From contig CAWFBS010000014.1 in the NCBI GenBank assembly GCA_963814115.1, forward strand, positions 20,556 to 84,555: a DNA stretch of 64,000 nucleotides, in the 5' to 3' direction. The position numbers and the translations under genes were made by a program. Source of the DNA: an uncultured Chloroflexia bacterium. Its GTDB lineage: Bacteria; Chloroflexota; Limnocylindria; Limnocylindrales; CSP1-4. The notes below the pieces were generated by a model that had not been told where the DNA came from, did not search any database, and was given only the letters and a program-made list of their open reading frames with translations. Below are positions 1 through 64,000 of this stretch, piece by piece; positions within the stretch are counted from its first letter, which is position 1; every line of letters begins with the position of its first letter.

Positions 1-338
1 GTCCACCACTCGACCCAGCAGCGCGGCACCCACCGGGACCTGCACGACCCGGCCGGTGGTCTTGACGACGTCGCCTTCCTTGATCGCGGTTGCGTCGCCC
101 AGGATGACCGCGCCGACGGTCTCCTCGGCCAGGTTCAGGGCCATGCCCATGACACCGCCGGGAAACTCGAGGAGCTCGGACGCCAGCGCACCCTCGAGCC
201 CGAAGATCGTGGCGATGCCATCACCGACCTCGACCACGGTGCCGATGTTGCGCGTCTCCGCGGTCGGATCGAAGTTGTCGATGTTGGCCTTGATGATGCT
301 GATGATCTCGTCGGATCGGATGGCCATTCGGTGCTCCG
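1..338 (-). CDS. atpA: ATP synthase F1 alpha subunit, N-terminal part (continues beyond window start)
   Basis: Reverse translation from ATG (complement of 336-338) gives [58 protein letters not shown]..., the conserved AtpA N-terminus. It lies downstream of atpH in the operon. It is not in the ORF track because it has no stop within the window. Confidence 0.85.
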
Positions 339-351
339 TTCGGGTGCGGGG

Positions 352-897
352 TCAGTGGGCTCCGGCGACGAGGCTGGCGCGGAGCCGCGCAAGCCCTCCC
401 CGCACGCTGGCATCGATGAGTCGGTCGCCGATGCGGACGGTCAGCCCGCCGATCAGCTCCGGGTCGACCGCGGCCGTCACCTCGACGCGGCCGCCTGACG
501 CGGCCTCGACGCGCGCGGCGACAGCCGCGAGATCGGCCGGTTCCAGGGGCAGGGCGCTGGTGACGTTCGCCACGACCACGCCGTTCTCACGGTCCACGAT
601 CTGCCTGAACTCGGCGACGACGCGGGGCAGGATCGCGAGCCGGCCCCGCCTGGCGAGCAGGAGGACCAGGTTGCGGGCAGGCACGCCCACGCGGGTGCCC
701 AGCAGGCTCGTGATGATCACCCGCCGGTGCTCCCAGGCAATCGCGGGGTTGTCGACGACCGTGGCGGCCGCATCCGCCCCGACGATCTCCTCGGCGAGGC
801 TGAGGTCGCCCAGCCACGCCTCGAGCGTCCCGTCACGGCGGGCAAGCTCCAGCGCAGCTTCCGCATAGCGGCGAGCGGCGGTCGTCGGGGCGGCCAT
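352..897 (-). CDS. atpH: ATP synthase F1 delta subunit (OSCP)
   Basis: 181-aa ORF with OSCP-like sequence (…LLGTRVGVPARNLVLLLARRGRLAILPRVVAEF…). Its start ATG at 895-897 overlaps the atpF stop (ATGA). Confidence 0.85.
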   Translation of the reverse strand: MAAPTTAARRYAEAALELARRDGTLEAWLGDLSLAEEIVGADAAATVVDNPAIAWEHRRVIITSLLGTRVGVPARNLVLLLARRGRLAILPRVVAEFRQIVDRENGVVVANVTSALPLEPADLAAVAARVEAASGGRVEVTAAVDPELIGGLTVRIGDRLIDASVRGGLARLRASLVAGAH

Positions 898-1493
898 CAG
901 GATGCAGGCTCGTCGGTCGCGGGCCCGCCCGCGGCTGACCCGCTGACGGCCGACTCGGCGAGGAATTCCTCGACGAGGTGGCGCTGCCGGTCGCTGCTCA
1001 TCGTCTCGCGCACGACGCGGCCGGCGGCCTCGAGGGCCAGGCTGGCGACGTCCGCCCGCAGGGCGGCAATGGCGCGGACTTTCTCGGCTTCGATCTCGGC
1101 CGAGGCACGCTCGCGCATGCGAGCCAGCTCCTCGCGAGTTGCGGCGATGTCGGCAGCGCTGCTCTCCTGGGCGAGCTTCTGGGCGCGCTCCAGGAGCTCC
1201 CGGGCGTCACGCCGCGCGGCGTTGAGCTCGGCGACCGCCGCCGCCTCGCCGGCGGCGCGCTCGATCCGGGCCTGGTCGGCGTCGTGGATGCCCTGCTCGA
1301 TCCGCGCCCTGCGCTCCCGGAGCGTCACCCCGATCGGCTTGAGGACGATCAGGTAGAGGACCGCGAAGAACACGAGGAAGTTGAGGGCCGCGACGATGAT
1401 CCAGAACAGGTTGATGGTCAACCCGCCGGTCGCGGTGTCCGCCTGGAGGCGGACGACCTCGCGGGCCGCCTGCCCGGCGTCGACGATTGCCAC
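897..1493 (-). CDS. atpF: ATP synthase Fo subunit b
   Basis: 198 aa with an N-terminal TM helix (LTINLFWIIVAALNFLVFFAVLYLIVL) followed by a long charged coiled-coil region rich in A/E/R, typical of the b subunit. GTG start. Position between atpE and atpH. Confidence 0.85.
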   Translation of the reverse strand: MAIVDAGQAAREVVRLQADTATGGLTINLFWIIVAALNFLVFFAVLYLIVLKPIGVTLRERRARIEQGIHDADQARIERAAGEAAAVAELNAARRDARELLERAQKLAQESSAADIAATREELARMRERASAEIEAEKVRAIAALRADVASLALEAAGRVVRETMSSDRQRHLVEEFLAESAVSGSAAGGPATDEPAS

Positions 1494-1514
1494 GCTCAGA
1501 CTCCGGTTCGTCGC

Positions 1515-1724
1515 CTACTTGATGAAGATGGCCAGAAGACCGACGACCACCGCCAGGACGCCGAGGCCTTCGGCGAACGCCGCGAGGATGATCGCGAGGC
1601 CGCGGATCTGGGCAGTGGCGTCCGGGTTCCGGCTGATCGCGCTGCTCGACATGCCCGCGAGGATGCCGATGCCGATGCCCGGGCCGATGACGCCGATGGC
1701 GGCAATTGCGCCGAGATGGTCCAT
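1515..1724 (-). CDS. atpE: ATP synthase Fo subunit c
   Basis: 69-aa proteolipid MDHLGAIAAIGVIGPGIGIGILAGMSSSAISRNPDATAQIRGLAIILAAFAEGLGVLAVVVGLLAIFIK. Only the 3' 210 nt of the 474-aa track ORF 1515..2939 is real. Confidence 0.9.
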   Translation of the reverse strand: MDHLGAIAAIGVIGPGIGIGILAGMSSSAISRNPDATAQIRGLAIILAAFAEGLGVLAVVVGLLAIFIK

Positions 1725-1777
1725 GAGTTGTTCTCCCTCCTGCTTCCGGGGGTCTCCCGGGGTCTGGTGATGAGCGA

Positions 1778-2773
1778 TCACGCCCCCGATGGGCTGGCTT
1801 GCAAGGCGGGTCCGGGCACGTCTCCTGCCGCGTTGACGGACTTTGCAGGGGCGTGGCCTTCTTCCTCTTCGTGGCTCTCGACGGCGATCAGAATGAACAT
1901 GAGCGAGAGGACGCTGAAGATCAGCGCCTGGACCAGGTTCAGCAGGAACTCCAGCCCGTACAACGCCACCGGCAGGATCGCGACCGTGAGGCCAGTGACC
2001 ACACCGAGCGCCACCTCGCCCCCGTAGATGTTGCCGAAGAGTCGCATGGACAGCGTAACGGGCTTGATGAACTCGAGGAAGAGCTCGGTGAGGCCCACGA
2101 ACATGGCGATCGAGCCGGCGGCCACGCCGTTCCGGAACTCGCCGATCGGGAAGAACTTGCCCAGGTAGCCGATGATCCCCAGCTTTCGGAAGCCTTCGGC
2201 CTCGAAGACGATGAAGCTGAGGAGCGCCAGGCCGATCGTCACGTTGAGGTCGCTGGTCGGGGCGCGCAGCTCCTCGATCTTGCTGACCGGCGGGACGAGG
2301 CCGATCCAGTTGCCCGCCACGATGAAGATGAAGAGGCCGGCGAACCAGGGCACGTACGGCCGGGCAGCGTCGCCGCCCAGCGAGAGCCCGAAGTTCTCCA
2401 GCGATTCGTAGGCCAGCTCCGCGGCGTTCTGGAGGAAGCCCGGGATCACGTCGCGGCGGCGGGTCATGCCGATCGCCATCGCCAGGACGACCAGGATGAC
2501 GATCCACATGGTCAGAAGCGTGTTCGTGATGCTGGGCCAGAAGCCGATCTCGAGCGGACCCGTGGGGGTGGGATTGGCCGGGTCGAGATCCACGATCACA
2601 TGGGGCGCGGGGAGCTCGAGGTTCCCATCGATAAAGCAGGTGGGGTAGGCGCAGGTGGAGCCGGACGCCGCCCCCGGCTCGGCCGGGGGCACGGCGATGT
2701 AGGCGAGGACGTCCAGGACGATCACGGCAAGCACGAGGTAGCCGAGGGTGCGCCGGGTCAGGAATTGGCTCAC
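1778..2773 (-). CDS. atpB: ATP synthase Fo subunit a
   Basis: a-subunit motifs (…LSMRLFGNIYGGEVALGVV…, C-terminal EEE-rich tail). Start uncertain. I prefer the internal GTG at 2773 (GAAGG 7 nt upstream) over the track ATG at 2866, because the first 31 codons of the track ORF are basic low-complexity. Confidence 0.8.
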   Translation of the reverse strand: MSQFLTRRTLGYLVLAVIVLDVLAYIAVPPAEPGAASGSTCAYPTCFIDGNLELPAPHVIVDLDPANPTPTGPLEIGFWPSITNTLLTMWIVILVVLAMAIGMTRRRDVIPGFLQNAAELAYESLENFGLSLGGDAARPYVPWFAGLFIFIVAGNWIGLVPPVSKIEELRAPTSDLNVTIGLALLSFIVFEAEGFRKLGIIGYLGKFFPIGEFRNGVAAGSIAMFVGLTELFLEFIKPVTLSMRLFGNIYGGEVALGVVTGLTVAILPVALYGLEFLLNLVQALIFSVLSLMFILIAVESHEEEEGHAPAKSVNAAGDVPGPALQASPSGA

Positions 2774-2877
2774 GCGGCCGCCTTCGCCGGCTTCCGTCGC
2801 GCGCGCATCCAAGTGCCGCTGCTCGCCACGCTCTCTCCGTGCAACGGAGCGGGGCCGGTTCGCCACGCTCGCTCAGG

Positions 2878-3096
2878 TCAATCGTCGAAGGTCGCCAGGA
2901 ATCGCCCGATGAGTCTGTAGACAGCCCTGGCGCCCACACCGAGCCCCAGGAAGAGCCCGACGATCACGAAGATCGGCAGCGTTCGCAGCTGCTTGTCCAC
3001 CCAGTATCCGCCCAGCACACCCACCAGGACCGTCACGAGGAGCACGAGGCCGATCTCGGAGAAGAGTGCGAAATATCCCCAGGCCCGTTCGGGCAC
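2878..3096 (-). CDS. AtpI/AtpZ-like small membrane protein (ATP synthase protein I family)
   Basis: 72-aa two-TM protein VPERAWGYFALFSEIGLVLLVTVLVGVLGGYWVDKQLRTLPIFVIVGLFLGLGVGARAVYRLIGRFLATFDD from GTG 3096 (GGAGC upstream). It sits immediately upstream of atpB. The rest of track ORF 2878..4596 is antisense artefact. Confidence 0.6.
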   Translation of the reverse strand: MPERAWGYFALFSEIGLVLLVTVLVGVLGGYWVDKQLRTLPIFVIVGLFLGLGVGARAVYRLIGRFLATFDD

Positions 3097-3224
3097 GGTC
3101 GTCCGGCTCCCTGGCGAAGCCGCGCGAGTATAGCAACGGTCGCGCGACTGGGGCAAACGAGTTCCGGCGCTTCGGGAGAGGTCTGCGGGACGCCGATTCG
3201 CCCTCCGGGCGCGCAGCGGGGCGT

Positions 3225-3965
3225 TCAGGACGATGGGGTTGGCTCGAGCGTGGGCGCCGGTGACGGGACGGGTGTGGGCGCGGGAGGTTGCGTGCCCACG
3301 ACCGGCGTGGAGCTCGCGGTCGGGGTCGGGGTTCGACGTTGCTTCGGGAGCGGGGTGGGCTCGGCTACGGGACGAGGCGTCGCGATCCGGTGGGTCGGGG
3401 TTGGAGTCCGAGTGGCACTCCGACTGCCGGCTGAAGGGGAGCTTCCCGGCCCGGCCCGGGCGCTGCTGCGCGCGTGCGTCGCGCGCGGCGTCGCGGTGCC
3501 GGCGGCACCGAGCGACCCCGCAGGCACCGACCCTCCGGGGGCCAGCTTCGCCGGAATCGACGTGGCGGCGAGGACGCCGCTTTCCGGGGCGGCGTTCGAT
3601 TGGGGCAGAAGGCTGACAACCAGGGCACCGAGGACGCCCACGAACAGCAGCGTCGAAGTGTCGCGCCAGAGCCGGCGGCGCGGCGAGAAGACCGTCGGTG
3701 GCTCCGGACCCACTGGCTTCGGCCCCGCTGGCTGCGTGCTCGCCGGCTCCGGACGCGCCGCCCACGTGCTCGCCGGCTCCGGATGGACTGGCGGCGGACC
3801 TGCCACCCAGTCGAGTCGCTGCCAGATCAGGCGCTCCTGGCGCTGATCGCGCTCGGCCCGCCGGCGCCGTCGGCGGCCGCGCTCCCGCGCGACGAGCACG
3901 AGGCCGAGGACCAGCGCGGCAACCGCGACGGCCGCGGCGACGAGCAGGAATGCGGGCGGGATCAT
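3225..3965 (-). CDS. hypothetical membrane-anchored Pro/Thr/Ala-rich protein
   Basis: Start ATG overlaps the stop of the upstream channel gene (ATGA at 3962-3965). It has an N-terminal TM helix, then an R6 stretch, then a low-complexity PEPAS/TPTP-rich region with internal nucleotide direct repeats (~3750-3800). Confidence 0.45.
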   Translation of the reverse strand: MIPPAFLLVAAAVAVAALVLGLVLVARERGRRRRRRAERDQRQERLIWQRLDWVAGPPPVHPEPASTWAARPEPASTQPAGPKPVGPEPPTVFSPRRRLWRDTSTLLFVGVLGALVVSLLPQSNAAPESGVLAATSIPAKLAPGGSVPAGSLGAAGTATPRATHARSSARAGPGSSPSAGSRSATRTPTPTHRIATPRPVAEPTPLPKQRRTPTPTASSTPVVGTQPPAPTPVPSPAPTLEPTPSS

Positions 3966-5029
3966 CCCTGCCCGGGACCCGGTGGTCGTCCCCCGCCGTC
4001 CGGGTCGGCGCGGGCGGCCGCGAGCGCCTCGGCCGAACCGGACGCGATGAACGTCTCGCCAGCGGCGAGCCTGCGGTCATCCGGCGGATTGGCGGCGTAC
4101 CGATCGTCGGTCCCGAGGATCGCGAGCACGAAGATCCCGCGCGCGCGGAGGTCGCCGACGGTGGCGCCCTCCAGCCGGCCCCCGGCCCGGGCGTGCAGCT
4201 CCTCGAGGCTGAAGGAGAGCTCACCATGGGACAGCGCGGCGTCGAGGAAGTCCACGACGCGGGGCCGAACCGCGAGCTCGGCCAGCCGCCGGCCCGCCAT
4301 GGTGTAGGGCGAGACCACCCGGTCGGCGCCGGCGCGGGCCAGCTTCTCCTCTGCGGACGGCGTGCTGGCCCGACCCACCACGAACAGGCCCGGGTTGAGC
4401 GCTCGTGCGGAGAGAATGACGTAGACGTTCTGGGCGTCGGAATCGATCGTGGCGACCAGGCCCTTCGCCCGCGTGATCCCGCCGGCGCGCAACGTCGCGT
4501 CGTCGGTGGCATCGCCCTCAACGACCAGGTAGCCGTCGTCGCGGGCGCGCCGGAGCGACTCCGGGTTGACGTCGATGACCACGAACAATTCCCCATCGTG
4601 GACCAGCTCGTGGGCGACGGTGGACCCCACCCGGCCGTACCCGCACACGACGAAGTGGCCGCGAAGCTCGTCCACCTGGCGTGTCATGTGGCGCCCGACC
4701 CTCCGTCCACTGGTGGCCTCGGTCACGAGATACTCGGTCAGGAGGCCGACACTGCCGAAGATCAGGACCACGCCGAACCCCGTGACGAGCATCGTCCACG
4801 CGCGGCCACTCTCGTCAAGGGTTCGGACCTCGCGGAAGCCGGCCGTCGTGACGCTGATGACCGTCATGTAGAGCGCGTCCGAGAGGTTCCAGCCCTCGAG
4901 GAGCATGTACCCGGCGGTCCCGACCGCGAGGGCCGCGCCAACGACCACGAGCCAGGTCCGGAGTCCCGGCGCCGCCACGAGCGCGCTGAACGCGTCAAGC
5001 GCCCACGATTCCTGGCGCGACCGCTTCAC
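3962..5029 (-). CDS. ion channel with TrkA/RCK (TrkA-N + TrkA-C) regulatory domains
   Basis: 355 aa: two TM helices and a pore-like segment (SVTTAGFREV), followed by a Rossmann-like RCK domain (HFVVCGYGRVGSTVAHEL…) and a TrkA-C domain. The selectivity-filter-like motif is non-canonical (TTAGF rather than TVGYG). Confidence 0.7.
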   Translation of the reverse strand: MKRSRQESWALDAFSALVAAPGLRTWLVVVGAALAVGTAGYMLLEGWNLSDALYMTVISVTTAGFREVRTLDESGRAWTMLVTGFGVVLIFGSVGLLTEYLVTEATSGRRVGRHMTRQVDELRGHFVVCGYGRVGSTVAHELVHDGELFVVIDVNPESLRRARDDGYLVVEGDATDDATLRAGGITRAKGLVATIDSDAQNVYVILSARALNPGLFVVGRASTPSAEEKLARAGADRVVSPYTMAGRRLAELAVRPRVVDFLDAALSHGELSFSLEELHARAGGRLEGATVGDLRARGIFVLAILGTDDRYAANPPDDRRLAAGETFIASGSAEALAAARADPDGGGRPPGPGQG

Positions 5030-5090
5030 GTCGCCACCTCACGGCAAGCGGGTCCGACCCGGTTGGGCTGGCGCCCCAAGCGTACCGCCC

Positions 5091-6155
5091 TCAGGAAGCG
5101 TCGTCCCCGCCCGCGGCGCGGCTCAGCACGAAGAGCCCCAGCCCGAAGATCACGAAGACACCCAGGAACGCATACATCTGCCCGGTTCCGGAGAGGACGA
5201 GAGAGAGCACCGCCAGCGCGATGCAGACCGCGTAGATGACAAGGACCGTCTGGCGGTGGGACAGGCCGAGGTCCAGCAGGCGATGGTGGATGTGGCCACG
5301 ATCGGGCGAGAACGGCGAGCGGCCCTCTGACAGGCGCCGGACGATGATCCAGAACGTGTCGATGATCGGGACGCCGAGCACCAGGAGGGCGACCGCCACC
5401 TTGGCGCTGCCCAGGATCGCGAGCAGCGCCAGCACGTAGCCGATCACCATCACACCGCTGGTCCCGACGAAGATCGAGGCCGGGTGAACGTTCCAGCGGA
5501 GGAAGCCCAGGAGCGCTCCGGCCAGAGCGAAGCAGAGGAGGGCGATCGCCGGCTGGTCGATGTTCCCGGTGAGGCTGATCGTCCCCAGGGTCAGCGCGGC
5601 GATCAGGGCAACCCCGGACGAGAGCCCGTCCAGCCCGTCGATGAAGTTGATGCTGTTGATCATGCCCAGGATCCACAGCACCGCGAACGCGGCGCCGAAG
5701 GCCCCGTCAAGCCGGATGAAGCCGGGCCCAAACGGGTTGGCGAGCTGGCCCACCGTGATGCCGAGACCCACCGCCACGCCCGCGAGCACGAGCTGCCCGG
5801 CGAGCTGCCAGCGGGCCCGCAGGTCGAACCAGTCGTCCAGGCTGCCGATCAGGGCGGCCAGCGCCGCACCGCCGATGAGCGCGACAACCTCGGTCGCCAC
5901 GGGCGCGTCCGAGGCGGGCCAGATCCTGAACATCGCATCGGCCACCATGAGGCCCAGCGCGGTGATCACGAACGCGGCGGCCACCGCGATCCCCCCGCCG
6001 CGCGGCACCGGCGCCGTGTTGACGCGCCGCTCCCCGGGATGGTCCAGCACGTCGAAGCGGCGCGCGAACCGACGGACGATCGGCGTGAGAAGGAGGGCCA
6101 GGATCGCGGCGATGGCGAAGGCGCCGAGGGCGGGGAGCTCGACACCCTCGCTCAC
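5091..6155 (-). CDS. wecA: MraY/WecA-family polyprenol-phosphate N-acetylhexosamine-1-phosphate transferase (GT4 family)
   Basis: Polytopic membrane protein with characteristic motifs (…DDWFDLRARWQ…, INSINFIDGLDGL, …HIHHRLL…). The GTG start at 6155 avoids overlap with glyA. Its position upstream of the atp operon matches actinobacterial rfe/wecA synteny. Confidence 0.75.
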   Translation of the reverse strand: MSEGVELPALGAFAIAAILALLLTPIVRRFARRFDVLDHPGERRVNTAPVPRGGGIAVAAAFVITALGLMVADAMFRIWPASDAPVATEVVALIGGAALAALIGSLDDWFDLRARWQLAGQLVLAGVAVGLGITVGQLANPFGPGFIRLDGAFGAAFAVLWILGMINSINFIDGLDGLSSGVALIAALTLGTISLTGNIDQPAIALLCFALAGALLGFLRWNVHPASIFVGTSGVMVIGYVLALLAILGSAKVAVALLVLGVPIIDTFWIIVRRLSEGRSPFSPDRGHIHHRLLDLGLSHRQTVLVIYAVCIALAVLSLVLSGTGQMYAFLGVFVIFGLGLFVLSRAAGGDDAS

Positions 6156-6159
6156 GGGA

Positions 6160-7440
6160 TCACGCCTCGGGCAGCCCCGGGACGGGGAAACGCCCACAGA
6201 TGTCGCGAACCTCGGCGCCGACCCTGGCCTGCTCGGCCGGCTCGTCCCGGGAGGTGAGCGACTCCACGATCAGCCGGCCGATCTCGCGCATCTCGTCCGG
6301 ACCGAACCCGCGCGTGGTGGTGGCCGGTGTGCCGATGCGGATCCCGGAGGCGATGTTGGGCGGCTTCGGGTCGAACGGGATCGCGTTCTTGTTGACGGTG
6401 ATGCCGACCTCGTCGAGGAGGCGCTCCGCTTCCCGGCCGGTCACCCCGAACGGCGTCACGTCGATGCTCAGCATGTGGTTGTCCGTGCCCCCGGTGATCA
6501 CGCGCCCGCCCCGGGAATCGATCTCGGCGGCAAGAATGCGCGCGTTCTCCGCCGTGCGACGCTGGTCCTCCCGGAACGCGGGAGTCGCGGCCAACCGGAG
6601 GGCCACGGCTTTCGCGGCGATGATGTGCATCAGCGGCCCGCCCTGCGTGCCCGGGAAGACGGCCTTGTCCACCTGCCGGGCAAGTGCGGTTGACGAGAAG
6701 ACCAGGCCGCCCCGCGGACCGCGGAGCGTCTTGTGGGTGGTCGTCGTGACGAGGTCCGCGTGCGGGAACGGCGACGGATGCTGCCCGGCCGCCACCAGCC
6801 CGGCGATGTGCGCCATGTCCACGAGCAGGTAGGCCCCCACGCCATGGGCGATCGCCGCGAAGCGCTCGAAATCCAGGATCCGCGAGTACGAGCTGGCCCC
6901 CGCGATCACGAGCTTCGGGCGAACCTCGGCCGCCAGCCGCTCGACCGCGTCGTAGTCGATCCGCTCGGTCGCACGATCGACGCCGTACGCATGGACCTCG
7001 AACCATTTGCCGCTGATGTTGACGGGCGACCCATGGGTCAGATGGCCGCCGTCGGCGAGGCTCATCCCGAGGATCCGGTCGCCCGGGGAGAGAACGGCGT
7101 AGAACGCCGCGAGGTTCGCCGGCGCGCCCGCGTGTGGCTGCACGTTGACGTGCTCAGCGCCAGGGAACAGCGCGAGCGCGCGGTCCTGGGCGAGGCGTTC
7201 CACGACGTCAACGTACTCACAGCCACCGTAGTAGCGGTGGCCCGGCAAGCCCTCCGCGTACTTGTTGGTGAGCCAGGAGCCCTGCGCTTCCATGACCGCG
7301 GCGAACGTGTAGTTCTCGCTCGCGATCAGCTCGATCTTCCAGCGCTGGCGGTCCGCCTCGCCGCGCATCGCGGACCAGACCTCTGGGTCCAGCTCCGCGA
7401 TTGTCGCCCACGCGGCTCGCGCGGCGTCCGTCCCGCTCAT
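6160..7440 (-). CDS. glyA: serine hydroxymethyltransferase
   Basis: Strong SHMT similarity (…IELIASENYTFAAVMEAQGSWLTNKYAEGLPGHRYYGGCEYVD…, HKTLRGPRGG). Start ATG 7438-7440 is preceded by AGGAGT. Confidence 0.9.
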   Translation of the reverse strand: MSGTDAARAAWATIAELDPEVWSAMRGEADRQRWKIELIASENYTFAAVMEAQGSWLTNKYAEGLPGHRYYGGCEYVDVVERLAQDRALALFPGAEHVNVQPHAGAPANLAAFYAVLSPGDRILGMSLADGGHLTHGSPVNISGKWFEVHAYGVDRATERIDYDAVERLAAEVRPKLVIAGASSYSRILDFERFAAIAHGVGAYLLVDMAHIAGLVAAGQHPSPFPHADLVTTTTHKTLRGPRGGLVFSSTALARQVDKAVFPGTQGGPLMHIIAAKAVALRLAATPAFREDQRRTAENARILAAEIDSRGGRVITGGTDNHMLSIDVTPFGVTGREAERLLDEVGITVNKNAIPFDPKPPNIASGIRIGTPATTTRGFGPDEMREIGRLIVESLTSRDEPAEQARVGAEVRDICGRFPVPGLPEA

Positions 7441-7604
7441 CCTGACTCCTTCCTGGTCACCCCCGGGGCTCCCGCGCCTGCGGTGACCCCCGACCTGCCG
7501 TGCCCGCGCCCGCCGGCTCGCGGGCCATTGTGGCCCAACCATGCGCGCCTGTCCGCGGGTCGGCGAACGGTGCCGGCCCGAGACCGGCGCATCTGCCGCG
7601 CGAG

Positions 7605-8471
7605 TCAGGCGGCGGGGCGGCCGATCACGAACGCCTCCAGCACCTGTGCCGCCCCATCCTCATCGAACGGCGGAGCCACCAGCGCCGCGGCCTCCAGGAG
7701 CTCCGCCGGGCCGTGCGGCATCGCCACGCCGAGACCCGCTTCCTCGATCATCTCGAGGTCGTTGAGCTGGTCGCCGATGGCCATCGTGTCGCGCAGGTCG
7801 ATGCGCAGCCGGCGGGCAAGCCAGCGCACCGCCGCGCCCTTGCTCACGCCGGGAGCGACGAACTCGAGGAACTTCGGGTGGCTCACGGTGACGTCGGCGC
7901 GCCCGGCGAAGTCGGACCGCGCGCGGGGAAGCAGCTGTCTCGGCAAGGGAGCGTCTCCCACGGAGATCACCTTCGTCACCGGGTGGCGTGCCCACGCATC
8001 GAGGTCGGGAACCATCACGACCCGCCCGAAGTTGAACCGCACGTACTCCGCCGCGCGGCTGTCGCCGGCGAGGATCACCATCTGCTCCAGGTGGTTCAGG
8101 TGAGGCTCCAGCCCGTTGGCCCGGCACCACGCGAGCGCCTCGCGGGCGACGACGGCCGGGAGCGGCCGATGGTAGAGGAGCCGCCCGAGGCCGGGTCGGC
8201 CGGGGGCCGGCATCTCGCGGATCAGGGCACCCTGCATCCCCACGATCGGCGCGCGCAGCCCGAGCTCCCGCGCAAACGGGAGCGCTGAGCTGGTCATCCG
8301 GCCGGTGACGATCGCGACGGCCACGCCCGCGTCCACGGCGGAACGCACCGCGGCCACGGTCCGGGGCCGGATCCGCATGTCGTCGCCCACCACGGTCCCG
8401 TCCAGGTCCAGCGCCACCAGCCGGATCCGGAGCGGACCGCCACCCGGCACCGTCGCCGGGGAGGGGTTCAC
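7605..8471 (-). CDS. Cof-type HAD-IIB family hydrolase
   Basis: HAD motifs DLDGTV (motif I) and GDQLNDLEM (motif IV). GTG start at 8471 overlaps the prmC stop by 4 nt (GTGA). Confidence 0.7.
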   Translation of the reverse strand: MNPSPATVPGGGPLRIRLVALDLDGTVVGDDMRIRPRTVAAVRSAVDAGVAVAIVTGRMTSSALPFARELGLRAPIVGMQGALIREMPAPGRPGLGRLLYHRPLPAVVAREALAWCRANGLEPHLNHLEQMVILAGDSRAAEYVRFNFGRVVMVPDLDAWARHPVTKVISVGDAPLPRQLLPRARSDFAGRADVTVSHPKFLEFVAPGVSKGAAVRWLARRLRIDLRDTMAIGDQLNDLEMIEEAGLGVAMPHGPAELLEAAALVAPPFDEDGAAQVLEAFVIGRPAA

Positions 8472-9412
8472 GGGCGTGCCTCCCGGGCCCGGGAGGGCCC
8501 GACGACCCGGGCGATCCTGGGCCGGCCGGCGAGGTCCGCAACGATCTCGCAATCCCATCCGGGCGGGAGCGATCTGACAGCGGCTTTCATGGCCTCCATT
8601 TGGTCCGAGCCGATCTCGAGCAACGCCAGCCCGCCCTCGCTCAATCGATCCGGCAGACACCGCAGGAGGCGCCGGATGACAGCCAGCCCATCCGGTCCGC
8701 CGTCGAGCGCCTCTGGCGGCTCGAACCGGACCGGCGGCGGGAGGCCGGCAAGATCCCCCGTACGGATGTAGGGCAGGTTCGCGCAGACCAGGTCGAACCG
8801 AGCCGGAACGCTGAGCATCCCCGCGGCGACGTTGGCCTCCGGCAGCAGGTCGGCAACCGCGACCCCAACACGGTCGGCCACGCCGTGCGCGACCACGTTC
8901 TCCCGGGCGAGCGCAGCCGCCTCTGGCGACAGGTCGGACGCGACGATCTCGACCTCGCCGGCCATCCCCAGCCGGCGCAACGCGACCGCGATGGCCACCG
9001 CGATCGCGCCGCTGCCCGTCCCGACATCGGCGACGGCGACGGGCGGCGTTCCGGCGGGTCGTGGCGCGCGACCCAGCACGTCCGCGACCTCCGCGAGCGC
9101 CAGGTCCACGAGGAGCTCCGTCTCCGGCCGGGGCACCAGCGCCCGGGCATCGGTGACGAGCGCCAGGCCATGGAACTCCTTGATTCCACGGATGTAGGCC
9201 ACGGGCTCGCCGGCGGCGCGCCGCTCGAGCGACAGCGCGAAGCGCGCCGCCGGACCGTCTCCCGCAGGAGCGCCGGGATGGGCGATCACGCCGGTCCGAT
9301 CCGTGCCGAGCGCGTCCGCCAGCAACAGCTCGGCGTCCAGCCGGGCGCTCGGCGAACCGGCCGCTCGGAGGTGGTCCGTGCCCGCGGCCAACAGGTCGCC
9401 GACGGTTGCCAT
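8468..9412 (-). CDS. prmC: peptide chain release factor N5-glutamine methyltransferase
   Basis: HemK/PrmC family: SAM-binding VADVGTGSGAIAVAIA, an NPPY-like motif (CANLPYI), and a position immediately downstream of prfA. Confidence 0.85.
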   Translation of the reverse strand: MATVGDLLAAGTDHLRAAGSPSARLDAELLLADALGTDRTGVIAHPGAPAGDGPAARFALSLERRAAGEPVAYIRGIKEFHGLALVTDARALVPRPETELLVDLALAEVADVLGRAPRPAGTPPVAVADVGTGSGAIAVAIAVALRRLGMAGEVEIVASDLSPEAAALARENVVAHGVADRVGVAVADLLPEANVAAGMLSVPARFDLVCANLPYIRTGDLAGLPPPVRFEPPEALDGGPDGLAVIRRLLRCLPDRLSEGGLALLEIGSDQMEAMKAAVRSLPPGWDCEIVADLAGRPRIARVVGPSRAREARP

Positions 9413-9422
9413 CCGGCCGCGC

Positions 9423-10529
9423 TCAGGATCCGGCTTCGCCGTCGTCGGCCAGCGAGGCAAGCCGCTCCGCCTGGTCGGTCGTGCTGAGCGCCTCCAGCAG
9501 CCGGTCCAGGTTGCCATCCAGGACGCCGGGCAGGTTCGACAGGTCCATCCCGATCCGGTGATCGGTCACCCGGTCCTGGGGATAGTTGTACGTCCGGATC
9601 TTGTCCGACCGGTCCCCTGCCCCGATCAGCGAGCGGCGCGTGGCGGAATCGGCCTCCCGCTGCCGGTTGCGCTCCTGGTCCAGGAGCCGAGCACGCAGGA
9701 TCGCCATCGCCTTGATCTTGTTCTTCAGCTGGCTGCGCTCGTCCTGGATCTCGACGACCAGGCCGCTCGGCAGGTGGGTGATCCGCACGGCCGAGTCGGT
9801 CGTGTTGACGCCCTGGCCGCCGGGGCCAGAGGAGCGCTTGACCTCGATCCGCAGGTCGCGCTCCTCGTCGATCGAAAGGTCGGCCTCCTCCGCCTCGGGC
9901 AGGACCACCACCGTCGCGGTGGACGTGTGGATGCGGCCGGAGGACTCCGTGGCCGGGATCCGCTGGACGCGGTGGACGCCACTCTCAAACTTGAGGCGGC
10001 TGAAGGCGCCCTCGCCGAAGATCTCCACCACGGCCTCCTTGACGCCACCGATCCCCGTCTCATGGAGGCTCATGACATCCGCCCGGAGCCGGTGCCGATC
10101 CGCGTAGCGCAGGTACATCCGGAGCAGGTCGCCGGCGAAGAGGGCCGCCTCGTCGCCACCTGCGCCGGCGCGGATCTCCAGGATGACGTTCCGGTCGTCG
10201 TTGGGGTCGCGGGGCAGCAGGTTGACCGTCAGTGCGTCGAGCTCGGCGGCCTCGGCAGCCTCCAGCCGGTCGACCTCCTCGCGGGCCATCGCCCGCAGCT
10301 CGTCGTCGTGCTCCGCATCGCGCATCTCGCGGGCGCCGGCCAGCTCGGCGCGCAGGGCCTCCAGGCGTTGGTATGACGAGACCACCGGCTCGAGGCGTGC
10401 GAGCTCGCGGCCAAGACGACGGAGCGCCTCCATGTCGGCGGCCACCTCCGGCGTCGAGAGCTCCGCCTGGACATGCTCGTACTGCGTGACCAGGTCGCGC
10501 AGCTTCCGGTCCAGGACGCCCTCGGCCAC
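9423..10529 (-). CDS. prfA: peptide chain release factor 1
   Basis: 368 aa with a GGQ motif ([23 protein letters not shown]) and RF1-type N-terminus. rpmE-prfA-prmC synteny. Confidence 0.9.
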
Positions 10530-10532
10530 CGC

Positions 10533-11696
10533 TCAGGCCTCCGCCGTCGGTCGCGCCTCGGGAGACAGGAGCATGGGTGTGCGCCCGATCTGACCCGAGC
10601 CGGCGGGCAGCTCCTCGCCGTCGGCGAGGAGCGCCTGCTCGATGCTGACGATCGCGACTTCGAGCATGGCGTCCGTGGGCTGCTTCGTGGTGATCTTCTG
10701 GACCCAGATCCCGGGCTCGAAGAGCCAGCGGATCGCGCGGCTGTCCCGGTGGCGCGCGCCGAAGCGCAGCAGCTCGTAGCTGATGCCCGCGATGACCGGG
10801 ATCAGCACGACCCGGCTGACGATCATGACCGGGATCGCCTGGCGGCCCACCAGGCTGAACACGACGATCGAGACGAGGATCACCACGACCAGGAACTCGG
10901 TGCCGCAACGGGGATGGGCGGTCGGGTACTTGCGGACTTCCTCGACCGTGAGGGGGTCGCCGGCCTCCAGGGCGTGGATCGTCATGTGCTCTGCGCCGTG
11001 GTACTGGAACGTCCGACGCACGTCCGATGTACGTCCGATCAGCAGCAGGTAGCCCAGGAAGATCGTCACCTGGATGACGCCCTCCACGACCCGCTCTACG
11101 ACGCTGCTCTGGTTCCCCGCGATCGCCTTGGCGAGCAGGAGCGGCGCGAAGAAGAACAGCCCGACACCGACCACCAGCGTGAGCCCGAGCATGAGCGCAA
11201 CGGCGCCCTTGCCGAGGTCAGCGCTGTCGACCACCGCCTGCCCTGGCGGGCGGCTCGCCGTTCGGTCCGCCTCGACCTCTTGGACTGTCGCTGCCGTCGG
11301 GGCGGCCAGCTCGGGCGCGGCGGCGTCTGCCGTCGAGGCGGCCAGCTCGGGCGCGGCGGCGTCTGCCGTCGAGGCGGCCAGCTCGGGCGCGGCGCCCGGA
11401 GCCGGTAGGGGCTCAAGCACTCGCGCAGGCTGGCGCGGATCGAGGTCTTCCACCGCCGCGACTCCCGCCGATCGAACGAGCCAGCGGGTCCCCACCACGA
11501 GCGTCTCGTAGAGGACCACGAGCCCGCGGACGAACGGGAGGCGCGCCAGGCGCGTGGCGCGGAAGCCCACCACCAGCTTCTCGTCCGCCCACACGATCCG
11601 TCCGTCCGGGTGGCGGAGCGCCACCGCGATCACGTCGCGTCCGCGCATGAGAACGCCCTCGATGAGCGCCTGACCTCCGTACGCGAAGCGAGCCAT
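10533..11696 (-). CDS. DUF1385 (YqhQ-like) membrane protein with in-frame repeat insertion
   Basis: DUF1385-like N-terminus (MARFAYGGQALIEGVLMRGRD…) and C-terminal TM core (…FQYHGAEHMTIHALEAG…RCGTEFLVVV…). It contains about 2.7 copies of the 12-aa unit AAPELAASTADA. Confidence 0.7.
   Translation of the reverse strand: MARFAYGGQALIEGVLMRGRDVIAVALRHPDGRIVWADEKLVVGFRATRLARLPFVRGLVVLYETLVVGTRWLVRSAGVAAVEDLDPRQPARVLEPLPAPGAAPELAASTADAAAPELAASTADAAAPELAAPTAATVQEVEADRTASRPPGQAVVDSADLGKGAVALMLGLTLVVGVGLFFFAPLLLAKAIAGNQSSVVERVVEGVIQVTIFLGYLLLIGRTSDVRRTFQYHGAEHMTIHALEAGDPLTVEEVRKYPTAHPRCGTEFLVVVILVSIVVFSLVGRQAIPVMIVSRVVLIPVIAGISYELLRFGARHRDSRAIRWLFEPGIWVQKITTKQPTDAMLEVAIVSIEQALLADGEELPAGSGQIGRTPMLLSPEARPTAEA
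11291..11397. repeat. 36-bp in-frame tandem repeat (about 2.7 copies) inside the DUF1385 gene
   Basis: ctgccgtcgaggcggccagctcgggcgcggcggcgt is repeated head-to-tail and encodes AAPELAASTADA repeats. Confidence 0.85.
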
Positions 11697-11766
11697 CGGC
11701 GACGCTATCGACCTGGAATCACGACGGCGGGCCCGACGGCCCGCCGTGGCGATGGCGACCCAGCCG

Positions 11767-11982
11767 TCAGCGCCCCGTCGCGGCGCGCTCGAGGCGCTTC
11801 TGGAATCGCTCGACCTGGCCGGCGGTGTCCATGATCATCTGTTTGCCCGTGTAGAACGGGTGGCAGTTCCCACAGACGTCGACCCGAAGCTCGGCGCGGG
11901 TGGACCCGACGACGAACTCGGTCCCGCAGGTCGCGCAGTGCACCTTCGCGGCGTGGTACTTGGGGTGGATGTTCGGCTTCAT
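11767..11982 (-). CDS. rpmE: 50S ribosomal protein L31
   Basis: 71 aa MKPNIHPKYHAAKVHCATCGTEFVVGSTRAELRVDVCGNCHPFYTGKQ…, a zinc-ribbon type L31. Confidence 0.9.
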   Translation of the reverse strand: MKPNIHPKYHAAKVHCATCGTEFVVGSTRAELRVDVCGNCHPFYTGKQMIMDTAGQVERFQKRLERAATGR

Positions 11983-12021
11983 CGGGTCTCCGGGCGCGGT
12001 GTGCGAGGGTTGGGCTGGGGT

Positions 12022-12324
12022 TCAGGCGCCGGCGCTGGCGGGCTCGGTCTCGGCGACGAGGGCTGCCTCGACCACCGGCTCCACGCGAATGCGCTTCTTG
12101 GTGCGGGTCTGGTGCTCGAAACGAACGCGGCCCTCGACCGTGGCGAAGACCGTGTAGTCGCGGCCAAGGCCCGTGCCCGTGCCGGCGATGAACGTCATCC
12201 CGCGCTGGCGAACAATGATCGATCCGGCGGGCACGAGCTGGCCGTCGCCCACCTTCACGCCCAGGCGCTGGCCGACGGAGTCGCGGCCGTTCTTGGAGCT
12301 GGAGCCTGCCTTCTTGTGGGCCAT
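12022..12324 (-). CDS. rpmA: 50S ribosomal protein L27
   Basis: [50 protein letters not shown]… is canonical L27. Confidence 0.9.
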
Positions 12325-12327
12325 CGA

Positions 12328-12990
12328 TCAGTCTTCCTTCTTCGCGGCGCGAGGGCGCCGGGCCGCGGGCTTCGCGTCGGCTTGCGCCTTCGCCGCCTTC
12401 GCGGCGGGCTCGTCGGTCTTGGCGGCCTTGGCGGCCTTGGCGGCGGGCTTCTCCGCCTTCGCAGCCGGTTCGTCCTTCTTGGCCCCGCGCGAACGGGCGG
12501 GCTTCTTCGTCGCGTCCGCAGGTGGCTCGGCGGCCTCGGCCGCGGCGGCCTTCGTCGCGAGCGTGGCGGCGAGCGCGGCGTCGGCGGCCGCCTGCGTGGC
12601 AGCGGCCTCGGCGAGCCGCTCACGCTCCGTCTTGCGCGCCTCGGCGGCGAGCTCCTCGGTCGCGGCCGCGCTCTTGCCGTTGAGCGTGACATCCGTGATG
12701 CGCAGGATCGTCTGCTCCTGGCGGTGGCCCTTCTTGACGCGGCGCCGCGCCTTCGGCTTGTACTTGAACGAGATGACCTTGTCGGCGCGATCGGCCCGCA
12801 GGACGGTGGCGCTCACGCTGGCGCCGGCGACGAGCGGCCGCCCGATCGCGGCCTCGTCCCCGTCCGCGACCAGCAGGATCCGGTCGAGGGTGATCTCCTG
12901 GCCGGGCTCGACGTCGAGAAGCTCGACCGCAAGCTCGGTGCCGACTTCGACGTGGTACTGCTTCCCGCCGGTCTCGATGACTGCGTACAT
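12328..12990 (-). CDS. rplU: 50S ribosomal protein L21 with Lys/Ala/Pro-rich C-terminal extension
   Basis: MYAVIETGGKQYHVEVGTEL… is canonical L21 for ~100 aa. It is followed by a ~120-aa tail of AAKAAK/KPAAK repeats (histone H1-like). Start ATG at 12988-12990. Only this part of track ORF 12328..14028 is real. Confidence 0.85.
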   Translation of the reverse strand: MYAVIETGGKQYHVEVGTELAVELLDVEPGQEITLDRILLVADGDEAAIGRPLVAGASVSATVLRADRADKVISFKYKPKARRRVKKGHRQEQTILRITDVTLNGKSAAATEELAAEARKTERERLAEAAATQAAADAALAATLATKAAAAEAAEPPADATKKPARSRGAKKDEPAAKAEKPAAKAAKAAKTDEPAAKAAKAQADAKPAARRPRAAKKED

Positions 12991-13080
12991 GGGTCTCCGG
13001 GTGGGTGCTCGGCGGGCGTGAGGTGCCGGCCGTGGATGGGCGCAAACAGGCGACCCGGGATCTCTCGGGCGCGAATGAGG

Positions 13081-13109
13081 AGTGTACGGCGCCCCGGCGG
13101 TCCGGTCAA
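13081..13109 (-). promoter_or_regulatory. sigma70-like promoter candidate for rplU-rpmA (TTGACC-N17-TACACT on minus strand)
   Basis: Reverse complement reads cgtTTGACCggaccgccggggcgccgTACACTcc, about 90 nt upstream of the rplU start. Confidence 0.4.
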
Positions 13110-13121
13110 ACGCGCCCGGGC

Positions 13122-13925
13122 TCAGGGCAGGAGGTCGCGCCGCCGGAAGAGGACGAGCGACGCGGCCCATCCGCCGATCGCAGTCACGCTGAACACACCC
13201 ATGCCGACCCAGTCGAACGATCCACCATCGATCAGCGTGCCCACCCCGGCGTACCGGAATGCGGTCAGGTCGGCGAGCCAGGCGACGTCCGTCTGGACCT
13301 GCGCCACGACGTTGAGTAGGTACATGGCGATCAGGATCCCCGCCGTGACCGAAGCGGCGACGCTCCGGCTCAGCGTGATCACGGCCACGAGCGAAGTCAC
13401 GCCGGCGATCGCGCACGCGAAGAGCCAGAGCACGACACCGGAAGCCAGGAACCGGACGGAATCGAACCCGGCTCCGACGAGCACGCCCGCCGCGAGCACG
13501 CCTCCGACTGTCACGAGGGCGAGCGCGGCGAGGATCACGACCTGGCAGAGGATCGCGGCACCCAGGTACCGGCCGCGCGTGAGCGGCGTTCCGAGCGGGA
13601 GGTCGGACCACCCGCGCTCGGCGTCGGCGGCCGCCGGCCGCGTCGCGAGCACGATCGCGCCGATCGCGGCCACCACCGGCCAGAGGAAGCTGCCGATGTA
13701 CGTGTTGAAGAAGACGCCCGGGTCGGCGAGGCTGCCGGTCATTCCGAACGCTGCCATGAGCTCCTTTGGGAAGAGCTTCATGTAGTCCTCGATCTGCGCT
13801 GTATTCGTGAGCAGGATCGGGTAGATGGCGGCAATCAGCCCGCCGTAGACGAGAACCACGACCGCGAGAGCGACAGCAAGGATCCGGCTGCGCCGGAGCT
13901 CGAGGCGGAACGAGAGCGCACTCAC
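13122..13925 (-). CDS. ABC-2 type transporter permease
   Basis: 267 aa with 6 predicted TM helices. GTG start at 13925 overlaps the ATPase stop (GTGA). The upstream portion of track ORF 13122..14876 is artefact. Confidence 0.7.
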   Translation of the reverse strand: MSALSFRLELRRSRILAVALAVVVLVYGGLIAAIYPILLTNTAQIEDYMKLFPKELMAAFGMTGSLADPGVFFNTYIGSFLWPVVAAIGAIVLATRPAAADAERGWSDLPLGTPLTRGRYLGAAILCQVVILAALALVTVGGVLAAGVLVGAGFDSVRFLASGVVLWLFACAIAGVTSLVAVITLSRSVAASVTAGILIAMYLLNVVAQVQTDVAWLADLTAFRYAGVGTLIDGGSFDWVGMGVFSVTAIGGWAASLVLFRRRDLLP

Positions 13926-14869
13926 TGGGCGACCTCCCCACCAGGCCCGGGACCGCCGGCAATGGTGGGGCGACCCTCCGAACCGGCGACCGTGCCCTCG
14001 TAGTACCGGAAGAAGAGGTCCTCCACATCGGGCGTGCTGATCGCGATGTCGCGGACGTCCAGCTCCCCCAGACGGCGCAGCAGCGGGTTGACGTCGCCCC
14101 GGACCATCACGTGGACATCCTGCCCGGTGCTCGAGAGGACCGTGACGCCGGGCAGGGCGAACACCGCGTCGGATGCGGGCCGCCCGAGCACCAGGTTCAC
14201 GGAGCGCGTGTGGTCCCCCACCAGGGCCGCCACGGTGGCCGTCTTCACGAGCCGGCCTTCCCGGATGATCGCGACCCGGTCGCAGGCGCGTTCCACCTCT
14301 GGAAGGTTGTGCGAGGAAAGGAAGACCGTCCGGCCATCTGCGCGCGCCTCGGCCACGAGGGCGAGGAACTCCCGCTGCATGAGCGGGTCCAGGCCCGTTG
14401 ACGGCTCGTCCATGACCAGGAGCGGCTCTTTGCCCATGAAGACGGAGACCACGCCGACCTTCTGGCGGTTGCCCCGCGACAGCTTTTTCACGGGGACCGT
14501 CGGGTCCAGGTCCAGACGGTCCGCAAGCGGTCGCCACGCGCCCTTCCCAAGCCCGCGAAGCGCGCCCAGGTAGTCCAGGAGCAAGGCCGCATCCATGTCG
14601 CCCAGGTAGCCCGGGTCGCTCCCGAGATGGGCCAGCCGTCTGTGCACCGCCGGTGCCTGCGCCCAGGGGTCCAGTCCGAAGATCCGGGCGCTGCCCGCGC
14701 TGGGCCGGATCAGGCCCAGGAGCATCCGGATCGTGGTCGTCTTCCCGGCCCCGTTGGGGCCCAGGAAGCCGAAGACCTCGCCCTCGTGGACGTCGGCCTC
14801 GAGGTCGATTACGCCTCGGCGCTTGCCATACCAGCGGGTCAGGCCGCGCAGCTCGATCGCCTCGGGCAC
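13922..14869 (-). CDS. ABC transporter ATP-binding protein
   Basis: Walker A GPNGAGKTT, signature LSRGNRQKVGV, Walker B LLVMDEPSTGLD. GTG start at 14869 is preceded by GGAGGTG. Confidence 0.85.
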   Translation of the reverse strand: MPEAIELRGLTRWYGKRRGVIDLEADVHEGEVFGFLGPNGAGKTTTIRMLLGLIRPSAGSARIFGLDPWAQAPAVHRRLAHLGSDPGYLGDMDAALLLDYLGALRGLGKGAWRPLADRLDLDPTVPVKKLSRGNRQKVGVVSVFMGKEPLLVMDEPSTGLDPLMQREFLALVAEARADGRTVFLSSHNLPEVERACDRVAIIREGRLVKTATVAALVGDHTRSVNLVLGRPASDAVFALPGVTVLSSTGQDVHVMVRGDVNPLLRRLGELDVRDIAISTPDVEDLFFRYYEGTVAGSEGRPTIAGGPGPGGEVAQ

Positions 14870-15021
14870 GACGCACCTCCGATCACGGGCGCCCTGGCGA
14901 TGCGGGCGGACCACCGGCGATCCAGCCTGAACCGGGTCGTGCCTGCCGGGGAGGGCCGCCCGGCAGCAACGACCGGACCGGACGGCCCGACCGGGGACTC
15001 CACCGCGATCAGCGGCGAGGG

Positions 15022-15798
15022 TCAGGCACCCGCATCGGTCAGCAGGCGCTCACGCACGATCCCGAGCACCCTGAGCTCCCCGCCCAGCGGCGGGGCAGGC
15101 GGCCCGGCGAGAGCCGCAAGCACGTCCTCTGGGCGTCCTACGGCATCAGGGCGGTGCCGGAGCCGCGTCCGGATGACAGCCGTCGGTGCATCCCCGCCGG
15201 ATCCTGCCGGCAGAGGCTCCGCCGCCACGGAGAGGGCGAGGATCAGTGGCCGCAGGTCGAACGCCTGCGTCTTCTTCTCGCGATGCCGTTCGCGCGGCAG
15301 CGTGGATGCATTCAGCAGCGCCTCGGCAGCGACCCGGATCTCGACCGGCCCGACCCCGGCCACGTCGGCGCGGTAGTCGGCGGCGAGGACGGCAGCCGAC
15401 GCGGATGGGGCACCGACCCAGACGTCATGGAGATCGACCAGCTGGACGTCGGGCGGAAGCCCCGCCTGCACGAAGGCGCGCACGTCGACCGCCGGGAGGC
15501 GCGTTGACAGGACCACGTCGAGAATCTCGCGCTCCCCGGCGATGCCGAGCGGGAGCTGCGCCGCGAGGACGACACGACCCTTCGCCGGATCGGGTGCGAG
15601 GGGCATCCCGCCTCGCTCGAACAGCGAAGCCCAGGCCCCCGCCCCGGCGGGAAGCAGGCCGGGCTGGGAGACAGCGGGCAAGCGCAGGTACAACCGCCAG
15701 CGCTGGCGTGGGCCGCTTGGGCCGGGCCCGATCGCCGCTGCCGGCGGTGACGCGCTCTCGTCACGCACCGACCCGGCCGGCGAGCGCGACACGGTCAT
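15022..15798 (-). CDS. DUF2344 (TIGR03936 radical-SAM-linked) family protein
   Basis: RWRLYLRLPAV…LFERGGMPLA…GRVVLAAQLPLGIAGEREILDVVL… fits the DUF2344 pattern. No radical SAM partner gene is adjacent. Confidence 0.5.
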   Translation of the reverse strand: MTVSRSPAGSVRDESASPPAAAIGPGPSGPRQRWRLYLRLPAVSQPGLLPAGAGAWASLFERGGMPLAPDPAKGRVVLAAQLPLGIAGEREILDVVLSTRLPAVDVRAFVQAGLPPDVQLVDLHDVWVGAPSASAAVLAADYRADVAGVGPVEIRVAAEALLNASTLPRERHREKKTQAFDLRPLILALSVAAEPLPAGSGGDAPTAVIRTRLRHRPDAVGRPEDVLAALAGPPAPPLGGELRVLGIVRERLLTDAGA

Positions 15799-15946
15799 GG
15801 CGTTCCTTCCATCCGGGAGAGATTCGCGTGAGCGCCGCGCGCCGGTCGCTGGCTCGTGGTACGCACGTCAGCTGGGCCAAGAGAGGCCGGGCCGTCCACG
15901 GAGTCGGGCAGATCGAGCCCGAGCATGGCAACCTGGCTCGATCGCG

Positions 15947-17110
15947 TCACCACTCCGCGCGCTGCTGGCGCATGGCAATGCTCTGCAGGATGCCGAGCCC
16001 GATCGCGATGCTGACGAGCGACGCGCCGCCGTGCGTGATGAAGGGGAGGGGGATCCCGGTGATGGGCATGACGCCGAGCACCATGCCGACGTTGACCACG
16101 ATCTGGAACAGGATCATCGAGGCGACCCCGGCGCCCATCATCAGCCCGAACGGATCGCGCGACCGCCACGCGATGGTCAGGATGCGCCAGAGCAACGCGG
16201 CAAACAGCAGGAAGACGACCACGCACCCGACAAAGCCCAGTTCCTCCGCCAGGACTGCGAAGACGAAGTCGGTCGACTGGACGGGAAGCACGTTGGACTG
16301 GCTCTGGACGCCGTTCGTGAGACCCGCCCCCAGGAACCCGCCTGAGGAGACGGCCTTCTGGGCGGTGAGGAGCTGGAAGCCCGCCCCCAACGGGTCCTTC
16401 GCCGGGTCCAGGAAGCTGGTCAGGCGTTCCTTCTGGTAGTCGTGGAGCACATACGTCCATACGAGGGGAAGGGCAGCGAAGGTCGCGACCGCGAGTGCTC
16501 CCAACCAGCGCAGGCTCGCACCCGCCATGAAGAGCATGCCCACGAGGATCGCGAGGAAGACCAGCGACGTCCCGAGGTCCGGCTGCAGGAGGACGAGCAC
16601 CCACGGAGGGATCACGATGAGACACGCACCCACGATCGAGGTCAGGGAATCCAGGCGCTGTTCGCGGTCGGCCAGGTAGCGCGCGAGGACCACGATCATG
16701 AGGATCTTGGCGATCTCGCTGAACTGGAACTGGAGCCCGAAGATCGAGACCCAGCGGGCCAATTCGGCGTCGGAGCTGCCGAAGGCGAGCGACAGCCCGA
16801 GCAGGGCCAGGTTGACGAGGTAGATCGGCCACGAGAACGCCTTCAGCCACGTGTAGTCGAAGGCCGTTGCTGCCGCGAAGGCGACCAGCGCAACCACTGC
16901 CCAGATGAGCCCGCGTGCGAACGTGTTCCCCCCGCTGAGCTGGTCGGTCCCCAGCTGAGCCGCGGTATTGCTGTAGGCCATGGTCAGGCCGAGCGTGGCA
17001 AGCAGGATCGCGTACACGAACAGCTGCAGGTCGAAGTCGCGCCAGGCGACGCCTCCGACGCGGGCTGCAATCCCGGTTGGGGCGTCGCGCTCCACCCGAA
17101 GGACGCCCAT
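15947..17110 (-). CDS. rodA: SEDS-family peptidoglycan glycosyltransferase RodA/FtsW
   Basis: 387-aa 10-TM FtsW/RodA family protein. Called rodA from its position directly downstream of the mrdA (PBP2) and mreD genes. Confidence 0.8.
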   Translation of the reverse strand: MGVLRVERDAPTGIAARVGGVAWRDFDLQLFVYAILLATLGLTMAYSNTAAQLGTDQLSGGNTFARGLIWAVVALVAFAAATAFDYTWLKAFSWPIYLVNLALLGLSLAFGSSDAELARWVSIFGLQFQFSEIAKILMIVVLARYLADREQRLDSLTSIVGACLIVIPPWVLVLLQPDLGTSLVFLAILVGMLFMAGASLRWLGALAVATFAALPLVWTYVLHDYQKERLTSFLDPAKDPLGAGFQLLTAQKAVSSGGFLGAGLTNGVQSQSNVLPVQSTDFVFAVLAEELGFVGCVVVFLLFAALLWRILTIAWRSRDPFGLMMGAGVASMILFQIVVNVGMVLGVMPITGIPLPFITHGGASLVSIAIGLGILQSIAMRQQRAEW

Positions 17111-19041
17111 CAGCGGCCACCCTGGTAGAAGTTGGTGCGCTGGAGCAGCTGCGGAAGGCGGTAATCCTTCGTGATCCCGTAGTGGAGCTGGAGGTAATAC
17201 TTGGCGACCTCCGTCGCCGTGTTGCCGAGCGTGCCTGCGTCGTAGATGAAGACACAGAAGGCCAGCTGCGAGTCCGGCTTCGAGACGTCGCCGGTCGGGT
17301 TGTCCTTGGTCCAGGCGGCCTTCGGGATGAAGCCGGCGAACCAGTTGTGATACGGCAGCACGCCGTTCTTGTCGCGCAGGCCGAACTCGGCGGTGCCGGT
17401 CTTCCCAGCGACCACGATGGGCATGTCCACGAGGTTGTACGTGTTGCGGCTGGAGACGACGCGGCGGGCCGCCTCGCGCATGGTGGTGAAGACCCAGCTC
17501 GGCGCGGCGATCTTTCGGATCACCTTCGGCGTGAACGGGCGCACGACCGTGCCGTCGGGGCTGACAATCTCGCGAACCACCTGGGGCTGGTAGAGCGTGC
17601 CGCCGTTTGCGAGCGCCGCGTATGCGTTGAGCACCTGGAGCGGCGTGGCGAGGTCATAGCCCTGGCCGATCCCGGCCTGGAGGACCTCGCCCGGATAGAT
17701 CGGCTCGCCGAGCGTGTTCAGCTTCCACTGGTTCGTGGGAACCAGGCCGGCCAATTCGGCGGGAAGGTCGATCCCGGTGGGTTGCCCGAACCCGTACTGC
17801 GTGCCCCAGTACCCGAGTCGATCGATCCCGAGCCGCTGGGCCAGCTGGTAGAAGACGGTGTCGGCGGAGTGGGCGAAGCCGTCCTTGATGTCGAGTGGCC
17901 CCCACCCGAGGTGATTCCACTCCCAGAACAGGGTGGCTCCGACCTGGACGTACGGCTTGCTGAGCACCAGCTCGTTCAGGCCGAGCTTCTTGTCCGCGAG
18001 CACGCCCGTCCCCGTGACCAGCTTGTACGTGGACCCGGGGGGCTGGATGTCGCTGATCGCGTGGTTCATCAGCGGGAGGTTCGGGTTGGCGAGGAGCTTC
18101 TGGAAATCCGCGTTGCTGATCCCACGCGCGAAGAGATTGTCGTCATAGGTGGGCTCGCTGACCATGGCCAGGATCTCGCCCGTCTGCGGGTTCTCGACGA
18201 CGATGGCGCCCCGCTTCGAGCCGGACAGCTTGAGGCCCCAGTCGAGCGCCTGCTGCGCGTAGCGTTGTTCCTTGGCGTCGATCGTCAGGATGAGCGAGTC
18301 GCCGGACACGGGCGGCGTCGTCGTCGACAGGACGCGCACCGTGCGTCCGGTTCCATCCTTCTCGACCTGCTGGACACCGTACGTGCCGCGCAGCGCCGAC
18401 TCGTACTGGGATTCCAGCCCGGTCTTCCCGATCCAGTCGTCCGGGAGGTACCCCTGGCCCTGGAGCGATGTGTACGCTGTCGCGTCGATCGGCCCGGTGT
18501 AGCCCAGCAGCTGCGTGAACAGCGGTCCGTCGAGGTAGTCGCGTCGGGCCTCCACCGTCACGTCGACCCCGGGCAGTGTCAGGTTGTCCTCGGCGATCAG
18601 GCGCGCGGTCTGCTCCGGAACGTCGTTCGCGATGGTCACGGGATCGAACCGCGAGCCGCTCGCGCTGTCGAGCGCCGTCGTGATCGCCGTCGCCGTTGTC
18701 CCGAGCAGCCCGGCCAGGCTCCCGACGACCCGCGGTTGCTGGCTCAGCGGAAGGTCGGCGGGGAGGATCGAGACCGTGAAGGTCGGCACATTCTCGACGA
18801 GCAGGTGCTTCGACCGGTCGTAGATCAGACCCCTTGTCGATGGCACGGGTTGCGTCACGACCTGGATGCCTGCCGGAACGGGCGCCGCGGCCGCAGCCGG
18901 GGCAGCCGCCGGGCTGCCCGTCATCTGCATCGCGAACAGGCGAGCTGTCAGGCCGCCCAGCATGACCACGGCTGCGAACGCGAAGACGGCAAAGCGGAGC
19001 GGCCGTCGCTCGTGGGTCGCCGGAGTCTGAAGGGTCGTCAC
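17110..19041 (-). CDS. mrdA: penicillin-binding protein 2 (class B PBP, elongasome transpeptidase)
   Basis: 643 aa: N-terminal TM anchor, PBP dimerisation domain, transpeptidase motifs (STYK-like GSTYKLVT, SAD, KTGTA). Lies between mreD and rodA. Confidence 0.85.
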   Translation of the reverse strand: MTTLQTPATHERRPLRFAVFAFAAVVMLGGLTARLFAMQMTGSPAAAPAAAAAPVPAGIQVVTQPVPSTRGLIYDRSKHLLVENVPTFTVSILPADLPLSQQPRVVGSLAGLLGTTATAITTALDSASGSRFDPVTIANDVPEQTARLIAEDNLTLPGVDVTVEARRDYLDGPLFTQLLGYTGPIDATAYTSLQGQGYLPDDWIGKTGLESQYESALRGTYGVQQVEKDGTGRTVRVLSTTTPPVSGDSLILTIDAKEQRYAQQALDWGLKLSGSKRGAIVVENPQTGEILAMVSEPTYDDNLFARGISNADFQKLLANPNLPLMNHAISDIQPPGSTYKLVTGTGVLADKKLGLNELVLSKPYVQVGATLFWEWNHLGWGPLDIKDGFAHSADTVFYQLAQRLGIDRLGYWGTQYGFGQPTGIDLPAELAGLVPTNQWKLNTLGEPIYPGEVLQAGIGQGYDLATPLQVLNAYAALANGGTLYQPQVVREIVSPDGTVVRPFTPKVIRKIAAPSWVFTTMREAARRVVSSRNTYNLVDMPIVVAGKTGTAEFGLRDKNGVLPYHNWFAGFIPKAAWTKDNPTGDVSKPDSQLAFCVFIYDAGTLGNTATEVAKYYLQLHYGITKDYRLPQLLQRTNFYQGGR

Positions 19042-19544
19042 CAGTCAACCCGTTCGATCTCGTCGCGGACCCAGCGGCGCTGCGCGAGGATCGGGATCGG
19101 CGCGACGACGGCAGCCGCGAGGCCCGCGAGCACGCCGGTCGGGATGGCCTGCGCAAGCGGATCCACCCCAGGAGGCAGACCGCGAAGCGCACCGACGAGC
19201 ACGACCGTCAGGACGGAGGCCAGTGCCGCACTCACCGCCGTCGTGGCGACCACGATGGGGTAGAAGGAGCGCGGCGAGACCCGGCCGACGAGCCAGGCGG
19301 CACCGACGGCGAGGAGGAGCACGAACGCGGTGAGACCGAGTGGCCGCATGAGCAGTACGTCGATGATCAAACCTCCGAGGAAGGCCCAGACGAGGCCGCC
19401 CTCGAGGCCCACCGTCATCGTCCAGACGACAGCTAGGACCAGGACCAGGTCGAGCCCGGCACCGCCGGCGGCGGTGAACGGGAGGATTGATGACTGGATC
19501 AGCGCAGCCACTGCCGCCCCAACCGCTGCGAGAACCAGGCTCAT
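19038..19544 (-). CDS. mreD: rod shape-determining protein MreD
   Basis: 168-aa polytopic membrane protein with an MreD-like profile that overlaps the mrdA start. No mreB/mreC is upstream in this window. Confidence 0.6.
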   Translation of the reverse strand: MSLVLAAVGAAVAALIQSSILPFTAAGGAGLDLVLVLAVVWTMTVGLEGGLVWAFLGGLIIDVLLMRPLGLTAFVLLLAVGAAWLVGRVSPRSFYPIVVATTAVSAALASVLTVVLVGALRGLPPGVDPLAQAIPTGVLAGLAAAVVAPIPILAQRRWVRDEIERVDW

Positions 19545-19690
19545 GGCGGTCGTTCCTCAGTGAACCGGCAGCCCGGCAGTTCGGCATTCACCTGAACCGC
19601 TGGCAATCTGCTCGCCGAGTATACCGAGGGGGGCCAAATGACCGGCCCGACTGGAACCCCGGCCGGGCTTCGTGGCGGGTGCACCCCCAC

Positions 19691-19706
19691 TGTTTCACGT
19701 GAAACA
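19691..19706. promoter_or_regulatory. parS: parS centromere-like site (perfect 16-bp palindrome TGTTTCACGTGAAACA)
   Basis: Matches the consensus tGTTnCACGTGAAACa exactly. Located about 150 bp upstream of the parA start. Confidence 0.85.
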
Positions 19707-19853
19707 GCACTGCGAACGGTCGGGGCCGCGATGGGTGGGCGGCGCCCAGGCGAACCGTCCGGGCCGATCTTCCTGCCGACCGCGGAGTCGCCGCGGTACG
19801 CGGCAGCAAAGGCACGTCTGGCACCCTCCCGGCAGGGGTCGGAAGGGGGCGAA

Positions 19854-20830
19854 ATGGTAGACTTGGCAGGTGATCCCCCGGGAGTTCGGCCACTAGTGGG
19901 CCAGATGCTTGCGTGCGCCAACCAGAAGGGTGGCGTCGGGAAGACCACAACCGTCGTCAACGTCGCGGCCTACCTCGCCGGTGATGGCCGACGCGTTCTC
20001 GTTGTGGATCTCGACCCCCAGGGAAACGCCACCAGCGGCCTCGGCGTGGAGCGAGCTTCGGCAGGCATGTCGGTCTACGATTCCCTGCTCGGGGGCGTGG
20101 ATCTCGGCTCCCTGATCGTGCCCACGGAGACGCCCGGACTCTCCCTGGTCCCATCGTCGATCGCCCTCGCCGGCGCCGAAGTCGAGCTGGCCGGTGTCCC
20201 ACAGAGGGAGCGCCGGCTCAGCCGCGTGATCGAGTCCATCCGCTCCGATTTCGACGACGTCTTCATCGACTGCCCGCCGTCCCTGGGTCTGCTCACCGTG
20301 AACGCTCTGACGGCGGCCGACGCCGTCCTGATCCCGATGCAGTGCGAGTACTACGCGCTCGAGGGTCTCGCGCAGCTGATCGCGACGATCCACCTGGTGC
20401 GCGACCACCTGAACCCGGAGCTCACGGTACGAGGCGTCGTCCTCACCATGTTCGACGCGCGCACGAACCTGTCGGCGGAGGTTGCCGCCGAGGTTCGGAC
20501 CCACCTCGGGGCAGCGGTGTTCGACACCATCGTGCCGCGGAGCGTGCGCCTGGCGGAAGCACCGAGCCACGGCCGGCCGATCGCGCGCTACGCGCCCGAC
20601 AGCCGCGGCGCCGCCGCCTACCGGGCGCTCGCGACCGAGCTCCGGGCCCGGCCCGACCAGGAGACGGGACGGCCCGACGTGTTGCCCGACGTGTTGCCCG
20701 ACAGCGTGTCCGCCAGCGCCGCCCCGTCCGCGACGACCCCGCTCACGCACGACGCATCCCTGTCGATCGCGGTCCCGCGACGGCACCTGATCCTGGACGC
20801 AGGCGCGGGCGCACCCGGCGGGGCAGCCTG

Positions 20831-20831
<1 letters not shown>
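19854..20831 (+). CDS. parA: chromosome partitioning ATPase ParA/Soj
   Basis: Deviant Walker A KGGVGKTT. ATG at 19854 is preceded by GGAAGGGGG. The track's upstream extension to 19638 is rejected because it has low GC3 and contains the parS site. The C-terminal tail has a PDVLPDVLPD repeat. Confidence 0.85.
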
Positions 20832-24234
<3,403 letters not shown>

Positions 24235-24238
<4 letters not shown>

Positions 24239-25215
24239 CCGCCCGAGCGACCCCTCCAGTGGTCAGCCCGACCACCGCTGCCTCGAATGCGTTCGTGGCG
24301 GCGCACATAGAGTCCGCCCGCGCCCTGGGCCGCAGGCTGGCGGACGACGTGGACGAGCCATCGGCCTTCGCCGCCGCGCTGCGTTCGGGCCTGGAGTCCC
24401 TCGGGGATCCCAACTACCTCGCGGGCCAGCGGCTGGTGGCGCCTGGGATCGGTCCACTGCTCGGTGTGCGCCTGCCCCTCCTGGAGGGAGTCTTCCGCGC
24501 CCTGATGCGCGAGCTGCGGGGCGTTCGGGCGGCCCGGCTCCTCCCGGTCGCAGAGGAGCTGGCGCGGGACTCGCTCCGCGAGCTGCGCTGGTTCGCCTGC
24601 TGGCTGCTTGGCCGTCTGCTGCCGGACGACCCGGAGCGCGCCTGGCAGGTGCTCCGTCGGATCGCGGCCGATGCGGACGACTGGATCACCGTGGACACGC
24701 TCGCCACCTCGGTCGCAACGGGCATCCTCCTTGAACCGTACCGCTGGGCGGAGCTGGAGCAGCTCGTCTACAGCCCCAACCGCTGGGAGCGCCGCCTCGT
24801 CGGCTCGACCGTGGCCACGATCCCGTTCGTGGACCGCGAGCGCGGGCGGACGCCCGAGGTGGTCTCGAGCGGTCTGGCGCTCGTCGGTCTCCTGATCGGC
24901 GACTCAGAGCCCGACGTGCAGAAGGCGCTCAGCTGGGCGCTCCGCAACCTGACCGTCGCCGACCTGGGCCCCGTTGCCGTGTTCTGCCGGCGCGAGGCAG
25001 CGCAGGCCGCCTCGACGGCCGATGGGGCACGAGCGTGGGTCGTGCGCGACGCTCTGGCGAAGCTTTCACCGGTCGATGCGGATGAGATTCGCGCGCTGCT
25101 CGCGGGGATCCGTCGGACGCCGGGGGCTCCCAACACCTCGGCCGCCGCGTCGACCGCCGCCGCCTTTCACCAGGCGGGGCGCGGAGTCGCCGCTTCCCGA
25201 CCGCCGCTGACCTGA
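24235..25215 (+). CDS. DNA alkylation repair (AlkD/AlkF-like HEAT-repeat) family protein
   Basis: 326-aa helical-repeat protein (…[18 protein letters not shown]…, …[11 protein letters not shown]…) typical of the pfam08713 family. GTG start overlaps the thioesterase stop. Confidence 0.5.
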
Positions 25216-25231
25216 ACCGGAGAGCCAATCC

Positions 25232-27796
25232 GTGACCGAAGACCTGGGCGACATCCGAACGATCCGCATCGAGGACGAGATGCGGACCAGCTACCTCGAC
25301 TACGCCATGAGCGTGATCGTGGCCCGCGCCCTCCCGGATGTCCGCGACGGCCTCAAGCCGGTCCACCGGCGGATCCTCTACGCGATGGGCGAGATGGGGC
25401 TGGCCTCCAACGCCTCGTACCGCAAATGCGCGGCCATCGTCGGCGAGGTGATGGGCAAGTACCACCCGCACGGGGACGCGGCGATCTACGACACCCTGGT
25501 GCGCCTTGCGCAGGACTTCTCCATGCGCTATCCGCTCGTGGACGGGCAGGGCAACTTCGGCTCCGTGGACGGTGACTCGGCGGCAGCGATGCGCTACACG
25601 GAGGCGCGGCTCGCTCCGATCGCCTCCGAGATGCTCGCCGATATCGACAAGGCCACGGTCGACTACGTCGAAAACTACGACGGCCAGCATCACCAGCCGG
25701 TCATCCTGCCCGCGAAGCTCCCCAACCTGCTCGTCAACGGGAGCTCCGGCATCGCCGTCGGGATGGCCACGAACATCCCGCCGCACCACCTTGGCGAGGT
25801 CGTGGATGCCACGATCGCGCTCATCGACGATCCCGGGCTCACGACCGACGACCTATGCGCATATGTCAAGGGGCCCGACTTCCCGACGGCCGGGTCGATC
25901 TTCCGCTACGAGCAGCAGAAGAACGCGCTCACGGGCGTCACCGAGACGGTAGACGCGATCCGGCAGATGTACGCCCACGGGCATGGCCGCGTGATCATGC
26001 GCGCCCAGGTCGCCTTCGAGGAGGCGCGCCGCGACCGAATGGCGATCATCGTCACCGAGCTTCCCTACCAGGTGAACAAGGCGTCGCTGCTCGAGAAGAT
26101 CGCCGACCTCGTCAAGGACAAGCGCATCGACGGGATCGCCGACCTTCGCGACGAGTCCGACCGGGACGGGATGCGGATCTACATCGAGGTCAAGAACGAC
26201 GCGAACCCGCACACGGTGCTGAACAACCTGTTCAAGCACACGCCGATGCAGCTCGCCTTCAACCTCAACATGCTCGCCCTGGTCGACGGACAGCCGCAGA
26301 CGCTGCCGCTCAAGGCCGTGATCGCCCACCACATCGAGCATCGTCGCGAGATCGTCCGCCGGCGGACCGAGTTCGACCTGGGCAAGGCTCGCGAGCGGGC
26401 CCACATCCTGGAGGGGCTCAAGATCGCCCTGGATCACCTCGACGAGGTGATCCGGACGATCCGCGAGTCGGCCGATGTCGAGACCGCCCGGCGGAACCTG
26501 ATGGAGCGCTTCGACCTGAGCGAGCTCCAGGCCCAGGCGATCCTGGACATGCGCCTGGCCCGCCTGGCCGCTCTCGAGCGCAAGAAGATCGAGGACGAGT
26601 ACCTCGCGGTCATCCAGCTGATCGCGGAGCTCGAGGACATCCTCGCCAACCCGGCCCGGATCCTCGCGATCATCAAGGACGAGCTGACCGAGCTGAAGCG
26701 GAAGTACGCCGGCGAGCGGCGCACGCGCGTCGTGGACGATTCCTCGCGCGAGATGACCGACGAGGACCTGATCGCCGATGAGGACGTGGTGGTCACGATC
26801 AGCCGCCGCGGCTACATCAAGCGCCAGCCGGTGGCGACCTACCGGCGCCAGGGCCGGGGTGGCAAGGGGATCATCGGGCACGTCACCCGCGAGGAGGATG
26901 CCGTCGACAGCCTCCTCGTGGCCAACACCCACGACTGGGCGCTCTTCTTCACGAACCGGGGACGCGTCTTCTCGGCGAAGGTCCACAACGTGCCGGACGC
27001 CAGCCGCCAGGCGAAGGGGATCCCGATCATCAACCTGCCGGGCGTCCAGGTGGAGGCCGGAGAGGTCCCCACCGCCACGCTCATGGTCCCGGACTTCACG
27101 GCCGCGTCGTACCTCGTGATGGCGACCCGGAAGGGCACCGTAAAGAAGACGCCGCTGGAGCAGTTCGAGAAGGTCCGCTCGTCCGGAATTCGGGCCATCA
27201 CGCTCGCCGACGGCGACGAGCTGGCCTGGGTGGACCTGGCCACGGGCCGCGACGACGTGATCATCGCCACCGCCCAGGGCAAGCTGGCCCGGTTCGCGGA
27301 GAGCGAGGTCCGCGCGATGGGCCGTGACGCCGCCGGCGTCATCGGGATCCGGCTGGCCCGCGCCGGCGACGAGGTCGTGGCAATGAGCGTGGTCCAGCCC
27401 GGGACCGACCTGCTTGTGCTCACCGAGACGGGCTACGGGAAGCGGGTGGCCCTGCGCGAGTTCCGGCGCAAGCACCGTGGCGGTCAGGGCGTGATGCTGA
27501 TCCCACTGGAGGGTCGCAAAACCGGACGCGTCGCGGCGGTCCAGCAGGTGACCGAGGAGGACGAGGAGCTCCTCCTCATCTCGGCCGGCGGCCAGGTGGT
27601 CCGGACCGAGACGCAGACGATCAACCGCTACTCGTCGGGGGCCCGCGGCGTGATCACGATGCGGCTGAACGAGGGCGACAGGGTGGTCGGAATCGCCGCC
27701 TTCCGCGAGGGACTGGCGGAGCGAGAGGGCATGGGCGACAATGGCGCTCCCGACGCGGGGCCGACCGGTTCGGGCGCGGGACCGTCGGGAGGCTGA
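25232..27796 (+). CDS. gyrA: DNA gyrase subunit A
   Basis: Canonical GyrA N-terminus (…[33 protein letters not shown]…), active-site Tyr region, and C-terminal beta-pinwheel repeats. GTG start. Confidence 0.95.
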
Positions 27797-27822
27797 CGGG
27801 CTTCGGCGCGGAGGAGGCGTCC

Positions 27823-28935
27823 TTGTACTCCGACTCGTTCGACGTCTACACGGGCAACGCCAACGACGGCCTGGCCCGGAAGATCTGCCGCTACCTGGGC
27901 GTCCCGCTGGGCCAGGCCGAGGTCTTCTCGTTCGCCAACGAGAACATCTTCGTGAAGATCCTCGACAACGTCCGCGAGAAGGACGTCTTCCTGGTCCAGC
28001 CGACCTGCCATCCCGTCAACCAGTCGATCATGGAGCTCCTGATCATGATCGACGCCTTCAAGCGGGCGAGCGCCGGGCGGATCACCGCGGTCGTCCCCTA
28101 CTACAGCTACGGGCGATCGGACAAGAAGGACCAGCCGCGCGTCCCGATCACGGCGCGCCTGATCGCCGACATGATCACGGTCGCCGGAGCGGACCGGGTC
28201 CTCACGATGGACCTGCACCAGGGCCAGATCCAGGGCTTCTTCAACATCCCCGTCGACGAGCTGACCGCCGTCCACCTCCTGTCCAACTACTTCCGCCAGA
28301 AGGCCCTGACCGACATCGTGGTCGTCACGGACCTCGGCTTCGCGAAGCGCGCCCGGGCGTTCGCCGAGCTGCTGGATGCGCCGCTCGCCATCATCGAGAA
28401 GCGCCGGGTGGGAAACCAGGACCGGGCGGAGCTGCTGAACGTCATCGGCGATGTCCGGGGCAGACGCGCGATCATCGTGGACGACGAGATCGACACTGCG
28501 GGGACGCTCATGGAGATCGTGCGGGCGCTGGTTCGGGAAGGCGTCGAGGACATCTACGCCTGTGCCACGCACGGAATCCTGTCCGAGGGTTCGGTCGACC
28601 GGATCGCGAGCGCCCCCATCCTGGAGCTCGTCCTGACCGACTCTGTTCCGCTGCCGCTCGAGAAGCGGCTCCCGCAGATCACGACGCTCTCGGTGGCGCC
28701 CCTGATCGGCGAGGCGATCCGTAGGATCCACCGGGGCGAGTCGGTCGGTGCGCTCTTCAGCAGCGAGGCGTCGCTCACCCAGGAGATGATCCTCTGGGAG
28801 GACGGCATCGAGCAGACGCTCGACTCCCGCACCGGGACAACCCATCCTCCGGAGCACCTCACGACGCGCCACGACCCGGACCATCCCGCCGAGATCGCCG
28901 GCCCCGCGCCGGCCCCAGCGTTCGGAGACCGATGA
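27823..28935 (+). CDS. prs: ribose-phosphate pyrophosphokinase with ~50-aa C-terminal extension
   Basis: PRPP synthetase motifs (…VFSFANENIFVKILDNVREKDVFLVQ…, DLHQGQIQGFF, PRPP-binding VDDEIDTAGT). TTG start. Confidence 0.85.
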   Translation: MYSDSFDVYTGNANDGLARKICRYLGVPLGQAEVFSFANENIFVKILDNVREKDVFLVQPTCHPVNQSIMELLIMIDAFKRASAGRITAVVPYYSYGRSDKKDQPRVPITARLIADMITVAGADRVLTMDLHQGQIQGFFNIPVDELTAVHLLSNYFRQKALTDIVVVTDLGFAKRARAFAELLDAPLAIIEKRRVGNQDRAELLNVIGDVRGRRAIIVDDEIDTAGTLMEIVRALVREGVEDIYACATHGILSEGSVDRIASAPILELVLTDSVPLPLEKRLPQITTLSVAPLIGEAIRRIHRGESVGALFSSEASLTQEMILWEDGIEQTLDSRTGTTHPPEHLTTRHDPDHPAEIAGPAPAPAFGDR

Positions 28936-29162
28936 CCCTCCAGCTCCATCAACCCGACGGCGAGGGCGGCCTGGCGCCTCGCACTGACACACCCAGGGAT
29001 TGGCGCACCCAGCTCCGCTCGCCACGCTGGCACGCGGCGCGGCTGGCGAACCGGGAGATGAACCCGACCCGCACATCCGTCTCGGTGCTCTTCTGGCTCG
29101 CGCTGGGTGCCCTGACCTTCGCCCTGCTCATGGCAGGGTACGGCTCCGGGTTCTGGAAGTAG
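28932..29162 (+). CDS. small hypothetical membrane protein
   Basis: 76 aa. Its ATG overlaps the prs stop (ATGA). Single C-terminal TM helix (VSVLFWLALGALTFALLMAGYG). Confidence 0.4.
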   Translation: MTLQLHQPDGEGGLAPRTDTPRDWRTQLRSPRWHAARLANREMNPTRTSVSVLFWLALGALTFALLMAGYGSGFWK

Positions 29163-29254
29163 GCCGGGTCGCCCGCTGCCGGGTCGCCCGCTCGAACCGC
29201 CGGGGCGGGTGATCGAGGGCCGGCGCGATACCCCACGCCTATACTGACCGTTCC

Positions 29255-32200
29255 ATGGTGCTTGGCTTCCTTTCCCGTTTCGTCGATTCCAACGACCGCG
29301 AGATCCGGCGCCTCCAGCCGCTCGTCGATGCCGCGAACGCGCTGGAGCCGGAGCTCCGGGACGAGTCCGACGCGCAGATCCGGGCCCGGATGGACGAGGT
29401 TCGGGCTGAGCTGGCAGAGCTCCAGGAAGGCTTCGGCCCCGGCCAGGACGAGCTCGACGAGGACGATGCTGCCCGTCGCCGCGACCTCGAAACCGAACGC
29501 CTGAAGAAGGAGACCGAGAAGCTCCAGGCGGCGCTCGACGACGTCCTGCCGGAGGTGTTCGCGGCCGCCCGCGAGGCGATGGGCCGGACGTTGGGGATGC
29601 GCCATTTCGACGTCCAGCTGATGGGCGGAATCGTTCTCCACCAGGGCAAGATCGCCGAGATGAAGACCGGCGAAGGCAAGACCTTCGTCCCGACGCTCGC
29701 CGCGACCCTCAATGGCCTCACCGGGCGGGGCGTCCACGTCGTGACCGTGAACGACTACCTGGCCCGCCGCGACGCCCAGTGGATGGGCCCGATCTTCCAC
29801 TTCCTGGGCGTCTCGGTGGGGATCGTGGTTGGCGAGGAAGCCTACCGCTTCGAGCCCGGGTACCCCACCACCGACGAGCGGCTCATCAACCTGCGCCCCT
29901 GCTCGCGCCGCGAGGCCTACGCGGCCGACGTGACGTACGGCACGAACCACCACTTCGGGTTCGACTACCTGCGCGACAACCTCGTCACCGAGATGGACCA
30001 GCGGGTACAGCGGGGCCACTTCTTCGCGATCGTCGACGAGGTGGACAACATCCTCATCGACGAGGCGCGCACGCCGCTGATCATCAGCGGCCAGGCCGAG
30101 GAGTCGGCCGATCTCTACTTCCAGTTCGCCCGCCTCGTGCCGCGGCTGCGCGCTCGACCCGAGGGCGAGGAGGAGGGCGGCGACTACTTCGTCGACCTCA
30201 AGGACCGCGCTGTCTCGCCGACCGAGGAAGGCATCGCCAAGATCGAGCAGTGGCTCGGCGTCCAGAACCTGTACGACGATCCGCGGCTGACGCGCTACTT
30301 CGATGCGGCGCTGAAGGCCCACGCGCTCTACAAGCGTGATCGCGACTACATCGTCCGCGATGGCGAGATCGTCATCGTCGACGAGTTCACCGGCCGCCAG
30401 ATGCCCGACCGGCGCTGGAGCGAGGGCATCCACCAGGCGATGGAAGCCAAGGAGGGCCTGCGCGTCCAGCGCGAGTCCGTGACCCTCGCCACCGTCACGT
30501 TCCAGAACTACTTCCGCCTCTACGCAAAGCTTTCTGGCATGACCGGCACCGCGATGACCGAGGCCGAGGAGTTCCACAAGATCTACAAGCTCGAGGTCGT
30601 GTCGATCCCGACCAACCAGCCGATGATCCGCGACGACGAGCAGGACCTGGTCTTCCGGAACGAGAAGGGCAAGTACAAGGCGCTGATCGACGAGATCGTC
30701 GAGATGCGGGAGGTAGGCCGTCCCGTCCTGGTGGGCACGGTCAGCGTCGAGAAATCCGAGGTCCTCAGCGAGCTCCTCGAACGGAGCGGGATCAAGCACG
30801 AGGTCCTCAACGCCAAGTTCCACGAGAAGGAGGCGCCGATCGTGGCCCAGGCGGGCCGCACTGGCGCGGTGACGATCGCGACGAACATGGCGGGCCGCGG
30901 GACCGACATCATGCTCGGTGGCAACCCGGCCGGCCTGGCGTCGGAGATCCTGCACCGGCGCGGGCTGAACCCCGCCGAGGTGGACATGGCAACCTACGCC
31001 GATGCGCTCGCCGAGGCGAAGGCCGTCTGCGATGCCGACCACGACCGGGTGGTCGCCGCGGGCGGGCTCCACATCGTCGGCACCGAGCGCCATGACTCGC
31101 GGCGGATCGACAACCAGCTCCGTGGGCGCGCGGGACGCCAGGGCGACCCCGGCTCCTCGCGCTTCTACCTATCGCTGGAAGACGATCTCATGAAGCGCTT
31201 CGCCTCCGAGCGGGTGGCGGGCCTGATGGAGCGGTTGGGCCTGGAGGATGACGTCGCGATCGAATCGCGGATCGTGAGCAAGACGATCGAGAGTGCCCAG
31301 ACCCGGGTCGAGGGCTACAACTTCGATATCCGCAAGCGCGTCGTCGAGTTCGACGACGTCATCAACAAGCAGCGCGAGACGATCTACGCGGAGCGCGACA
31401 AGGTCCTGCGCAACGAGGACCTGACCGAGACGGTCGACGCGTTCCTCGGCGAGGAGGTGGACGCGCTCCTGGCCACGTACTGCGCCGCGGAGATCCCCGA
31501 TGAGTGGAACATGGAAGGGCTCGCAGCCGCGCTTCACGCGATGGGCCTGGAGGGGCCGGGGACATCAGAGGACGAGCTCTGGGAGATCGGCGGCCTGGCA
31601 GCGCTCTCCGGTCACCTGCGTGACCTGGCCGACGCGAAGCTCGAGGAGAAGGCGGCCGAGGTCGGGGCCGAGGACTGGCAGATGATCGAGCGCCTGGTCC
31701 TGCTCCGGACGATCGACTCGCTCTGGGTGGAGCACCTGACGGAGCTGGACGACATGCGACGCGGGATCGGTCTCCGCGGCTACGCCCAGCAGGACCCGCT
31801 CAACGAGTTCAAGAAGGAGGCGTTCAACCTCTACGACCAGCTAGGCGAGCTGATCCGCCACCAGGTTGCCACCACGATCTTCCGCGTCTCGGTGGTGCGC
31901 CAGCCGGCGGCCCCGACACCTGACGAGGGGCAGCTCGCCGCGAGCCTGGCGGCGGGGGCGGAGGCGATCCGGGCCACGGGTGCCCGTGCCGCGGGGAGCC
32001 CGGCCGGAAGCGGGCCGCAGACGGCGGTCGCGATGCGGCCGGGCGTGAGTGGGTCGGCCTCGGCAAGCGCGACGTTCTCCGGCGGAGGCAACTCGACCAC
32101 CAGCGCCCGACCACCAGCACCGTCGCCGGCGGTGGCGGCGGCCGCCCGGAACCTCCCGGCCGCGCCCGTGCTCCGGTCGATGCAGGAGCGCCTGGGCGAC

Positions 32201-32314
32201 CAGGCGCGCACGGACGCCACCAAGGGCGCCAACCCCGCGGCCGCGAAGCTCGGCCGCAACGACCCCTGCTACTGCGGATCGGGGCTCAAGTTCAAGAAGT
32301 GTCACGGCCGCTGA
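29255..32314 (+). CDS. secA: preprotein translocase ATPase SecA
   Basis: 1019 aa with canonical SecA motifs (MKTGEGKT, DEVDNILIDEARTPLIISG) and a C-terminal zinc-binding CYCGSGLKFKKCHGR. TATACT -10 lies 9 nt upstream of the ATG. Confidence 0.95.
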   Translation: MVLGFLSRFVDSNDREIRRLQPLVDAANALEPELRDESDAQIRARMDEVRAELAELQEGFGPGQDELDEDDAARRRDLETERLKKETEKLQAALDDVLPEVFAAAREAMGRTLGMRHFDVQLMGGIVLHQGKIAEMKTGEGKTFVPTLAATLNGLTGRGVHVVTVNDYLARRDAQWMGPIFHFLGVSVGIVVGEEAYRFEPGYPTTDERLINLRPCSRREAYAADVTYGTNHHFGFDYLRDNLVTEMDQRVQRGHFFAIVDEVDNILIDEARTPLIISGQAEESADLYFQFARLVPRLRARPEGEEEGGDYFVDLKDRAVSPTEEGIAKIEQWLGVQNLYDDPRLTRYFDAALKAHALYKRDRDYIVRDGEIVIVDEFTGRQMPDRRWSEGIHQAMEAKEGLRVQRESVTLATVTFQNYFRLYAKLSGMTGTAMTEAEEFHKIYKLEVVSIPTNQPMIRDDEQDLVFRNEKGKYKALIDEIVEMREVGRPVLVGTVSVEKSEVLSELLERSGIKHEVLNAKFHEKEAPIVAQAGRTGAVTIATNMAGRGTDIMLGGNPAGLASEILHRRGLNPAEVDMATYADALAEAKAVCDADHDRVVAAGGLHIVGTERHDSRRIDNQLRGRAGRQGDPGSSRFYLSLEDDLMKRFASERVAGLMERLGLEDDVAIESRIVSKTIESAQTRVEGYNFDIRKRVVEFDDVINKQRETIYAERDKVLRNEDLTETVDAFLGEEVDALLATYCAAEIPDEWNMEGLAAALHAMGLEGPGTSEDELWEIGGLAALSGHLRDLADAKLEEKAAEVGAEDWQMIERLVLLRTIDSLWVEHLTELDDMRRGIGLRGYAQQDPLNEFKKEAFNLYDQLGELIRHQVATTIFRVSVVRQPAAPTPDEGQLAASLAAGAEAIRATGARAAGSPAGSGPQTAVAMRPGVSGSASASATFSGGGNSTTSARPPAPSPAVAAAARNLPAAPVLRSMQERLGDQARTDATKGANPAAAKLGRNDPCYCGSGLKFKKCHGR

Positions 32315-32961
32315 GCGATCGCGGCCGGAGATCACCGCTCCGCGAGATCGCCCTGGTGGGCCTCGCGGTCATCGCCGGAGGCGTGCTCGTCACCGGGTAC
32401 GCGACCATCCGGATCTGGCAGCGCGGCATCACCGACGAGACGCGGCCGGTCGATGCGATCGTGGTGCTTGGAGCGGCGCAGTACAACGGGACGCCGTCGC
32501 CGGTCTTCGCCAGCCGGCTCGATCACGCCGTGCACCTCTTCGCCGCAGGCGTTGCCCCGGTCCTGATCGTCACGGGCGGCAGTCGTGAGGGCGACCGAAC
32601 GACCGAGGCCGCGAGCGCGCGCGCCTATGCGGTGGCGCATGGCGTCCCGGATTCGGCCATCCTCGGCGAGGATCAGGGCCGCTCGACCCTCGAATCGCTC
32701 GAGGCGGTCGCGGGCATCCTGCGCCAGCATGGCCTGCGGAGCGCCATATTCGTGTCCGATCGCACGCACATGCTGCGCGTGATCCTCATGGCCAGGGACC
32801 TGGGGATCGAAGCGTACGGCTCACCGACGACCACGAGCCCGGCCGATGCGGAGCTCCAGGCTCGCGTCGAGGCGACCCTCCACGAGCTCGGGGCGCTGGC
32901 CTATTACGGCCTGCTGGGAGGCGCCATCGGCCCCGAGCTCGCAGCTCCCGCCTCGCCCTGA
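32299..32961 (+). CDS. DUF218 (YdcF/ElyC-like) domain protein
   Basis: …VDAIVVLGAAQYNGTPSPVFASRLDHAVHLFAAGVAPVLIVTGG… Start is uncertain. The track start overlaps the secA 3' end; an internal GTG near 32353 is possible. Confidence 0.6.
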   Translation: MSRPLSDRGRRSPLREIALVGLAVIAGGVLVTGYATIRIWQRGITDETRPVDAIVVLGAAQYNGTPSPVFASRLDHAVHLFAAGVAPVLIVTGGSREGDRTTEAASARAYAVAHGVPDSAILGEDQGRSTLESLEAVAGILRQHGLRSAIFVSDRTHMLRVILMARDLGIEAYGSPTTTSPADAELQARVEATLHELGALAYYGLLGGAIGPELAAPASP

Positions 32962-33080
32962 CGGGCACCGGTGACGACGGCGTCTCGTCCCCGGGCGCGA
33001 CGCATTGCTGTCCGGGGGCTGACCTGCGTCCATCGCCCGGCGGCCGTTGACGCTCCGTTCGCGGGCCGAAAAACTCCCTC

Positions 33081-33109
33081 TTGGCCGGTTCGGGTCGGCC
33101 CCGTATACT
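33081..33109 (+). promoter_or_regulatory. sigma70-like promoter candidate (TTGGCC-N17-TATACT) upstream of the Cys-rich ORF and prfB
   Basis: ctcTTGGCCggttcgggtcggccccgTATACTcac is seen directly. The TATACT hexamer recurs upstream of secA and dnaA. Confidence 0.4.
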
Positions 33110-33199
33110 CACACCATTGCCTCGGCCGACGCGTCCCAGCTCCCGTCCCGGCGGGAATCCGATCAGCCAGGCGTTGCGACTGCAGTGCATGAGGGAGCA

Positions 33200-33424
33200 G
33201 TGAAGCAGATCACGGATACCGCCTTCGTCGATCTGATCGCCTGCGAGCGAGACTGCCGGAATTGCAGTTACGCCGCAGCGCTGGACTGCGACGGCAACTG
33301 CGGCGTCTGCCCTCATAACGCGTACTGCGCCTGCGTGAACCCCGTCGTCGCCCGGAGCAAGACCGCCCTGCGGCTCATCGAGCTCCGGCCGATCCTCCTC
33401 CAGGACGTTCGAGGCCGGGCCTAG
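33200..33424 (+). CDS. small Cys-rich protein (8 Cys: CX3CX2C …CX3CX2C …CXC), unannotated
   Basis: GTG at 33200 lies 3 nt after GAGGGAG. 74 codons with high GC3. VKQITDTAFVDLIACERDCRNCSYAAALDCDGNCGVCPHNAYCACVNPVV… Its TAG stop is immediately followed by the prfB ATG. The longer track ORF from 33047 is rejected because the promoter lies inside it. Confidence 0.5.
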   Translation: MKQITDTAFVDLIACERDCRNCSYAAALDCDGNCGVCPHNAYCACVNPVVARSKTALRLIELRPILLQDVRGRA

Positions 33425-34547
33425 ATGGATCGGGCCGGCCTCCGCGAGCTTGCCGGACGGATCCACGCGACCTCGGGGCGTCTTTGACCTCCCGGCCAAG
33501 GAAGCACGCGTCGCGGAACTCGACGCACTGATCGGAGTCCCGGGATTCTGGGACGATCAGCGAGGAGCCCAGCGAATCCTTCGCGAGGCCGACGGTCTGC
33601 GCGGCGAGCTTTCGATCTGGCAGGACCTGGAATCCCGCGCGACGGGCCTCGACGAGCTGGCAGACCTCGCCGCCGAGGCCGAGGATGCGGAGATGCTCGC
33701 CGAGATCGATCGCGACGCGGAGGCGCTTCGGGTCTCGTTCGAGCGAGAGCGCACGGCGCTGCTCTTCTCGGGGGAGTACGACCAGCGCGGCGCGCTGGTC
33801 ACGATCAGTGCGGGTGCCGGCGGGACCGAGGCAACTGATTGGGCGGAGATGCTCCTCCGCATGTTCCTCCGCTGGGCCGAGCGGCACCACTTCTCGACCG
33901 AGGTCCTGGACCAGACCGAAGGCGAGCAGACCGGCCTCAAGAGCGTGACGTTCAGCGTCGACGGCCGCCGGGCGTACGGCTGGCTTCGCGCCGAGCGTGG
34001 CGTGCACCGGCTGGTCCGGATCAGCCCGTACGACTCCCAGAAGCGTCGCCAGACCACGTTCGCGCTCATCGAGGTGATGCCCGAAGTCGAGGATGAGGCC
34101 GAGGTGGAGCTCAACTGGGACGAGATCCGGGTCGAGATGTACCGCTCGTCCGGAGCCGGCGGGCAGCACGTGCAGAAGACCAACTCGGCGGTGCGCCTGA
34201 CGCACGTTCCGACGGGGATCGTGGTGACCTGCCAGAACGAGCGCTCGGCAACCCAGAATCGCGAGACCGCGGCCAAGGTCCTGGCGGCCCGCATCCTCGA
34301 ACGGCGACTGGAGGAGAAGGAGGTCGAGCTGCGCCTCCTCAGGGGCGAGCATGTCGAAGCCGGCTGGGGAAACCAGATCCGGAGCTACGTCCTTCACCCG
34401 TACCAGATGGTCAAGGATCATCGAACCGACGTGGAGACGTCGAACACGGCGGCGGTACTTGACGGGGACCTCGACGTCTTCATGGCGGCAGAGCTCGAGC
34501 GCGAGGCAACCGAGGCGCCGGTCAGCGGCACGATCGAGCCGGCGTGA
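33425..34547 (+). CDS. prfB: peptide chain release factor 2 (programmed +1 frameshift)
   Basis: Frame-0 ATG 33425 encodes MDRAGLRELAGRIHATSGRL, then an in-frame TGA at 33485. A +1 shift continues DLPAKEARVAELDALIGVPGFWDD… with SPF/GGQ motifs (SGAGGQHVQKTNSAVRLTHVPTG). The RF2 N-terminus is only recovered by the frameshift. Confidence 0.9.
33473..33488 (+). other. prfB +1 programmed frameshift site: internal SD GGGG, 3-nt spacer, CTT TGA C
   Basis: Sequence TCGGGGCGTCTTTGAC has the same architecture as the E. coli site AGGGGGTATCTTTGAC. Confidence 0.85.
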
Positions 34548-34563
34548 TCGGCCCGGGCCCCGC

Positions 34564-35562
34564 GTGACGACCGCGCCGGACGCCGAGCCGGTGGTTCGCA
34601 TTCGACCGGCACGCGTCGACGACCTGCCGGCCTGCGTTGGTGTCTGGCACGCCGGACTCAGCGAGTACGGGATGCGGGTCGGCCGGCCCGCCATGCCGCC
34701 GTCGTTCGGACCGCTGCTCGGGCTGCTCGGGCACCTCCTGGCAACGGACCCGCGGGGCTTCCTGGTGGCGGTCGCGGATGGCGCTGCAGACGACGACTCG
34801 CCGAGGGCCACCGACCGGGCCGGCTCAGCGGGCCAGGTCGTCGCCTTCGTCTCGGCGCTCCGGCGCGAGCACGTGTGGTTCCTGGCGATGCTCTTCGTGC
34901 AGCCGGGGCACCAGGAGCGCGGCCTGGGACGACGCCTCCTGTCCCGAGTGCTGACGGGTACGAAGCATGCCACCCACGCGACGTGCACGGACAGCGCCCA
35001 GCCAGTCTCCAATGCCCTGTACAGCCGCTTCGGCATCATGCCGCGGCTGCCGGTGCTTGAGCTGGTCGGGCGGCCACAGGGTGCCGTGCCCGGCCTGCCC
35101 GGCGGCATCCGTGCGGTTCCCTTCGAGCTCCTGCGCGCTGGACCGACCGACGGCCCGGGGCCGCGGCGCCTGGCCGCCGCGCTGGAACACCTGGATCGAA
35201 CCACGCTCGGGTACGCGCACCCGCAGGACCATGCCTACCTAGCCGCCCAGGGCCGCCTGGGCTACCTGTACGAAGCCGGCGACGGAAGCGTGGCCGGCTA
35301 CGGGTACGCGTCGGAGGTGGGCCGCCTGGGCCCGATCGCCGTCGACGATTCCGGGCTGTTGGGGCCGGTGACGGGCCACCTTCTCGGGTCGGTTCGCCCG
35401 GCCGGTGCCTTCTCGGCCTGGATCCCCGGATCGGCCAGCGGGGCCCTCGCGGCACTCCTCGAAGCCGGGCTGCGACTGGAGGACTTCCCGGCGCTCGTCT
35501 GCTGGGACCGGCCCTTCGCCGATTTCGAGCGCTACGTGCCGATCACGCTGGCTGTCCTGTAG
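34564..35562 (+). CDS. GNAT family N-acetyltransferase (two-lobed, ~330 aa)
   Basis: Acetyl-CoA-binding-like motif QERGLGRRLL. GTG at 34564 follows the prfB stop. The track's upstream extension overlaps prfB and is rejected. Confidence 0.6.
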   Translation: MTTAPDAEPVVRIRPARVDDLPACVGVWHAGLSEYGMRVGRPAMPPSFGPLLGLLGHLLATDPRGFLVAVADGAADDDSPRATDRAGSAGQVVAFVSALRREHVWFLAMLFVQPGHQERGLGRRLLSRVLTGTKHATHATCTDSAQPVSNALYSRFGIMPRLPVLELVGRPQGAVPGLPGGIRAVPFELLRAGPTDGPGPRRLAAALEHLDRTTLGYAHPQDHAYLAAQGRLGYLYEAGDGSVAGYGYASEVGRLGPIAVDDSGLLGPVTGHLLGSVRPAGAFSAWIPGSASGALAALLEAGLRLEDFPALVCWDRPFADFERYVPITLAVL

Positions 35563-35635
35563 CGACGGGCCGACCGAAGCCGGTCCCACCAACGGACCGG
35601 ACGGATCCGTGGACCGGTGGTAGCCTCGACCGGAC

Positions 35636-36409
35636 GTGACGACCCCCACCATCCTTCGGCCTGCCGCCGCGCCCGAGTCGTCGACCGACGGCGCGGCTCC
35701 GAGCACACCCACAGAGGCCCGTCCCGTCGTCCTGCTGCGCGGCGTGCGCAAGATCTATCCGAACGGGAAGGCCGCCCTCGACGACGTGGACCTGGCCCTC
35801 GGGGAAGGGGAGTTCGTCTTCCTGGTGGGACCGTCGGGCGCGGGCAAGACGACTCTCCTGAAGCTCCTGATCCGGGACGAGCGACCGACGTCCGGCGAGG
35901 TGATCCTCGATGGGCGGAACCTCGCCCGCGTGCCGCGGCGGAAGGTCCCCGAGCTGCGCCGCAAGATCGGGATCGTCTTCCAGGACTACAAGCTCCTGCC
36001 GACGCGCTCGGTCCGGGAGAACGTCGCATTCGCGCTGGAGGTGACCGGAACGCCTCGCCGGCAGATCAGGCCCGCTGTCGATCGCGCGCTTGCGGTCGTC
36101 GGGCTGGCCGCCCAGGCGGACCAGCTGCCGACCACGTTGTCTGGCGGTGAGCAGCAGCGGACCGCGATCGCCCGCGCGCTCGTCCACGAGCCGCGCCTGA
36201 TCATCGCCGACGAGCCGACCGGAAACCTGGACCCGCTGATCAGCTGGGAGATCATCCAGCTGCTGCTCCGGATCAACGAGCTTGGCGTCACGATCCTGAT
36301 GGCAACCCACAACGCCTCCGTGGTGACCGCCCTCCGGCGCCGCGTCGTCGCGCTCGAGGAAGGGCGCGTCGTCCGCGACGAGGTCGGTGGCTACCACCGC
36401 GACGACTGA
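35636..36409 (+). CDS. ftsE: cell division ATP-binding protein FtsE
   Basis: Walker A GPSGAGKTT, signature LSGGEQQRTAIARAL, Walker B LIIADEPTGNLD. Lies upstream of ftsX. Confidence 0.9.
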   Translation: MTTPTILRPAAAPESSTDGAAPSTPTEARPVVLLRGVRKIYPNGKAALDDVDLALGEGEFVFLVGPSGAGKTTLLKLLIRDERPTSGEVILDGRNLARVPRRKVPELRRKIGIVFQDYKLLPTRSVRENVAFALEVTGTPRRQIRPAVDRALAVVGLAAQADQLPTTLSGGEQQRTAIARALVHEPRLIIADEPTGNLDPLISWEIIQLLLRINELGVTILMATHNASVVTALRRRVVALEEGRVVRDEVGGYHRDD

Positions 36410-36412
36410 CCA

Positions 36413-37324
36413 GTGTTCGGCTTCTTCCGTTTCGTCGCGTTCAGCGTCACCCATGGCCTGCAGGGCCTGCGCCGCAACGGCCTGATGACGATCGCCGCCA
36501 CCGCCACGATGCTCCTGATGCTCCTCCTGCTGGCCGGGTTCTGGCTCGTCCAGGCGGGCCTCGCGGCCGGCGTCTCGTACGTCGAGCAGAAGGTGGAGAT
36601 CGTCGCCGACCTCCACGATGCCCCCGGAGCCGAGGGCGCCCTCACGGTGCAGGCCGTTGCCCTGGAGGCGGACGTCGCTGCCCTGCCCTCTGTCCGAAGC
36701 GTCGACTTCGTCTCCAAGGACGAAGCCCTGGCGCAGTTTCGCCAGCGGCTGCTGGAGCGGGGACAGGTCGACCTGACCGGCTACCTGGACCGGAACCCGC
36801 TTCCAGCCAGCCTCGAGGTCAAGCTCGTGGATCCGCGGGTCTACGACCAGGTCGTGCAGCTGCTCCAGAACCATAGTCGCGTGGTGGATGACGTGGTCCA
36901 GGTCCAGCAGCTGGTGTCCGAGCTGACGACCGTCACGGGTGTCCTGCGGACCGGGGGCATCGTGCTCCTGGTGCTGGTCGGGGTCGTCGTCCTCTTCATC
37001 ATCGTCAACACCATCCGGCTCGCCGTCGTGGCCCGCCGCGAGGAGATCGAGATCATGCGGTTGGTCGGCGCATCGGACGCGTTCATCCGCTGGCCGTTCA
37101 TCTTCGAGGGTGCCTTCGTCGGGCTGCTGGGGGCCGCGGCCGCGCTCGCGATCATCGCGCTGGTTTCGGGGCCGGTGTCCGACTTCATGTACGGCTTCTT
37201 CCGGGTCCTCCCGATCGAGCTCGGCTCGCTCCAGACGGACATGACCCTCCTGGTGGTCGGGACGGGGTTCGGCGTGGGGGTGCTCGGATCGTGGCTCTCC
37301 GTGCGAAGCTACCTGACCAAGTAG
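36413..37324 (+). CDS. ftsX: cell division permease-like protein FtsX
   Basis: 303 aa with 4 TM helices and a large extracytoplasmic loop. GTG start follows ftsE. Confidence 0.85.
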   Translation: MFGFFRFVAFSVTHGLQGLRRNGLMTIAATATMLLMLLLLAGFWLVQAGLAAGVSYVEQKVEIVADLHDAPGAEGALTVQAVALEADVAALPSVRSVDFVSKDEALAQFRQRLLERGQVDLTGYLDRNPLPASLEVKLVDPRVYDQVVQLLQNHSRVVDDVVQVQQLVSELTTVTGVLRTGGIVLLVLVGVVVLFIIVNTIRLAVVARREEIEIMRLVGASDAFIRWPFIFEGAFVGLLGAAAALAIIALVSGPVSDFMYGFFRVLPIELGSLQTDMTLLVVGTGFGVGVLGSWLSVRSYLTK

Positions 37325-37433
37325 GCCCGGTCCCCGGACTGCCAGGCCGCCCGTCCCGAACCCCCGGTGTACGCTGTCCGCCCGGCGGCCCCGGATCCGC
37401 GGCTGCGCCGGTTCCGAGCACGAGACACGTCCC

Positions 37434-38828
37434 ATGACCCCACGCGGCCCCGAACTCGATCCGCTCGACCCGCCGACCGACGACCGGCCCGAGGTGCCCG
37501 ACGTCCCCGAGGTGCCGGCCAATGCGGCCGCGCCCGCCCTCGCGCCCGCCCTGGCCAGCGTGCCGGCCCCCAGGAGGGTCGCGGCGCTGCCGCTCGCGCT
37601 TGCGGCTGTCGCCCTGCTCGCCGGTGCGGCGCTCTTCCTGTCCGGCTACATGCTCGGGACGCGGACGGCCACGACCCCGGGCACGCCCGCTGCCGACGCG
37701 GCGCTTTTCGCGCCGTTCTGGGACACGTGGGACTCGATCACCCGGAGCTATGTCGGCCCGGTGGATCAGAAGACCATCGTCGAAGGCGCCATCGACGGGA
37801 TGATCAAGGCGCTCGGTGATCCGTTCTCGGCCTACATGAGCCCGGCCGCTCTCCAGAGCGCGCGCGATTCCCTGGCAGGCCAGTTCGAGGGGATCGGCGC
37901 CGTCGTGACGGCTCGATCTTCGGCCGGGGCGGGGGGTGCGTGTGCGCCGCTGGGCCCCGCCTGCCGGATGACCGTGGTGTCCACGATCCCCGGCTCGCCT
38001 GCCGAGGCCGCCGGCCTCAAGGCGGACGACGCGATCACCGCGATCGACGGGTCGAGCGTCGATGGCCTCACGCTCGACCAGGCCATCGCGAAGATTCGCG
38101 GTCCGAAAGGGACGCCCGTCGTGCTCACGACCGCCCGGGCCGGTCAGGCGCCGTTCGACCTTCGCATCGTCCGGGACACCATCTCGCAGCCCCAGGTGGA
38201 GGCACGCGACCTGGAGAACGACACGGTCCGCTACATCCGGATCACGACCTTCTCGGACAGCGCTGCCACGGACTTCACGACCGCGCTCCAGGCGGGCATC
38301 ACGAAGGGCGAGCGTTCCGTGATCGTCGACCTGCGCGACAACCCGGGAGGCTACGTGACGGCGGCCCGGACGATCGCCAGCCAGTTCATCGCCGGCGGGC
38401 CCATCTTCTGGGAGCAGAGCGCGGACGGGACGCAGATCGAGACGGCGGCCGCGCCCGGCGGCATCGCGACGGACCCCGGCATCCGGGTCATGGTGCTGGT
38501 CAACAAGGGAAGCGCATCGGCCAGCGAGATCGTCGCCGGAGCCCTCCAGGACACGAGGCGCGGCACGCTGGTCGGCCAGACGACCTACGGCAAGGGCACG
38601 ATCCAGCAGTGGGTGGACCTTACCAACGACTCGGGTGGGTTCCGACTGACGATCGCGAAGTGGCTCACCCCCGACAAGCGCTGGATTCACATGAAGGGCC
38701 TGACGCCGGACATCCTGGTCGGGGCCGGCGGCGTGCCGACCACGCCCACGGGCGACCCGTACATCGACGCGGCCCTCAAGGCCCTCGGAACGCCGACTGC
38801 CCTCGAGGCATGGCCACGCGCCGCCTGA
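37434..38828 (+). CDS. ctpA: S41-family C-terminal processing peptidase with PDZ domain
   Basis: N-terminal TM anchor, a PDZ domain (VVSTIPGSPAEAAGLKADDAITAIDGSSV), and S41 catalytic motifs (…GKGTIQQW…). Confidence 0.8.
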   Translation: MTPRGPELDPLDPPTDDRPEVPDVPEVPANAAAPALAPALASVPAPRRVAALPLALAAVALLAGAALFLSGYMLGTRTATTPGTPAADAALFAPFWDTWDSITRSYVGPVDQKTIVEGAIDGMIKALGDPFSAYMSPAALQSARDSLAGQFEGIGAVVTARSSAGAGGACAPLGPACRMTVVSTIPGSPAEAAGLKADDAITAIDGSSVDGLTLDQAIAKIRGPKGTPVVLTTARAGQAPFDLRIVRDTISQPQVEARDLENDTVRYIRITTFSDSAATDFTTALQAGITKGERSVIVDLRDNPGGYVTAARTIASQFIAGGPIFWEQSADGTQIETAAAPGGIATDPGIRVMVLVNKGSASASEIVAGALQDTRRGTLVGQTTYGKGTIQQWVDLTNDSGGFRLTIAKWLTPDKRWIHMKGLTPDILVGAGGVPTTPTGDPYIDAALKALGTPTALEAWPRAA

Positions 38829-39015
38829 CGACGAGAAGGCGAGCAGCCGCACCTTGACCGGATGGCACCGAACAACATCGTTCGGCCCACCAGGCCCCCG
38901 GCAACCTCGTCCCGGCCAGGTGCCTGGCATCCCTGGCCATGCCTGTGCAACGGGGCACGGGACGAGTACAACCTCTTGCCAGATCCGGGGTCGTCCTGTA
39001 CGGTTTCGCCAACCG

Positions 39016-39046
39016 AAAGGAGGTGATGTGCAGTGACAGACAGTAG
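39016..39046 (+). other. near-perfect Shine-Dalgarno (AAAGGAGGTGA) followed by a 6-codon mini-ORF (MCSDRQ*) in the ctpA-smpB intergenic region
   Basis: This is the strongest SD match in the window and sits in a 388-bp non-coding gap, followed by ATG…TAG 18 nt later. It is a candidate leader peptide or uORF. Confidence 0.3.
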
Positions 39047-39216
39047 TCCGCGTCGTTGCACCACCTCGCAGGGAGCATCCGCCTGACGGACGCCCCAGCG
39101 GGTGGGCAACTCGAAACGCGTTCGAGGGCCGGTTCCGGCAGCGGAGCCGGCCTTCGTGCGTCCGCGACGCGCACCCGCTCGACCGCGCGGACATCCACCA
39201 CGAGGAGCAGGAACCC

Positions 39217-39681
39217 ATGGGCGAATCGACGATCGCCCTCAATCGCAAGGCGCGCCACGAGTTCACGATCGAGGACACGTTCGAGGCAGGCCTCGTTCTG
39301 ACCGGCACGGAGATCAAGTCGATCCGGGCGGGCCATGTGAGCCTCCAGGAGGCCTACGCGCGCATCGAGCGCGGCGAGGCCTGGCTGGTCGGCGCCCACA
39401 TCGCCCCGTTCGCCGGCGGCAACCGCCTCAACCACGAGGCGAAGCGATCGCGGAAGCTGCTCCTCCACCGCGACGAGATCGACGAGCTGCTCGGGAAGAC
39501 GCGGTCGAAGGGCCTCACGATCGTGCCCCTCCGGCTGTTCATCGACGGCCGCGGGCACGCCAAGCTCGAGATCGGGCTGGGGCGCGGGAAGCAGCTCCAC
39601 GATCGTCGGCGGGACATCGCCGAGCGCGACGCGCGGCGCGACATGGATCGGTCGCTGGCCGACGCGAGCCGCGGCAGGTAG
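39217..39681 (+). CDS. smpB: SsrA-binding protein
   Basis: MGESTIALNRKARHEFTIEDTFEAGLVLTGTEIKSIRAG… is canonical SmpB. RBS GAGGAGCAGG. Confidence 0.9.
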   Translation: MGESTIALNRKARHEFTIEDTFEAGLVLTGTEIKSIRAGHVSLQEAYARIERGEAWLVGAHIAPFAGGNRLNHEAKRSRKLLLHRDEIDELLGKTRSKGLTIVPLRLFIDGRGHAKLEIGLGRGKQLHDRRRDIAERDARRDMDRSLADASRGR

Positions 39682-39695
39682 CCTCGGCTCCCGCG

Positions 39696-40232
39696 TCAGG
39701 CGAGGGGCGAGGGCACCGGTACGAGGGCCGCGGGCATGAGCCGCTCCACGATCACGACGTCGCGCCAGCGGCCGTCGAGCTGCGCGTGGCGCCGATACGT
39801 GCCGACCTCGCGGAAGCCCAGGCCCGTCAGGAGGCGGCGGCTCGGCTCGTTGTCCACGAAGACCCGCGAGACGAGCTTCCAGAAGGCGCCCCTTTCGGCT
39901 GCCACGAGAAGCGCCTCCATCACGAGCCGGCCGACGCCCTGCCCACGGGCTGCGCGGGCCACGTAGACGGAGAACTCCGCGACGCCTGCATAGCACTCGC
40001 GCGATCGGTACTCGAACGTGGCCGCGAAGCCGAGCAGATCCTCGTCCGCATCCTCGGCCACGACGATCGGGTGACGACCGTCGAACCAGGCCGTGATGTC
40101 GGAGGCCACGCGGGGTCGCGTCTCGAAGGTCGCGGTCCGGTCCTCGATTCCCTCGTTGTAGATGCGGGCGATGGCGGCCGCATCGCCCGGGGTCGCCGGC
40201 CGCACCGCGGTCTCGCGTGGCATCGGCATCAC
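39696..40232 (-). CDS. GNAT acetyltransferase, phosphinothricin/L-amino-acid N-acyltransferase (PAT/YncA)-like
   Basis: IRPATPGDAAAIARIYNEGIEDRTATFETRP… and a GNAT core (RGQGVGRLVMEAL). GTG/ATG start at 40232/40229. Confidence 0.7.
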   Translation of the reverse strand: MMPMPRETAVRPATPGDAAAIARIYNEGIEDRTATFETRPRVASDITAWFDGRHPIVVAEDADEDLLGFAATFEYRSRECYAGVAEFSVYVARAARGQGVGRLVMEALLVAAERGAFWKLVSRVFVDNEPSRRLLTGLGFREVGTYRRHAQLDGRWRDVVIVERLMPAALVPVPSPLA

Positions 40233-40393
40233 CTGATCAGGCCGCGGGTCGCCGAATGGACCTCGGCGGATCGCGCGGCGCGGAGCGCTCGCGCGATCCG
40301 GGCGGCAAGATCGGCGTCGACACCCGCGAGCACCCCCTCGCGAGCGTCCGGTGCCGCCGCGAGGGCGATGAGGTCACGGGCCGTGTCGTGCAT
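40229..40393 (-). CDS. small 54-aa ORF translationally coupled to the downstream GNAT gene
   Basis: MHDTARDLIALAAAPDAREGVLAGVDADLAARIARALRAARSAEVHSATRGLIR. RBS GGAGC upstream, high GC3, and its TGA overlaps the GNAT GTG/ATG start. Confidence 0.35.
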   Translation of the reverse strand: MHDTARDLIALAAAPDAREGVLAGVDADLAARIARALRAARSAEVHSATRGLIR

Positions 40394-40518
40394 CGGGCGG
40401 CTCCTGGGGTCGGGTGGCGGGAGGTGGCGCTCGCGATAGTAGCCCCGGACCGACCTGGGCTAGAATGCTCGCGCCGACCTGGGTCGGCTCGAGCTGGCCG
40501 TGTGCCGGTTCGATCGGT

Positions 40519-40892
40519 GGGGATGCGTGGTCTCGACGGGGCCCCGCAGCCCGGAAACGCGAGCCGAGGATGCCGCTCTGGCCTCGTTAAAAGGCGGCAA
40601 AACGAAGTAACTGCCAACAAGCAGCCTGCTCTCGCCCTCGCCGCTTAGGCGGTAAGGTGAGCGTGGAAGCGGCCTCCTCCCCGTGGGCCGTGGAAGCGTC
40701 ACTCAGCGGGGATGCAGCCCCGGCAAGCGCCGCGTAGCCGGGAGCGAAGCCCGATCTAGGGACGCGTGGCTGGACCGATCATCGCCCCTGCCGATGGGGG
40801 TGGGTCGGTCGAGATCAAGCATCGGACACGCTCGTAGTGGGTCCGGGTCACGGGTTTCGGACGGGGAGTTCGACTCTCCCCCATCTCCACCA
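40519..40892 (+). ncRNA. ssrA: tmRNA (transfer-messenger RNA)
   Basis: 5' GGGGAUG… pairs with 3' …CAUCUCCACCA. T-arm GGACGGGGAGTTCGACTCTCCCC. Tag reading frame GCC AAC AAG CAG CCT GCT CTC GCC CTC GCC GCT TAG gives ANKQPALALAA ending in the canonical ALAA. Located downstream of smpB as in Actinobacteria. Confidence 0.85.
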
Positions 40893-40924
40893 ACCCCTCC
40901 CTTGGTGCGGGCGTCGGCGTGTGA

Positions 40925-40940
40925 CCGCGGCTGGCCGCGG
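40925..40940 (+). terminator. GC-rich hairpin (CCGCGGC-TG-GCCGCGG) 33 nt after the tmRNA 3' end
   Basis: Perfect 7-bp stem with a 2-nt loop and no U-tract, as is usual for high-GC terminators. Weak call. Confidence 0.25.
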
Positions 40941-41064
40941 CGTATGGGCTCTGCCGCGCCAGGCCGGTTCTGACTCGAGAGGCGCATGAGGGGACAAGGC
41001 CTCAAACTGCGCCCGTGAGCACACGCCGGAACACGCCAGGAAGCCACGCCGGGACCGCCGCCCG

Positions 41065-41817
41065 GTGAGCCCACTCGAGGCCGTCGCGATCCTGGCCGCC
41101 GGCCTGGCGGCAGGCACGATCAACACGATCGTCGGGTCCGGTTCACTGATCACGTTCCCGACCCTGCTCGCCTTCGGCTACGCACCGGTCGTCGCGAATG
41201 TCTCGAACACAGTCGGGCTGGTGCCCGGCTCGCTCAGCGGTGCGATCGGGTACCGCCGGGAGCTGGCCGGCCAGCGCGGCCGGGCAATCCGCCTGGGAAT
41301 CGCCGCGGTCGCCGGGGGCCTGACAGGGGGCCTGCTCCTGCTCGCCCTGCCGGCTTCCGCGTTCGAGCGGATCGTACCGATCCTCATCCTCGGCGCGGTG
41401 ATCCTGATGGCGATCCAGCCACGCCTGTCGCGCGCGATGGGCGAACGCCGGGCGGAGGGCGAGGAGCACACCCTGCCGCTCGTCGTCACGATCTACCTCA
41501 CCGGGATCTACGGCGGCTACTTCGGGGCTGCTCAGGGGGTGATCATGATGGCCCTGCTGGCAACGTTCCTGCCCGAGCACCTGCAGCGCCTGAATGCCCT
41601 GAAGAACGTCCTGGCGATGCTCATCAACGGCGTCGCGGCCATCCTGTTCATCGCGGTGGCACCCGTCGCCTGGACGCCCGCGATCCTCCTGGCGATCGGG
41701 GCGATCGTGGGTGGGCAGATCGGCGCAATCGTCGGACGTCGACTCCCAGCAGGAGTCCTGCGCCTGGCGATCATGGTGCTCGGCACGTTCGTGGGCCTTC
41801 GCCTCCTGATCGGATAG
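41065..41817 (+). CDS. TauE/SafE (DUF81) family sulfite/anion exporter
   Basis: 250 aa, about 8 TM helices, internal duplication with Gly-rich helices (TINTIVGSGSLITFP… / …TGIYGGYFGAAQGVIMMALL). Confidence 0.7.
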   Translation: MSPLEAVAILAAGLAAGTINTIVGSGSLITFPTLLAFGYAPVVANVSNTVGLVPGSLSGAIGYRRELAGQRGRAIRLGIAAVAGGLTGGLLLLALPASAFERIVPILILGAVILMAIQPRLSRAMGERRAEGEEHTLPLVVTIYLTGIYGGYFGAAQGVIMMALLATFLPEHLQRLNALKNVLAMLINGVAAILFIAVAPVAWTPAILLAIGAIVGGQIGAIVGRRLPAGVLRLAIMVLGTFVGLRLLIG

Positions 41818-41819
41818 GG

Positions 41820-41905
41820 CCGGCACGGGCGATCGGCGCCCCGGCACGCGCGATCGGCGGCCCGGCACGGGCGATCGGCCGGCCCGGCACGGGCGATGAG
41901 CCGGC
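41820..41905. repeat. intergenic tandem repeat, about 4 copies of a 21-22-bp unit (GGCCCGGCACGGGCGATCGGC)
   Basis: ggccggcacgggcgatcggcg / ccccggcacgcgcgatcggcg / gcccggcacgggcgatcggcc / ggcccggcacgggcgatgagcc lies between TauE and the methyltransferase gene. Confidence 0.85.
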
Positions 41906-41924
41906 CCGGCGTAGAGTCACGGCG

Positions 41925-42623
41925 ATGACGTTCTCGCATCGCGCCTTCGTCGTGCGCCACACCCGCCTTCGACCGGTCCCCGGACTCGAGGAGATCCGCC
42001 TCCACCTGGCCGACGAGGTGCTGCCGGTCTGGCGAGCGATCCAGGTCGAGACGGCCGACGACGACGCGGACCTGCCCTACTGGGCAGTCGCGTGGGCGGG
42101 AGGCCTCGCGATCGCGCGGTATCTTCGGGAGCACCCAGAGGCCGTCGCCGGCCGCACAGTCTTCGACCTCGCATCCGGCTCCGGGTTGTGCGCGATCGCG
42201 GCGGTGCGCGCCGGCGCCTCGGTCGTGACCGGCGCGGACATCGATCCATTCGCCACCGCTGCGATCGAGCTCAATGCGCGCGCCAACGGCTGCCGCATCA
42301 CCGTCGTGCGCCGTGATGTGCTGGACGCGGGTCCGCCTGACGTCGATGTCGTGCTGGCTGGCGACACCTGGTACGACGTCCGGCTCGCGGACCGCGTCCT
42401 GCCATGGCTGCAGCGAGCCCGCAGTCGTGGGATTGACGTCTTGGTGGGCGACCCCGGCCGCCGCTACCTGCCGACCCGCGATCTGGTCGAGCTCGCCACC
42501 TATGACGTCGCAACGACGACGGATCTCGAGGATCTCGAGCACAGGCAGGGCCGGGTCTATGCGGTGCGTCCGATGGACGACGGCCCGGACCCAAGCCCGC
42601 CTCACATCGCGAGACGCGGGTAG
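41925..42623 (+). CDS. class I SAM-dependent methyltransferase (protein methyltransferase-like)
   Basis: SAM motif I VFDLASGSGLCAIAA and motif post-I VVTGADID. Size and pattern resemble the small Nnt1/PrmA-like protein methyltransferases. Confidence 0.6.
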   Translation: MTFSHRAFVVRHTRLRPVPGLEEIRLHLADEVLPVWRAIQVETADDDADLPYWAVAWAGGLAIARYLREHPEAVAGRTVFDLASGSGLCAIAAVRAGASVVTGADIDPFATAAIELNARANGCRITVVRRDVLDAGPPDVDVVLAGDTWYDVRLADRVLPWLQRARSRGIDVLVGDPGRRYLPTRDLVELATYDVATTTDLEDLEHRQGRVYAVRPMDDGPDPSPPHIARRG

Positions 42624-42964
42624 AGACGGGCTGCGATGGCCAGCAGCACGACGAGCGTGAACGCGAGCACGCCGATGTCCAGCGCGATCGAGAAGGTGGC
42701 TGTCCCACCCTCGACCATCAGCGCCCGCAGAGCGTCCACCTGGTAGGTGAGCGGGTTCACGTGGGCAAGCACCTGGAGCCATGAGGGCATGAGGGCGATC
42801 GGGTAGATCGCGCTGCTCGCGAAGAAGAGCGGCATCGTGAGGACCTGGCCGATGCCCATGAAGCGCTCCCGGGTCCGCACGAGGCAGGCGATGATCAGCG
42901 AGAACGTGGCGAACCCCGCGGCCCCGTCGACCCGGGAACCGATCTGTCCGCGGTGGCAAACCAC
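42602..42964 (-). pseudogene. remnant of an ABC-2 type transporter permease gene (C-terminal ~115 aa only)
   Basis: …MPLFFASSAIYPIALMPSWLQVLAHVNPLTYQVDALRALMV… is a typical ABC-2 permease C-terminus. No N-terminal half and no cognate ATPase gene. Confidence 0.55.
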
Positions 42965-43245
42965 GTTGGGACGTCGCTGCCAGCTGCCTCCGAGCTCGTG
43001 GCTCGCCTGTGCGCCAGCAGCTGGTGGTGCGCGAGACGGATCCGGAATCGCGTCGGCGCATCCGGCTCACGCTCAGCCCATCGGGCCGCGCCGACCTCGA
43101 GGCAGCCGAGCAGCGGACGACGGAGTGGCTCGTCCGCGTCCTCGGTGGCCTCGGTGGAGCTCAGCTCGCGAGCCTCGCAGCCGGGCTCCGCGATCTTCGG
43201 GCGACGGTGGCGACCGAATCCGGAACGCACGTCGATCGCGGCTAG
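42953..43245 (+). pseudogene. remnant of a MarR-family regulator gene (frameshifted and internally deleted)
   Basis: Frame A gives …LPAASELVARL. Frame B (GTG 43009) gives VRQQLVVRETDPESRRRIRLTLSPSGRADLEAAEQR…, the MarR wing/dimerisation region. The HTH recognition helix is missing. It abuts the permease remnant head-to-head. Confidence 0.5.
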
Positions 43246-44273
43246 CGCGTCAGCGTCACCTTGTGGAGATGGTGGGGCGTCTCCGGGTCGCGCCCGCGCG
43301 CGAGCGCGAGATGGTAGGCGAACAGCTGGCACGGCAGGATCGCCGCGATCGGTGCGAGCCACTCCGGCACATCGTCGGGAAGCGCCAGCGACCCGCTTCC
43401 GAGGGCGCGCGCGGCTACGGTGTCCGACACGACCAGCAGTTCCGCGCCGTCGGCGGCGAGGCGGCCGAGCAGCGTCATCATCCCGGAAAGAGCGGGCCCG
43501 CTCGAAACGACCGCCAGGACCGGCATGCCCGGCTCGATCAGCGCGATGGGACCGTGCTCGTAGTCGGCGGCCGAGTATGGGTCTGCGAAGACGCCGGCGA
43601 CTTCCTTGAGCTTGAGGGCCCACTCGCGCGCGGTCGCATACTGGAAACCCCGAGCGAGGACGACGCAGGCGGGAGCTGGCGCCAGCCGTCTCGCGAGGCC
43701 GACGATCGATGGCTCCAGATCGAGCATCCCGGCCAGCGCCGCGGGAAGCCGGCCGAACGCGGGGTCCCGATCGCCGCCGCGCAGCGCCTCCGAGAGCAGC
43801 GCCACGACCGCAAGCTCGGCGACGTAGGTCTTGGTTGCCGCGACGGCCAGCTCCGGCCCGGCCTCCAGCGGCACGACGACGTCGGCTGCACCGGCCAGCG
43901 GCGATCCAGGGTCGTTCGAGATCGCGAGCGTCAGGGCGCCCTGCCGGCGCGCGTCGTCGAGAACCGCGACGATATCCGGTGAGCGGCCGGACTGGCTCAT
44001 CCCGATCACCAGCGCGTCCCTGATGCGGGGTGGCGTCCCGTAGAGCGACGACAGTGACGGCGTCGCCAGCCCGACCGGGAGGCCGGCCCGGGCGCCCAGG
44101 ACGTATTGCGCGTACGTGGCGGCGTGGTCGGACGTGCCTCGTGCTGCGACCAGGACGAACCGGGTCCCGCGGCGGCGGACCTCGCCGGCGAGGAGCGCCA
44201 GCGGCGCCCGTGCGCTCACGAGCAGGCCGTCCACGACCGCAGGCGACTCGGCGAGCTCCTGGCGCATCGTCAT
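43242..44273 (-). CDS. SIS (sugar isomerase) two-domain protein, GlmS-C-terminal/AgaS/FrlB-like
   Basis: Two SIS-like segments (…LVAARGTSDHAATYAQYVLG…VIGMSQSGRSPDIV… and …CVVLARGFQYATAREWALKLKE…). Confidence 0.65.
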   Translation of the reverse strand: MTMRQELAESPAVVDGLLVSARAPLALLAGEVRRRGTRFVLVAARGTSDHAATYAQYVLGARAGLPVGLATPSLSSLYGTPPRIRDALVIGMSQSGRSPDIVAVLDDARRQGALTLAISNDPGSPLAGAADVVVPLEAGPELAVAATKTYVAELAVVALLSEALRGGDRDPAFGRLPAALAGMLDLEPSIVGLARRLAPAPACVVLARGFQYATAREWALKLKEVAGVFADPYSAADYEHGPIALIEPGMPVLAVVSSGPALSGMMTLLGRLAADGAELLVVSDTVAARALGSGSLALPDDVPEWLAPIAAILPCQLFAYHLALARGRDPETPHHLHKVTLTR

Positions 44274-46195
44274 GGCCGCAGATCAGCCGGCGGGGGCGGC
44301 GGCGTGGTCGGCGGCGTGGTCGGCGGCGTGGTCGGCGTCGGTCTCGGTGTCGGGGTCGGGGTCGGGGTTGGGGTCGCACCGCTCCCGGACGCCGCCCGGC
44401 CGATGAGCGTGAGGCCGTTCACCCGAGCGTAGTTCGAGTTGAAGACATCGTGGTGGATCACGACCCCGGCCGCATCCGTAACTGTCCGGGTGACGCTCAC
44501 CCGCATCCCGATCGTGGGGTACTCGAGCCGCTTCGTGGTCCCCGGCGGGATGCTCGTCGTGTATTCGGTGGTCTCCACGCCGGGGTTGCGGTTCGTCACG
44601 ATCGGCTGCGAGAACGTGACCTGGCGTCCGGTCGGGACGCTAAACAGGGAGAACTTGACCGCTCCGGCCAGCGTGTACCCGCGGATGAGGATCGGGTACG
44701 GCGTGTCGTTTCGGAAGGACATGGTGGTGACGGATCCGGAGTCGCTCTCGAAAACTGTTGCGTCCAGGCCCAGCGGGTAGCGGTCGATGTAGTAGTAGTG
44801 GTTCACGCGGGACAGGATCTCCAGCCCGGCTCGCGCGGCCGCGTTGAACAGGGTCGTCGAGCAGGAGCAGATCCCGCCGGCCAACGCCCCCGTTGGCTCC
44901 GACTTGCCGTTGATGATCGCGCCGCCGGGCAGGTACCCGGTGGCCGCGCTGACCACGCCGATCGCCTGCCAGAAGTCGAACACCGCGCCGGGTGCGACGA
45001 CGTACCCGTCGATGGTGCGGGTCGGGATCGTGATGTTCGCCCCGTACCCGTTGCTGGGACCGGGCTGGTAGTACGTCGTCCAGGTGGAGATCTGCTTCAT
45101 GAGCGGGGCGGTCAGCTGCGCCTGGGCGGTGGTCAGCTTCGGGGCCACGGTCGTAAGCGCCAGCGACACGGGTGGGGGCAACGCCGGAGCGGCAACTGCG
45201 GCCCGGGCGAGGACGGCCTGCGCCACGAGCGCGCTCGTGGCGGCAACGTCGAGGGTCCGCCCGTCCTTGCCCGCCACGACGCCGACGACGGTCTCATTGC
45301 GGCCCATCAGGAAGCTCGCGTCGGTCGGATCACGGTTGATGACCTTGGCCAGCGCGGTGAGCGCGGGGGCTGCCGCATCCTGCGCGACGAACGGCACGTA
45401 CCGACCGTCGGGGGTGGCCGCGAACGAGATCCAGCTCCCCACGGTGGACCCGGGGATGGTCCAGGTTTCCTTGCCATCCGTGAGGGTCACGTCCCGCGCC
45501 ATCAGCGCCGCACTCCCGAGCGCCGTGGACACCGCCGCATCGGTGACCGCCGGCTGTTGGGGGACGAGCGTGCCGGTGAGCTCGATCTGCTCGGGTGCAG
45601 CAGGGTCCGAGAGGCGGCGCACGATCTCGTCGACCAGCTCGGGTTGCGCAAGACCGATTCCTGGTGCCGCGGGCGTCGTGCGGAAGCCCGTTGCGGTCCA
45701 GTGGGCCGTTGCGTTCACGGGCGCCACATCGATCTGGGACGCGGCGGCCTGAATGGCCCGGGCAGTGGCGGCCGAGTCGACGGTCACGCGTGGCGCGATG
45801 TCCGCCCCGTTCACGAGCGTCCGAACGTCATCGGCCGCGTTGCCCATCGGGTCGCCGAAGCGGCCGACGGCGAAAGCCTCGTCCAGGAGCGCCTCGATGT
45901 CGACGCTCCGTCCGAGCTCGGCATCGGACAGCTCGACGGTGTGGTGGCCTGCCGTGATGACGACGCTTCCCGCACCGTAGCTCGCGAGCGCGGTGGCCAG
46001 GAGCGCACGGGCGGCGTCGCGATCCAGCCCGGCCACGTCCACGCCGGCCACGCGGACACCGGGGTAGATTCGGTCCGTGTACCGGCCCTGGTAGGCGAAC
46101 AGCGCGCCGGACCCAACTGACGAGGCCAGCACGAAGCCGACAATCACCGCGAACAGGATTCGGGCGACGGGCAGGCGGCGGGGCGTGGCGGACAT
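44270..46195 (-). CDS. VanW-domain protein with N-terminal TM anchor and Pro/Thr-rich C-terminal tail
   Basis: 641 aa. VanW-like core (…GGICSCSTTLFNAAARAGLEILSRVNHYYYIDRYPLGLDATV…). Upstream repeated G5-like segments. C-terminal (PTTP)n is encoded by a 12-bp tandem repeat at 44293-44340. Confidence 0.7.
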   Translation of the reverse strand: MSATPRRLPVARILFAVIVGFVLASSVGSGALFAYQGRYTDRIYPGVRVAGVDVAGLDRDAARALLATALASYGAGSVVITAGHHTVELSDAELGRSVDIEALLDEAFAVGRFGDPMGNAADDVRTLVNGADIAPRVTVDSAATARAIQAAASQIDVAPVNATAHWTATGFRTTPAAPGIGLAQPELVDEIVRRLSDPAAPEQIELTGTLVPQQPAVTDAAVSTALGSAALMARDVTLTDGKETWTIPGSTVGSWISFAATPDGRYVPFVAQDAAAPALTALAKVINRDPTDASFLMGRNETVVGVVAGKDGRTLDVAATSALVAQAVLARAAVAAPALPPPVSLALTTVAPKLTTAQAQLTAPLMKQISTWTTYYQPGPSNGYGANITIPTRTIDGYVVAPGAVFDFWQAIGVVSAATGYLPGGAIINGKSEPTGALAGGICSCSTTLFNAAARAGLEILSRVNHYYYIDRYPLGLDATVFESDSGSVTTMSFRNDTPYPILIRGYTLAGAVKFSLFSVPTGRQVTFSQPIVTNRNPGVETTEYTTSIPPGTTKRLEYPTIGMRVSVTRTVTDAAGVVIHHDVFNSNYARVNGLTLIGRAASGSGATPTPTPTPTPRPTPTTPPTTPPTTPPPPPADLRP

Positions 46196-46320
46196 ATCGC
46201 GTGCTCGATGCGGACGGGTCGGGGCGCGAATCTTACAGGGTGGCGACGAAAGGGAGCACGAACCAGTTCCGCGCTCGACGAGCCGGGTTCGTCACCGGCT
46301 CCGGCGCCGGATGCGAGCGG

Positions 46321-47406
46321 TCAGGACGCGGCGACCGACTTCGGCACGACGACCACTCGGCGGTTCGGCTCCTCACCGATGGACTGGGTGCCCACGGCAG
46401 GGTGGTTGCGCAGCGCCAGGTGGATCCAGCGCCGCTCGAGGGCCGGCATCGGCTCCAGCTGGAGCATCTTCCCGGTCTCGACCACCCGCGCAGCGGCCCG
46501 GTCCGCGATCTCCCGGAGCTGCTGCTCGCGGCGACCGCGATAGCCCTCGACATCGACCAGGACCCGGGTCCACTCGCCCATCTCACGCGACAGCATGAGG
46601 TTGACGATGTGCTGGAGCGCGGAGAGCCGTTCGCCCTTCCGGCCGATCAGCGCGCCGAGCGCCTCGTGCTCGTCGTCGTCGGCCCCGACCACGTTGAGGC
46701 GGTTCGTCTCGCCCGTCTCGATGTTGACGGCGACGGTGAACCCCATGTGCTGCATCAGCTGCTCGAGGAGTCGCTTCCCGGCATCGAGCGCCGCCGGCGA
46801 CGCCTCGGCGGCCTGGAGCTCTTCGCGTTCCCGCACGAGGGAGCGGGCCGTCTGGACCTCGTCTGCTTCGCTGGACGAGACCGGCGAGGCGCCCGGACGA
46901 TCACCCGACCGGCGCGGGGGCCGGTCGTCGCGGCGCGGGCCGCGCTCGTCCCGGCGCGGGGGCCGCTCGTCGCGGCGCGGGCCGCGCTCGTCCCGGCCGG
47001 GTCCTTCGGAACGCGGCGCCTCGGAGCGTGCGGTGTCGCTGCGCTGGGTCTCCGGGCGAGGCATGGCGGGCCGATCCGGCCGCTCGTCGCGGCGCGGACC
47101 GCGATCCTCGCGGCGCGCTGGCCGGTCGTCGGTGCGCGGCGGACGATCGTCGCGGCGCGGCCCATGGTCCGCCGGTGCCGGGAGCGGTCTCGCCGCCGCC
47201 GCTTCGCGCTTGGGGGCAGCGCCCCCGAGCGCCGCGCGCGGAGCCGCGACGATGCGCGCAGGTTCGGCGCCCATCCCCAGGACCCCACGGCTGCCCGGGG
47301 TCAGGATCTCGAAGTCGAGCTCGTCCAGGCCGACGCCGAACTCCTCTCGAGCCTGACGCAGGGCCTCTTCGACGGACTTGCCGGTGAACTCTTGGTACGC
47401 ACTCAT
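46321..47406 (-). CDS. jag: Jag/KhpB RNA-binding protein (Jag_N + KH + R3H) with repeat-rich linker
   Basis: N-terminal MSAYQEFTGKSVEEALRQAREEFGV… matches Jag_N, and the C-terminal KH/R3H region is …TGKMLQLEPMPALERRWIHLALRNHPAVGTQSIGEEPNRRVVV…. The central linker of RRDERGP heptads is encoded by 21-bp tandem repeats. Confidence 0.85.
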   Translation of the reverse strand: MSAYQEFTGKSVEEALRQAREEFGVGLDELDFEILTPGSRGVLGMGAEPARIVAAPRAALGGAAPKREAAAARPLPAPADHGPRRDDRPPRTDDRPARREDRGPRRDERPDRPAMPRPETQRSDTARSEAPRSEGPGRDERGPRRDERPPRRDERGPRRDDRPPRRSGDRPGASPVSSSEADEVQTARSLVREREELQAAEASPAALDAGKRLLEQLMQHMGFTVAVNIETGETNRLNVVGADDDEHEALGALIGRKGERLSALQHIVNLMLSREMGEWTRVLVDVEGYRGRREQQLREIADRAAARVVETGKMLQLEPMPALERRWIHLALRNHPAVGTQSIGEEPNRRVVVVPKSVAAS

Positions 47407-47408
47407 GC

Positions 47409-48614
47409 TCAGCGCTTTCTCCCTCGACGGCCCTGACGGCCTCGTTCTCGCGGCCGCACGGTGGCCGCCGCGGAAGCAGAGCGGGCGGCAGGGGTGCGGT
47501 CGGTGGGCGGCCGGGCGGTTGCCGGCTTGGGTGTGGTGCCCGGCGTCCCCCCGCTCCCGGCCCTGGGTTCCTCCACGGGGAACCGCGGCCGGTGATCACG
47601 GGCGAAGCCCGGCGAGTAACCGAACAATGGGAACATGGAGCCCCAGCCGACGATGAGGTACTGCTGGGCGATCCCGAAGACCGTGGTGACGATCCAGTAG
47701 ATGAACAGGCCCGCGGGCAGGAACCCGCCGTAGGCGAGCGAGATCAAGGGAAGGAACAGGACGAGCTGGCGCTGGACCTTCGAGTTCTGATCGCTGAAGG
47801 CGGAAGTGGACGGGGGCATCGTCATCCGGCTCTGGACCAGCTGGAGGACCGCGGATGCCGCGGCCAGGACACTGAACCAGCTCAGGAGCGGGATCTTCGG
47901 GAAGAGAACCGAGACTTTCGAGACGTCCAGGTTGCCGAGCCACGCGACGTTCGTGTTGATGCAGGGCGCGTACGCGTCATAGGCGGCCGTGCCCAGATGG
48001 TTGACGCAGGAATAGTCAACCAGGTGCAGCCCGAAGAAGTTGAACATCGCGCTGGGGTTGGGGTTGGTGAGGCCCTGGCTGATGACCGTGTAGATGATCA
48101 TGAGCAGGGGGAGCTGGAGGAGCATGGGGAGGCAGCCGGAGGCCGGGTTGACGCCGCGCTCCTTGTACAGCTCCATCTGGGCCTGGCTGAACTTCGTTCG
48201 GTCGCCCTTGTAGCGCTTCTGAAGCTCCCTGATCTCCGGTTGGATCAGCTGCATTCGCTTCGTCGAGACGATCTGGCGCCGGAACAGCGGGATCAGCGCG
48301 GTCCGCACGATCAGCGTCATCAGGATGATTGCGATCCCGATGTCACCGGTGAGCTTCTGCAGCCAGATCAGCAAGATGTAGAGCAGCTGGAAGATCGGGT
48401 TGAAGACAAAGGCCAGGAGCGAGACGGGGTCCGCCCCCGGCTGGGCCGGGGTGAGTGGCGGATGCGGGGCCGCCGTCACCACGCCGCCGCTGCCGGCGGG
48501 GACGATCCCGGTCGTGCTGCAGGCGGAGACCACGAGCGCCAGTGCGACGAGCAGGAGCAGTGGAAGCAGCAGCTCGCGGCGCGGGCGGGGGAACGACACC
48601 TGGAGCTGCCTCAT
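47409..48614 (-). CDS. yidC: membrane protein insertase YidC (Gram-positive short type, lipoprotein signal)
   Basis: Lipobox LVVSACS and the YidC core (…IAIILMTLIVRTALIPL…QPEIRELQKRYKGD…GCLPMLLQLP…). Confidence 0.9.
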   Translation of the reverse strand: MRQLQVSFPRPRRELLLPLLLLVALALVVSACSTTGIVPAGSGGVVTAAPHPPLTPAQPGADPVSLLAFVFNPIFQLLYILLIWLQKLTGDIGIAIILMTLIVRTALIPLFRRQIVSTKRMQLIQPEIRELQKRYKGDRTKFSQAQMELYKERGVNPASGCLPMLLQLPLLMIIYTVISQGLTNPNPSAMFNFFGLHLVDYSCVNHLGTAAYDAYAPCINTNVAWLGNLDVSKVSVLFPKIPLLSWFSVLAAASAVLQLVQSRMTMPPSTSAFSDQNSKVQRQLVLFLPLISLAYGGFLPAGLFIYWIVTTVFGIAQQYLIVGWGSMFPLFGYSPGFARDHRPRFPVEEPRAGSGGTPGTTPKPATARPPTDRTPAARSASAAATVRPRERGRQGRRGRKR

Positions 48615-48821
48615 CTAGCGGACCGGGTCATAGCCGCCCGGGTTCCATGGATGGCACCGGGCAATGCGCCGTGCGCCCATCCAGCCTCCGCGGATGAGGC
48701 CGTACTTCTGGATGGCCTGCTCCGTGTAGTGCGAGCAGGTGGGGTAGAAGCGGCAGCTCGATGGGAGCCACGCGAACACGATTCGGTAGAGCCGGATGAG
48801 CCCGATCCCGATCCGCTTCAC
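48615..48821 (-). CDS. yidD: membrane protein insertion efficiency factor YidD
   Basis: 68 aa [33 protein letters not shown]… is canonical YidD. Confidence 0.9.
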
Positions 48822-49153
48822 GAGGACGTCGATCCTCCCAGGACCCCTCCGCGCCGGAGGAGCCGTTCCAGTATGTCGACGAGCGCCCGGTGGTCCGCCG
48901 CCACGAGCGCCGGTCGGGCGATGATGAGCACGTCCCAGCCCGGCTGGAGCGAGGGCGCCATCGCCCTGAGCGCCTCCCGGATCCGTCGCCGTGTGCGGTT
49001 CCTGACCACGGCGCCCCCGAGGGTCCGGCCGGTCGCGAAGCCGAAGCGGACTTCGTCGCGATCGGTTCGGCGGAAGCGGATCGTCATCAGTGGGTGAGAC
49101 CTGGTGGTCCTGGACGCCTGGAGCGCCGTGAAGTCCGCCGGGCGGGTGAGCAT
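48818..49153 (-). CDS. rnpA: ribonuclease P protein component
   Basis: [12 protein letters not shown]… and an RNR-rich RNA-binding region. It lies between rpmH and yidD. Its start is uncertain and may extend upstream. The remainder of track ORF 48818..49534 is artefact. Confidence 0.8.
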
Positions 49154-49188
49154 GGCGAGCCTGCGCTGGTCGCGGCCCGATGTCGGCG

Positions 49189-49323
49189 TCAGGCCGTCAG
49201 CTGCTTCCTGCCTCGTGCGCGGCGAGCGGCGAGCACCCGACGGCCCCCGGGGGTCTTCATCCGGGCGCGGAAGCCGTGCTCCTTTGCGCGATGGCGCTTC
49301 TTCGGCTGGTAGGTCTGCTTCAT
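49189..49323 (-). CDS. rpmH: 50S ribosomal protein L34
   Basis: Reverse translation gives [44 protein letters not shown] (44 aa). It is absent from the ORF track because it is under 60 aa. Confidence 0.9.
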
Positions 49324-49707
49324 CGGGTGTCGTGGTCCTCAACCGTCCGGCCCCAGGGGTTTCGGTCGTTTCGTCCCCAGAAGGCACGTAAACGCGCCGC
49401 ACGCACGGAGGCGCGGGGCGCGTCAACGCCGGGCGATTATAGGAAGGTGCCATTCGGGGTGTCAAACGACGACGCGGCCGGGGCGCACCGAAGCCGACCC
49501 GGCCCCGCTCTGGCGCGACCCGGCCAGCGACCACTCATATACTCCCTGGGGGTATGTGCTTTTGGGTGCCGGATTGCCTTGCGGGGCCGGTCCGGGCGGT
49601 GCTACGATGCGTCGGCCCACGGTCGCCGGGACGCCTGCGGGCAACCCCGGTGGAACCCCGGGGCCAGCCCAAGGAGCGCTCGCCCAGCCTGCTGGGGGCG
49701 TCTCCAT

Positions 49708-49744
49708 TTGTCGATTGTGCTTGTCCGTGCGCGGTTTGTCCTGC
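49708..49744 (+). promoter_or_regulatory. cluster of three degenerate DnaA-box-like 9-mers upstream of dnaA (TTGTCGATT, TTGTCCGTG, TTGTCCTGC)
   Basis: Compared to the actinobacterial consensus TTGTCCACA they carry 3, 2 and 3 mismatches respectively. A TATACT -10-like hexamer lies at 49535-49540. Confidence 0.35.
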
Positions 49745-49805
49745 CCGGAACCAGCCGCTGAGTATCTCCTCCGGGCCGAGCGCCCGGGCCAAGCAGGTCC
49801 GTCCG

Positions 49806-51167
49806 TTGGATACACGACACATCTGGCGCGCGGCCCTCGGAGAGCTCCAGGTCGCCCTCTCGCCGGCCAACTTCGAGACGTGGCTTCGGCATACGTCGCT
49901 GGTCGAGGTGGATGACACCCGGTTCCGGATCGCCGTTCCGAACGGGTTCGCAAAGGACTGGCTGGAGACCCGCTATCGCTCCCTGATCTCGCAGACGCTC
50001 GCCCGGATCGTGGGCTACAGCGTCGCGGTGGAGTTCATGGTGCGGCCAGACGCCGGCCTCGCCGAGCCGGGCACGGAAGGGGTCGCTGCGCCGCCGCCGG
50101 ACGTCCGGGTGGAGCCGACCAGGGTCGGCGGCGATGGCTCGTCGGCCAACGTCAACCCCCGCTACACCTTCTCGAACTTCATCGTCGGGTCGGCAAACCG
50201 GCTGGCCCACGCGGCCGCGCTCTCGGTAGCGGAGCGGCCGGGCCACGCCTACAACCCGCTCTTCCTGTACGGCGGCGTAGGCCTGGGCAAGACCCACCTG
50301 ATGCACGCGATCGGCAACGCGGTCGTGGCCCGCTTCCCGCGCAAACGCGTGGTCTACGCGACCAGCGAGAAGTTCACCAACGAGTTCATCACGAGCATCC
50401 AGCAGGGCCGAATCGACGACTTCCGGTCGCGCTACCGGCGAATCGACCTGCTCCTGATCGACGACATCCAGTTCATCGCCGACAAGGAGCGGACCCAGGA
50501 GGAGTTCTTCCACACGTTCAACGCCATCCACGAAGACGGCAAGCAGATCGTCCTCTCGTCGGATCGCCCGCCGAAGCAGATCGTCACGCTCGAGGAGCGG
50601 CTTCGGAGCCGGTTCGAGTGGGGCCTGATCGCGGACCTCACGGCGCCCGACCTGGAGACACGGATCGCCATCCTCCGGGCCAAGGCGGAGGATTCGGCCG
50701 TCCCGATCGGCTCGGATGTCATCGAGTTCATCGCGCGCAAAGTCGTCAGCAACATACGCGAGCTCGAGGGCGCGCTCAACCGGGTGGTGGCATACGCGAG
50801 CATGGGCGCCATGCCGATCACGATCGAGCTCGCCCAGGCGGTCCTCTCCAACGTCCTGTACAACCCCAAGAAGCGCCAGGTCACCACCGAGAAGATCGCC
50901 CGGGCGGTCGCCGACTATTACGGCGTCGGCCTCGAGGCCCTCCGCGGCCAGAAGCGCGACAAGGCGATCGTCACGCCCCGCCAGATCGCGATGTTCCTGA
51001 TGCGCGAGGAAACGGACGTCTCCCTGCTGCGCATCGGCGCAGAGCTGGGGGGTCGGGACCACTCGACCGTTCTCCACGCCTACGACAAGATCAACCGCGA
51101 GGCGGCCCTCAACGACGAGATGCGCAGGGATATCGCCGCTGTCCGCGAGATGATCTACGCGGACTGA
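49806..51167 (+). CDS. dnaA: chromosomal replication initiator protein DnaA
   Basis: Domain I (…IWRAALGELQVALSPANFETWL…), AAA+ Walker A GGVGLGKTHL, and the domain IV HTH (…RQIAMFLMREETDVSLLRIGAELGGRDHSTVLHA…). Start is uncertain (TTG 49806). The upstream portion of the track ORF from 49554 is likely non-coding. Confidence 0.9.
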   Translation: MDTRHIWRAALGELQVALSPANFETWLRHTSLVEVDDTRFRIAVPNGFAKDWLETRYRSLISQTLARIVGYSVAVEFMVRPDAGLAEPGTEGVAAPPPDVRVEPTRVGGDGSSANVNPRYTFSNFIVGSANRLAHAAALSVAERPGHAYNPLFLYGGVGLGKTHLMHAIGNAVVARFPRKRVVYATSEKFTNEFITSIQQGRIDDFRSRYRRIDLLLIDDIQFIADKERTQEEFFHTFNAIHEDGKQIVLSSDRPPKQIVTLEERLRSRFEWGLIADLTAPDLETRIAILRAKAEDSAVPIGSDVIEFIARKVVSNIRELEGALNRVVAYASMGAMPITIELAQAVLSNVLYNPKKRQVTTEKIARAVADYYGVGLEALRGQKRDKAIVTPRQIAMFLMREETDVSLLRIGAELGGRDHSTVLHAYDKINREAALNDEMRRDIAAVREMIYAD

Positions 51168-51603
51168 CCCGCGGGCGGCCCGGCGCGGCCCCCACGACCA
51201 GGCGCCAACGGCCGCGGGGCGAGGTGGCGCGTGTGGAAAAGGCATCGAAATCGGTGGAAAACCGTGTCCCGGTGTGGACAAGGGGTCCCACCAGGGGCTC
51301 TCGGAAGCGGGCGAGTTGCGCTCTTTGGCGGGCTCCCACGACCGCGGGGCAAGCGTGACCGCTCATCATCCACGCGTCGTCCCGCACCCCGCCCACAACT
51401 CCGGGCGGCCGTCCGGCGTGACGGACGCGTCTATGCACCGGGAATTCCAGCGTCCGGGAGCGTGGCGCTCCACGCCATCAACACCATGATGACGACGGTG
51501 ATGACTCGATATGCGACCATGAACCAGACCACGAATCGATCGTGTTTGGGTCAACCGGACCGATCCTGCCCGCCCTTGTTCCGATCACCCGGAGTGATGT
51601 ACC
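51168..51603. other. oriC: candidate oriC (dnaA-dnaN intergenic) with DnaA boxes and an AT-richer stretch
   Basis: TGTGGACAA (51273-51281) is the exact reverse complement of the actinobacterial DnaA box TTGTCCACA. The related boxes TGTGGAAAA (51232-51240) and GGTGGAAAA (51253-51261) and further GTGGA-cores are nearby. A relatively AT-rich segment at 51480-51560 is a possible unwinding element. Confidence 0.55.
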
Positions 51604-52723
51604 CGTGAACCTCTCCGTCATCTGCGAGAACCTCGCCCGCGGCCTCTCCGTCGTCGGCCACGCGGTCTCCGGACGCAGCACCCTGCCCGTGCTCGCCAAC
51701 GTCCTACTGAGGACCGAGGACGCCGGCCTGAAGCTCACCGCCACAAACCTGGAGATCGGGATCACCTACTGGGTCCCGGGCCGGATCGAGACGGACGGTG
51801 CAATCACGGTCCCCGCCCGCCTCTTCGCGGAGATCATCAGTGGGCTCCCCTCACAGGAGCGCGTAGACCTCGAGGTCCGGAACGGGGATCGCCTCTTCAT
51901 CCGGGCCGGCCATTTCGAGACGACCCTCCGGGGCATCGACGCGGATGAGTTCCCGGCGATCCCTGCCGCAGGCGAGCGGCCCACGACCCGAATCAGCCAG
52001 CGCATCCTTCGCCGCGCGCTGTCCGAGGTCACCTTCGCGGCCGCCACGGACGAGGCGCGCCCGATCCTGACCGGCGTTCTCACCCGCTTCGAGGGAGACC
52101 GCCTGACACTCGCGGCAGCCGACAACTATCGGATCGCGATCACGACGATCCCGACCCTCGATGCCGTCGAGGACACGAGCGTCGTGGTCCCCGCCCGCTC
52201 GTACGCCGAGCTCGCGCGCGTCCTGGCCGACACGGACGACCCGGTGGAGCTGATCCTGTCACCCCAGAAGAACCAGATCCTGTTCCATGTCGAGGGTATC
52301 GACGTCGTGAGCCGGCTCATCGACGGCCAGTTCCCGAACTACCAGCAGGTGCTCCCCACGACGCACGCAACCCGTGTCGAGGTGGACCGCGACGACCTGC
52401 TCAAGGCCGTGCGCCTGGCTGGCTACATCGCGAGCTCGTCAGCCAACATCGTCAAGATGCAGGTCGCCCCGGACGGGAACGCCCAGGTCCTCGTGGCGGC
52501 GGCGGCCGAGGTCGGCGATCACCGCGGCCTCGTCGACGCGACGATCGAGGGCGACGGCACGACGATCGCCTTCAACGCCCGCTATCTGAGCGATGCCCTC
52601 CAGAACGTGGACGCGGACCGCTTTGTGATCGAGCTGAACGGGCCGCTCTCACCGGGGGTCTTCCGGCCCGCGGACGGCCGTGACTACACGCACGTGGTCA
52701 TGCCGGTTCGGACCACCTCGTAG
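51604..52723 (+). CDS. dnaN: DNA polymerase III beta sliding clamp
   Basis: VNLSVICENLARGLSVVGHAVSGRSTLPVLANVLL… and three-domain clamp architecture. GTG start at 51604. Confidence 0.9.
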
Positions 52724-52764
52724 ACGGCAATTCGGCGGCCGCCGGGCGGGCCGCGACGACCCCG

Positions 52765-53904
52765 GTGCTCACGTCCATCTCGATCCGGGACTTCCGCGGC
52801 TACGGGTCGCTGGAGGCCTCCTTCGGGGCGGGGGCCCACCTCGTCTGGGGCCCGAACGCCGCCGGGAAGACGAGCCTCCTGGAGGCCCTCGTGGTGTGCG
52901 CCCGCGGCTCCTCGCACCGCACCGTGACGGACCTTGAGCTCGTTCGCTGGGATGCCCCGTTCGCCCGCCTCGAGACCCGCCGCGTGCAGCCGGGTGCCGA
53001 CCCGCTCGGGCTCGAGGTCACGCTGGTGCGCGACGGCCCCGCGGGCGGGCGGAAGCGGATTCGGGTCAACGGGATCCCCCGTCGCACGACCAGTCTTGCC
53101 GGCCTCATGCGGGTGGTCATCTTCGCGCCGGAGGAGATGCTGCTCGTGGCCGGCCCGCCCGGGCTGCGACGTGCCGCGCTCGACGCGCTCGCCGGGCAGC
53201 GGATTCCCACCTACGCGGCCGATCTTGCGGCGTACGGACGCGTGCTGGCGCAGCGAAACGCGCTCCTGCGGGCCATCCGCGAGGAGCGCGCGACACCCGA
53301 TCAACTGCCCTCGTGGGATGCCCGCCTCGTGGAATCCGGCGCGGCGATCCTGGACGGGAGGCGGCGAATCCTCGAGGCGCTCGTCGCGCCACTCGCGGGA
53401 GCCCACGCGGAGATCGCACCGGAAGAGGGGTCCCTCGGCGTGACGTACGAAAGCAACGTGGTCCCGGTCGGGGCCGAAACATCCGCCGCCGCACTTGCCC
53501 GCCGGCTTGCCGAGACGGCCGCGAAGGAGGCCTGGAACGGGACGACGCTGGTTGGCCCGCACAGGGACGACCTTGCCTTCCGGCTGGACGGGCGCGACAT
53601 GGCCACGTTCGCATCGCGCGGACAGCAGCGCACCGCGATCCTCGCCTTCAAGCTCGCCGAGCTGGACCTCCTGACCGCCCAGGACGGGCGCCCGCCGCTT
53701 CTCCTGCTCGACGACGTCTTCAGCGAGCTGGACCCGGTGCGCCGGAGCCACCTGGTCCACCGCATCGCCGGCCTGCCGCAGGCGTTCGTCACGACCACGA
53801 CGCTCGACGACCTGGATCCCGCCCTGCGGGCCATCGGCGCGGCCTGGGAGGTGGTCCCGGACCCGGCGCTCGGTGCCCGGCTCGTCGGGCCCTCGGTGGG
53901 CTGA
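52765..53904 (+). CDS. recF: DNA replication/repair protein RecF
   Basis: Walker A GPNAAGKTSLLEAL, signature region, and Walker B LLLLDDVFSELD. dnaA-dnaN-recF order. Confidence 0.9.
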   Translation: MLTSISIRDFRGYGSLEASFGAGAHLVWGPNAAGKTSLLEALVVCARGSSHRTVTDLELVRWDAPFARLETRRVQPGADPLGLEVTLVRDGPAGGRKRIRVNGIPRRTTSLAGLMRVVIFAPEEMLLVAGPPGLRRAALDALAGQRIPTYAADLAAYGRVLAQRNALLRAIREERATPDQLPSWDARLVESGAAILDGRRRILEALVAPLAGAHAEIAPEEGSLGVTYESNVVPVGAETSAAALARRLAETAAKEAWNGTTLVGPHRDDLAFRLDGRDMATFASRGQQRTAILAFKLAELDLLTAQDGRPPLLLLDDVFSELDPVRRSHLVHRIAGLPQAFVTTTTLDDLDPALRAIGAAWEVVPDPALGARLVGPSVG

Positions 53905-53913
53905 GGGGCGCTC

Positions 53914-54273
53914 GTGTCGCCGGCCCGCCCCTACGACGACGAGCGTGTGCCTCGCCGTCGCTCACCTCGCCGCATCGGCGACCTCCTGCCCGAGGCGGCA
54001 CGGGCCCTGGGCCTGGAGGAGCAGCTCCGCTGGGCGCGGGCCGGCGCAGCCTGGGAGCGGCTGCTGCTCTCCCGCGCTCCTGCCGCGGTTGGTGGGTCGC
54101 GGCCCGTGCGCCTGGAGGGGGACGGAACGCTGGTCGTCGAGGCGAGCGCCCCGATCGTCGGCCAGGAGCTCCTGATGCGGGCCGAGGAGCTGCTCGCGGC
54201 GTTCGGTGATCTGCCCGACGGGATCCGGGCCGAATCGCTGCGGGTGGTGGTGGGCAGGGGTATCATCCGGTGA
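53914..54273 (+). CDS. DUF721 (DciA-like) protein
   Basis: 119-aa protein after recF (…LEEQLRWARAGAAWERLL…VRLEGDGTLVVEASAPIVGQELLMRAEELL…), the conserved recF-DUF721 arrangement of Actinobacteria. Confidence 0.7.
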   Translation: MSPARPYDDERVPRRRSPRRIGDLLPEAARALGLEEQLRWARAGAAWERLLLSRAPAAVGGSRPVRLEGDGTLVVEASAPIVGQELLMRAEELLAAFGDLPDGIRAESLRVVVGRGIIR

Positions 54274-54361
54274 CCTCGGCGGGCGGCCACCGCCCGCAGC
54301 GCGGTCGCCCGCCACCGGCGTCACGCCGGCCCGCACCCGAGCGTCAGGTCCGTCGAATCGC

Positions 54362-56653
54362 ATGGCCGTCCGACTCCAGATGAAGCTCGGCCTCGTGCCC
54401 GAGCATGAGCGACTCGAGGACTCCCCGGACACCGTTGCCATCGTCGAGCCGACGATCGGGGCGACGGCCCGCTCCAAGGGGAGCCTATTCCTCGTTGTGA
54501 CGGGCGGGGGCAAAGCCCGGCGCCTTCGCGATGCCACCCACCTCGTGGCGGACACGATCCAGGGCGAGTACTACTACGACGAGTCGGCCGGCCTCGTCGT
54601 GTGCCTGGAGAAGGCGATCCGCGCCGCGAACCGACGCCTCCTCGCCCAGCGGGACCGGCTCGGACTGGGCGACGGGCCGACCGGCCCGATCGGCGTCGGC
54701 ATCGCCGTGGTCCGTGGCAACGAGCTCTACGTCGTGACGACCGGCCCCGTCGAGGCGTACCTGGTTCGACAGGCACACCTGATGACGCTCCCGGACGCCG
54801 GCCGCGGCCGCGGCCTGCCGATGGAGGACCCCGCGCCGGTCGTGTGGCGCGGCGAGATCGCGGTTCGCGACTCACTCGTGCTCGTGTCGTCCAGCCTGAC
54901 CGCGAAGCTGGGCCCAGACGAGCTCAAGGATGCCGTGGTGACGCTCCACCCCCAGGCGGCCATGGAGCACCTCCACCACCGGTTCGTGGCAGCCGGCGGC
55001 GCGGGCAGCGATGCCGCCCTCGCCCTGGAGGCCGCTGAGGTGTCGGCGACAGCCCAGCGGGGCCGCCTGATTCCGGTGCGGCCGCCCGAGCCGCTCGCGG
55101 GCCAGCCCGACCACTCCCCGATCCCCCTGGTCGACTCGGTCGGTGACGGCATGGCGGCGGTCTCGTCCGGCGCAAGCCGCGCCCGAAGCGCCGCCGGGAA
55201 CGCGCTGACCGGGCTGGCCGGACGGCTCCAGGACCTGCTCCCGCGGCGCGGGACTCGCTATCGGCGGGTCACGCCCGCCGCGACCCGCCGCGAATCTCAG
55301 AAACGGGCGGCGGTCGCGGTCCTCGCGTTCGTGGGGGTCGCTGCCGTGCTCGGGGTCGGGCTGTGGGTCATCGGCGGCGCCGGCGGCACTGCGGAGATCC
55401 CGAAGATCAACGCCGGCGAGAACGCGCTCGCCGCTGCCCGGGAGGATGTCCGGCTCGTCTTCGACAACGGCACGGACCTGATCGCTGCAGACCCACAACG
55501 CGCCGAAGGGCTGCTGAAGGACGCGCTTACCAACGTGGCGGCCGCGTCGACCGCCGGAATCCCGGCCTCGGTCGCCGGCCCCCTGCGTTCGCAGGTGACG
55601 GCGGGGCTGGATCGCCTGTACGGGGTCGTGGAAGTGGCGCCCCAGACAGCCTTCTCGTTTGCCTCGCAGAGACCAGCCTTCGACCTCGGCGGGCTCGTCC
55701 GGGGTCCGGACGGGGCGCCCTACGTCCTGGATCGCACCACCAAGGCCGTCTACCGGATCAACCTGTCATCCCGGAAGGCCGTCGCGATCATGAAGGCCGG
55801 CCAGGCGGTGGCGAGCGCCGGCATCAAGGTGGGCGTCCCGCGCTTCCTCGCCGTGGGCGGCCCGGACCTCCTGATGCTCGACGACAAGAACATCCTCTGG
55901 CGCTGGCGGCCCACGGATACCACCGGGAAGGGCGTCCTGCGGAGGCTGCCGGTCCAGGAATCCGCCTCGTGGGGCACCGACATCCTCGGGATCGGCACCT
56001 TCGTCGCCAACTTCGACGCCGCGCTCTACAACCTGTACGTCCTGGAGCCGTCGCAGCAGCAGATCCTGCGCTACACCATGCTCGCGGATGGCTCCAGCTT
56101 CCCGGCAGCGGCAACCGGCTACCTGGCGACGCCGCTGGACATCAGCAAGGTGACGTCCATGTACATCGACGGCGAGGTCTATCTGGCCGACGCCGGCGTG
56201 GTCGAGCGCTTCGTGGGCGGCAGCTCCGGCGGCTGGTCGCTCGCCTCGCCGGGCGACGACGTGCTCCGCCCGACCCGCGACTACACGCTGATCGACTCGC
56301 CGGACCCACGCCGCCAGGGGACGCTGTACGTCTTCGACGCGGCGAACGCGCGGGTGCTGGCATTCGACAAGCTGACCGGCGCGTACCTGGCGCAGTACCG
56401 CCCCGCCGGCGGGAGCCAGGCGTGGTCCCAGCTTCGGGACTTCTACATTCAGCCGCGCTCGCCCGGCCAGGCCCCGGCGATCTATTGGATCGACGGAACC
56501 ACGCTCGGCACCGCGATCCTCCAGCCCGTGCCCGCAGCCGCTCCGAGCGGCTCTCCCGCCCAAAGCCCCGGGGCGGGCGCCTCGGCGACCCCGGCGCCAT
56601 CGCGGACGCCCGGCGCGACACACAAGCCGTCCCCGACGCCCCGCAAGACCTAG
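54362..56653 (+). CDS. membrane protein: cytoplasmic PP2C/PPM-fold-like domain (apparently catalytically degenerate), single TM, extracellular beta-propeller-like repeats
   Basis: ATG 54362 (the track start 54206 overlaps DUF721 and is rejected). N-terminal ~300 aa align in pattern to PPM phosphatases (LVVTGGGKA ~ DGMGG; GIAVVRGNELYVVTTG; SLVLVSSSLTAKL ~ SDGL) but the metal-binding Asp are replaced. TM helix AAVAVLAFVGVAAVLGVGLWVIGG. About 450-aa ectodomain with YVLD/LYVL/LYVFD/IYWIDG blade-like repeats and an Ala/Pro/Ser-rich tail. Confidence 0.45.
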   Translation: MAVRLQMKLGLVPEHERLEDSPDTVAIVEPTIGATARSKGSLFLVVTGGGKARRLRDATHLVADTIQGEYYYDESAGLVVCLEKAIRAANRRLLAQRDRLGLGDGPTGPIGVGIAVVRGNELYVVTTGPVEAYLVRQAHLMTLPDAGRGRGLPMEDPAPVVWRGEIAVRDSLVLVSSSLTAKLGPDELKDAVVTLHPQAAMEHLHHRFVAAGGAGSDAALALEAAEVSATAQRGRLIPVRPPEPLAGQPDHSPIPLVDSVGDGMAAVSSGASRARSAAGNALTGLAGRLQDLLPRRGTRYRRVTPAATRRESQKRAAVAVLAFVGVAAVLGVGLWVIGGAGGTAEIPKINAGENALAAAREDVRLVFDNGTDLIAADPQRAEGLLKDALTNVAAASTAGIPASVAGPLRSQVTAGLDRLYGVVEVAPQTAFSFASQRPAFDLGGLVRGPDGAPYVLDRTTKAVYRINLSSRKAVAIMKAGQAVASAGIKVGVPRFLAVGGPDLLMLDDKNILWRWRPTDTTGKGVLRRLPVQESASWGTDILGIGTFVANFDAALYNLYVLEPSQQQILRYTMLADGSSFPAAATGYLATPLDISKVTSMYIDGEVYLADAGVVERFVGGSSGGWSLASPGDDVLRPTRDYTLIDSPDPRRQGTLYVFDAANARVLAFDKLTGAYLAQYRPAGGSQAWSQLRDFYIQPRSPGQAPAIYWIDGTTLGTAILQPVPAAAPSGSPAQSPGAGASATPAPSRTPGATHKPSPTPRKT

Positions 56654-56727
56654 ACCCCTTCGCCGCTGTTCAGGGACGGCCCGAACGCTCCACGGGACGC
56701 GGCGCCCGGAGGTGGGATAATCCTGCC

Positions 56728-57270
56728 ATGGTCGGGCGGCTGATCGAGATGTCCGTCGAGAGCGTGCGGGTCCACATGCTCTCGACCCAGCACGTCGTGA
56801 TCCTCCGCGAGATGGAGCGTGACCGGTACCTCCCCATCTGGATCGGCCCGTGGGAGGCGAGCGCGATCGCCATGAAGCTCCAGGACCAGGTCCCCGAGCG
56901 ACCGCTGACCCACGACCTGCTCTCGACCGTCCTCGACGTGCTCGGGGCGACCGTTCGCGAAGTGATCATCGCGGACCTTGCCGACGACACGTTTCACGCC
57001 CGGATCATGCTGGAGGCGGCGGGACGGCCGATCGAGGTCGACTCCCGCCCATCAGACGCGCTGGCCCTTGCCGTTCGGACCGGTGCCCGGATCTTCGCCG
57101 CGGAGGCCGTCCTGGACCGGGCGGGCGTGGAGCCCGACAAGGGCCCCACCGGCGAGCAGGGCGGGGAGCCGATTGACGAGTCCAAGCTGTCGGTGTTCCG
57201 CGACTTCGTGAACTCGCTCGACGTGGAGCCCGGCGCCGACGAGCGACGCGAGCGACCGCCCCGCGAGTGA
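56728..57270 (+). CDS. bifunctional nuclease (BFN/DUF151) family protein
   Basis: MVGRLIEMSVESVRVHMLSTQHVVILREMERDRYLPIWIGPWEASAIAMKL… is the typical BFN domain. The overlapping 635-aa track ORF from 55363 is artefact. Confidence 0.7.
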   Translation: MVGRLIEMSVESVRVHMLSTQHVVILREMERDRYLPIWIGPWEASAIAMKLQDQVPERPLTHDLLSTVLDVLGATVREVIIADLADDTFHARIMLEAAGRPIEVDSRPSDALALAVRTGARIFAAEAVLDRAGVEPDKGPTGEQGGEPIDESKLSVFRDFVNSLDVEPGADERRERPPRE

Positions 57271-57302
57271 GTGCCGGCCCGCCGCGCCGCGGCCGGCCCG
57301 CC

Positions 57303-58121
57303 TCAGCCGACGATCGTCGACCCTCTCGCCAGCGCTCGCCGCCTGCCCGCCCACATCAGGAGGCGCAGGCTCCAGAAGTCCACGACCGAGCGCCAGATCA
57401 CCGACAGCCTTGCCCCGGTCTGCGAGCCCGCCGTCCGCGGGTAGTGGTCGACGCCGACCTCCACCACGTTCCGGCCGGCGGCGCGGACCTTGATGAGAAG
57501 CTCCGCGGAGAAGAACGCCCCGCCGGATGCGACGTGGACCCCGGCCAGTGCCCCGCGCCGGAACAGCTTGCAGGCACAGTCCACGTCCCGGATCCGGAGC
57601 CCGAAGAAAACCCGGTTCGCCAGCCAGTAGAGGCGCGCGTAGAGCGTCCGGAGCGCCGGGTCCGCCCGCCGGATCCGGAACCCCACCACGGCGTCCGGGG
57701 CATCCGGTCCTGCCAGACGGGCGGTGAGCCGGCCCAGATCCGCCACCCGGAACTGCCGATCGCCATCGGTGAATGCCACGAGGCCGAACCGCGCAGCACG
57801 GAAGCCGGAGCGCAGGGCAGCGCCGTAGCCGAGATTCGTCGCGTGGTGCACCGCACGGACGAGACCCGGATTCGCGGCGGCCAGCCGGTCCGCGATCTGG
57901 CCGGTGCGATCGGTTGAGCCGTCGTCGACGGCGATGATCTCGAACCGGTCGGCGAGGGCGGGCAGCGCAGCCAGCGCCTCCTCCACGAGGCCCTCCAGGT
58001 TGGCCTCCTCGTTGTGGGCCGGGAAGAAGTACGAGAGCTCGGCGACGCGGGCCGCCGTGGCGGGGGCGGGCGTCGGTGCCGTCGCGGGAGCAGCGGGCGG
58101 GTCGGCTTCGGCCAGCGTCAT
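57303..58121 (-). CDS. GT2 polyprenol-phosphate sugar synthase (Dpm1/Ppm1/GtrB-like)
   Basis: GT-A motifs: …LSYFFPAHNEEANL…, the DXD motif IIAVDDGSTDRT, and …VAFTDGDRQF… ATG start at 58119-58121 overlaps the upstream gene's stop. Confidence 0.75.
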   Translation of the reverse strand: MTLAEADPPAAPATAPTPAPATAARVAELSYFFPAHNEEANLEGLVEEALAALPALADRFEIIAVDDGSTDRTGQIADRLAAANPGLVRAVHHATNLGYGAALRSGFRAARFGLVAFTDGDRQFRVADLGRLTARLAGPDAPDAVVGFRIRRADPALRTLYARLYWLANRVFFGLRIRDVDCACKLFRRGALAGVHVASGGAFFSAELLIKVRAAGRNVVEVGVDHYPRTAGSQTGARLSVIWRSVVDFWSLRLLMWAGRRRALARGSTIVG

Positions 58122-59704
58122 GGCCCTATCGTAGCCCGCGCGACGCCGGCTGCCCGCGGCCCCACCACGCGGAGGAGCGACTGCGTTCCGCTCGGATCGG
58201 CCACCTGGTCGAGCAACCACGCCCCCTCGAGCCCCGGCACGTCCTCGTCGCGCCGCACGAGGTAGACCGGCCGCCGGCCCAGGTTCTCGCGGATCACGTC
58301 GTCAACGCTGCCGAGGTTCGCGTCCAGGCGGGTCCGGTCGTCGATCACGCTGACGTCGGGACGCTCGCCCAGGATCAGCTGGCGATACCACAGGGGCGTG
58401 GAATAGTCCCACCAGGTCACGAGGACGGCGTTCGGCGCAACAACCTGCAGCACCCAGCGGCTCCAGCCGGTGGCGCTCGTGTCGGTCGACTGATCCACCA
58501 CCAGCCGCGTCGTGGGGGCCGCAAGGACCGCCGGCGCGACGAGGGCGCCGCAGACGACCGCCGCGGCGAGAAGGCGCCGCGCCTCTCCGGCCCGCCGCCC
58601 GGCGTTCGGCTGGACGAGCAGCCACGCCTCCAGGGCCTCGACCAGTCCATCCGCGGCGATCGCGAGCCAGCTCACGACGATGAGGATCGGCCCCAGGTAG
58701 TAGCGCTCGATGTCTGCATTCGTGTACGAGACCGCGAACCAGCCCGTCATCACGAGCCACGTGGTTGTCAGGAGGGCGTACCGCGGCCGGCGGATCGCGG
58801 TGACCAGGAGGCTCGCGGGGATCAGCGCCACCAGCGGCCCGAACTGCGACGTCGCCAGGGCGACCAGCGCGGCGGCCTTGCCCGCCAGGTCGGTCAGGAC
58901 CCCGCCGAGCGCGCCGCCGAACTGCAGCCCCAGGACCACGTACCAGAAGCCGCCCCACGTGTCCGGATGGCCGTACACGAGTGGAGCCCCCATCGCTGCC
59001 CGGACCGGCAGCTCCAGGTAGAGGAGCGCGGCGATCCCGAAGATGGCCAGGGCGCAGCGCCCTACGAGGGCCGGACGCCGCCAGGTGCCGGGCTCGACGG
59101 CGAGGATGAAGAGGGCGATCCCGGGTGCGAGCAGGATGGTGAGCGCCTGGTTGCCCAGCGCGACCCCATAGAGCGCCGCGGCGCCGACAAGCCAGCGATC
59201 CGCGCCCGCGCTGCCGGTCCGGGCCCGTTCCTCCCAGCCGACCAGCACCAGCAGCAGCCCGGCGACGAAGGCGAGATGGAGCATGTGCGGGTCGGCGAAC
59301 GAGCCGACTCGCCATGGGATCTGGGTCAGCGTCAGCAGGAGGCCGGCGGCGGCGCCCACCAGCGTTCGACCGGTCAGGCGGCGGACAAGCAGCACGGTCA
59401 ACCCGACCGCCACGCCGAACGTGATCGCGTTGAGCAGGTTCATGCGGAACGCGGGCTCGCCGAGCGGTGCCAGCACGGAGCTCGCGAGCCAGCCCAGCAG
59501 CACGTAGCTTGGGTACCCGGTCGGATGGGCCGTGCCGAGCACGGGCGCGACAACTTGGAACTCACCGGTGTCCCAGAGCCCCTGGCCCGGCAGCAGCGTG
59601 GATCGCGCCAGCGCGAACGCCACGATGCCCACGAGCGCGGGCGCGGCACCCTGCGCGAGCGCGCCCCAGCGCCCCTCGAGCCCCGGCGGGCGGCCGCCCC
59701 TCAC
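58118..59704 (-). CDS. DUF2723 (TMEM260-like) GT-C family membrane glycosyltransferase
   Basis: GTG start at 59704 overlaps the upstream GT39 stop (GTGA). …LWDTGEFQVVAPVLGTAHPTGYPSYVLLGWLASSVLAPLGEPAFRMNLLNAITF… matches DUF2723. About 11 TM helices followed by a C-terminal soluble domain. The track start at 60082 is rejected. Confidence 0.7.
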   Translation of the reverse strand: MRGGRPPGLEGRWGALAQGAAPALVGIVAFALARSTLLPGQGLWDTGEFQVVAPVLGTAHPTGYPSYVLLGWLASSVLAPLGEPAFRMNLLNAITFGVAVGLTVLLVRRLTGRTLVGAAAGLLLTLTQIPWRVGSFADPHMLHLAFVAGLLLVLVGWEERARTGSAGADRWLVGAAALYGVALGNQALTILLAPGIALFILAVEPGTWRRPALVGRCALAIFGIAALLYLELPVRAAMGAPLVYGHPDTWGGFWYVVLGLQFGGALGGVLTDLAGKAAALVALATSQFGPLVALIPASLLVTAIRRPRYALLTTTWLVMTGWFAVSYTNADIERYYLGPILIVVSWLAIAADGLVEALEAWLLVQPNAGRRAGEARRLLAAAVVCGALVAPAVLAAPTTRLVVDQSTDTSATGWSRWVLQVVAPNAVLVTWWDYSTPLWYRQLILGERPDVSVIDDRTRLDANLGSVDDVIRENLGRRPVYLVRRDEDVPGLEGAWLLDQVADPSGTQSLLRVVGPRAAGVARATIGP

Positions 59705-61107
59705 CAGCCGAGCACTCGCGCCCACACGAGCCCCCAGGTCTCCACCGCGATCGAGACCGCGATCAGCCCTCCGACCAGCAGGCCGCCGCGCGCCGCGCGC
59801 AGCCCATGGCGGGCCACGAGCCGCTCCGCGCCGAGGGCGAGCGGGACGAGCAGGAACGGCGCGAAGTCCAGGCTGAAGCGGTAGCCGAACTGGACCCAGC
59901 CCTGCGAGAAGTGCATCAGGTTGACGATCGCGATGACGAGCGCGGCAAGGAATCCGCCGATCACGCGCCGGTCCCGCAGGAGCGGCAGCGCGGCGGCGGC
60001 GAGGAGCCACGCCGGGCTCGTGAGAAGCAGGCTCATCCCCACGGGATTGGGGACCAGCCATGAGCACCCGGCCGAGCTCCACAGCTCACGCGGCACGCCC
60101 GCGTCGCAGGCGGGCATGATGTCCGGCAGGCCACCCAGCATGATCCCCAGGTTCTGGGGGATGTAGCGGATGTCCTGGAGCGACCACGCCGCATGGTAGT
60201 TGAGCTCCGGGTAGGCCCACACCTCGTACTGGTAGAGCGACTCGTAGACGGGGTTGAAGAGCGTTCCGCTGACCACGAGGTTGTAGACGAGGAGGGCGCC
60301 CACCGGGATGGCCACGCCCAGCGCGGCGCTCATCGTGCGCCGGGTCCACGAGCCGCCCCCGCCGACGAAGAGCAGGAAGACGGCCCCGAAGACCACGGTC
60401 AGCCGGCTCGTCACGGCGAGGCCGAGGAGGATCCCGGCGGCGACCTGGCGCCGGTCGAGGAGCGTGCCCGGCTCTCCCGGATCGAGCGCGGCCGATCGGT
60501 CGTCGGCATCGAGCGCGATCGCGACGGCGGCGAGCGTGAGCCCCACCGCGACCACGTGCGCGAGGAACCAGGTGGTCCCGAGCGACGACGCGTACCAGAG
60601 CGCGGTTCCGCCCCCCAGGAAGATGGTCAGGGCGGCCCGCAGCCCCGCCCGGACCGGGAGCCGACCGAGGAGCCAGAAGGCGATCCCCACATCGAGGGCG
60701 CCGAGCACGACCGCGAGCAGTGTCTCGTCCGTCGCCATCCCCCAGATCGCGACGAAGGGAAGGAGGATCACCGCGGGCAGGGGCGGGAACGGGATCATGC
60801 CCCGGCCCGTCTCGTTCCCGGCGGCGTCCAGCACGGGAACCACGTCGTTGAAGAAATCGTTCCCGGGCGAGGTGGCCGTGGCCGGAACCGGGTACTGGAT
60901 GGAGACCTGGCCGTGGAGGTAGGCGTCCGCCTGCCAGACGAAGTGGTTGTAGACCGTCGGCCAGTACGGGCGGGTGAGGAAATACAGCACGAGGAAGGCG
61001 ACCACCAGGCCGACCCCCAGGCCGAGGGCGGAGCGGGACGGAACGGGGGCTTCTGTGCCGCGCGGAGGGGCAGGGGCCGTCGAAGCCTCGGCTATACTCC
61101 GGTTCAC
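59701..61107 (-). CDS. GT-C membrane glycosyltransferase, GT39/ArnT (PMT_2)-like
   Basis: 468 aa, at least 10 TM helices. Profile typical of polyprenol-phosphate-sugar-dependent GT-C enzymes (…FLTRPYWPTVYNHFVWQADAYL…GMIPFPPLPAVILLPF…). Confidence 0.6.
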   Translation of the reverse strand: MNRSIAEASTAPAPPRGTEAPVPSRSALGLGVGLVVAFLVLYFLTRPYWPTVYNHFVWQADAYLHGQVSIQYPVPATATSPGNDFFNDVVPVLDAAGNETGRGMIPFPPLPAVILLPFVAIWGMATDETLLAVVLGALDVGIAFWLLGRLPVRAGLRAALTIFLGGGTALWYASSLGTTWFLAHVVAVGLTLAAVAIALDADDRSAALDPGEPGTLLDRRQVAAGILLGLAVTSRLTVVFGAVFLLFVGGGGSWTRRTMSAALGVAIPVGALLVYNLVVSGTLFNPVYESLYQYEVWAYPELNYHAAWSLQDIRYIPQNLGIMLGGLPDIMPACDAGVPRELWSSAGCSWLVPNPVGMSLLLTSPAWLLAAAALPLLRDRRVIGGFLAALVIAIVNLMHFSQGWVQFGYRFSLDFAPFLLVPLALGAERLVARHGLRAARGGLLVGGLIAVSIAVETWGLVWARVLGW

Positions 61108-61137
61108 CTCAGCGCTCGATCACGGAGGCCGTTCCCC

Positions 61138-64000
61138 TTGGCTGGCCCCGCACCGGGCGAGCGGGCGCGGGCGGGCGAGCAGGCCCGGGTGCGGCTTCGG
61201 GACGTCGCCGTCCCGCTCGGCGTCCTTCTCGCGCTCGGCCTCGTCCTTCGGCTCATCATCGCATACGTTCTGCTGCCCGGGTCGGGGTTCAAGGTCGACG
61301 TCGCCTCGTTCAACGGTTGGGCCGTGGAGCTCGCCAGGAACGGGCCGTACGGGATCTACGACCGCCCGATCTTCATCGACTACACGCCCGGCTACCTGTA
61401 CGTCCTGTGGGGGCTCGGCCTCGTTGCCCAGCTTCTGGGTGGGCCCGGCGCCGCGCCGGGCGACCTCCTGAAGCTGCCGGCGATCCTGGCCGACCTGGGG
61501 CTCGCGGTCGCTGTCTTCCAGCTCGCCGCGGACCTGGGAGCCCGACGCCGCCCGGCGCTGGGGGCGGCCGCGCTGGTCCTGTTCGTGCCCGTCACGTGGT
61601 TCGACAGCGCCGTCTGGTCGCAGGTCGACTCGGTCGGTACCCTCGTCCTGCTCCTCGCCGTCCGCGACCTGTGGCGCGGTCGCGACGAGCGCGCGACCCT
61701 GCTCACGACGGTGGCCGCCATCATCAAGCCCCAGTTCGGGATCCTGATCCCGCTGGCGGCGGTCCTGATCATCCGGCGCAACCTCGTCACGCGGCCGCCA
61801 GGCCACGGCCCACGCCGCATCCTGAGCACGACCCTGGTCGGGCTGGTCACGGCGCAGGTGCTGTGCCTGCCCTTCGGGCTGACCATCGTCGGACTGCTCC
61901 GCCAGATCATCGACACGGCCGCCGGGTACCCATGGCTGACCGTCAACGCGTTCAACCCATGGGCGCTCGTCACGCAGGCCGGCTCGGGCCTTGCCCTGAA
62001 CGGCACCTGGATCCGGGACGCCACCCAGGCCGGGCCGGACGGGGGGGCGGGCTTCCTGGTCATGGGCATTCCGGCCGTCGTGGTCGGTTCCGGCCTCCTG
62101 CTCGGCATGATCGCATTCCTGGCGGCCGTGATCTGGCGCCGCGACGATCGGCGAACGTTCCTTGTCGCCCTGACTGTCCTGGCGATCGCCTTCTTCGTCC
62201 TGCCGACCCGGGTCCACGAGCGCTACCTCTACCCATTCTTCGCGCTCGGGGCCGTGCTGGTGGCCGTGAGCCCGCGCTGGATCGGCGTCTACGTTGCCCT
62301 GGCCGCCGCGAACGCGGCGAACCTCTACGGCATCCTGACCGAGCCGTTCTACGCGAACCTGGGGCTGGAGCCCATGCTCGGGGCGCTCGGCGGCCTGGGA
62401 GCCCAGCTGGGGGATGCAGCCCGTTCGTGGGGCGGGGTGGCGAGCAGCGCCGTCGTCCACGCCGGCGGGCTGCTGGCGGGACTCGTCTACCTGGTGCGGC
62501 CGGCGTCGCAGGAGACCGACGCGACCGCCGCCCTCAGCGCGAACGACCTCGGACCCGCCGTTGCGACCACTGGATCGTCCGACGCACCGCCGGGCGCTGG
62601 GGCCGCGCTCGGGTCGGCCCTGGGTCGGGCCGCCGTCGGCGTGCGCGCCCTCGCCCGCCGCCCGACCTTCGATCGCTCACGGCTGCTCGACAACGAGGGT
62701 GGCGGAAGGCTCGACCGGCTCGACCTGTGGTTCATCGTGGTGCTCGTCGTCGCGTCGCTGTTCCTGCGGACGTTCCGCCTCGGCGAGCCGCTGCGGATGC
62801 ATTTCGACGAGGTGTACCACGCCCGCACGGCCGCCGAGTTCCTGCAGGACTGGCGCTACGGCGAGCCGCATGCGATCTACGAATGGACCCACCCGCACCT
62901 CGCCAAGTACGTGATGGCGGGAGGGCTCGTCGCGTTCGGGGACGACACCGTGACCGCCACGAGCGCGCTCGGCGTGCCCGTGACGGATGTCGCGATCGAG
63001 GAGGGCTGGGACGGTCCCGCGGGTTCGGGCGCCACCCAGATCCACGGCGGCGACCGGCTGTACGTCGCCACGGGCGCCGGTGTCCGTGTCTTCGACCTGC
63101 AGACCCGCGCCCTGCTCGCCACCTTCGTACTGCCGGGCGCACAGGCTGTCACCATCGACCCGATCGACCACCGGCTCTTCGTCGGAACCGCTTCGGGCGA
63201 CATCCTGACCCTCGACACGGCGGTCAGCGCCGGCGACCTCAGCGCCGGCAACGCCGGCACCCCAGGGGGCGCTCCCCTCGTCACCCTGACCCACCTGGCG
63301 GCTGCGGGCGCGCCCGTCGAACGGCTCTGGGTGACCGGCGACGGGGCAACGATCGTCGCGGGAACGTCCGGCGACAGCCTGGTGTCGCTCGACGCGGCCA
63401 GCGGCACGCGGCTCGCCTCGTTCAGCCTGCCCGGCTGGGCGGAGATCGCGGATGCGGGCACCGTCGACGCGCTCGTGGCCGAGCCGGCGCTCGTGGCCGA
63501 CCCGACCTTCGTCGCGGCCCAGCTGTCCCGGATCCTCGGTGGGACGGCCGCCACGTACGAGCAGCAGCTCCGCTCGGGGGCGGCGCGGGTGACCATCACG
63601 ACGGCGATCTCGGCGCAACGGACCCAGCTCGATTCCGCCATCGCGAGCGGCGCCCTTGCCGGCGTCAGCGTCACGAGCGTGGCCCGCATCGCCGTGGCGG
63701 ACGCCGCTGGCGTGACCTTCGTCGAGCCAACCAGCGGAGCCGTGACCGGCGCGATCCCCCTCGAAGGTGGCGCCACCGGCGTGGTCAGGGCGGATGGCCT
63801 GGACTCGCCGATGCTCTACGCGGCAACCGGGAGCTCGCTCGCCGCCATCGTGATCCCGGCGGACGGCACTGCCCCGTCGCTCGCCCAGACCGTGTGGATG
63901 CCCGCAGCGATCAGCCGGGTCACCTACGACGCGGCCAGCCAGATGATCCACGCGCTGGGTCGCACCACCGACGGGACCGGCTGGACCGTCTACGTCGTGG
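61138..64000 (+). CDS. large (>950 aa) multi-domain GT-C-type membrane glycosyltransferase-like protein, 3'-truncated by the window end
   Basis: Open frame from TTG 61138 to the window end with no stop; it is not in the ORF track. The N-terminal polytopic module has GT-C hallmarks (…GFKVDVASFNGWAVELARNGPYGIYDRPIFIDYTPGYLY…, …TRVHERYLYPFFAL…). A second TM is followed by a PMT-loop1-like motif (MHFDEVYHARTAAEF…YEWTHPHLAKY). Then come repeated beta-strand-rich soluble repeats. It is divergent from the GT39 operon. Confidence 0.6.
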   Translation, partial: MAGPAPGERARAGEQARVRLRDVAVPLGVLLALGLVLRLIIAYVLLPGSGFKVDVASFNGWAVELARNGPYGIYDRPIFIDYTPGYLYVLWGLGLVAQLLGGPGAAPGDLLKLPAILADLGLAVAVFQLAADLGARRRPALGAAALVLFVPVTWFDSAVWSQVDSVGTLVLLLAVRDLWRGRDERATLLTTVAAIIKPQFGILIPLAAVLIIRRNLVTRPPGHGPRRILSTTLVGLVTAQVLCLPFGLTIVGLLRQIIDTAAGYPWLTVNAFNPWALVTQAGSGLALNGTWIRDATQAGPDGGAGFLVMGIPAVVVGSGLLLGMIAFLAAVIWRRDDRRTFLVALTVLAIAFFVLPTRVHERYLYPFFALGAVLVAVSPRWIGVYVALAAANAANLYGILTEPFYANLGLEPMLGALGGLGAQLGDAARSWGGVASSAVVHAGGLLAGLVYLVRPASQETDATAALSANDLGPAVATTGSSDAPPGAGAALGSALGRAAVGVRALARRPTFDRSRLLDNEGGGRLDRLDLWFIVVLVVASLFLRTFRLGEPLRMHFDEVYHARTAAEFLQDWRYGEPHAIYEWTHPHLAKYVMAGGLVAFGDDTVTATSALGVPVTDVAIEEGWDGPAGSGATQIHGGDRLYVATGAGVRVFDLQTRALLATFVLPGAQAVTIDPIDHRLFVGTASGDILTLDTAVSAGDLSAGNAGTPGGAPLVTLTHLAAAGAPVERLWVTGDGATIVAGTSGDSLVSLDAASGTRLASFSLPGWAEIADAGTVDALVAEPALVADPTFVAAQLSRILGGTAATYEQQLRSGAARVTITTAISAQRTQLDSAIASGALAGVSVTSVARIAVADAAGVTFVEPTSGAVTGAIPLEGGATGVVRADGLDSPMLYAATGSSLAAIVIPADGTAPSLAQTVWMPAAISRVTYDAASQMIHALGRTTDGTGWTVYVV

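Follow-up and report, generated by a model that had tools for sequence, protein, structure and literature searches.

A conserved small gene for an eight-cysteine protein adjoins the start codon of prfB in Candidatus Limnocylindria

On the forward strand of the 64-kb stretch of DNA analysed here (hereafter the window), a small ORF of 74 codons runs from a GTG start at 33200 to a TAG stop (33200-33424, with the stop at 33422-33424) and ends directly before the ATG of prfB, which encodes RF2. Its product, MKQITDTAFVDLIACERDCRNCSYAAALDCDGNCGVCPHNAYCACVNPVVARSKTALRLIELRPILLQDVRGRA, contains eight cysteines arranged as C15-x3-C19-x2-C22, C30-x3-C34-x2-C37 and C43-x-C45, all of which fall inside 31 residues in the centre of the chain, together with a histidine at position 39. 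As read from the sequence, the main-clade protein is near neutral, with 9 K/R compared to 8 D/E. The GTG-to-TAG frame, the eight cysteines, a Shine-Dalgarno (SD) element, the prfB ATG and an upstream promoter had been pointed out in a sequence-only reading of this DNA, and each was found where that reading had placed it. Likewise, the coding-like GC3 ascribed to the 74 codons was confirmed: GC at the 3 codon positions is 0.65/0.49/0.87 for the small ORF and 0.73/0.44/0.87 for prfB, while the stretch that extends the frame upstream to TTG 33047 has a non-coding-like GC3 of 0.67. The immediate neighbours of the small ORF are secA, DUF218, prfB, a GNAT gene and ftsEX, and the neighbourhood as a whole is of a mixed housekeeping character (gyrBA, secA, DUF218, the GNAT gene, ftsEX, smpB and dnaA).

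Upstream of the small ORF lies a sigma-70-type promoter (33081-33109, forward strand), consisting of a -35 element TTGGCC (33081-33086), a 17-nt spacer and a -10 element TATACT (33104-33109). It is the sole promoter-like match within 32700-33700, where shuffled sequences give an expectation of 0.0. In 79/80 related loci the motif TTGGCN-N17-TA[T/C]ACT lies 76-149 nt ahead of the start codon, embedded in otherwise variable sequence, and it is likewise present in locus L086, so the promoter proposed from the single sequence is a conserved element. Transcription would start ~6-7 nt after the -10 hexamer, giving a 5' untranslated leader of ~85 nt (33116-33199). The leader matched no Rfam family, its predicted fold was no better than that of shuffled sequences (z = +1.2), and no consensus RNA structure was found across 79 leaders (median z +0.54). 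It ends in the SD element GAGGGAG (33191-33197), which precedes GTG 33200. This element, described earlier as strong, is conserved, with a median duplex energy of -8.5 kcal/mol across the loci and values of -8 or lower in 69% of them.

Downstream, prfB opens with a frame-0 leader of 20 codons, MDRAGLRELAGRIHATSGRL (33425-33488), that ends at the +1 frameshift site CTT TGA C (33482-33488). An internal SD-like GGGG (33475-33478) lies 3 nt upstream of this site, and the ORF list places the RF2 body in the +1 frame (33486-34547), where it ends in TGA. The CUU UGA C context, the SD-like element and the +1-frame RF2 body together identify an autoregulated, frameshifted prfB, and PCRF and RF-1 domains are recorded on orthologous gene calls. 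The prfB leader comprises 20 codons in 79/79 loci, and CTTTGA follows the small-ORF stop by 59-62 nt in all 78 loci with downstream DNA. Although prfB is the textbook case of translational autoregulation, its regulation has, to our knowledge, been studied almost entirely via the frameshift site. The elements of the classical mechanism are present and conserved here; what differs is a further upstream layer, namely a small ORF, predicted to be coupled to prfB, that mostly ends in the RF1-specific UAG.

We compared the small ORF with its counterparts in 80 other species-level genomes or loci, and calculated substitution rates from 77 species-level relatives. These yielded a pN of 0.063 and a pS of 0.459, corresponding to a pN/pS of 0.14 and a dN/dS of ~0.09. 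All eight cysteines are invariant in the 77 genomes, ~50 positions are at least 97% conserved in the presence of synonymous variation, and invariant residues are written with up to 5-6 synonymous codons. Length is likewise fixed, at 74 codons in 77/80 loci. Conservation of the nucleotide sequence only, or interruption of the frame in orthologous loci, had been named as outcomes that would speak against a gene; instead, the frame is intact in those loci and is kept amid abundant synonymous change (pS 0.46 compared to a pN of 0.063). Taken together with the codon-position GC and the conserved SD and start codon, the purifying selection and fixed length establish that GTG 33200 to TAG 33424 is a real, strongly conserved protein-coding gene. 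Identities measured in the same loci were 82-97% for the small protein, 69-95% for RF2 (tblastn) and 51-80% for DUF218; the small protein is thus better conserved than RF2 itself.

The family is restricted to Candidatus Limnocylindria (Chloroflexota) and one low-GC relative. A word-indexed search returned 432 homologues, an exhaustive search resolved 59 clusters at 50% identity, and at least 384 species genomes carry the gene. A profile search for remote homologues returned, among the matches listed, close relatives only. The Cys core is invariant across all clades, including clades of unrelated nucleotide composition. Since the C-terminal third is unlike between clades, one of which carries a basic RPRKR tail, only the Cys core is common to the whole family. 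The cysteine pattern and accompanying histidine noted from the single sequence fared differently. The eight cysteines are invariant, while His39 is invariant in the main clade and replaced by Arg in other clades, making it an unlikely metal ligand.

Neither the window protein nor, at E values up to 10, any of 15 diverse members of the family had a relevant match to a Pfam or NCBIfam model, and a sequence-profile search of the PDB gave 0 matches at E values up to 10. By these searches the small protein and its Cys-rich relatives form a new orphan family. Judged solely by its eight invariant cysteines, it most likely holds metal, as two Zn(Cys)4 sites or as one or more iron-sulfur clusters. Two AlphaFold2 runs, with alignments of 29 and 31 sequences, reached mean pLDDT values of 47.6 and 46.9, so that the predicted structure lends no support to any metal site. 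The view that this is not a standard ferredoxin proved correct. Like the 2x[4Fe-4S] (Fer4) ferredoxins, the protein is short and has eight cysteines, one of them followed by proline (C37-P38); however, those ferredoxins carry two CX2CX2CX3CP motifs, compared to CX3CX2C twice plus CXC here, and no Fer4 match was found in the 15 members at E values up to 10. By eye, 'DLIACxxxC' and 'RPILLQD' resemble the two halves of the zinc proteins of the Trm112/UPF0434 (YcaR) group, which are of similar size; Trm112 is the partner of the release-factor methyltransferase Mtq2 in eukaryotes and archaea. Nevertheless, hhalign gave a probability of 0.5% and 1 aligned column against the bacterial Trm112-like structures 2hf1, 2js4, 2pk7, 2jr6 and 2kpi, and the C-terminal motif is missing from the other clades of the family, so the protein is not a member of this group. 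CDGSH-like ('C-D-G-x-C') and ZAS-like (CX3CX2C) readings found no Pfam support in any member and were set aside.

The sequence-only reading had asked whether the small gene always lies upstream of prfB in related genomes. It does so, immediately upstream of a frameshifted prfB, in every locus we examined, comprising 78/78 main-clade loci and all of the divergent members. In the divergent members this adjacency holds although the gene upstream varies (lgt paralogues, an epimerase, endonuclease V or an inverted secA), and the pair is kept in at least 5 different neighbourhoods. It persists down to ~40% identity, including in a 52%-GC organism, and the junction is always tight or overlapping. In the reciprocal search, starting from RF2, the small gene was present in 7/7 loci at 60% or greater RF2 identity and absent from ~60 loci at 57% or less, indicating that its range matches one RF2 clade exactly. 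Out-group prfB genes start with ATG, have a 22-codon leader and lack an upstream small ORF. Literature searches returned no report of a small ORF in front of prfB, nor any on release factors of Limnocylindria.

At the junction itself (33422-33427), the window reads TAG|ATG, with the prfB ATG (33425) directly after the small-ORF stop as originally described. This arrangement is a conserved one. Among 79 junctions, and relative to the first base of the stop, prfB starts at +3 (abutting) in 42, at +2 (a 1-nt overlap) in 34 and at +4 or +5 in 3, so that stop and start touch or overlap in 76/79 loci, as expected of a coupled pair. In other clades the two genes overlap by 14 or 29 nt or are separated by 6-8 nt. 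The prfB start codon is GTG in 63 of the 79 (80%), ATG in 15 and TTG in 1. A weak SD-like GAGG (33411-33414), identified by duplex energy, lies within the last small-ORF codons, 10 nt before the prfB ATG; across the loci, the prfB SD has a median duplex energy of -5.8 kcal/mol, with none at -8 or lower, compared to a coding background of -3.0. The strong SD of the small ORF, the weak SD of prfB and a mostly GTG start that touches the stop make translational coupling from the small ORF to prfB likely, as predicted from this anatomy, although the GAGG that prfB retains may permit it to initiate independently. Together with the shared promoter, these features render the coupled expression proposed earlier very probable. 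Coupled bicistronic operons likewise combine a stop that abuts or overlaps the next start with a strong upstream SD, a weak downstream SD and a non-ATG start; the present pair, in which the coupling is a prediction from sequence, differs in that the downstream gene is an autoregulated, frameshifted prfB and the upstream gene encodes an orphan 8-Cys protein better conserved than RF2. In the window, the small ORF and the prfB start share a frame. This frame relation is not conserved, with 42 loci at offset +3 and 34 at +2, and we therefore rejected the idea that the small ORF is read through in frame into the prfB leader or fused with it. An apparent natural fusion, P0113 (locus L084), contains an out-of-frame CTAGTG, for which a 1-nt indel in a long-read assembly offers the best explanation. 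This fusion was set aside as evidence, as were P0198, which has an internal deletion within the Cys core, and P0166, which comes from a contig of at most 726 bases.

The stop codon of the small ORF is TAG in 74, TGA in 4 and TAA in 2 of 80 loci, compared to a lineage background of 22% TAG and 76% TGA. In the 1-nt overlap class (TA-GTG), the G that stop and start have in common fixes the stop as TAG. The abutting class could accommodate any stop codon, yet 40/42 of its members use TAG. Other clades end the small ORF with TGA, TAA or TAG. By parsimony on the RF2 tree, the small-ORF stop state changes only 4 times, equal to the stops of RF2 and SecA, and the predominance of TAG is mostly one retained ancestral state. 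Since this number of changes is no different from that of the neighbouring genes, we downgraded selection for RF2-independent (UAG) termination next to prfB to a hypothesis. A hint in favour of such selection comes from the out-group, where only 2/20 of the genes that end shortly ahead of prfB have a TGA stop.

We propose that the small gene and prfB form a two-gene operon, in which a coupled 8-Cys protein acts with RF2 or in termination; as a whole, we hold this proposal with reasonable confidence. Transcription from the conserved sigma-70-type promoter (33081-33109) would yield an mRNA with an unstructured leader of ~85 nt, and ribosomes loading at the strong GAGGGAG and the GTG start would produce a 74-residue cytoplasmic protein. 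These ribosomes would terminate at the UAG adjoining the start codon of prfB. Since the prfB SD is weak and poorly spaced, and most relatives start the gene with GTG, most translation of prfB would come from ribosomes that the small ORF passes on through termination-reinitiation coupling. Output of RF2 would then equal the product of small-ORF translation, re-initiation and the RF2-sensitive +1 frameshift at CUU UGA C. RF1 alone recognises UAG, and we hypothesize that clearing of the prfB start is for this reason independent of RF2, the very factor that prfB must replenish. The small protein shares a message with RF2, is better conserved and is never separated from it, suggesting that it most probably acts with RF2 or in termination, as judged by guilt by association. 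A more specific version, in which the 8-Cys protein is a Limnocylindria-specific, metal- or redox-sensing partner of RF2 and the UAG cistron imposes a second, RF1-gated control of prfB atop the frameshift, strikes us as unlikely; were it true, RF2 supply would be tied to both RF1 activity and the metal or redox state of the cell. A whole, environmentally abundant class of uncultured soil and freshwater bacteria sets a second, highly conserved gene on the prfB start codon. Should its product work with RF2, bacterial translation termination would gain a new accessory factor, one that comes from an uncultured lineage. Should the stop-codon reasoning prove right, keeping the RF2-dependent UGA away from sites at which termination has to free the prfB start would be a design rule both simple and general.

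Genes that share an operon need not be related in function, and the small gene may instead encode a metalloprotein unrelated to RF2, such as a mini-ferredoxin, a zinc or copper buffer or a thiol-redox protein, that rides on a strongly expressed housekeeping operon. The mixed housekeeping surroundings and the lack of conservation of the C-terminal third between clades are consistent with such a passenger. However, the pair outlasts at least 5 rearrangements of its neighbourhood and divergence down to ~40% identity, is retained in the 52%-GC organism and is distributed as exactly one RF2 clade, and the small protein is better conserved than RF2, leading us to consider a passenger role possible but rather unlikely. 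Even on this most ordinary reading, these small Cys-rich proteins would make up a new orphan family. A further possibility is that the ORF is a regulatory leader, the translation of which controls prfB while the peptide itself is functionless; it lies immediately before prfB, its junction overlaps the prfB start and the SD of prfB is weak, all of which fit a coupling ORF. Leader peptides are nevertheless free to vary outside a few codons, whereas most positions are invariant across the 77 genomes: dN/dS is ~0.09 over 74 codons, eight cysteines are invariant and ~50 positions are at least 97% conserved. The Cys core is also kept in clades of unrelated nucleotide composition, and we consider a functionless leader peptide very improbable.

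An ArfA- or BrfA-type alternative rescue factor, recruiting RF2 to stalled non-stop ribosomes, deserves similarly little credence. Known RF2-dependent rescue factors are ~55-72 aa long, lineage-specific and mutually non-homologous, and arfA and brfA are typically under non-stop-mRNA regulation. The present protein resembles ArfA, BrfA and ArfT in being small, lineage-restricted and without cross-family homology; it is encoded with prfB, one clade has the basic RPRKR tail, and a functional tie to RF2, predicted here, would be a further trait in common. In contrast to these factors, the protein of the main clade has a nearly balanced charge (9 K/R, 8 D/E) and is not basic, its conserved part is a Cys cluster instead of a basic tail, and 80/80 loci keep a proper stop codon, with no sign of non-stop regulation; moreover, smpB is present in the window. 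Comparison with SCIFF/ranthipeptide-like peptides had been offered on the basis of cysteine spacing, and a RiPP precursor modified by a radical-SAM maturase encoded elsewhere would indeed be small and Cys-rich. Such precursors carry a C-terminal core; here the eight cysteines are central, and all 74 residues are conserved without a leader/core split. No precursor model matched any of the 15 members, and the gene is obligately linked to prfB, not to any maturase or transporter. The earlier remark that no maturase gene lies nearby is also correct for the 64-kb window, whose coding-like ORFs of 70 codons or more include no radical-SAM/SPASM gene and only one with CxxxCxxC, which is DnaA. We thus regard the RiPP reading as highly improbable. 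Long spurious ORFs are common in this 70%-GC DNA (for example, one of 237 aa on the opposite strand), and the frame might be a chance ORF or part of a conserved non-coding prfB leader. Both readings are already refuted by codon-position GC, amino-acid conservation with synonymous turnover, fixed length and the conserved SD and start; in addition, neither an RNA family nor an RNA structure was detected.

Apart from its SD, the 5' leader carries a CCCAGC motif (33134-33139, read from the sequence), and CCCAG is enriched in the leaders of related loci, where it occurs in 56/79 compared to ~18 expected. In the relatives, gene calls for the small ORF routinely read 'hypothetical protein', and their N-termini are often wrongly extended.

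On the forward strand of the window, between a DUF218/ElyC-like gene (Pfam PF02698; 32299-32961) and prfB, a small ORF runs from GTG 33200 to TAG 33422-33424. Its 74 codons specify one His and eight Cys, the latter arranged as C15-x3-C19-x2-C22, C30-x3-C34-x2-C37 and C43-x-C45, and the SD sequence GAGGGAG can be read at 33191-33197 (+). In a window of 70.5% GC, the GC1/GC2/GC3 values of the ORF were 0.65/0.49/0.87, which is the signature of real genes there (prfB, 0.73/0.44/0.87; secA, 0.71/0.43/0.92). A candidate extension back to TTG 33047 had a GC3 of 0.67 and included the promoter, placing the start at 33200. Among 80 fetched loci, 77 kept the length of 74 codons; the start codon was GTG (63) or TTG (16) and never ATG, and the preceding SD was GAGGGAG/GGAGGGAG. 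Public gene calls (P0005-P0035 and similar) are often over-extended upstream to 105-130 aa (e.g. 'MLRTHAAS...'; window equivalent 33047-33199), running through the conserved promoter and leader. Since these extensions are unconserved and have a non-coding GC3, they represent mis-called starts. In some other calls (P0113, P0166, P0198, P0185, P0164) the small ORF is fused to the prfB leader or continues into RF2 sequence. For P0113 (locus L084, 3190-3235) the CTAGTG junction is intact but not in frame, so that a 1-nt indel in a long-read assembly is a likelier cause than natural fusion.

A word-indexed search retrieved 432 relatives of the small protein, and an exhaustive search 59 clusters (50% identity). 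At least 384 species-representative genomes carry the gene, and almost all of them bear the label Candidatus Limnocylindrales/Limnocylindria or Chloroflexota. Among 77 gap-free orthologues, pN was 0.063 versus a pS of 0.459 (ratio 0.14); all eight Cys and ~50 other positions were at least 97% conserved, with up to 5-6 synonymous codons in use. The small protein is more conserved than RF2: identities to the window copy were 82-97% for the small protein, 69-95% for RF2 and 51-80% for DUF218 in the same loci. Taken together, the small ORF is a real gene, as the sequence-only reading had proposed, its reading frame being both conserved and uninterrupted.

The prfB gene starts at ATG 33425 (+), abutting the TAG, with a 20-codon leader ending at CTT TGA C (33482-33488). 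Together with a GGGG three bases upstream, this is the classical +1 frameshift device of prfB. CTTTGA lay 59-62 nt past the small-ORF stop in all 78 main-clade loci for which downstream DNA exists, and tblastn placed the RF2 body no more than 200 nt from the stop in 75 of them. The upstream neighbour was usually, but not always, DUF218 (61/75). Divergent members (~40-55% identity) likewise adjoin a frameshifted prfB, in differing neighbourhoods: two lgt paralogues (L081, L082), an epimerase (L083), an inverted secA (L086), or endonuclease V and purA in a 52%-GC organism (L085). The position upstream of prfB, which had been put forward as a check, thus held in divergent clades as well. In the reciprocal test, which took RF2 as the starting point and used metagenome contigs, the small gene was found upstream in 7 of 7 loci with RF2 identity ≥60% and enough upstream DNA, and in 0 of ~60 at ≤57%. 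Out-group loci typically had an ATG prfB start and a 22-codon leader, without a coupled Cys-rich ORF. These linkage and reciprocal results indicate that the small gene and prfB form a clade-defining, rearrangement-resistant unit.

Relative to the first base of the small-ORF stop, prfB started at +3 (abutting) in 42 loci and at +2 (1-nt overlap, TA-GTG or TG-ATG) in 34. The leader was 20 codons long in 79 of 79 loci, and the prfB start codon was GTG (63), ATG (15) or TTG (1). Taking the best site, SD pairing was weak ahead of prfB, with a median of -5.8 kcal/mol and none at ≤-8 (coding background, -3.0), and strong ahead of the small ORF, with a median of -8.5 kcal/mol and 69% at ≤-8. Junctions in other clades comprised 14-nt (L094, L098) and 29-nt (L085) overlaps and 6-8-nt gaps (L081, L083). 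Judging from this junction anatomy, translation of prfB is very probably coupled to that of the small ORF, on which it would then depend. Because the two ORFs lie in one frame in roughly half of the loci only, reading through the UAG into the leader cannot be regarded as conserved. In the L094/L098 sub-clade, the TTG start of prfB precedes a TAA stop by 11 nt. In the clade carrying the small gene, prfB leaders measure exactly 20 codons (22 in the sub-clades) and mostly begin with GTG or TTG, versus usually 22 codons and ATG in the out-group; the switch to a weak prfB start coincides with acquisition of the upstream ORF (window 33425-33488 versus L096-L166).

The small gene is co-transcribed with prfB. 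Its promoter, TTGGCC-N17-TATACT (33081-33109, +), was the sole promoter-like site in 32700-33700 (0.0 expected from shuffles). TTGGCN-N17-TA[T/C]ACT recurred in 79 of 80 loci, 76-149 nt before the start and amid variable sequence, a pattern that reads as a phylogenetic footprint. Every element listed in the sequence-only reading (ORF, SD, TAG-ATG junction, frameshift site and promoter) was thus found at the locus. The leader had no Rfam match and folded no better than shuffles (z = +1.2 in the window; family median +0.54), and no consensus structure was found across loci. A CCCAG(C) motif (window 33134-33139) occurred in this otherwise variable leader in 56 of 79 loci (~18 expected; shuffle maximum 28), usually 20-29 or 40-60 nt ahead of the start codon and outside any detectable conserved structure.

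The small-ORF stop was TAG in 74 of 80 loci (TGA 4, TAA 2), compared to 22% TAG, 76% TGA and 2% TAA among long ORFs in the same loci and TGA 40, TAG 27 and TAA 2 for the adjacent DUF218 gene. RF2 reads every stop codon except UAG. At a UGA overlapping the prfB start, a waiting ribosome would keep prfB from being initiated just when RF2 is in short supply, and a UAG would therefore make functional sense; prfA, encoding RF1 (9426-10529, -; PCRF and RF-1 domains), is in the window, and RF1 is thus present to read it. TAG was used in 40 of 42 abutting junctions, where any stop would fit. In the TA-GTG class, TAG is fixed by the shared G, and other clades use TGA, TAA or TAG. On an RF2-based tree the small-ORF stop changed state only 4 times, as often as the stops of RF2 and SecA (DUF218, 12), so the 74 TAGs are mostly one retained ancestral state. 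The out-group offers an independent hint: ordinary genes that stop shortly ahead of prfB used TGA in 2 of 20 cases (TAG 8, TAA 10; TGA baselines in the same loci, 49% for other long ORFs and 33% for the stop of prfB itself), with p ~0.02-0.19 after reduction to ~12 independent gene families (same gene in related organisms). This scarcity may reflect general avoidance of RF2-dependent stops beside prfB starts. Given the ancestral TAGs, the G-locked class, the varied clades and the weak out-group p, we treat selection for an RF2-independent UAG at the prfB start as a testable hypothesis, possible but tentative, and not as a finding.

The family-wide signature is I-x-C-E-x-(D/N)-C-x-x-C-(S/K)-Y-x-A-x-L-x-C-D-G-x-C-x-x-C-x(5)-C-P-C; His39 is replaced by Arg beyond the main clade, and clades also differ in the C-terminal third. 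A sub-clade (L094, L098; P0144, P0199, P0201) keeps the N-terminal (M/V)KQLT and carries a ~26-aa insertion (…VTRFRDPxLPYEDLI…) ahead of the Cys core, giving ~100 aa. Neither Pfam nor NCBIfam gave a match to the window protein or, with E allowed up to 10, to 15 diverse members, and the PDB searched with the family profile gave no match at E up to 10. Two AlphaFold2 runs with alignments covering all clades gave mean pLDDT of 47.6 and 46.9, so no fold is assignable. The protein has no signal peptide or hydrophobic segment, and our literature search found nothing on a small gene upstream of prfB. A resemblance to Trm112/UPF0434, noticed by eye only and notable in that Trm112 is a partner of the eRF1 methyltransferase, was dismissed at a profile-profile probability of 0.5%. 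The gene founds an orphan family of small 8-Cys proteins confined to Limnocylindria and close relatives.

The eight invariant Cys suggest that the protein binds metal, in two Zn(Cys)4 sites or as Fe-S. The sequence-only reading had likened the Cys-rich peptide to SCIFF/ranthipeptides while noting no maturase nearby. That absence stands, as the window holds no radical-SAM/SPASM gene and its sole CxxxCxxC-bearing coding-like ORF of at least 70 codons is DnaA. Precursor models matched nothing, conservation spans the entire protein, and the gene is linked to prfB and not to a maturase; we therefore reject a RiPP precursor with a radical-SAM maturase. A standard ferredoxin, already doubted in that reading, has the wrong Cys spacing and no Fer4 match, and a median dN/dS of ~0.09 excludes a pure leader peptide. 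An ArfA/BrfA-like rescue factor is unlikely for a near-neutral, Cys-rich protein whose ORF has a normal stop. An unrelated metalloprotein hitch-hiking in the prfB operon is a less probable alternative, fitting poorly with a pair that survives every rearrangement. Confidence is high in the genetic architecture of the small gene and prfB and low in the function, for which we propose a protein that binds metal and acts with RF2 or in termination, its cistron passing ribosomes on to prfB.

The window is an origin-proximal stretch of housekeeping genes, ordered rpmE, DUF1385, prfA, then gyrB, gyrA, secA, DUF218, small gene, prfB, GNAT, ftsE/ftsX, smpB and dnaA. The prfA group, with DUF1385 (10536-11696, -) and a putative rpmE (11767-11982, -; N-terminus resembling ribosomal protein L31), lies 22 kb upstream on the opposite strand. 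Both class-I release factors are thus in the window, and only prfB has a small companion gene. Next after prfB is a GNAT-domain acetyltransferase of 332 aa (34564-35562, +); in L086, too, prfB is followed by a gene call bearing this Pfam domain (Acetyltransf_1). The DnaA gene (49554-51167, +) has an N-terminal extension with the CxxxCxxC motif, and its called start may lie too far upstream.

Follow-up and report, generated by a model that had tools for sequence, protein, structure and literature searches.

Closest described systems

The described proteins closest to the one analysed here, both in structure and in sequence profile, are the bacterial PP2C_2-type phosphatases PstP (M. tuberculosis Rv0018c), tPphA, MsPP, Stp1 and PppA. 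In PstP a cytoplasmic PP2C domain at the N-terminus is followed by one transmembrane (TM) helix and then by a C-terminal part outside the cell. The product of the gene described here, which we refer to as X, is built in a similar way, with an N-in PP2C domain, a single TM segment and an extracellular C-terminus; unlike PstP, however, it has no counterparts of D38, D118 and D191, its glycine loop and its flap are missing, it escapes every Pfam PP2C model, and it carries a folded stalk and a propeller on the outside. The genetic settings also differ, with X in a dnaA-dciA operon and not with fhaA, fhaB, rodA, pbpA, pknA and pknB.

Inactive members of the PP2C fold have been described before. The C-terminal domain of E. 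coli RssB is a PP2C pseudophosphatase used in protein binding (PMC6546054), and RssB, TAB1 and PHLPP2, with ligand losses similar to those in X, are inactive (PMC6546054, PMC12002173). X shares with these three a PP2C fold from which catalytic aspartates have been lost, and it fits the published definition of a PP2C pseudophosphatase, in which the fold is present and the catalytic metal ligands are lost (PMC6546054). The three serve in protein binding; they are, however, soluble in the cytoplasm and joined to receiver, PH/LRR or other domains, whereas X is anchored in the membrane, carries an extracellular propeller and is marked by a signature of its own, YYYDESAG, with no sequence relationship detectable beyond the fold. 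A first-pass annotation of this DNA had called transmembrane sensors of the pseudophosphatase type rarely described in bacteria; bacterial PP2C pseudophosphatases as such were already on record with RssB.

The receptor Ser/Thr kinase PknD follows the same plan as X, in which a signalling domain in the cytoplasm is joined through one TM helix to a six-bladed propeller outside, but its cytoplasmic module is a kinase whereas that of X is a dead phosphatase fold, and X has in addition a helical stalk before the propeller. The structure 1RWL, presumably the PknD sensor domain, is not among the 50 Foldseek matches listed for X. It is the kinase propeller from which Pizza6 was designed (PMC7734218). 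A last comparison concerns the alpha1/alpha2 switch, which is conserved among PP2Cs and through which they are regulated and dimerise (PMC8080068). This element regulates SpoIIE and RsbU, and X bears its most conserved motif there; SpoIIE and RsbU are active and keep their metal ligands, whereas in X, which is without those ligands, the switch has no means of recruiting metal.

Extent of gene X

54362..56653, plus strand: gene X, encoding a 763-aa type II (N-in/C-out) membrane protein (list of open reading frames)
56651-56653, plus strand: TAG stop codon of X
53914..54273, plus strand: dciA (DUF721), the 5' neighbour, 88 bp before X (Pfam DciA, E 1.4e-7)
56728..57270, plus strand: BFN (bifunctional nuclease, PF02577), 74 bp 3' of X (Pfam, E 7e-40)

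The longest mechanical open reading frame at the locus extends from 54206 to 56653 (815 aa, GTG start). The N-terminus common to homologues, MAVRLQMKLG, corresponds to the ATG at 54362, a start kept in 117 homologues, and the exact 763-aa product is already present as a called gene in public collections, in agreement with the start and length proposed in the first-pass annotation. The extension from 54206 to 54361 overlaps dciA and is therefore rightly excluded from the gene, as had also been advised.

Evidence for a PP2C fold

54362..55045, plus strand: cytoplasmic PP2C-fold domain, catalytically degenerate, aa 1-228 (AF2 models, Foldseek, hhalign)

A PP2C-like pattern had been suspected in the N-terminal region from the sequence, and both structural matching and profile-profile alignment bear this out; the result named beforehand as refuting it, a lack of PP2C-fold matches, did not arise. 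Foldseek ranks bacterial PP2Cs first (2j86, 1txo, 2cm1, 2jfs, 6jkv) for the AlphaFold model of the full protein (pLDDT 81), with a best E of 7e-11 and TMt of 0.63-0.78. When the N-terminal model is compared with the PDB, all 50 of the best 50 matches listed have the PP2C fold, an alpha-beta-beta-alpha sandwich (best E 2.8e-13, TMq 0.5-0.69); matches to tPphA, PstP, MsPP, PppA and Stp1 range from E 2.8e-13 to 1e-9, and the pseudophosphatase TAB1 (2irm) and SpoIIE (5mqh, 5ucg) are also matched. Alignment of the X family profile with PstP plus tPphA by hhalign gives 97.9% probability and E 3.4e-12 over residues 1-225, and another hhalign run gives 93.7%; the PstP sequence used is 100% identical to 2cm1.

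Among the curated models (Pfam PF00481, PF13672 and PF07228; NCBIfam) X matches no PP2C family at E<=1, and only chance-level matches in the PDB are returned by phmmer with the X sequence or by hmmsearch with the N-terminal and full-length family profiles. GldM, a peptide-binding protein and DUF7485, which came up in sequence searches, were rejected as chance-level matches. The sole PP2C trace in the Pfam comparison of ten divergent family members is a faint PF00481 match (E 0.08) in one of them, P0135. Among sequence methods, the remote homology between X and PP2Cs is visible by profile-profile alignment only.

Lost and retained active-site residues

54491..54514, plus strand: degenerate motif II, LVVTGGGK, aa 44-51, with T47 at the bridging-ligand position, D38 of DGMGGH in PstP (hhalign)
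54881..54898, plus strand: degenerate motif VIII, LVSSSL, aa 174-179, with S177 at PstP D191 of SDG (hhalign)
54737..54754, plus strand: TTGPVE, aa 126-131, with P129 at PstP D118 of the GDSR motif, third-metal/catalytic region (hhalign)
54788..54841, plus strand: 18-residue connector, aa 143-160, standing where PP2Cs have a flap subdomain of about 43 residues
54410..54430, plus strand: motif I remnant, RLEDSPD, aa 17-23 (global hhalign, low local confidence)
54998..55015, plus strand: GAGSDA, aa 213-218, in which D217 is probably PstP D229 (GGxDN)

The first-pass annotation had read TGGG for DGMGG and SSSL for SDGL, and hhalign confirms both substitutions, placing TGGG (47-50) opposite DGMG (38-41) of PstP and SSSL (176-179) opposite SDGL (190-193). 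Residue columns were then read across cluster representatives of the X family (about 100-150, coverage differing by column), and positions 47 and 177 are without Asp throughout: column 47 is T66/S15/G7/E6/A4/Q2/H1 with no Asp among 103 covering representatives, and column 177 is P36/R31/A13/S5/K4 with no Asp among 98. Column 48, at PstP G39, where active PP2Cs use a Gly carbonyl as ligand, is Gly in X and mostly Ser or Ala in the family. Pro occupies column 129 in 67 of 103 representatives, with Asp and Arg in 8 each, and about 25 gap columns in X lie opposite residues 133-175 of PstP, where the flap would be. As the flap is missing along with three aspartates, the two central metal ligands and that of GDSR, a binuclear Mn/Mg centre almost certainly cannot form, and the domain is classed as a pseudophosphatase with the same near-certainty.

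The earlier description of the domain as dead nonetheless holds only in part: the two central ligands are replaced, but D23, R17 and D217, the probable counterpart of D229, are kept. D23 lies opposite PstP D25 and R17 near PstP R20 at a low-confidence end of the global hhalign alignment; they are retained as Asp in 90 of 96 and as Arg in 81 of 90 cluster representatives, respectively. D217 is Asp in 75 of 87; it is two residues off PstP D229 in the ungapped hhalign alignment, where the register is uncertain by two, and in the model it directly precedes the last strand (219-226), an order like that in PP2Cs. This secondary-structure order, together with the low-confidence alignment end, makes D217 probably the counterpart of D229. 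Conservation of these three residues would be unexpected were the old active site wholly obsolete, and some residual binding function may persist.

Conservation outside the catalytic face

54569..54592, plus strand: YYYDESAG, aa 70-77, the family signature, in the alpha1-alpha2 loop (PP2C 'switch' element)
55082..55135, plus strand: linear motif PPEPLAGQPDHSPIPLVD, aa 241-258, in the juxtamembrane linker (invariant residues, alignment)

The most conserved element of the X family, YYYDESAG, is distant from the old active site and lies between alpha1 (55-69) and alpha2 (78-95) of the model. It is invariant in alignments A1 and A2, and among covering cluster representatives each position is about 89-96% conserved, with the exception of E74 (86 of 106, or 81%). 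A newly conserved polar cluster, invariant in these alignments, comprises R37, K39, Y70-Y72, D73, E74, S75, K84, R118, E121, E223 and E226. A second conserved motif is found in the linker (229-284), which is predicted to be disordered (pLDDT <50) and in which P244, A246, P249, S252, P253, I254, P255 and D258 are invariant. Conservation has shifted from the catalytic face to the alpha1-alpha2 switch loop, to neighbouring loops that PP2C topology would place at the base of the domain, and to this juxtamembrane motif.

Mean identity is 72% in the cytoplasmic domain, 69% in the linker and 51-57% in the ectodomain, the linker thus exceeding the propeller, and in a subfamily that is only 37% identical the N-terminal domain alone remains alignable. 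A cytoplasmic part better conserved than the ectodomain is what one expects where a variable sensor feeds a conserved output.

Membrane helix and ectodomain

55307..55378, plus strand: single transmembrane helix, aa 316-339 (Kyte-Doolittle, model)
55394..55618, plus strand: extracytoplasmic helical stalk, aa 345-419 (AF2 model, pLDDT about 90 or higher)
55619..56527, plus strand: six-bladed beta-propeller, NHL/PknD-sensor-like, aa 420-722 (model strands, Foldseek)
56528..56650, plus strand: disordered Pro/Ser/Thr-rich C-terminal tail, aa 723-763 (pLDDT 33-41)

X has one TM helix and an N-in/C-out topology, as its first reading had suggested for the helix. Residues 316-339 form the sole Kyte-Doolittle window above 1.6, the model has a long helix at 309-337, and the Lys and Arg residues flanking the TM segment, nine in the 25 residues before and three after, are distributed as expected for an N-in protein. 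Beyond the membrane, the propeller proposed for the ectodomain is present with six blades, but it does not account for the whole: a stalk of about 75 residues, with model helices at 345-367, 378-397 and 402-419, precedes it and a tail of about 40 residues follows.

The propeller is modelled as six four-stranded blades with strands between 422 and 719 (pLDDT 87-97), and a repeat strand of the form hydrophobic-Y-V-x-D recurs at about 453, 502, 555, 606, 654 and 706, a spacing of 48-53 residues. From the order of strands in the model, ring closure is probably achieved by the first strands, at 422-432, together with blade 6. Foldseek matches include Pizza6, Drp35, the Brat NHL domain and Vgb lyase (E 7e-9 to 8e-8). 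The Pfam NHL repeat (PF01436) is not detected in X itself; one divergent member, P0223, has a single NHL repeat above the cutoff (21.7 bits against 20). In 143 family members Pro, Ser and Thr together make up 50% of the last 35 residues versus 18% of the propeller body.

The X family and its gene neighbourhood

The family of X is large and has no name; it goes undetected by the models of Pfam and NCBIfam, comprises 1644 clusters at 50% identity and is carried by at least 486 GTDB species representatives, a lower bound given by a scan with the YYYDESAG pattern. A few homologue records are labelled 'Nanopelagicales', 'Patescibacteria' or 'Verrucomicrobiia', but these are probably mis-binned or mislabelled contigs; one labelled Verrucomicrobiia (L030) has the same synteny as the X loci, and two proteins from such records are 61-63% identical to X. 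We do not take them as spread of X beyond Chloroflexota.

The order dnaA-dnaN-recF-dciA-X-(rhomboid)-BFN is found in 82 of 82 loci with enough upstream sequence. dciA always adjoins X in relatives with upstream sequence, including divergent subfamilies in which the gap is 13-42 bp and identity in the N-terminal domain is only 37%, and BFN lies downstream of X in nearly all relative loci. The position of X is presumably that of gyrB in actinobacteria (M. tuberculosis Rv0001-Rv0006 order). The host, however, is a Chloroflexota (Candidatus Limnocylindria) MAG, so the actinobacterial setting assumed in the first-pass annotation does not apply, and its phrase 'PstP-position' is loose, as X lies outside any operon of the fhaA-pstP-rodA-pbpA-pknAB type. 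A six-frame regular-expression search, confined to the 64-kb window (the whole stretch of DNA that was analysed), finds no Hanks kinase loop (HRDxKxxN). A tie of X to Ser/Thr phosphorylation is unsupported, because neither kinase nor FHA genes, nor any others of phospho-signalling, turned up near X in the window or in the relative loci. A DGVGG sequence at 17854 (+) was considered as a true PP2C and rejected, the real gene there being a PBP2-type transpeptidase on the minus strand.

Proposed role and alternatives

Judged by its architecture, we consider X somewhat likely to be a receptor-like single-pass N-in/C-out pseudophosphatase of Candidatus Limnocylindria. The propeller would bind an extracellular or envelope ligand, and the signal would cross the membrane by way of the single TM helix and the stalk, probably through a changed oligomeric state. 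Within the cell the pseudo-PP2C domain would serve as a non-catalytic docking or allosteric module, and docking would use the switch surface by which active PP2Cs dimerise and control their partners. The cytoplasmic partner is perhaps encoded in the operon itself, because X invariably follows dnaA-dnaN-recF-dciA and precedes BFN, many lineages having a rhomboid protease gene in between.

In an alternative, X would work more directly with the origin operon. As a tether at the membrane, or as a regulator, it would make DciA/DnaB loading, DnaA activity or the BFN nuclease respond to conditions in the envelope or outside the cell, and its pseudo-PP2C domain would bind one of these proteins. The constant run from dnaA to X, the dciA-X adjacency that persists at 37% identity and the BFN gene after X are all consistent with this, and the window shows no terminator-like site separating X from dciA or from BFN. 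However, the order of genes near the origin is exceptionally stable across bacteria whatever the function, and all of the loci are from one class, so shared ancestry may suffice. The scan of 53800-57400 for sigma-70 promoters and intrinsic terminators, which found none, is moreover uninformative in GC-rich sequence from a non-model Chloroflexota, and there is no fusion or direct link: an apparent X-BFN fusion (P0111, 967 aa, PF02577) was rejected as a frameshift artefact, its sequence from about residue 585 being an Arg/Pro-rich stretch read out of frame. We regard this explanation as unlikely.

X could also be mainly an envelope glycoprotein or biogenesis factor, its propeller and tail being substrates or partners of O-mannosylation-type genes and its cytoplasmic domain a vestigial anchor. 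A divergent cluster encoding a GT2 (PF00535) and a TMEM260-like O-mannosyltransferase (PF11028) adjoins BFN in the window, relatives additionally carry a PMT gene (PF02366) near BFN, and the tail, Pro/Ser/Thr-rich across the core family, is of the type that actinobacterial Pmt mannosylates. Adjacency on the opposite strand is weak evidence, though; the divergent subfamilies keep the synteny without the tail, and a cytoplasmic domain and linker better conserved than the ectodomain fit a vestigial anchor poorly, which leaves this quite unlikely.

The rhomboid gene (PF01694) that separates X from BFN in 47 of 82 loci suggests a further possible role for X, as a substrate of regulated intramembrane proteolysis whose Gly/Ala-rich TM segment, ending in GVGLWVIGGAGG, would be cut to free the pseudo-PP2C domain in an anti-sigma- or Notch-like manner. 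In one locus (L043) the rhomboid gene starts 5 bp past the X stop codon, and the most divergent subfamily has it as well. It is nonetheless absent from this position in the other 35 of the 82 loci and in the lineage of the window, with no rhomboid match in all 64 kb. Most known rhomboid substrates are N-out, opposite to X, and we consider such processing very unlikely.

Little credence can likewise be given to the most elaborate form of the receptor reading: a bacterial receptor class not described before, whose dead PP2C domain would have gained a new functional switch/base site (YYYDESAG with R37, K39, R118, E121, E223 and E226) and which, co-transcribed with dnaA-dnaN-recF-dciA, would directly link a propeller-sensed signal to replication initiation or helicase loading, with release by rhomboid in many lineages.

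Loss of the bridging aspartate abolishes activity in PP2C enzymes. That X is still an active phosphatase or other hydrolase, using a non-canonical metal or an acid-base site formed by D23, D217 and R17 or by the invariant polar cluster, is in spite of their conservation, and of the name 'PrpC' in two JGI records of homologues, highly improbable, given that the bridging aspartate and the other PstP features listed above are missing family-wide, that comparable losses go with inactivity in RssB, TAB1 and PHLPP2, and that the 'PrpC' labels are automatic annotation beside 18 other source names reading 'hypothetical protein'.

Significance of the X family

As signalling scaffolds, pseudoenzymes are well known from eukaryotes, whereas few have been described in bacteria, E. 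coli RssB being the main case of the PP2C type. X would be of modest interest if it were merely a conserved envelope protein. The family nevertheless constitutes a clean case in which the catalytic face has decayed and the PP2C switch surface is conserved, and it is a candidate Pfam family inside the PP2C clan. In it a dead PP2C domain and an extracellular propeller resembling that of PknD are united in one protein, encoded at a fixed place in the origin-proximal dnaA-dciA operon. Candidatus Limnocylindria are abundant in soil and freshwater, with few cultured members, and X yields a testable hypothesis for the Chloroflexota, namely that envelope sensing may be wired to replication or to intramembrane proteolysis.

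Gene, start site and distribution

The open reading frame that holds the gene extends from 54206 to 56653 and, read mechanically from a GTG start, specifies 815 residues. MAFFT alignment of 117 full-length homologues places the N-terminus of the family at MAVRLQMKLG, corresponding to the ATG at 54362, and the same start is seen in the full-length family alignment (83 sequences); an identical 763-residue product is a called gene in public data, and the 54206-54361 extension overlaps the upstream 53914-54273 gene, which encodes DciA/DUF721 (Pfam, E 1.4e-7). The first-pass annotation, made from the sequence alone, therefore had both the coordinates (54362-56653, plus strand) and the start right. 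It had also assumed an actinobacterial host, which did not hold: the 80 best matches among species representatives are all Chloroflexota MAGs, many of them labelled Candidatus Limnocylindrales or Limnocylindria, so that the host does not belong to the Actinobacteria.

The family is large, unannotated, and found in a conserved gene order. A word-indexed search returned 1819 homologues, an exhaustive profile search gave 1644 clusters at 50% identity (E<=1e-3; 400 at E<=1e-10), and a relative is encoded in at least 486 GTDB species representatives. Homologues are named 'hypothetical protein' in their sources, except for two automatic JGI 'PrpC' labels. A few of the species-representative records have different labels (Anaerolineaceae, Thermomicrobiales, Verrucomicrobiia). 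Labels of Candidatus Nanopelagicales, Patescibacteria or Verrucomicrobiia also appear on a few homologue records, namely the homologues P0062 and P0074 (61-63% identical to the window's protein) and the related locus L030 (54% identical, with synteny unchanged), a pattern that points to errors in the binning or labelling of MAG contigs and not to a range extending beyond the Chloroflexota.

A PP2C fold lacking the core metal ligands

Searches of Pfam, NCBIfam and, by phmmer, PDB sequences revealed no PP2C match and no significant match whatever, and profiles of residues 1-260 and of the full-length family gave only chance-level matches to PDB sequences. Ten divergent family members yielded only a faint PF00481 match against Pfam (E 0.08, homologue P0135) and one NHL repeat, narrowly over the cutoff, in homologue P0223. 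The full-length alignment was used to build an AlphaFold2 model of the entire protein, which has a mean pLDDT of 80.9 with both folded regions mostly above 90, and a separate model of residues 1-260 has an identical order of secondary structure. In a Foldseek search of the PDB with the full model, bacterial PP2Cs rank first (E 7e-11 to 1e-9, target-normalised TM 0.63-0.78): tPphA (2j86/2j82/2y09), MsPP (2jfs/2jfr), M. tuberculosis PstP (1txo/2cm1), PppA (6jkv) and Stp1. All 50 matches listed for the N-terminal model have the PP2C fold (best E 2.8e-13; 152 matches at E<=1e-3), and its matches include SpoIIE, RsbX and the pseudophosphatase TAB1. The PP2C-like pattern read in the N-terminus in the first-pass annotation is thus borne out by the predicted structure, and we regard the fold assignment as solid.

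For the active site we used a PstP catalytic-domain query (100% identical to 2cm1_A across 239 residues) and the tPphA sequence from the same output. Comparison of the residue 1-260 alignment with the two by hhalign gave a probability of 93.7% (E 1.9e-7), which rose to 97.9% (E 3.4e-12) with a family alignment of greater diversity (Neff 3.2) that paired residues 1-225 with 1-239. Column counts refer to the 150 cluster representatives that came out of the exhaustive profile search.

Active-site positions, their PstP equivalents (hhalign) and family column counts
T47 in LVVTGGGK; PstP D38 in LADGMGGH; well aligned; T66, S15, G7, E6, A4, Q2, H1, no Asp
P129 in TTGPVE; PstP D118 in IGDSRG; well aligned; P67, D8, R8
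S177 in LVSSSL; PstP D191 in LCSDGL; well aligned; P36, R31, A13, S5, K4, no Asp
Residues 143-160, an 18-residue connector; PstP flap 133-175, ~25 extra residues; well aligned
D23 in RLEDSPD; PstP D25, motif I; low alignment confidence; D 90/96
D217 in GSD, before the last strand; probably PstP D229, motif XI; register uncertain by 2 residues; D 75/87
R17; R 81/90

The substitutions read from the sequence at the outset, TGGG for DGMGG and SSSL for SDGL, are confirmed, with T47 at the position of D38 and S177 at that of D191. Across the family the glycine loop and the flap are missing, as are the two ligands on which the binuclear centre of every active PP2C depends, and two peripheral acidic residues (D23 and D217) are kept. 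The bridging aspartate is essential in PP2C enzymology, and from the sequence we strongly infer that the domain is dead as a PP2C. RssB has been termed a pseudophosphatase for a loss of the same kind (PMC6546054).

Topology and ectodomain

Residues 316-339 form the sole hydrophobic segment, in agreement with the one transmembrane helix first proposed. Nine Lys/Arg residues lie in the 25 residues preceding it and three after, which places the PP2C-like domain in the cytoplasm and the C-terminal part outside. In the model the ectodomain consists of three helices (345-419) followed by strands 422-719 arranged as six blades, and hydrophobic-Y-V-x-D strands recur at approximately 453, 502, 555, 606, 654 and 706. 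The second group of Foldseek matches to the full model is of six-bladed propellers (E 7e-9 to 8e-8), comprising Pizza6 (6rek/7ov7), Drp35 (2dso), Brat NHL (1q7f) and virginiamycin B lyase (2z2p), and the extracellular propeller originally proposed from repeats is thus supported, with six blades. We take 1RWL to be the PknD sensor domain. It is the kinase propeller that was the design source of the Pizza6 proteins (PMC7734218). A disordered tail rich in Pro, Ser and Thr makes up the last 40 residues, with P+S+T accounting for 50% of the tail versus 18% of the propeller body in the core family. The product is a membrane protein of type II: its cytoplasmic domain has the PP2C fold but neither the core metal ligands nor the flap, and a stalk and six-bladed propeller lie outside.

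Where conservation lies

Conservation is strongest in YYYDESAG (residues 70-77), a signature that is invariant in both the full-length and the residue 1-260 alignments and conserved at ~89-96% per position among cluster representatives covering it (E74, 81%). The motif forms, in the model, the loop joining helices 55-69 and 78-95. These helices are alpha1 and alpha2, which serve SpoIIE, RsbU and other PP2Cs as a regulatory switch and as the surface for dimerisation (PMC8080068). R37, K39 and G40, within an 11-residue insertion between strands 2 and 3, are also invariant, as are R118 and E121 in the 118-121 hairpin and E223 and E226 in the last strand; from PP2C topology, we infer that the invariant residues lie at one 'base' end of the sandwich. 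The juxtamembrane linker (229-284) is predicted to be disordered (pLDDT <50) and contains a nearly invariant motif, PEPLAGxPDRSPIPLAD (aa 241-258, window 55082-55135), that probably acts as a short linear motif bound by a putative partner.

Mean identity to the query by region
PP2C-like domain, 72%
Linker, 69%
Helical stalk, 51%
Propeller, 57%
Tail, 31%

The linker thus exceeds the folded propeller in identity, and in a subfamily with 37% N-terminal-domain identity the ectodomain is past BLASTP alignment. Read from sequence, the pattern is that of a conserved putative output module in the cytoplasm joined to a faster-evolving candidate sensor.

Gene neighbourhood

Features of the window near the gene and elsewhere
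17110-19041, minus strand, PBP2/FtsI-type transpeptidase, 643 aa
44270-46195, minus strand, VanW and PG_binding_4 protein, 641 aa
47409-48614, minus strand, YidC (60KD_IMP)
56728-57270, plus strand, bifunctional nuclease (BFN, PF02577) protein, Pfam E 7e-40, 74 bp after the gene
57303-58220, minus strand, GT2 (PF00535), in a divergent cluster beside the gene and BFN
58118-60082 (ORF), minus strand, TMEM260-like O-mannosyltransferase (PF11028), same cluster
59701-61107, minus strand, 468-aa membrane protein, no Pfam match, same cluster

When the window's proteins were compared with 82 related loci by tblastn, the gene was found between dnaA-dnaN-recF-dciA and BFN wherever the contig is long enough, with the divergent GT2, TMEM260-like and 468-aa membrane protein genes beyond; precomputed Pfam matches for two relatives give the same order with PMT in addition. 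The adjacency to dciA is kept in the divergent subfamilies of P0221, P0175 and P0223. An apparent 967-aa fusion to BFN in homologue P0111 is a frameshift artefact that goes out of frame at ~residue 585 and reads into the BFN gene.

The listed dnaA ORF (49554-51167, plus strand, 537 aa) has a Cys/Pro/Arg-rich N-terminal ~90 aa, the DnaA proteins of two relatives are 451-457 aa, and translation probably starts downstream of 49554. GC skew, profiled over 48-64 kb, passes from positive to negative at ~49000-50000, where the genes also switch from the minus strand (yidC) to the plus strand (dnaA onward), consistent with a replication origin region. That the protein is a partner of the replication operon is suggested by the invariant synteny, but is unlikely, as gene order in origin regions is conservative and every datum comes from one class.

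BFN lies downstream in nearly all related loci, as does the adjoining cluster at 57303-61107 (minus strand), which resembles a protein O-mannosylation system and in relatives also includes a very long protein with a PMT domain; the Pro/Ser/Thr-rich tail could be a substrate of the system. It is quite unlikely that the protein is primarily an envelope glycoprotein tied to this cluster, for which the tail and the adjacency speak, since its best-conserved part is cytoplasmic and the synteny persists in subfamilies that lack the tail.

In 47 of the 82 loci the gene and BFN are separated by a rhomboid gene, which is also present at the P0223 locus of the most divergent subfamily (recF-dciA-gene-rhomboid-BFN; PF01694). 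The rhomboid gene encodes a family protease of ~234 aa and in locus L043 (10279-10983) starts 5 bp past the stop of the pseudophosphatase-like gene. No rhomboid match is present anywhere in the 64-kb window, and this lineage has lost the rhomboid gene from that position. This adjacency might mark the protein as a rhomboid substrate, an improbable role given the loss in this lineage and an orientation atypical of such substrates. All three proposals are compatible, as sub-mechanisms, with a receptor-like pseudophosphatase.

Relationship to known systems

Residual or re-invented catalysis, to which the conservation of D23, D217 and R17 might point, is very improbable with the equivalents of D38, D191 and D118 and the flap lost. 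The protein lies outside the active PP2C enzymes because their defining metal ligands are absent, and by structure it qualifies as a PP2C pseudophosphatase. It resembles PstP in its membrane PP2C architecture, PknD-type receptors in its extracellular propeller, and RssB/TAB1-type pseudophosphatases, which use the domain for binding, in its dead PP2C, and it would work most like a hybrid of the three. The 64-kb window contains neither a kinase catalytic-loop motif nor a genuine PP2C. Searches of Pfam, NCBIfam, the PDB and a set of papers found no described family with this combination. Judged from architecture and synteny alone, it would be a receptor-like pseudophosphatase, in which the propeller may bind a ligand and the dead PP2C domain would signal through protein-protein contacts made by its switch surface and linker motif.

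Follow-up and report, generated by a model that had tools for sequence, protein, structure and literature searches.

On balance, though with modest confidence, we propose that a gene cluster adjoining the replication origin of uncultured soil and freshwater Chloroflexota (class Limnocylindria) specifies polyprenyl-phosphate-sugar-dependent extracytoplasmic glycosylation, in which mannose is the most probable sugar and protein O-mannosylation the probable core. In the window analysed here (the whole stretch of 64 kb, GC ~71%) the cluster comprises three genes on the minus strand and, divergent from them, a giant gene on the plus strand that continues past the window end. The cluster had been placed beside the dnaA locus, and dnaA indeed maps to 49554-51167. 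All four frames of the original prediction are present at their coordinates, and codon-position GC backs them beyond mere openness: third-position GC is 0.89 for 57303-58121, 0.91 for 58118-59704, 0.93 for 59701-61107 (all minus strand) and 0.91–0.92 along 61138-63999 (plus strand), and only 0.52–0.70 in the upstream extensions of these frames. The giant frame, missing from the ORF track because ORFs running off the source end are not listed there, is stop-free from its TTG start at 61138 to base 64000 (954 codons, in keeping with the predicted length of more than 950), and homologues from 80 genomes align with it colinearly, at identities of 93% to 41%. Three of the encoded proteins together hold four GT-C modules; the count of four "GT-C-type proteins" put forward earlier is thus right for modules, but not for proteins.

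The minus-strand genes, with that of the GT-C protein P3 first, a TMEM260-like gene second and a GT2 gene last, form a compact operon defined by third-position GC and by two 4-nt start/stop overlaps. These overlaps had been predicted and are real, since the junctions read ATGA (58121-58118) and GTGA (59704-59701); the three genes may well be co-transcribed or translationally coupled. Direct reading of the sequence shows that only 30 bp (61108-61137) separate P3 from the giant gene, with a GGAGG at 61124-61128, 9 nt ahead of the TTG start. A consensus scan of 56600-61500 detected neither a sigma-70-like promoter nor an intrinsic terminator.

The GT2 protein (272 aa; 57303-58121, minus strand) is a predicted polyprenyl-phosphate-sugar synthase of the Dpm1/Ppm1 type, as had been proposed. 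It matches Pfam Glycos_transf_2 (3.1e-25), and its closest solved relatives are polyprenyl-phosphate glycosyltransferases throughout: ArnC (1e-11), Pyrococcus DPMS (5MLZ, 8e-8) and GtrB (1e-6). The motifs DDGS, TDGDRQF (DxDxQ-type) and DxxxK recur unchanged across 62 orthologues. We found no TM helix or hydrophobic segment in this protein, whose C-terminus is an amphipathic helix; the catalytic subunits DPM1/Ppm1 likewise lack a TM helix, whereas GtrB and ArnC of the three-component systems possess two C-terminal ones. The GT2 protein scores below every NCBIfam equivalog cut-off, and because DPMS shares the place of best solved relative with ArnC and GtrB, the sugar specificity cannot be read from it; it is the partner genes that suggest mannose as the hexose.

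The TMEM260-like protein (528 aa; 58118-59704, minus strand), which consists of a GT-C core and a short C-terminal extracytoplasmic domain, justifies its earlier assignment to DUF2723 (PF11028, 1e-20, 74.7 bits vs a cut-off of 24.2) and is a true homologue of human TMEM260 (9RQL, E=8.8e-15, residues 19–455). Its residues D45 and H60, equivalent to the donor-binding D52 and H67 of TMEM260 (10.64898/2026.03.17.711096), are invariant in 55 orthologues, together with R334. The residue aligned with the proposed general base of TMEM260, D441, is Asp in the window's protein, but Asp in only 5 of the 55 orthologues and Ser in 44. This variation, along with the absence of the TPR acceptor-binding domain, makes functional equivalence to TMEM260 uncertain.

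P3 (468 aa; 59701-61107, minus strand) is, according to its structure model, a GT-C-fold glycosyltransferase of an unnamed family that has no Pfam model. Its former description as GT39-like is unsupported: neither P3 nor any of 28 diverse relatives has a Pfam match over the homologous region, and the model fits ALG12, Pmt4, ArnT, AglB, PIG-M and ALG3 about equally well.

The giant protein, ~1,750 aa long in relatives, starts with an ALG6/PIG-M-like GT-C module (hereafter module A), to which a disordered linker joins a GT39 PMT module split by a propeller. Module A (residues 1–455; 61138-62502, plus strand), which substantiates the predicted further GT-C-like module in this frame, is structurally nearest to eukaryotic ALG6, ALG3 and PIG-M and scores below gathering for Pfam GT87. 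Asp54, located early in external loop 1 right after TM1, is nearly invariant, and K197-P-Q and H360-E-R-Y are invariant. The Ala/Pro/Gly-rich linker (residues 456–525; 62503-62712, plus strand; pLDDT <50 for 461–525) is probably cytoplasmic, as suggested by the Arg-rich flank ahead of the next TM helix (positive-inside rule). The PMT module then begins (62713-62949, plus strand) with TM1 and external loop 1, which bears the motif MHFDEVYHA...THPHLAKY (residues 554–591), including the catalytic D557 E558 (encoded at 62806-62811) and the THPHLAKY helix; 43 Limnocylindria homologues all retain F556, D557, E558, V559, Y560, H561, H585, P586, H587 and K590. The remainder of PMT and PMT_4TMC lie past the window end and were found in full-length relatives, with about five additional C-terminal TM helices. 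The PMT module reaches 39 bits against the NCBIfam Pmt equivalog (cut-off 800). The predicted "beta-rich repeats" belong to a WD40/YVTN-like beta-propeller (residues ~612–954; 62971-64000, plus strand) of ~400 aa, modelled with confidence over residues ~617–953; it continues for ~50 residues past the window end and includes a helical excursion at residues 789–836. The motif and the beta-rich domain of the original prediction therefore stand, but not their order, as the propeller is inserted inside PMT external loop 1 rather than appended behind the motif. Both this 400-aa insert and the low score against the Pmt equivalog speak against O-mannosylation.

Neighbourhoods were compared, as recommended with the original prediction, in the 61 Limnocylindria loci whose flanks were long enough. 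The full gene set is present in 47 of them; GT2 is kept in 58, and P3 or the TMEM260-like gene is singly absent in 11, the others being retained. Such synteny inside a single class may in part stem from common descent and not from function, and the surrounding housekeeping genes (order dnaA-dnaN-recF-DciA) are equally conserved in the same loci. This conservation and the single absences would suit a set of independent membrane glycosyltransferases that share no pathway and are neighbours only through inheritance in a rearrangement-poor, origin-proximal region. We regard this as very improbable, given that 4-nt overlaps tie three of the genes into one unit, that module A and PMT form a single polypeptide, and that the divergent pairing of P3 with module A-PMT recurs far outside the class.

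This recurrence in distant low-GC contigs is a new observation and lends the proposed system independent support. Of 56 informative loci of distant P3 relatives (contig GC 0.30–0.67), 36 have a module A homologue no more than 6 kb away, and it is divergent and adjacent to P3, as here, in 15 of these, plus 6 on short contigs. Module A and an unsplit PMT form one protein in two loci (L122 and L087); in another (L119) module A is a separate gene adjoining an unsplit PMT, and many other distant loci display a DE-loop match after module A; the compact module A-PMT fusion without propeller (~800 aa) occurs in distant low-GC contigs. Since these contigs differ greatly in GC, local synteny shared with Limnocylindria cannot explain the pairing. 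Against it counts that a homologue of the window's GT2 was detected near P3 in just 5 of 76 distant loci. In L122 and L087, the two distant loci annotated in detail, neither a GT2 nor a TMEM260-like or PI-lipid gene adjoins the unit of P3 and module A-PMT; two genes away from P3 there is a LytR_cpsA_psr gene, with a FemAB gene nearby.

The LytR_cpsA_psr and FemAB genes, like the affinity of GT2 to ArnC and GtrB, would accord with a three-component-like system of a generic kind, its target another envelope polymer (for instance a secondary cell-wall glycopolymer, teichoic-acid-like polymer or S-layer glycan) and its sugar not mannose but, for example, glucose, GlcNAc or a pentofuranose; GT2 and GT-C systems are known to modify O-antigens, LTA/WTA and capsules (PMC11127046, PMC7389260). 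We consider this doubtful: the window contains no recognizable polymer-synthesis genes (Wzx/Wzy, ABC exporter, TagF-like), and the donor/catalytic motifs of the GT39 and TMEM260-like modules are invariant. Moreover, for two of the four GT-C modules the characterised members of the family, to our knowledge, use only Dol-P-Man or polyprenyl-P-Man as donors and only Ser/Thr of proteins as acceptors.

A PI-anchored mannolipid or lipoglycan, like mycobacterial PIM/LM, is a more serious, if still rather unlikely, alternative product. In relatives, including the closest one (L001), a convergent PIM-like operon follows directly downstream of the giant gene, outside the window. Across 80 loci it contains a GT4 (66), two Lip_A_acyltrans proteins (58 and 57), myo-inositol-1-P synthase Ino1 (54) and a CDP-alcohol phosphatidyltransferase (53), and in one locus (L028) it is present without the GT2/DUF2723/P3 side. 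Its products have their best NCBIfam matches among enzymes that such a pathway would need: PI-phosphate or archaetidylinositol-phosphate synthase (118–135 bits), inositol-3-phosphate synthase (533 bits) and PIM acyltransferase (137 and 92 bits). These enzymes would form an acylated PI-glycoside in the cytoplasm. Outside the membrane, module A (PIG-M/PimE-like) and P3, perhaps joined by the PMT-like and TMEM260-like modules, would extend it with GT2-made polyprenyl-P-mannose. The operon argues for a lipid acceptor and against a protein-centred function, and D54, K197 and H360 of module A recall D58, K195 and H322 of PimE (PMC12041525). On the other hand, all the NCBIfam matches are under the curated cut-offs, the GT4 is not assignable to PimA, module A stays below gathering for GT87, a PI operon is missing from the 6 kb around the unit of P3 and module A-PMT in L122 and L087, and the protein acceptors of GT39 and TMEM260 enzymes count here as well.

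Returning to protein O-mannosylation, GT2 would make a polyprenyl-phosphate-hexose on the cytoplasmic membrane face, to be flipped outward by a flippase; that the cluster has no GtrA-like flippase gene weighs against the model. On the outer face, the PMT module could place the first sugar on Ser/Thr of exported proteins via the invariant Asp of its DE loop, and the neighbouring propeller may select acceptors, by analogy with the MIR domain of eukaryotic PMTs and the TPRs of TMEM260 and TMTC. Module A and its divergent partner P3 might draw on the same donor to lengthen or branch the glycan, and the TMEM260-like enzyme could serve a separate class of acceptors. Family, fold, residue conservation and synteny partly support the predicted glycosylation system, while we infer its sugar (mannose), its acceptors (protein vs lipid), the division of labour and the role of the propeller. 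Precedents exist in Actinobacteria (Ppm1/Pmt, PMC5882110), in streptococci, where GtrB and a GT-C glycosylate Ser/Thr-rich regions (PMC12041528), and in PimE, which a figure legend names as an elongating mannosyltransferase (PMC12331936).

Like actinobacterial Ppm1 and Pmt (Rv2051c/Rv1002c in M. tuberculosis; also S. coelicolor), the cluster pairs a GT2 lipid-sugar synthase with a PMT-type GT-C that has an Asp-Glu motif right after TM1 in external loop 1 (PMC12331936, PMC5882110) and, in full-length orthologues, a PMT and PMT_4TMC core without a MIR domain. It differs in that PMT is far under the Pmt equivalog, follows a second complete GT-C module in one fused chain, is split in loop 1 by the propeller and has the extra C-terminal helices, and in that synthase and transferases are clustered, together with two further GT-Cs. 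In the three-component systems (GtrA/GtrB/GtrC, CsbB/GtcA/YfhO, ArnC/ArnT, streptococcal GtrB/PgtC2) a polyprenyl-P-sugar GT2 gene also adjoins genes of extracytoplasmic GT-Cs (PMC11127046, PMC12041528), but there is one GT-C module instead of four, and a GtrA-type flippase gene is absent from the cluster here. The mycobacterial PIM/LM pathway (PgsA1-PatA-PimA operon; PPM-dependent GT-Cs PimE and MptA/B/C) resembles the arrangement in relatives, where PI-phosphate-synthase-like, inositol-phosphate synthase, PatA-like and GT4 genes stand beside PPM-type GT-Cs; the host, however, is Chloroflexota rather than Actinobacteria, and module A is structurally closest to the eukaryotic enzymes. Human TMEM260 (9RQL/9RQM/9RQN), a protein O-mannosyltransferase for IPT domains, is homologous to the bacterial protein over ~435 residues of the GT-C core and shares a C-terminal extracytoplasmic domain and probably an arginine (R355, ERY in the bacterial protein); the bacterial protein has 528 aa instead of 707, no TPR "fingers", Gly at the R264 position, and a gene in an operon with GT2 and another GT-C. 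The L122 fusion has its homologues among Patescibacteria proteins of ~800 aa (Woesebacteria, Saccharimonadales; "glycosyltransferase family 39 protein" in NCBI), in which PMT is unsplit and the propeller, the long linker and the extra C-terminal helices are all lacking. Module A precedes PMT in them as it does here, the motifs xxxD, KPQ, R[VM]HER[YH], FDEVYHA.TA and THPP.AK are common to both, and in the distant low-GC contigs with the compact fusion a P3-family gene is the divergent neighbour too.

Since the window contains approximately 71% GC, open frames alone are weak evidence for genes, and we therefore analyzed the GC content by codon position. Third-position GC is 0.89–0.93 in all four frames claimed in the original prediction, and goes down to 0.52–0.61 in the 5' extensions of two longer mechanical ORFs; the plus frame upstream of 61138, antisense to the neighboring gene, has a value of 0.70. 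The 4-nt start/stop overlaps proposed to chain the three minus-strand genes are real: ATGA at 58121–58118 joins the genes of a family 2 glycosyltransferase (GT2, 57303–58121) and a TMEM260-like protein (58118–59704), and GTGA at 59704–59701 joins the latter to the gene of a GT-C protein that we call P3 (59701–61107). The divergent plus frame of the giant gene is likewise open, with no stop between the TTG at 61138 and base 64000; GGAGG is located 9 nt 5' of this TTG, and the spacer between the TTG and the divergent start codon, GTG at 61107, is only 30 bp long. A scan of region 56600–61500 with the sigma-70 and intrinsic-terminator consensus, which is uninformative for this lineage, returned zero sites, and an Rfam scan of region 48000–64000 at gathering thresholds gave no match.

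Searches with the giant protein retrieved 80 loci, nearly all from MAGs of the Chloroflexota class Limnocylindria, with the best match 93% identical. The typical locus starts on the plus strand with dnaA-dnaN-recF-DciA and the genes of an 815-aa and a BFN-domain protein, continues with GT2, DUF2723 (the TMEM260-like gene) and P3 on the minus strand, and ends with the plus-strand giant gene. Loci whose giant protein is as little as 41% identical still show this arrangement. In 61 loci, the sequence upstream of the giant gene extends over 4.6 kb or more; of these, 47 have all three minus-strand genes, seven lack P3, two lack the TMEM260-like gene, two have GT2 only, one lacks GT2, and two are rearranged, with none of the three. 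GT2, kept in 58/61 loci, is the best conserved of these genes (68–96% identity).

GT2 (272 aa) matches the Pfam family Glycos_transf_2 (PF00535, 3.1e-25), and its top relatives in the PDB are all polyprenyl-phosphate glycosyltransferases: ArnC (1e-11), the Pyrococcus Dol-P-Man synthase (8e-8) and GtrB (1e-6). The motifs DDGS, TDGDRQF and D181xxxK185 are invariant among 62 orthologs. The GT-A domain, the DxD motif and the polyprenyl-phosphate-transferring relatives are thus all in place, as expected for the DPM1/Ppm1/GtrB/ArnC type and in agreement with the earlier label of a Dpm1/Ppm1-like GT2. The protein falls below every NCBIfam equivalog cut-off (15 matches, the best 55 bits vs 529 for ArnC). 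TM helices are absent and the C-terminus is an amphipathic helix, a build that fits DPM1/Ppm1 catalytic subunits better than GtrB or ArnC. That the sugar would be mannose we infer solely from the mannose-using families of its partners. No gene for a small flippase of the GtrA/GtcA type is found beside the GT2 and GT-C genes of the cluster, since these overlap or lie only 30 bp apart and leave no room for one; the sole small neighbor encodes the BFN/DUF151 protein (180 aa, ~56728–57270, plus strand; PF02577, 7e-40). The BFN gene is convergent with that of GT2, with 32 bp between the stop codons, and is hidden within a longer spurious ORF (55363–57270).

The DUF2723 assignment of the second protein (528 aa) is secure, with 74.7 bits for PF11028 vs the gathering threshold of 24.2. 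Human TMEM260, for which a cryo-EM structure is available (9RQL), is matched with E=8.8e-15 over residues 19–455, i.e. ~435 residues. The functional residues of TMEM260 include D52, H67 and R355, which bind the donor, R264, and a proposed general base, D441, which is located in a luminal Rossmann-like domain (preprint 10.64898/2026.03.17.711096). D45, H60 and R334 of the bacterial protein are present in 55/55 orthologs; the HMMER alignment matches D45 and H60 to D52 and H67, while R334, from an ERY motif, is the probable counterpart of R355 according to our realignment. The position of R264 is occupied by Gly in the window protein. The residue aligned with D441, in a region of low alignment confidence, is Asp433 in the window protein, and is Asp in 5/55 and Ser in 44/55 orthologs. 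In TMEM260, acceptor recruitment is the task of a C-terminal TPR domain; the window protein lacks such a domain, as it stops at residue 528, its alignment to TMEM260 stops at residue 464 of the latter, and no TPR family of Pfam is matched. Based on the D441 and R264 positions and on the missing TPR, we suggest that this member of the family may differ from the human enzyme in mechanism and acceptor. We know of no function assigned to bacterial TMEM260/DUF2723 proteins.

P3 (468 aa) exhibits the polytopic GT-C fold common to transferases that use lipid-linked sugars. The original prediction labeled it as GT39-like, which did not survive our analysis: P3 belongs to no Pfam family and has no DE motif after TM1, and among 28 diverse relatives, likewise uncovered by Pfam, we found just one weak match to PMT_2 (1e-4), so the label is not justified. 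A sequence search of the PDB gave no match, NCBIfam gave one sub-threshold match to a Leptospira "putative glycosyltransferase", and the best 120 homologs are all without annotation. The family is small (1,928 representatives at E<=1e-3 among 1.84 billion sequences). External loop 1 contains an invariant Asp, D88, and a loop expected to face outward carries a conserved pair, Cys334/Cys348. P3 is thus a GT-C of an unnamed family.

The giant protein, which automated annotation already labels as "phospholipid carrier-dependent glycosyltransferase", is ~1,708–1,846 aa long in the loci that reach the stop codon, five excepted; judging from this length, the window holds ~55% of the gene. In L001, the locus closest to ours (93% identity), a gene call of 1,323 aa (L001:10001–13972) was rejected as the true length, and the early stop is probably an assembly frameshift. 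Similar premature stops occur in L015, L016, L017 and L072.

The N-terminal part (module A, residues 1–455) has a GT-C fold closest to enzymes of the ALG6/ALG3/PIG-M/PimE type. It is below the Pfam gathering threshold (N-terminal Alg6_Alg8 16.8–20.6 bits vs 25), and precomputed weak matches to GT87 and PIG-U exist in some homologs only. A nearly invariant D54 and the invariant K197-P-Q and H360-E-R-Y stand out in the family; D54, K197 and H360, which are kept from Limnocylindria to Patescibacteria-type homologs, may correspond to D58, K195 and H322 of PimE, the catalytic Asp at the beginning of the first juxtamembrane helix and the Lys and His that bind phosphate. A disordered linker (residues 461–525, pLDDT below 50) connects module A to a region with TM1 and external loop 1 of a PMT (residues 527–600), modeled with low confidence because the rest of the PMT domain is missing from the modeled fragment. 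This loop contains, right after TM1, the motif MHFDEVYHA, in which D557 and E558 are invariant among 43 homologs; the invariants of the loop in this set extend to F556-D-E-V-Y-H561 and H585-P-H587...K590, and the Patescibacteria-type homologs read FDEVYHA.TA. The Asp of this motif has its counterpart in D74 of MtPMT (PMC12331936).

The 954-aa fragment in the window has no PMT match in Pfam, as only about positions 1–80 of the profile fall inside the window. Full-length orthologs match profile positions 81–199 at residues ~1,008–1,137 and PMT_4TMC at ~1,323–1,483, followed by ~5 extra TM helices; the scores are 41–46 bits for PF02366 (cut-off 22.7) and 38–51 bits for PF16192 (cut-off 32.4). A search with the family profile identified residues 144–251 of yeast Pmt1 (6P25) with E=1.4e-7. 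The profile was needed here because single-sequence searches of the PDB were empty (P0001, the closest giant homolog) or marginal (a full-length ortholog, E=0.011 to a Pmt). The prediction of a PMT-type module is therefore upheld by the DE motif and the full-length profiles, but not as a contiguous core, as PF02366 positions 81–199 begin ~400 residues past the DE loop, nor as a Pmt equivalog, as NCBIfam "protein O-mannosyltransferase" (NF058602) reaches 39.3 bits vs a cut-off of 800, and in the C-terminal region only. The insert in the PMT is a WD40-like beta-propeller. In the bacterial PMT, horizontal helices precede TM2 in external loop 1 (PMC12331936). An Arg-rich segment before TM1 of the giant protein should be cytoplasmic, which would place the propeller on the extracytoplasmic side, next to the catalytic Asp.

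A profile built from distant P3 relatives identified, in metagenome contigs, 76 loci with less than 40% identity to P3 and GC of 0.29–0.74. A homolog of module A lies within 6 kb of P3 in 36/56 informative loci, in 15 of the 56 divergent and adjacent to it as in the window, and in this arrangement on six more short contigs; in many of the distant loci a PMT DE-loop match follows 3' of module A on the same strand. Two loci (L122:3507–7068 and L087:3370–7176) encode, divergent from the P3-family gene, a compact protein of 813 or 838 aa composed of module A, an unsplit PMT and PMT_4TMC, and in a third (L119:3464–7137) module A and the PMT are separate adjacent genes. The catalytic-type motifs of both modules are all conserved between the compact and the Limnocylindria forms. 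Homologs of the L122 protein are ~800 aa long, and the named ones are "glycosyltransferase family 39 protein" from Patescibacteria (Woesebacteria, Saccharimonadales). The three loci are on low-GC contigs, one of 792 kb, and neighbors in L122 and L087 include LytR_cpsA_psr, UvrD and FemAB genes. This recurrence indicates that the evolutionarily stable unit is P3 together with the module A-PMT protein, to which the Limnocylindria form, compared to the compact one, adds the propeller, the linker, the extra helices, the GT2 and TMEM260-like genes, and a PI-lipid operon. The data do not support a general partnership between GT2 and the P3 family, as homologs of the window GT2 were detected near P3 in just 5/76 distant loci. 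In five predicted proteins of the representative library (P0271, P0274, P0276, P0293 and P0334), P3-like and DUF2723-like segments form one long ORF, which in one case also includes a GT2 fragment. These are either genuine fusions or calls joined across the 4-nt overlaps, and we did not count them as "Rosetta-stone" fusions, since a 1-nt error at such an overlap would join the frames and many of the source assemblies may be error-prone long-read ones.

The lipid operon is found in relatives 3' of the giant gene and convergent with it (L006:15212–21833, L001:15240–21330 and ~50–65 other loci). It comprises a CDP-alcohol phosphatidyltransferase, myo-inositol-1-phosphate synthase (Ino1), two PatA-like Lip_A_acyltrans proteins and a GT4; per 80 loci, GT4 was found in 66, the acyltransferases in 58 and 57, Ino1 in 54 and the CDP-alcohol transferase in 53, and the loci without these genes are mostly too short to extend that far. 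It is also present in L028, where the GT2/DUF2723/P3 side is absent. By extrapolation, the operon should be located ~2.5–9 kb beyond the window end in this genome. Its best NCBIfam matches are of the expected families but all below cut-off, with 118–135 bits vs 170–180 for PI-phosphate synthase, 533 vs 638 for inositol-3-phosphate synthase, and 137 and 92 vs 209 for PIM acyltransferase, while GT4 is generic. The operon suggests that Limnocylindria possess inositol phospholipids and acylated PI-glycosides, and its adjacency to the giant gene is the main support for the chief rival model, in which the acceptor is a lipid and the cluster would assemble a mannolipid or lipoglycan anchored on PI. 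The similarity of module A to PIG-M and PimE points the same way. To our knowledge, characterized members of the GT39 and TMEM260 families use only Dol-P-Man or polyprenyl-P-Man, with protein Ser/Thr as the acceptor, and since these families account for two of the four GT-C modules, we favor protein O-mannosylation. The two models are compatible, since in mycobacteria one pool of polyprenyl-phosphate-mannose (PPM) serves both protein and lipid pathways.

A possible acceptor is encoded beside the cluster, namely the 815-aa protein (54206–56653, plus strand), conserved at this place in nearly all Limnocylindria loci. It has no significant match in Pfam or the PDB, and consists of an N-terminal cytoplasmic part, one TM helix (~364–396) and a beta-rich ectodomain with a Ser/Thr/Pro/Ala-rich C-terminal tail (…PAAAPSGSPAQSPGAGASATPAPSRTPGATHKPSPTPRKT), a type of tail known to be O-glycosylated in Actinobacteria and streptococci. 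Polyprenyl phosphate is also the substrate expected for a further enzyme of the window, encoded ~51 kb away from the cluster, a Glycos_transf_4 (MraY/WecA-type polyprenyl-phosphate sugar-1-phosphate transferase; 5091–6269, minus strand) beside SHMT. The remaining genes are of the housekeeping type (ATP synthase a/b, RF1, RF2, PBP2, gyrB, gyrA, secA, ftsEX, Ctp protease, smpB, yidC, jag). The dnaA-dnaN spacer contains two DnaA-box-like 9-mers on the minus strand, TTTTCCACA (51232–51240) and TTGTCCACA (51273–51281), 41 bp apart; together with the maximum of the cumulative GC skew at ~48–50 kb this is consistent with an oriC near dnaA, the number of boxes alone being no more than expected by chance.

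All functional statements on the cluster are predictions. In the mechanism we propose, GT2 would supply polyprenyl-P-mannose, the PMT module would start protein O-mannosylation, module A, fused to the PMT, would lengthen or branch the glycan together with its conserved partner P3, and the propeller would pick the acceptors. The fusion in one polypeptide argues that module A and the PMT act in one pathway. A figure legend of PMC12331936 lists PimE with the enzymes that attach more mannose units after MtPMT, and elongation of O-mannose by a GT-C would thereby have a precedent. We regard the general mechanism, an extracytoplasmic glycosylation system dependent on polyprenyl-phosphate sugars, as very likely, hold mannose and protein as the main acceptor with moderate confidence, and give the mechanism in its full form a little better than an even chance. 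More tentative, and in our judgment somewhat less likely than not, is the view that P3 and the fused module A-PMT protein work together as a GT-C machine of three modules, so far undescribed and passed on by inheritance in both Chloroflexota and Patescibacteria, that starts and elongates extracytoplasmic mannosyl glycans. Its Limnocylindria form would have gained a propeller in the PMT catalytic loop and taken on a Ppm1-like synthase, a TMEM260-like enzyme and the PI-lipid operon. If true, O-mannoproteins like those of Actinobacteria, PI-anchored mannolipids, or both would be expected in a lineage with reports of neither.

As far as we know, almost all characterized cases of protein O-mannosylation and of PPM-dependent lipoglycan assembly in bacteria are from Actinobacteria. 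Our literature search found no exception to this restriction or to the unassigned role of bacterial DUF2723, and nothing relevant on PIMs or GT-C mannosyltransferases in Chloroflexota; a 2026 paper on Limnocylindria genomics does not discuss envelope glycosylation. Every component is a member of a known superfamily. Several features appear to have no description in the literature that could be searched: a PMT whose catalytic loop is interrupted by a propeller, the fusion of this PMT to an ALG6/PIG-M-like GT-C, the unnamed GT-C family of its partner P3, a bacterial TMEM260 homolog in an operon with a Ppm1-type synthase, and a unit common to Chloroflexota and Patescibacteria-type organisms. One conserved cluster joins a predicted Ppm1-type synthase, a TMEM260 homolog, a GT-C family absent from Pfam and a PMT of unprecedented architecture, in a class that is abundant and uncultured in soil and freshwater. 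The presence of the P3/module A-PMT unit in genome-reduced Patescibacteria suggests an important envelope function, and the unit offers concrete targets for heterologous expression. Among known systems, the lipid operon of the relatives resembles the actinobacterial pgsA1-patA-pimA arrangement, and with the propeller inserted at the catalytic site the PMT family would have found a new way to select acceptors, next to the MIR domain of eukaryotic PMTs and the TPR domains of TMEM260 and the TMTCs.
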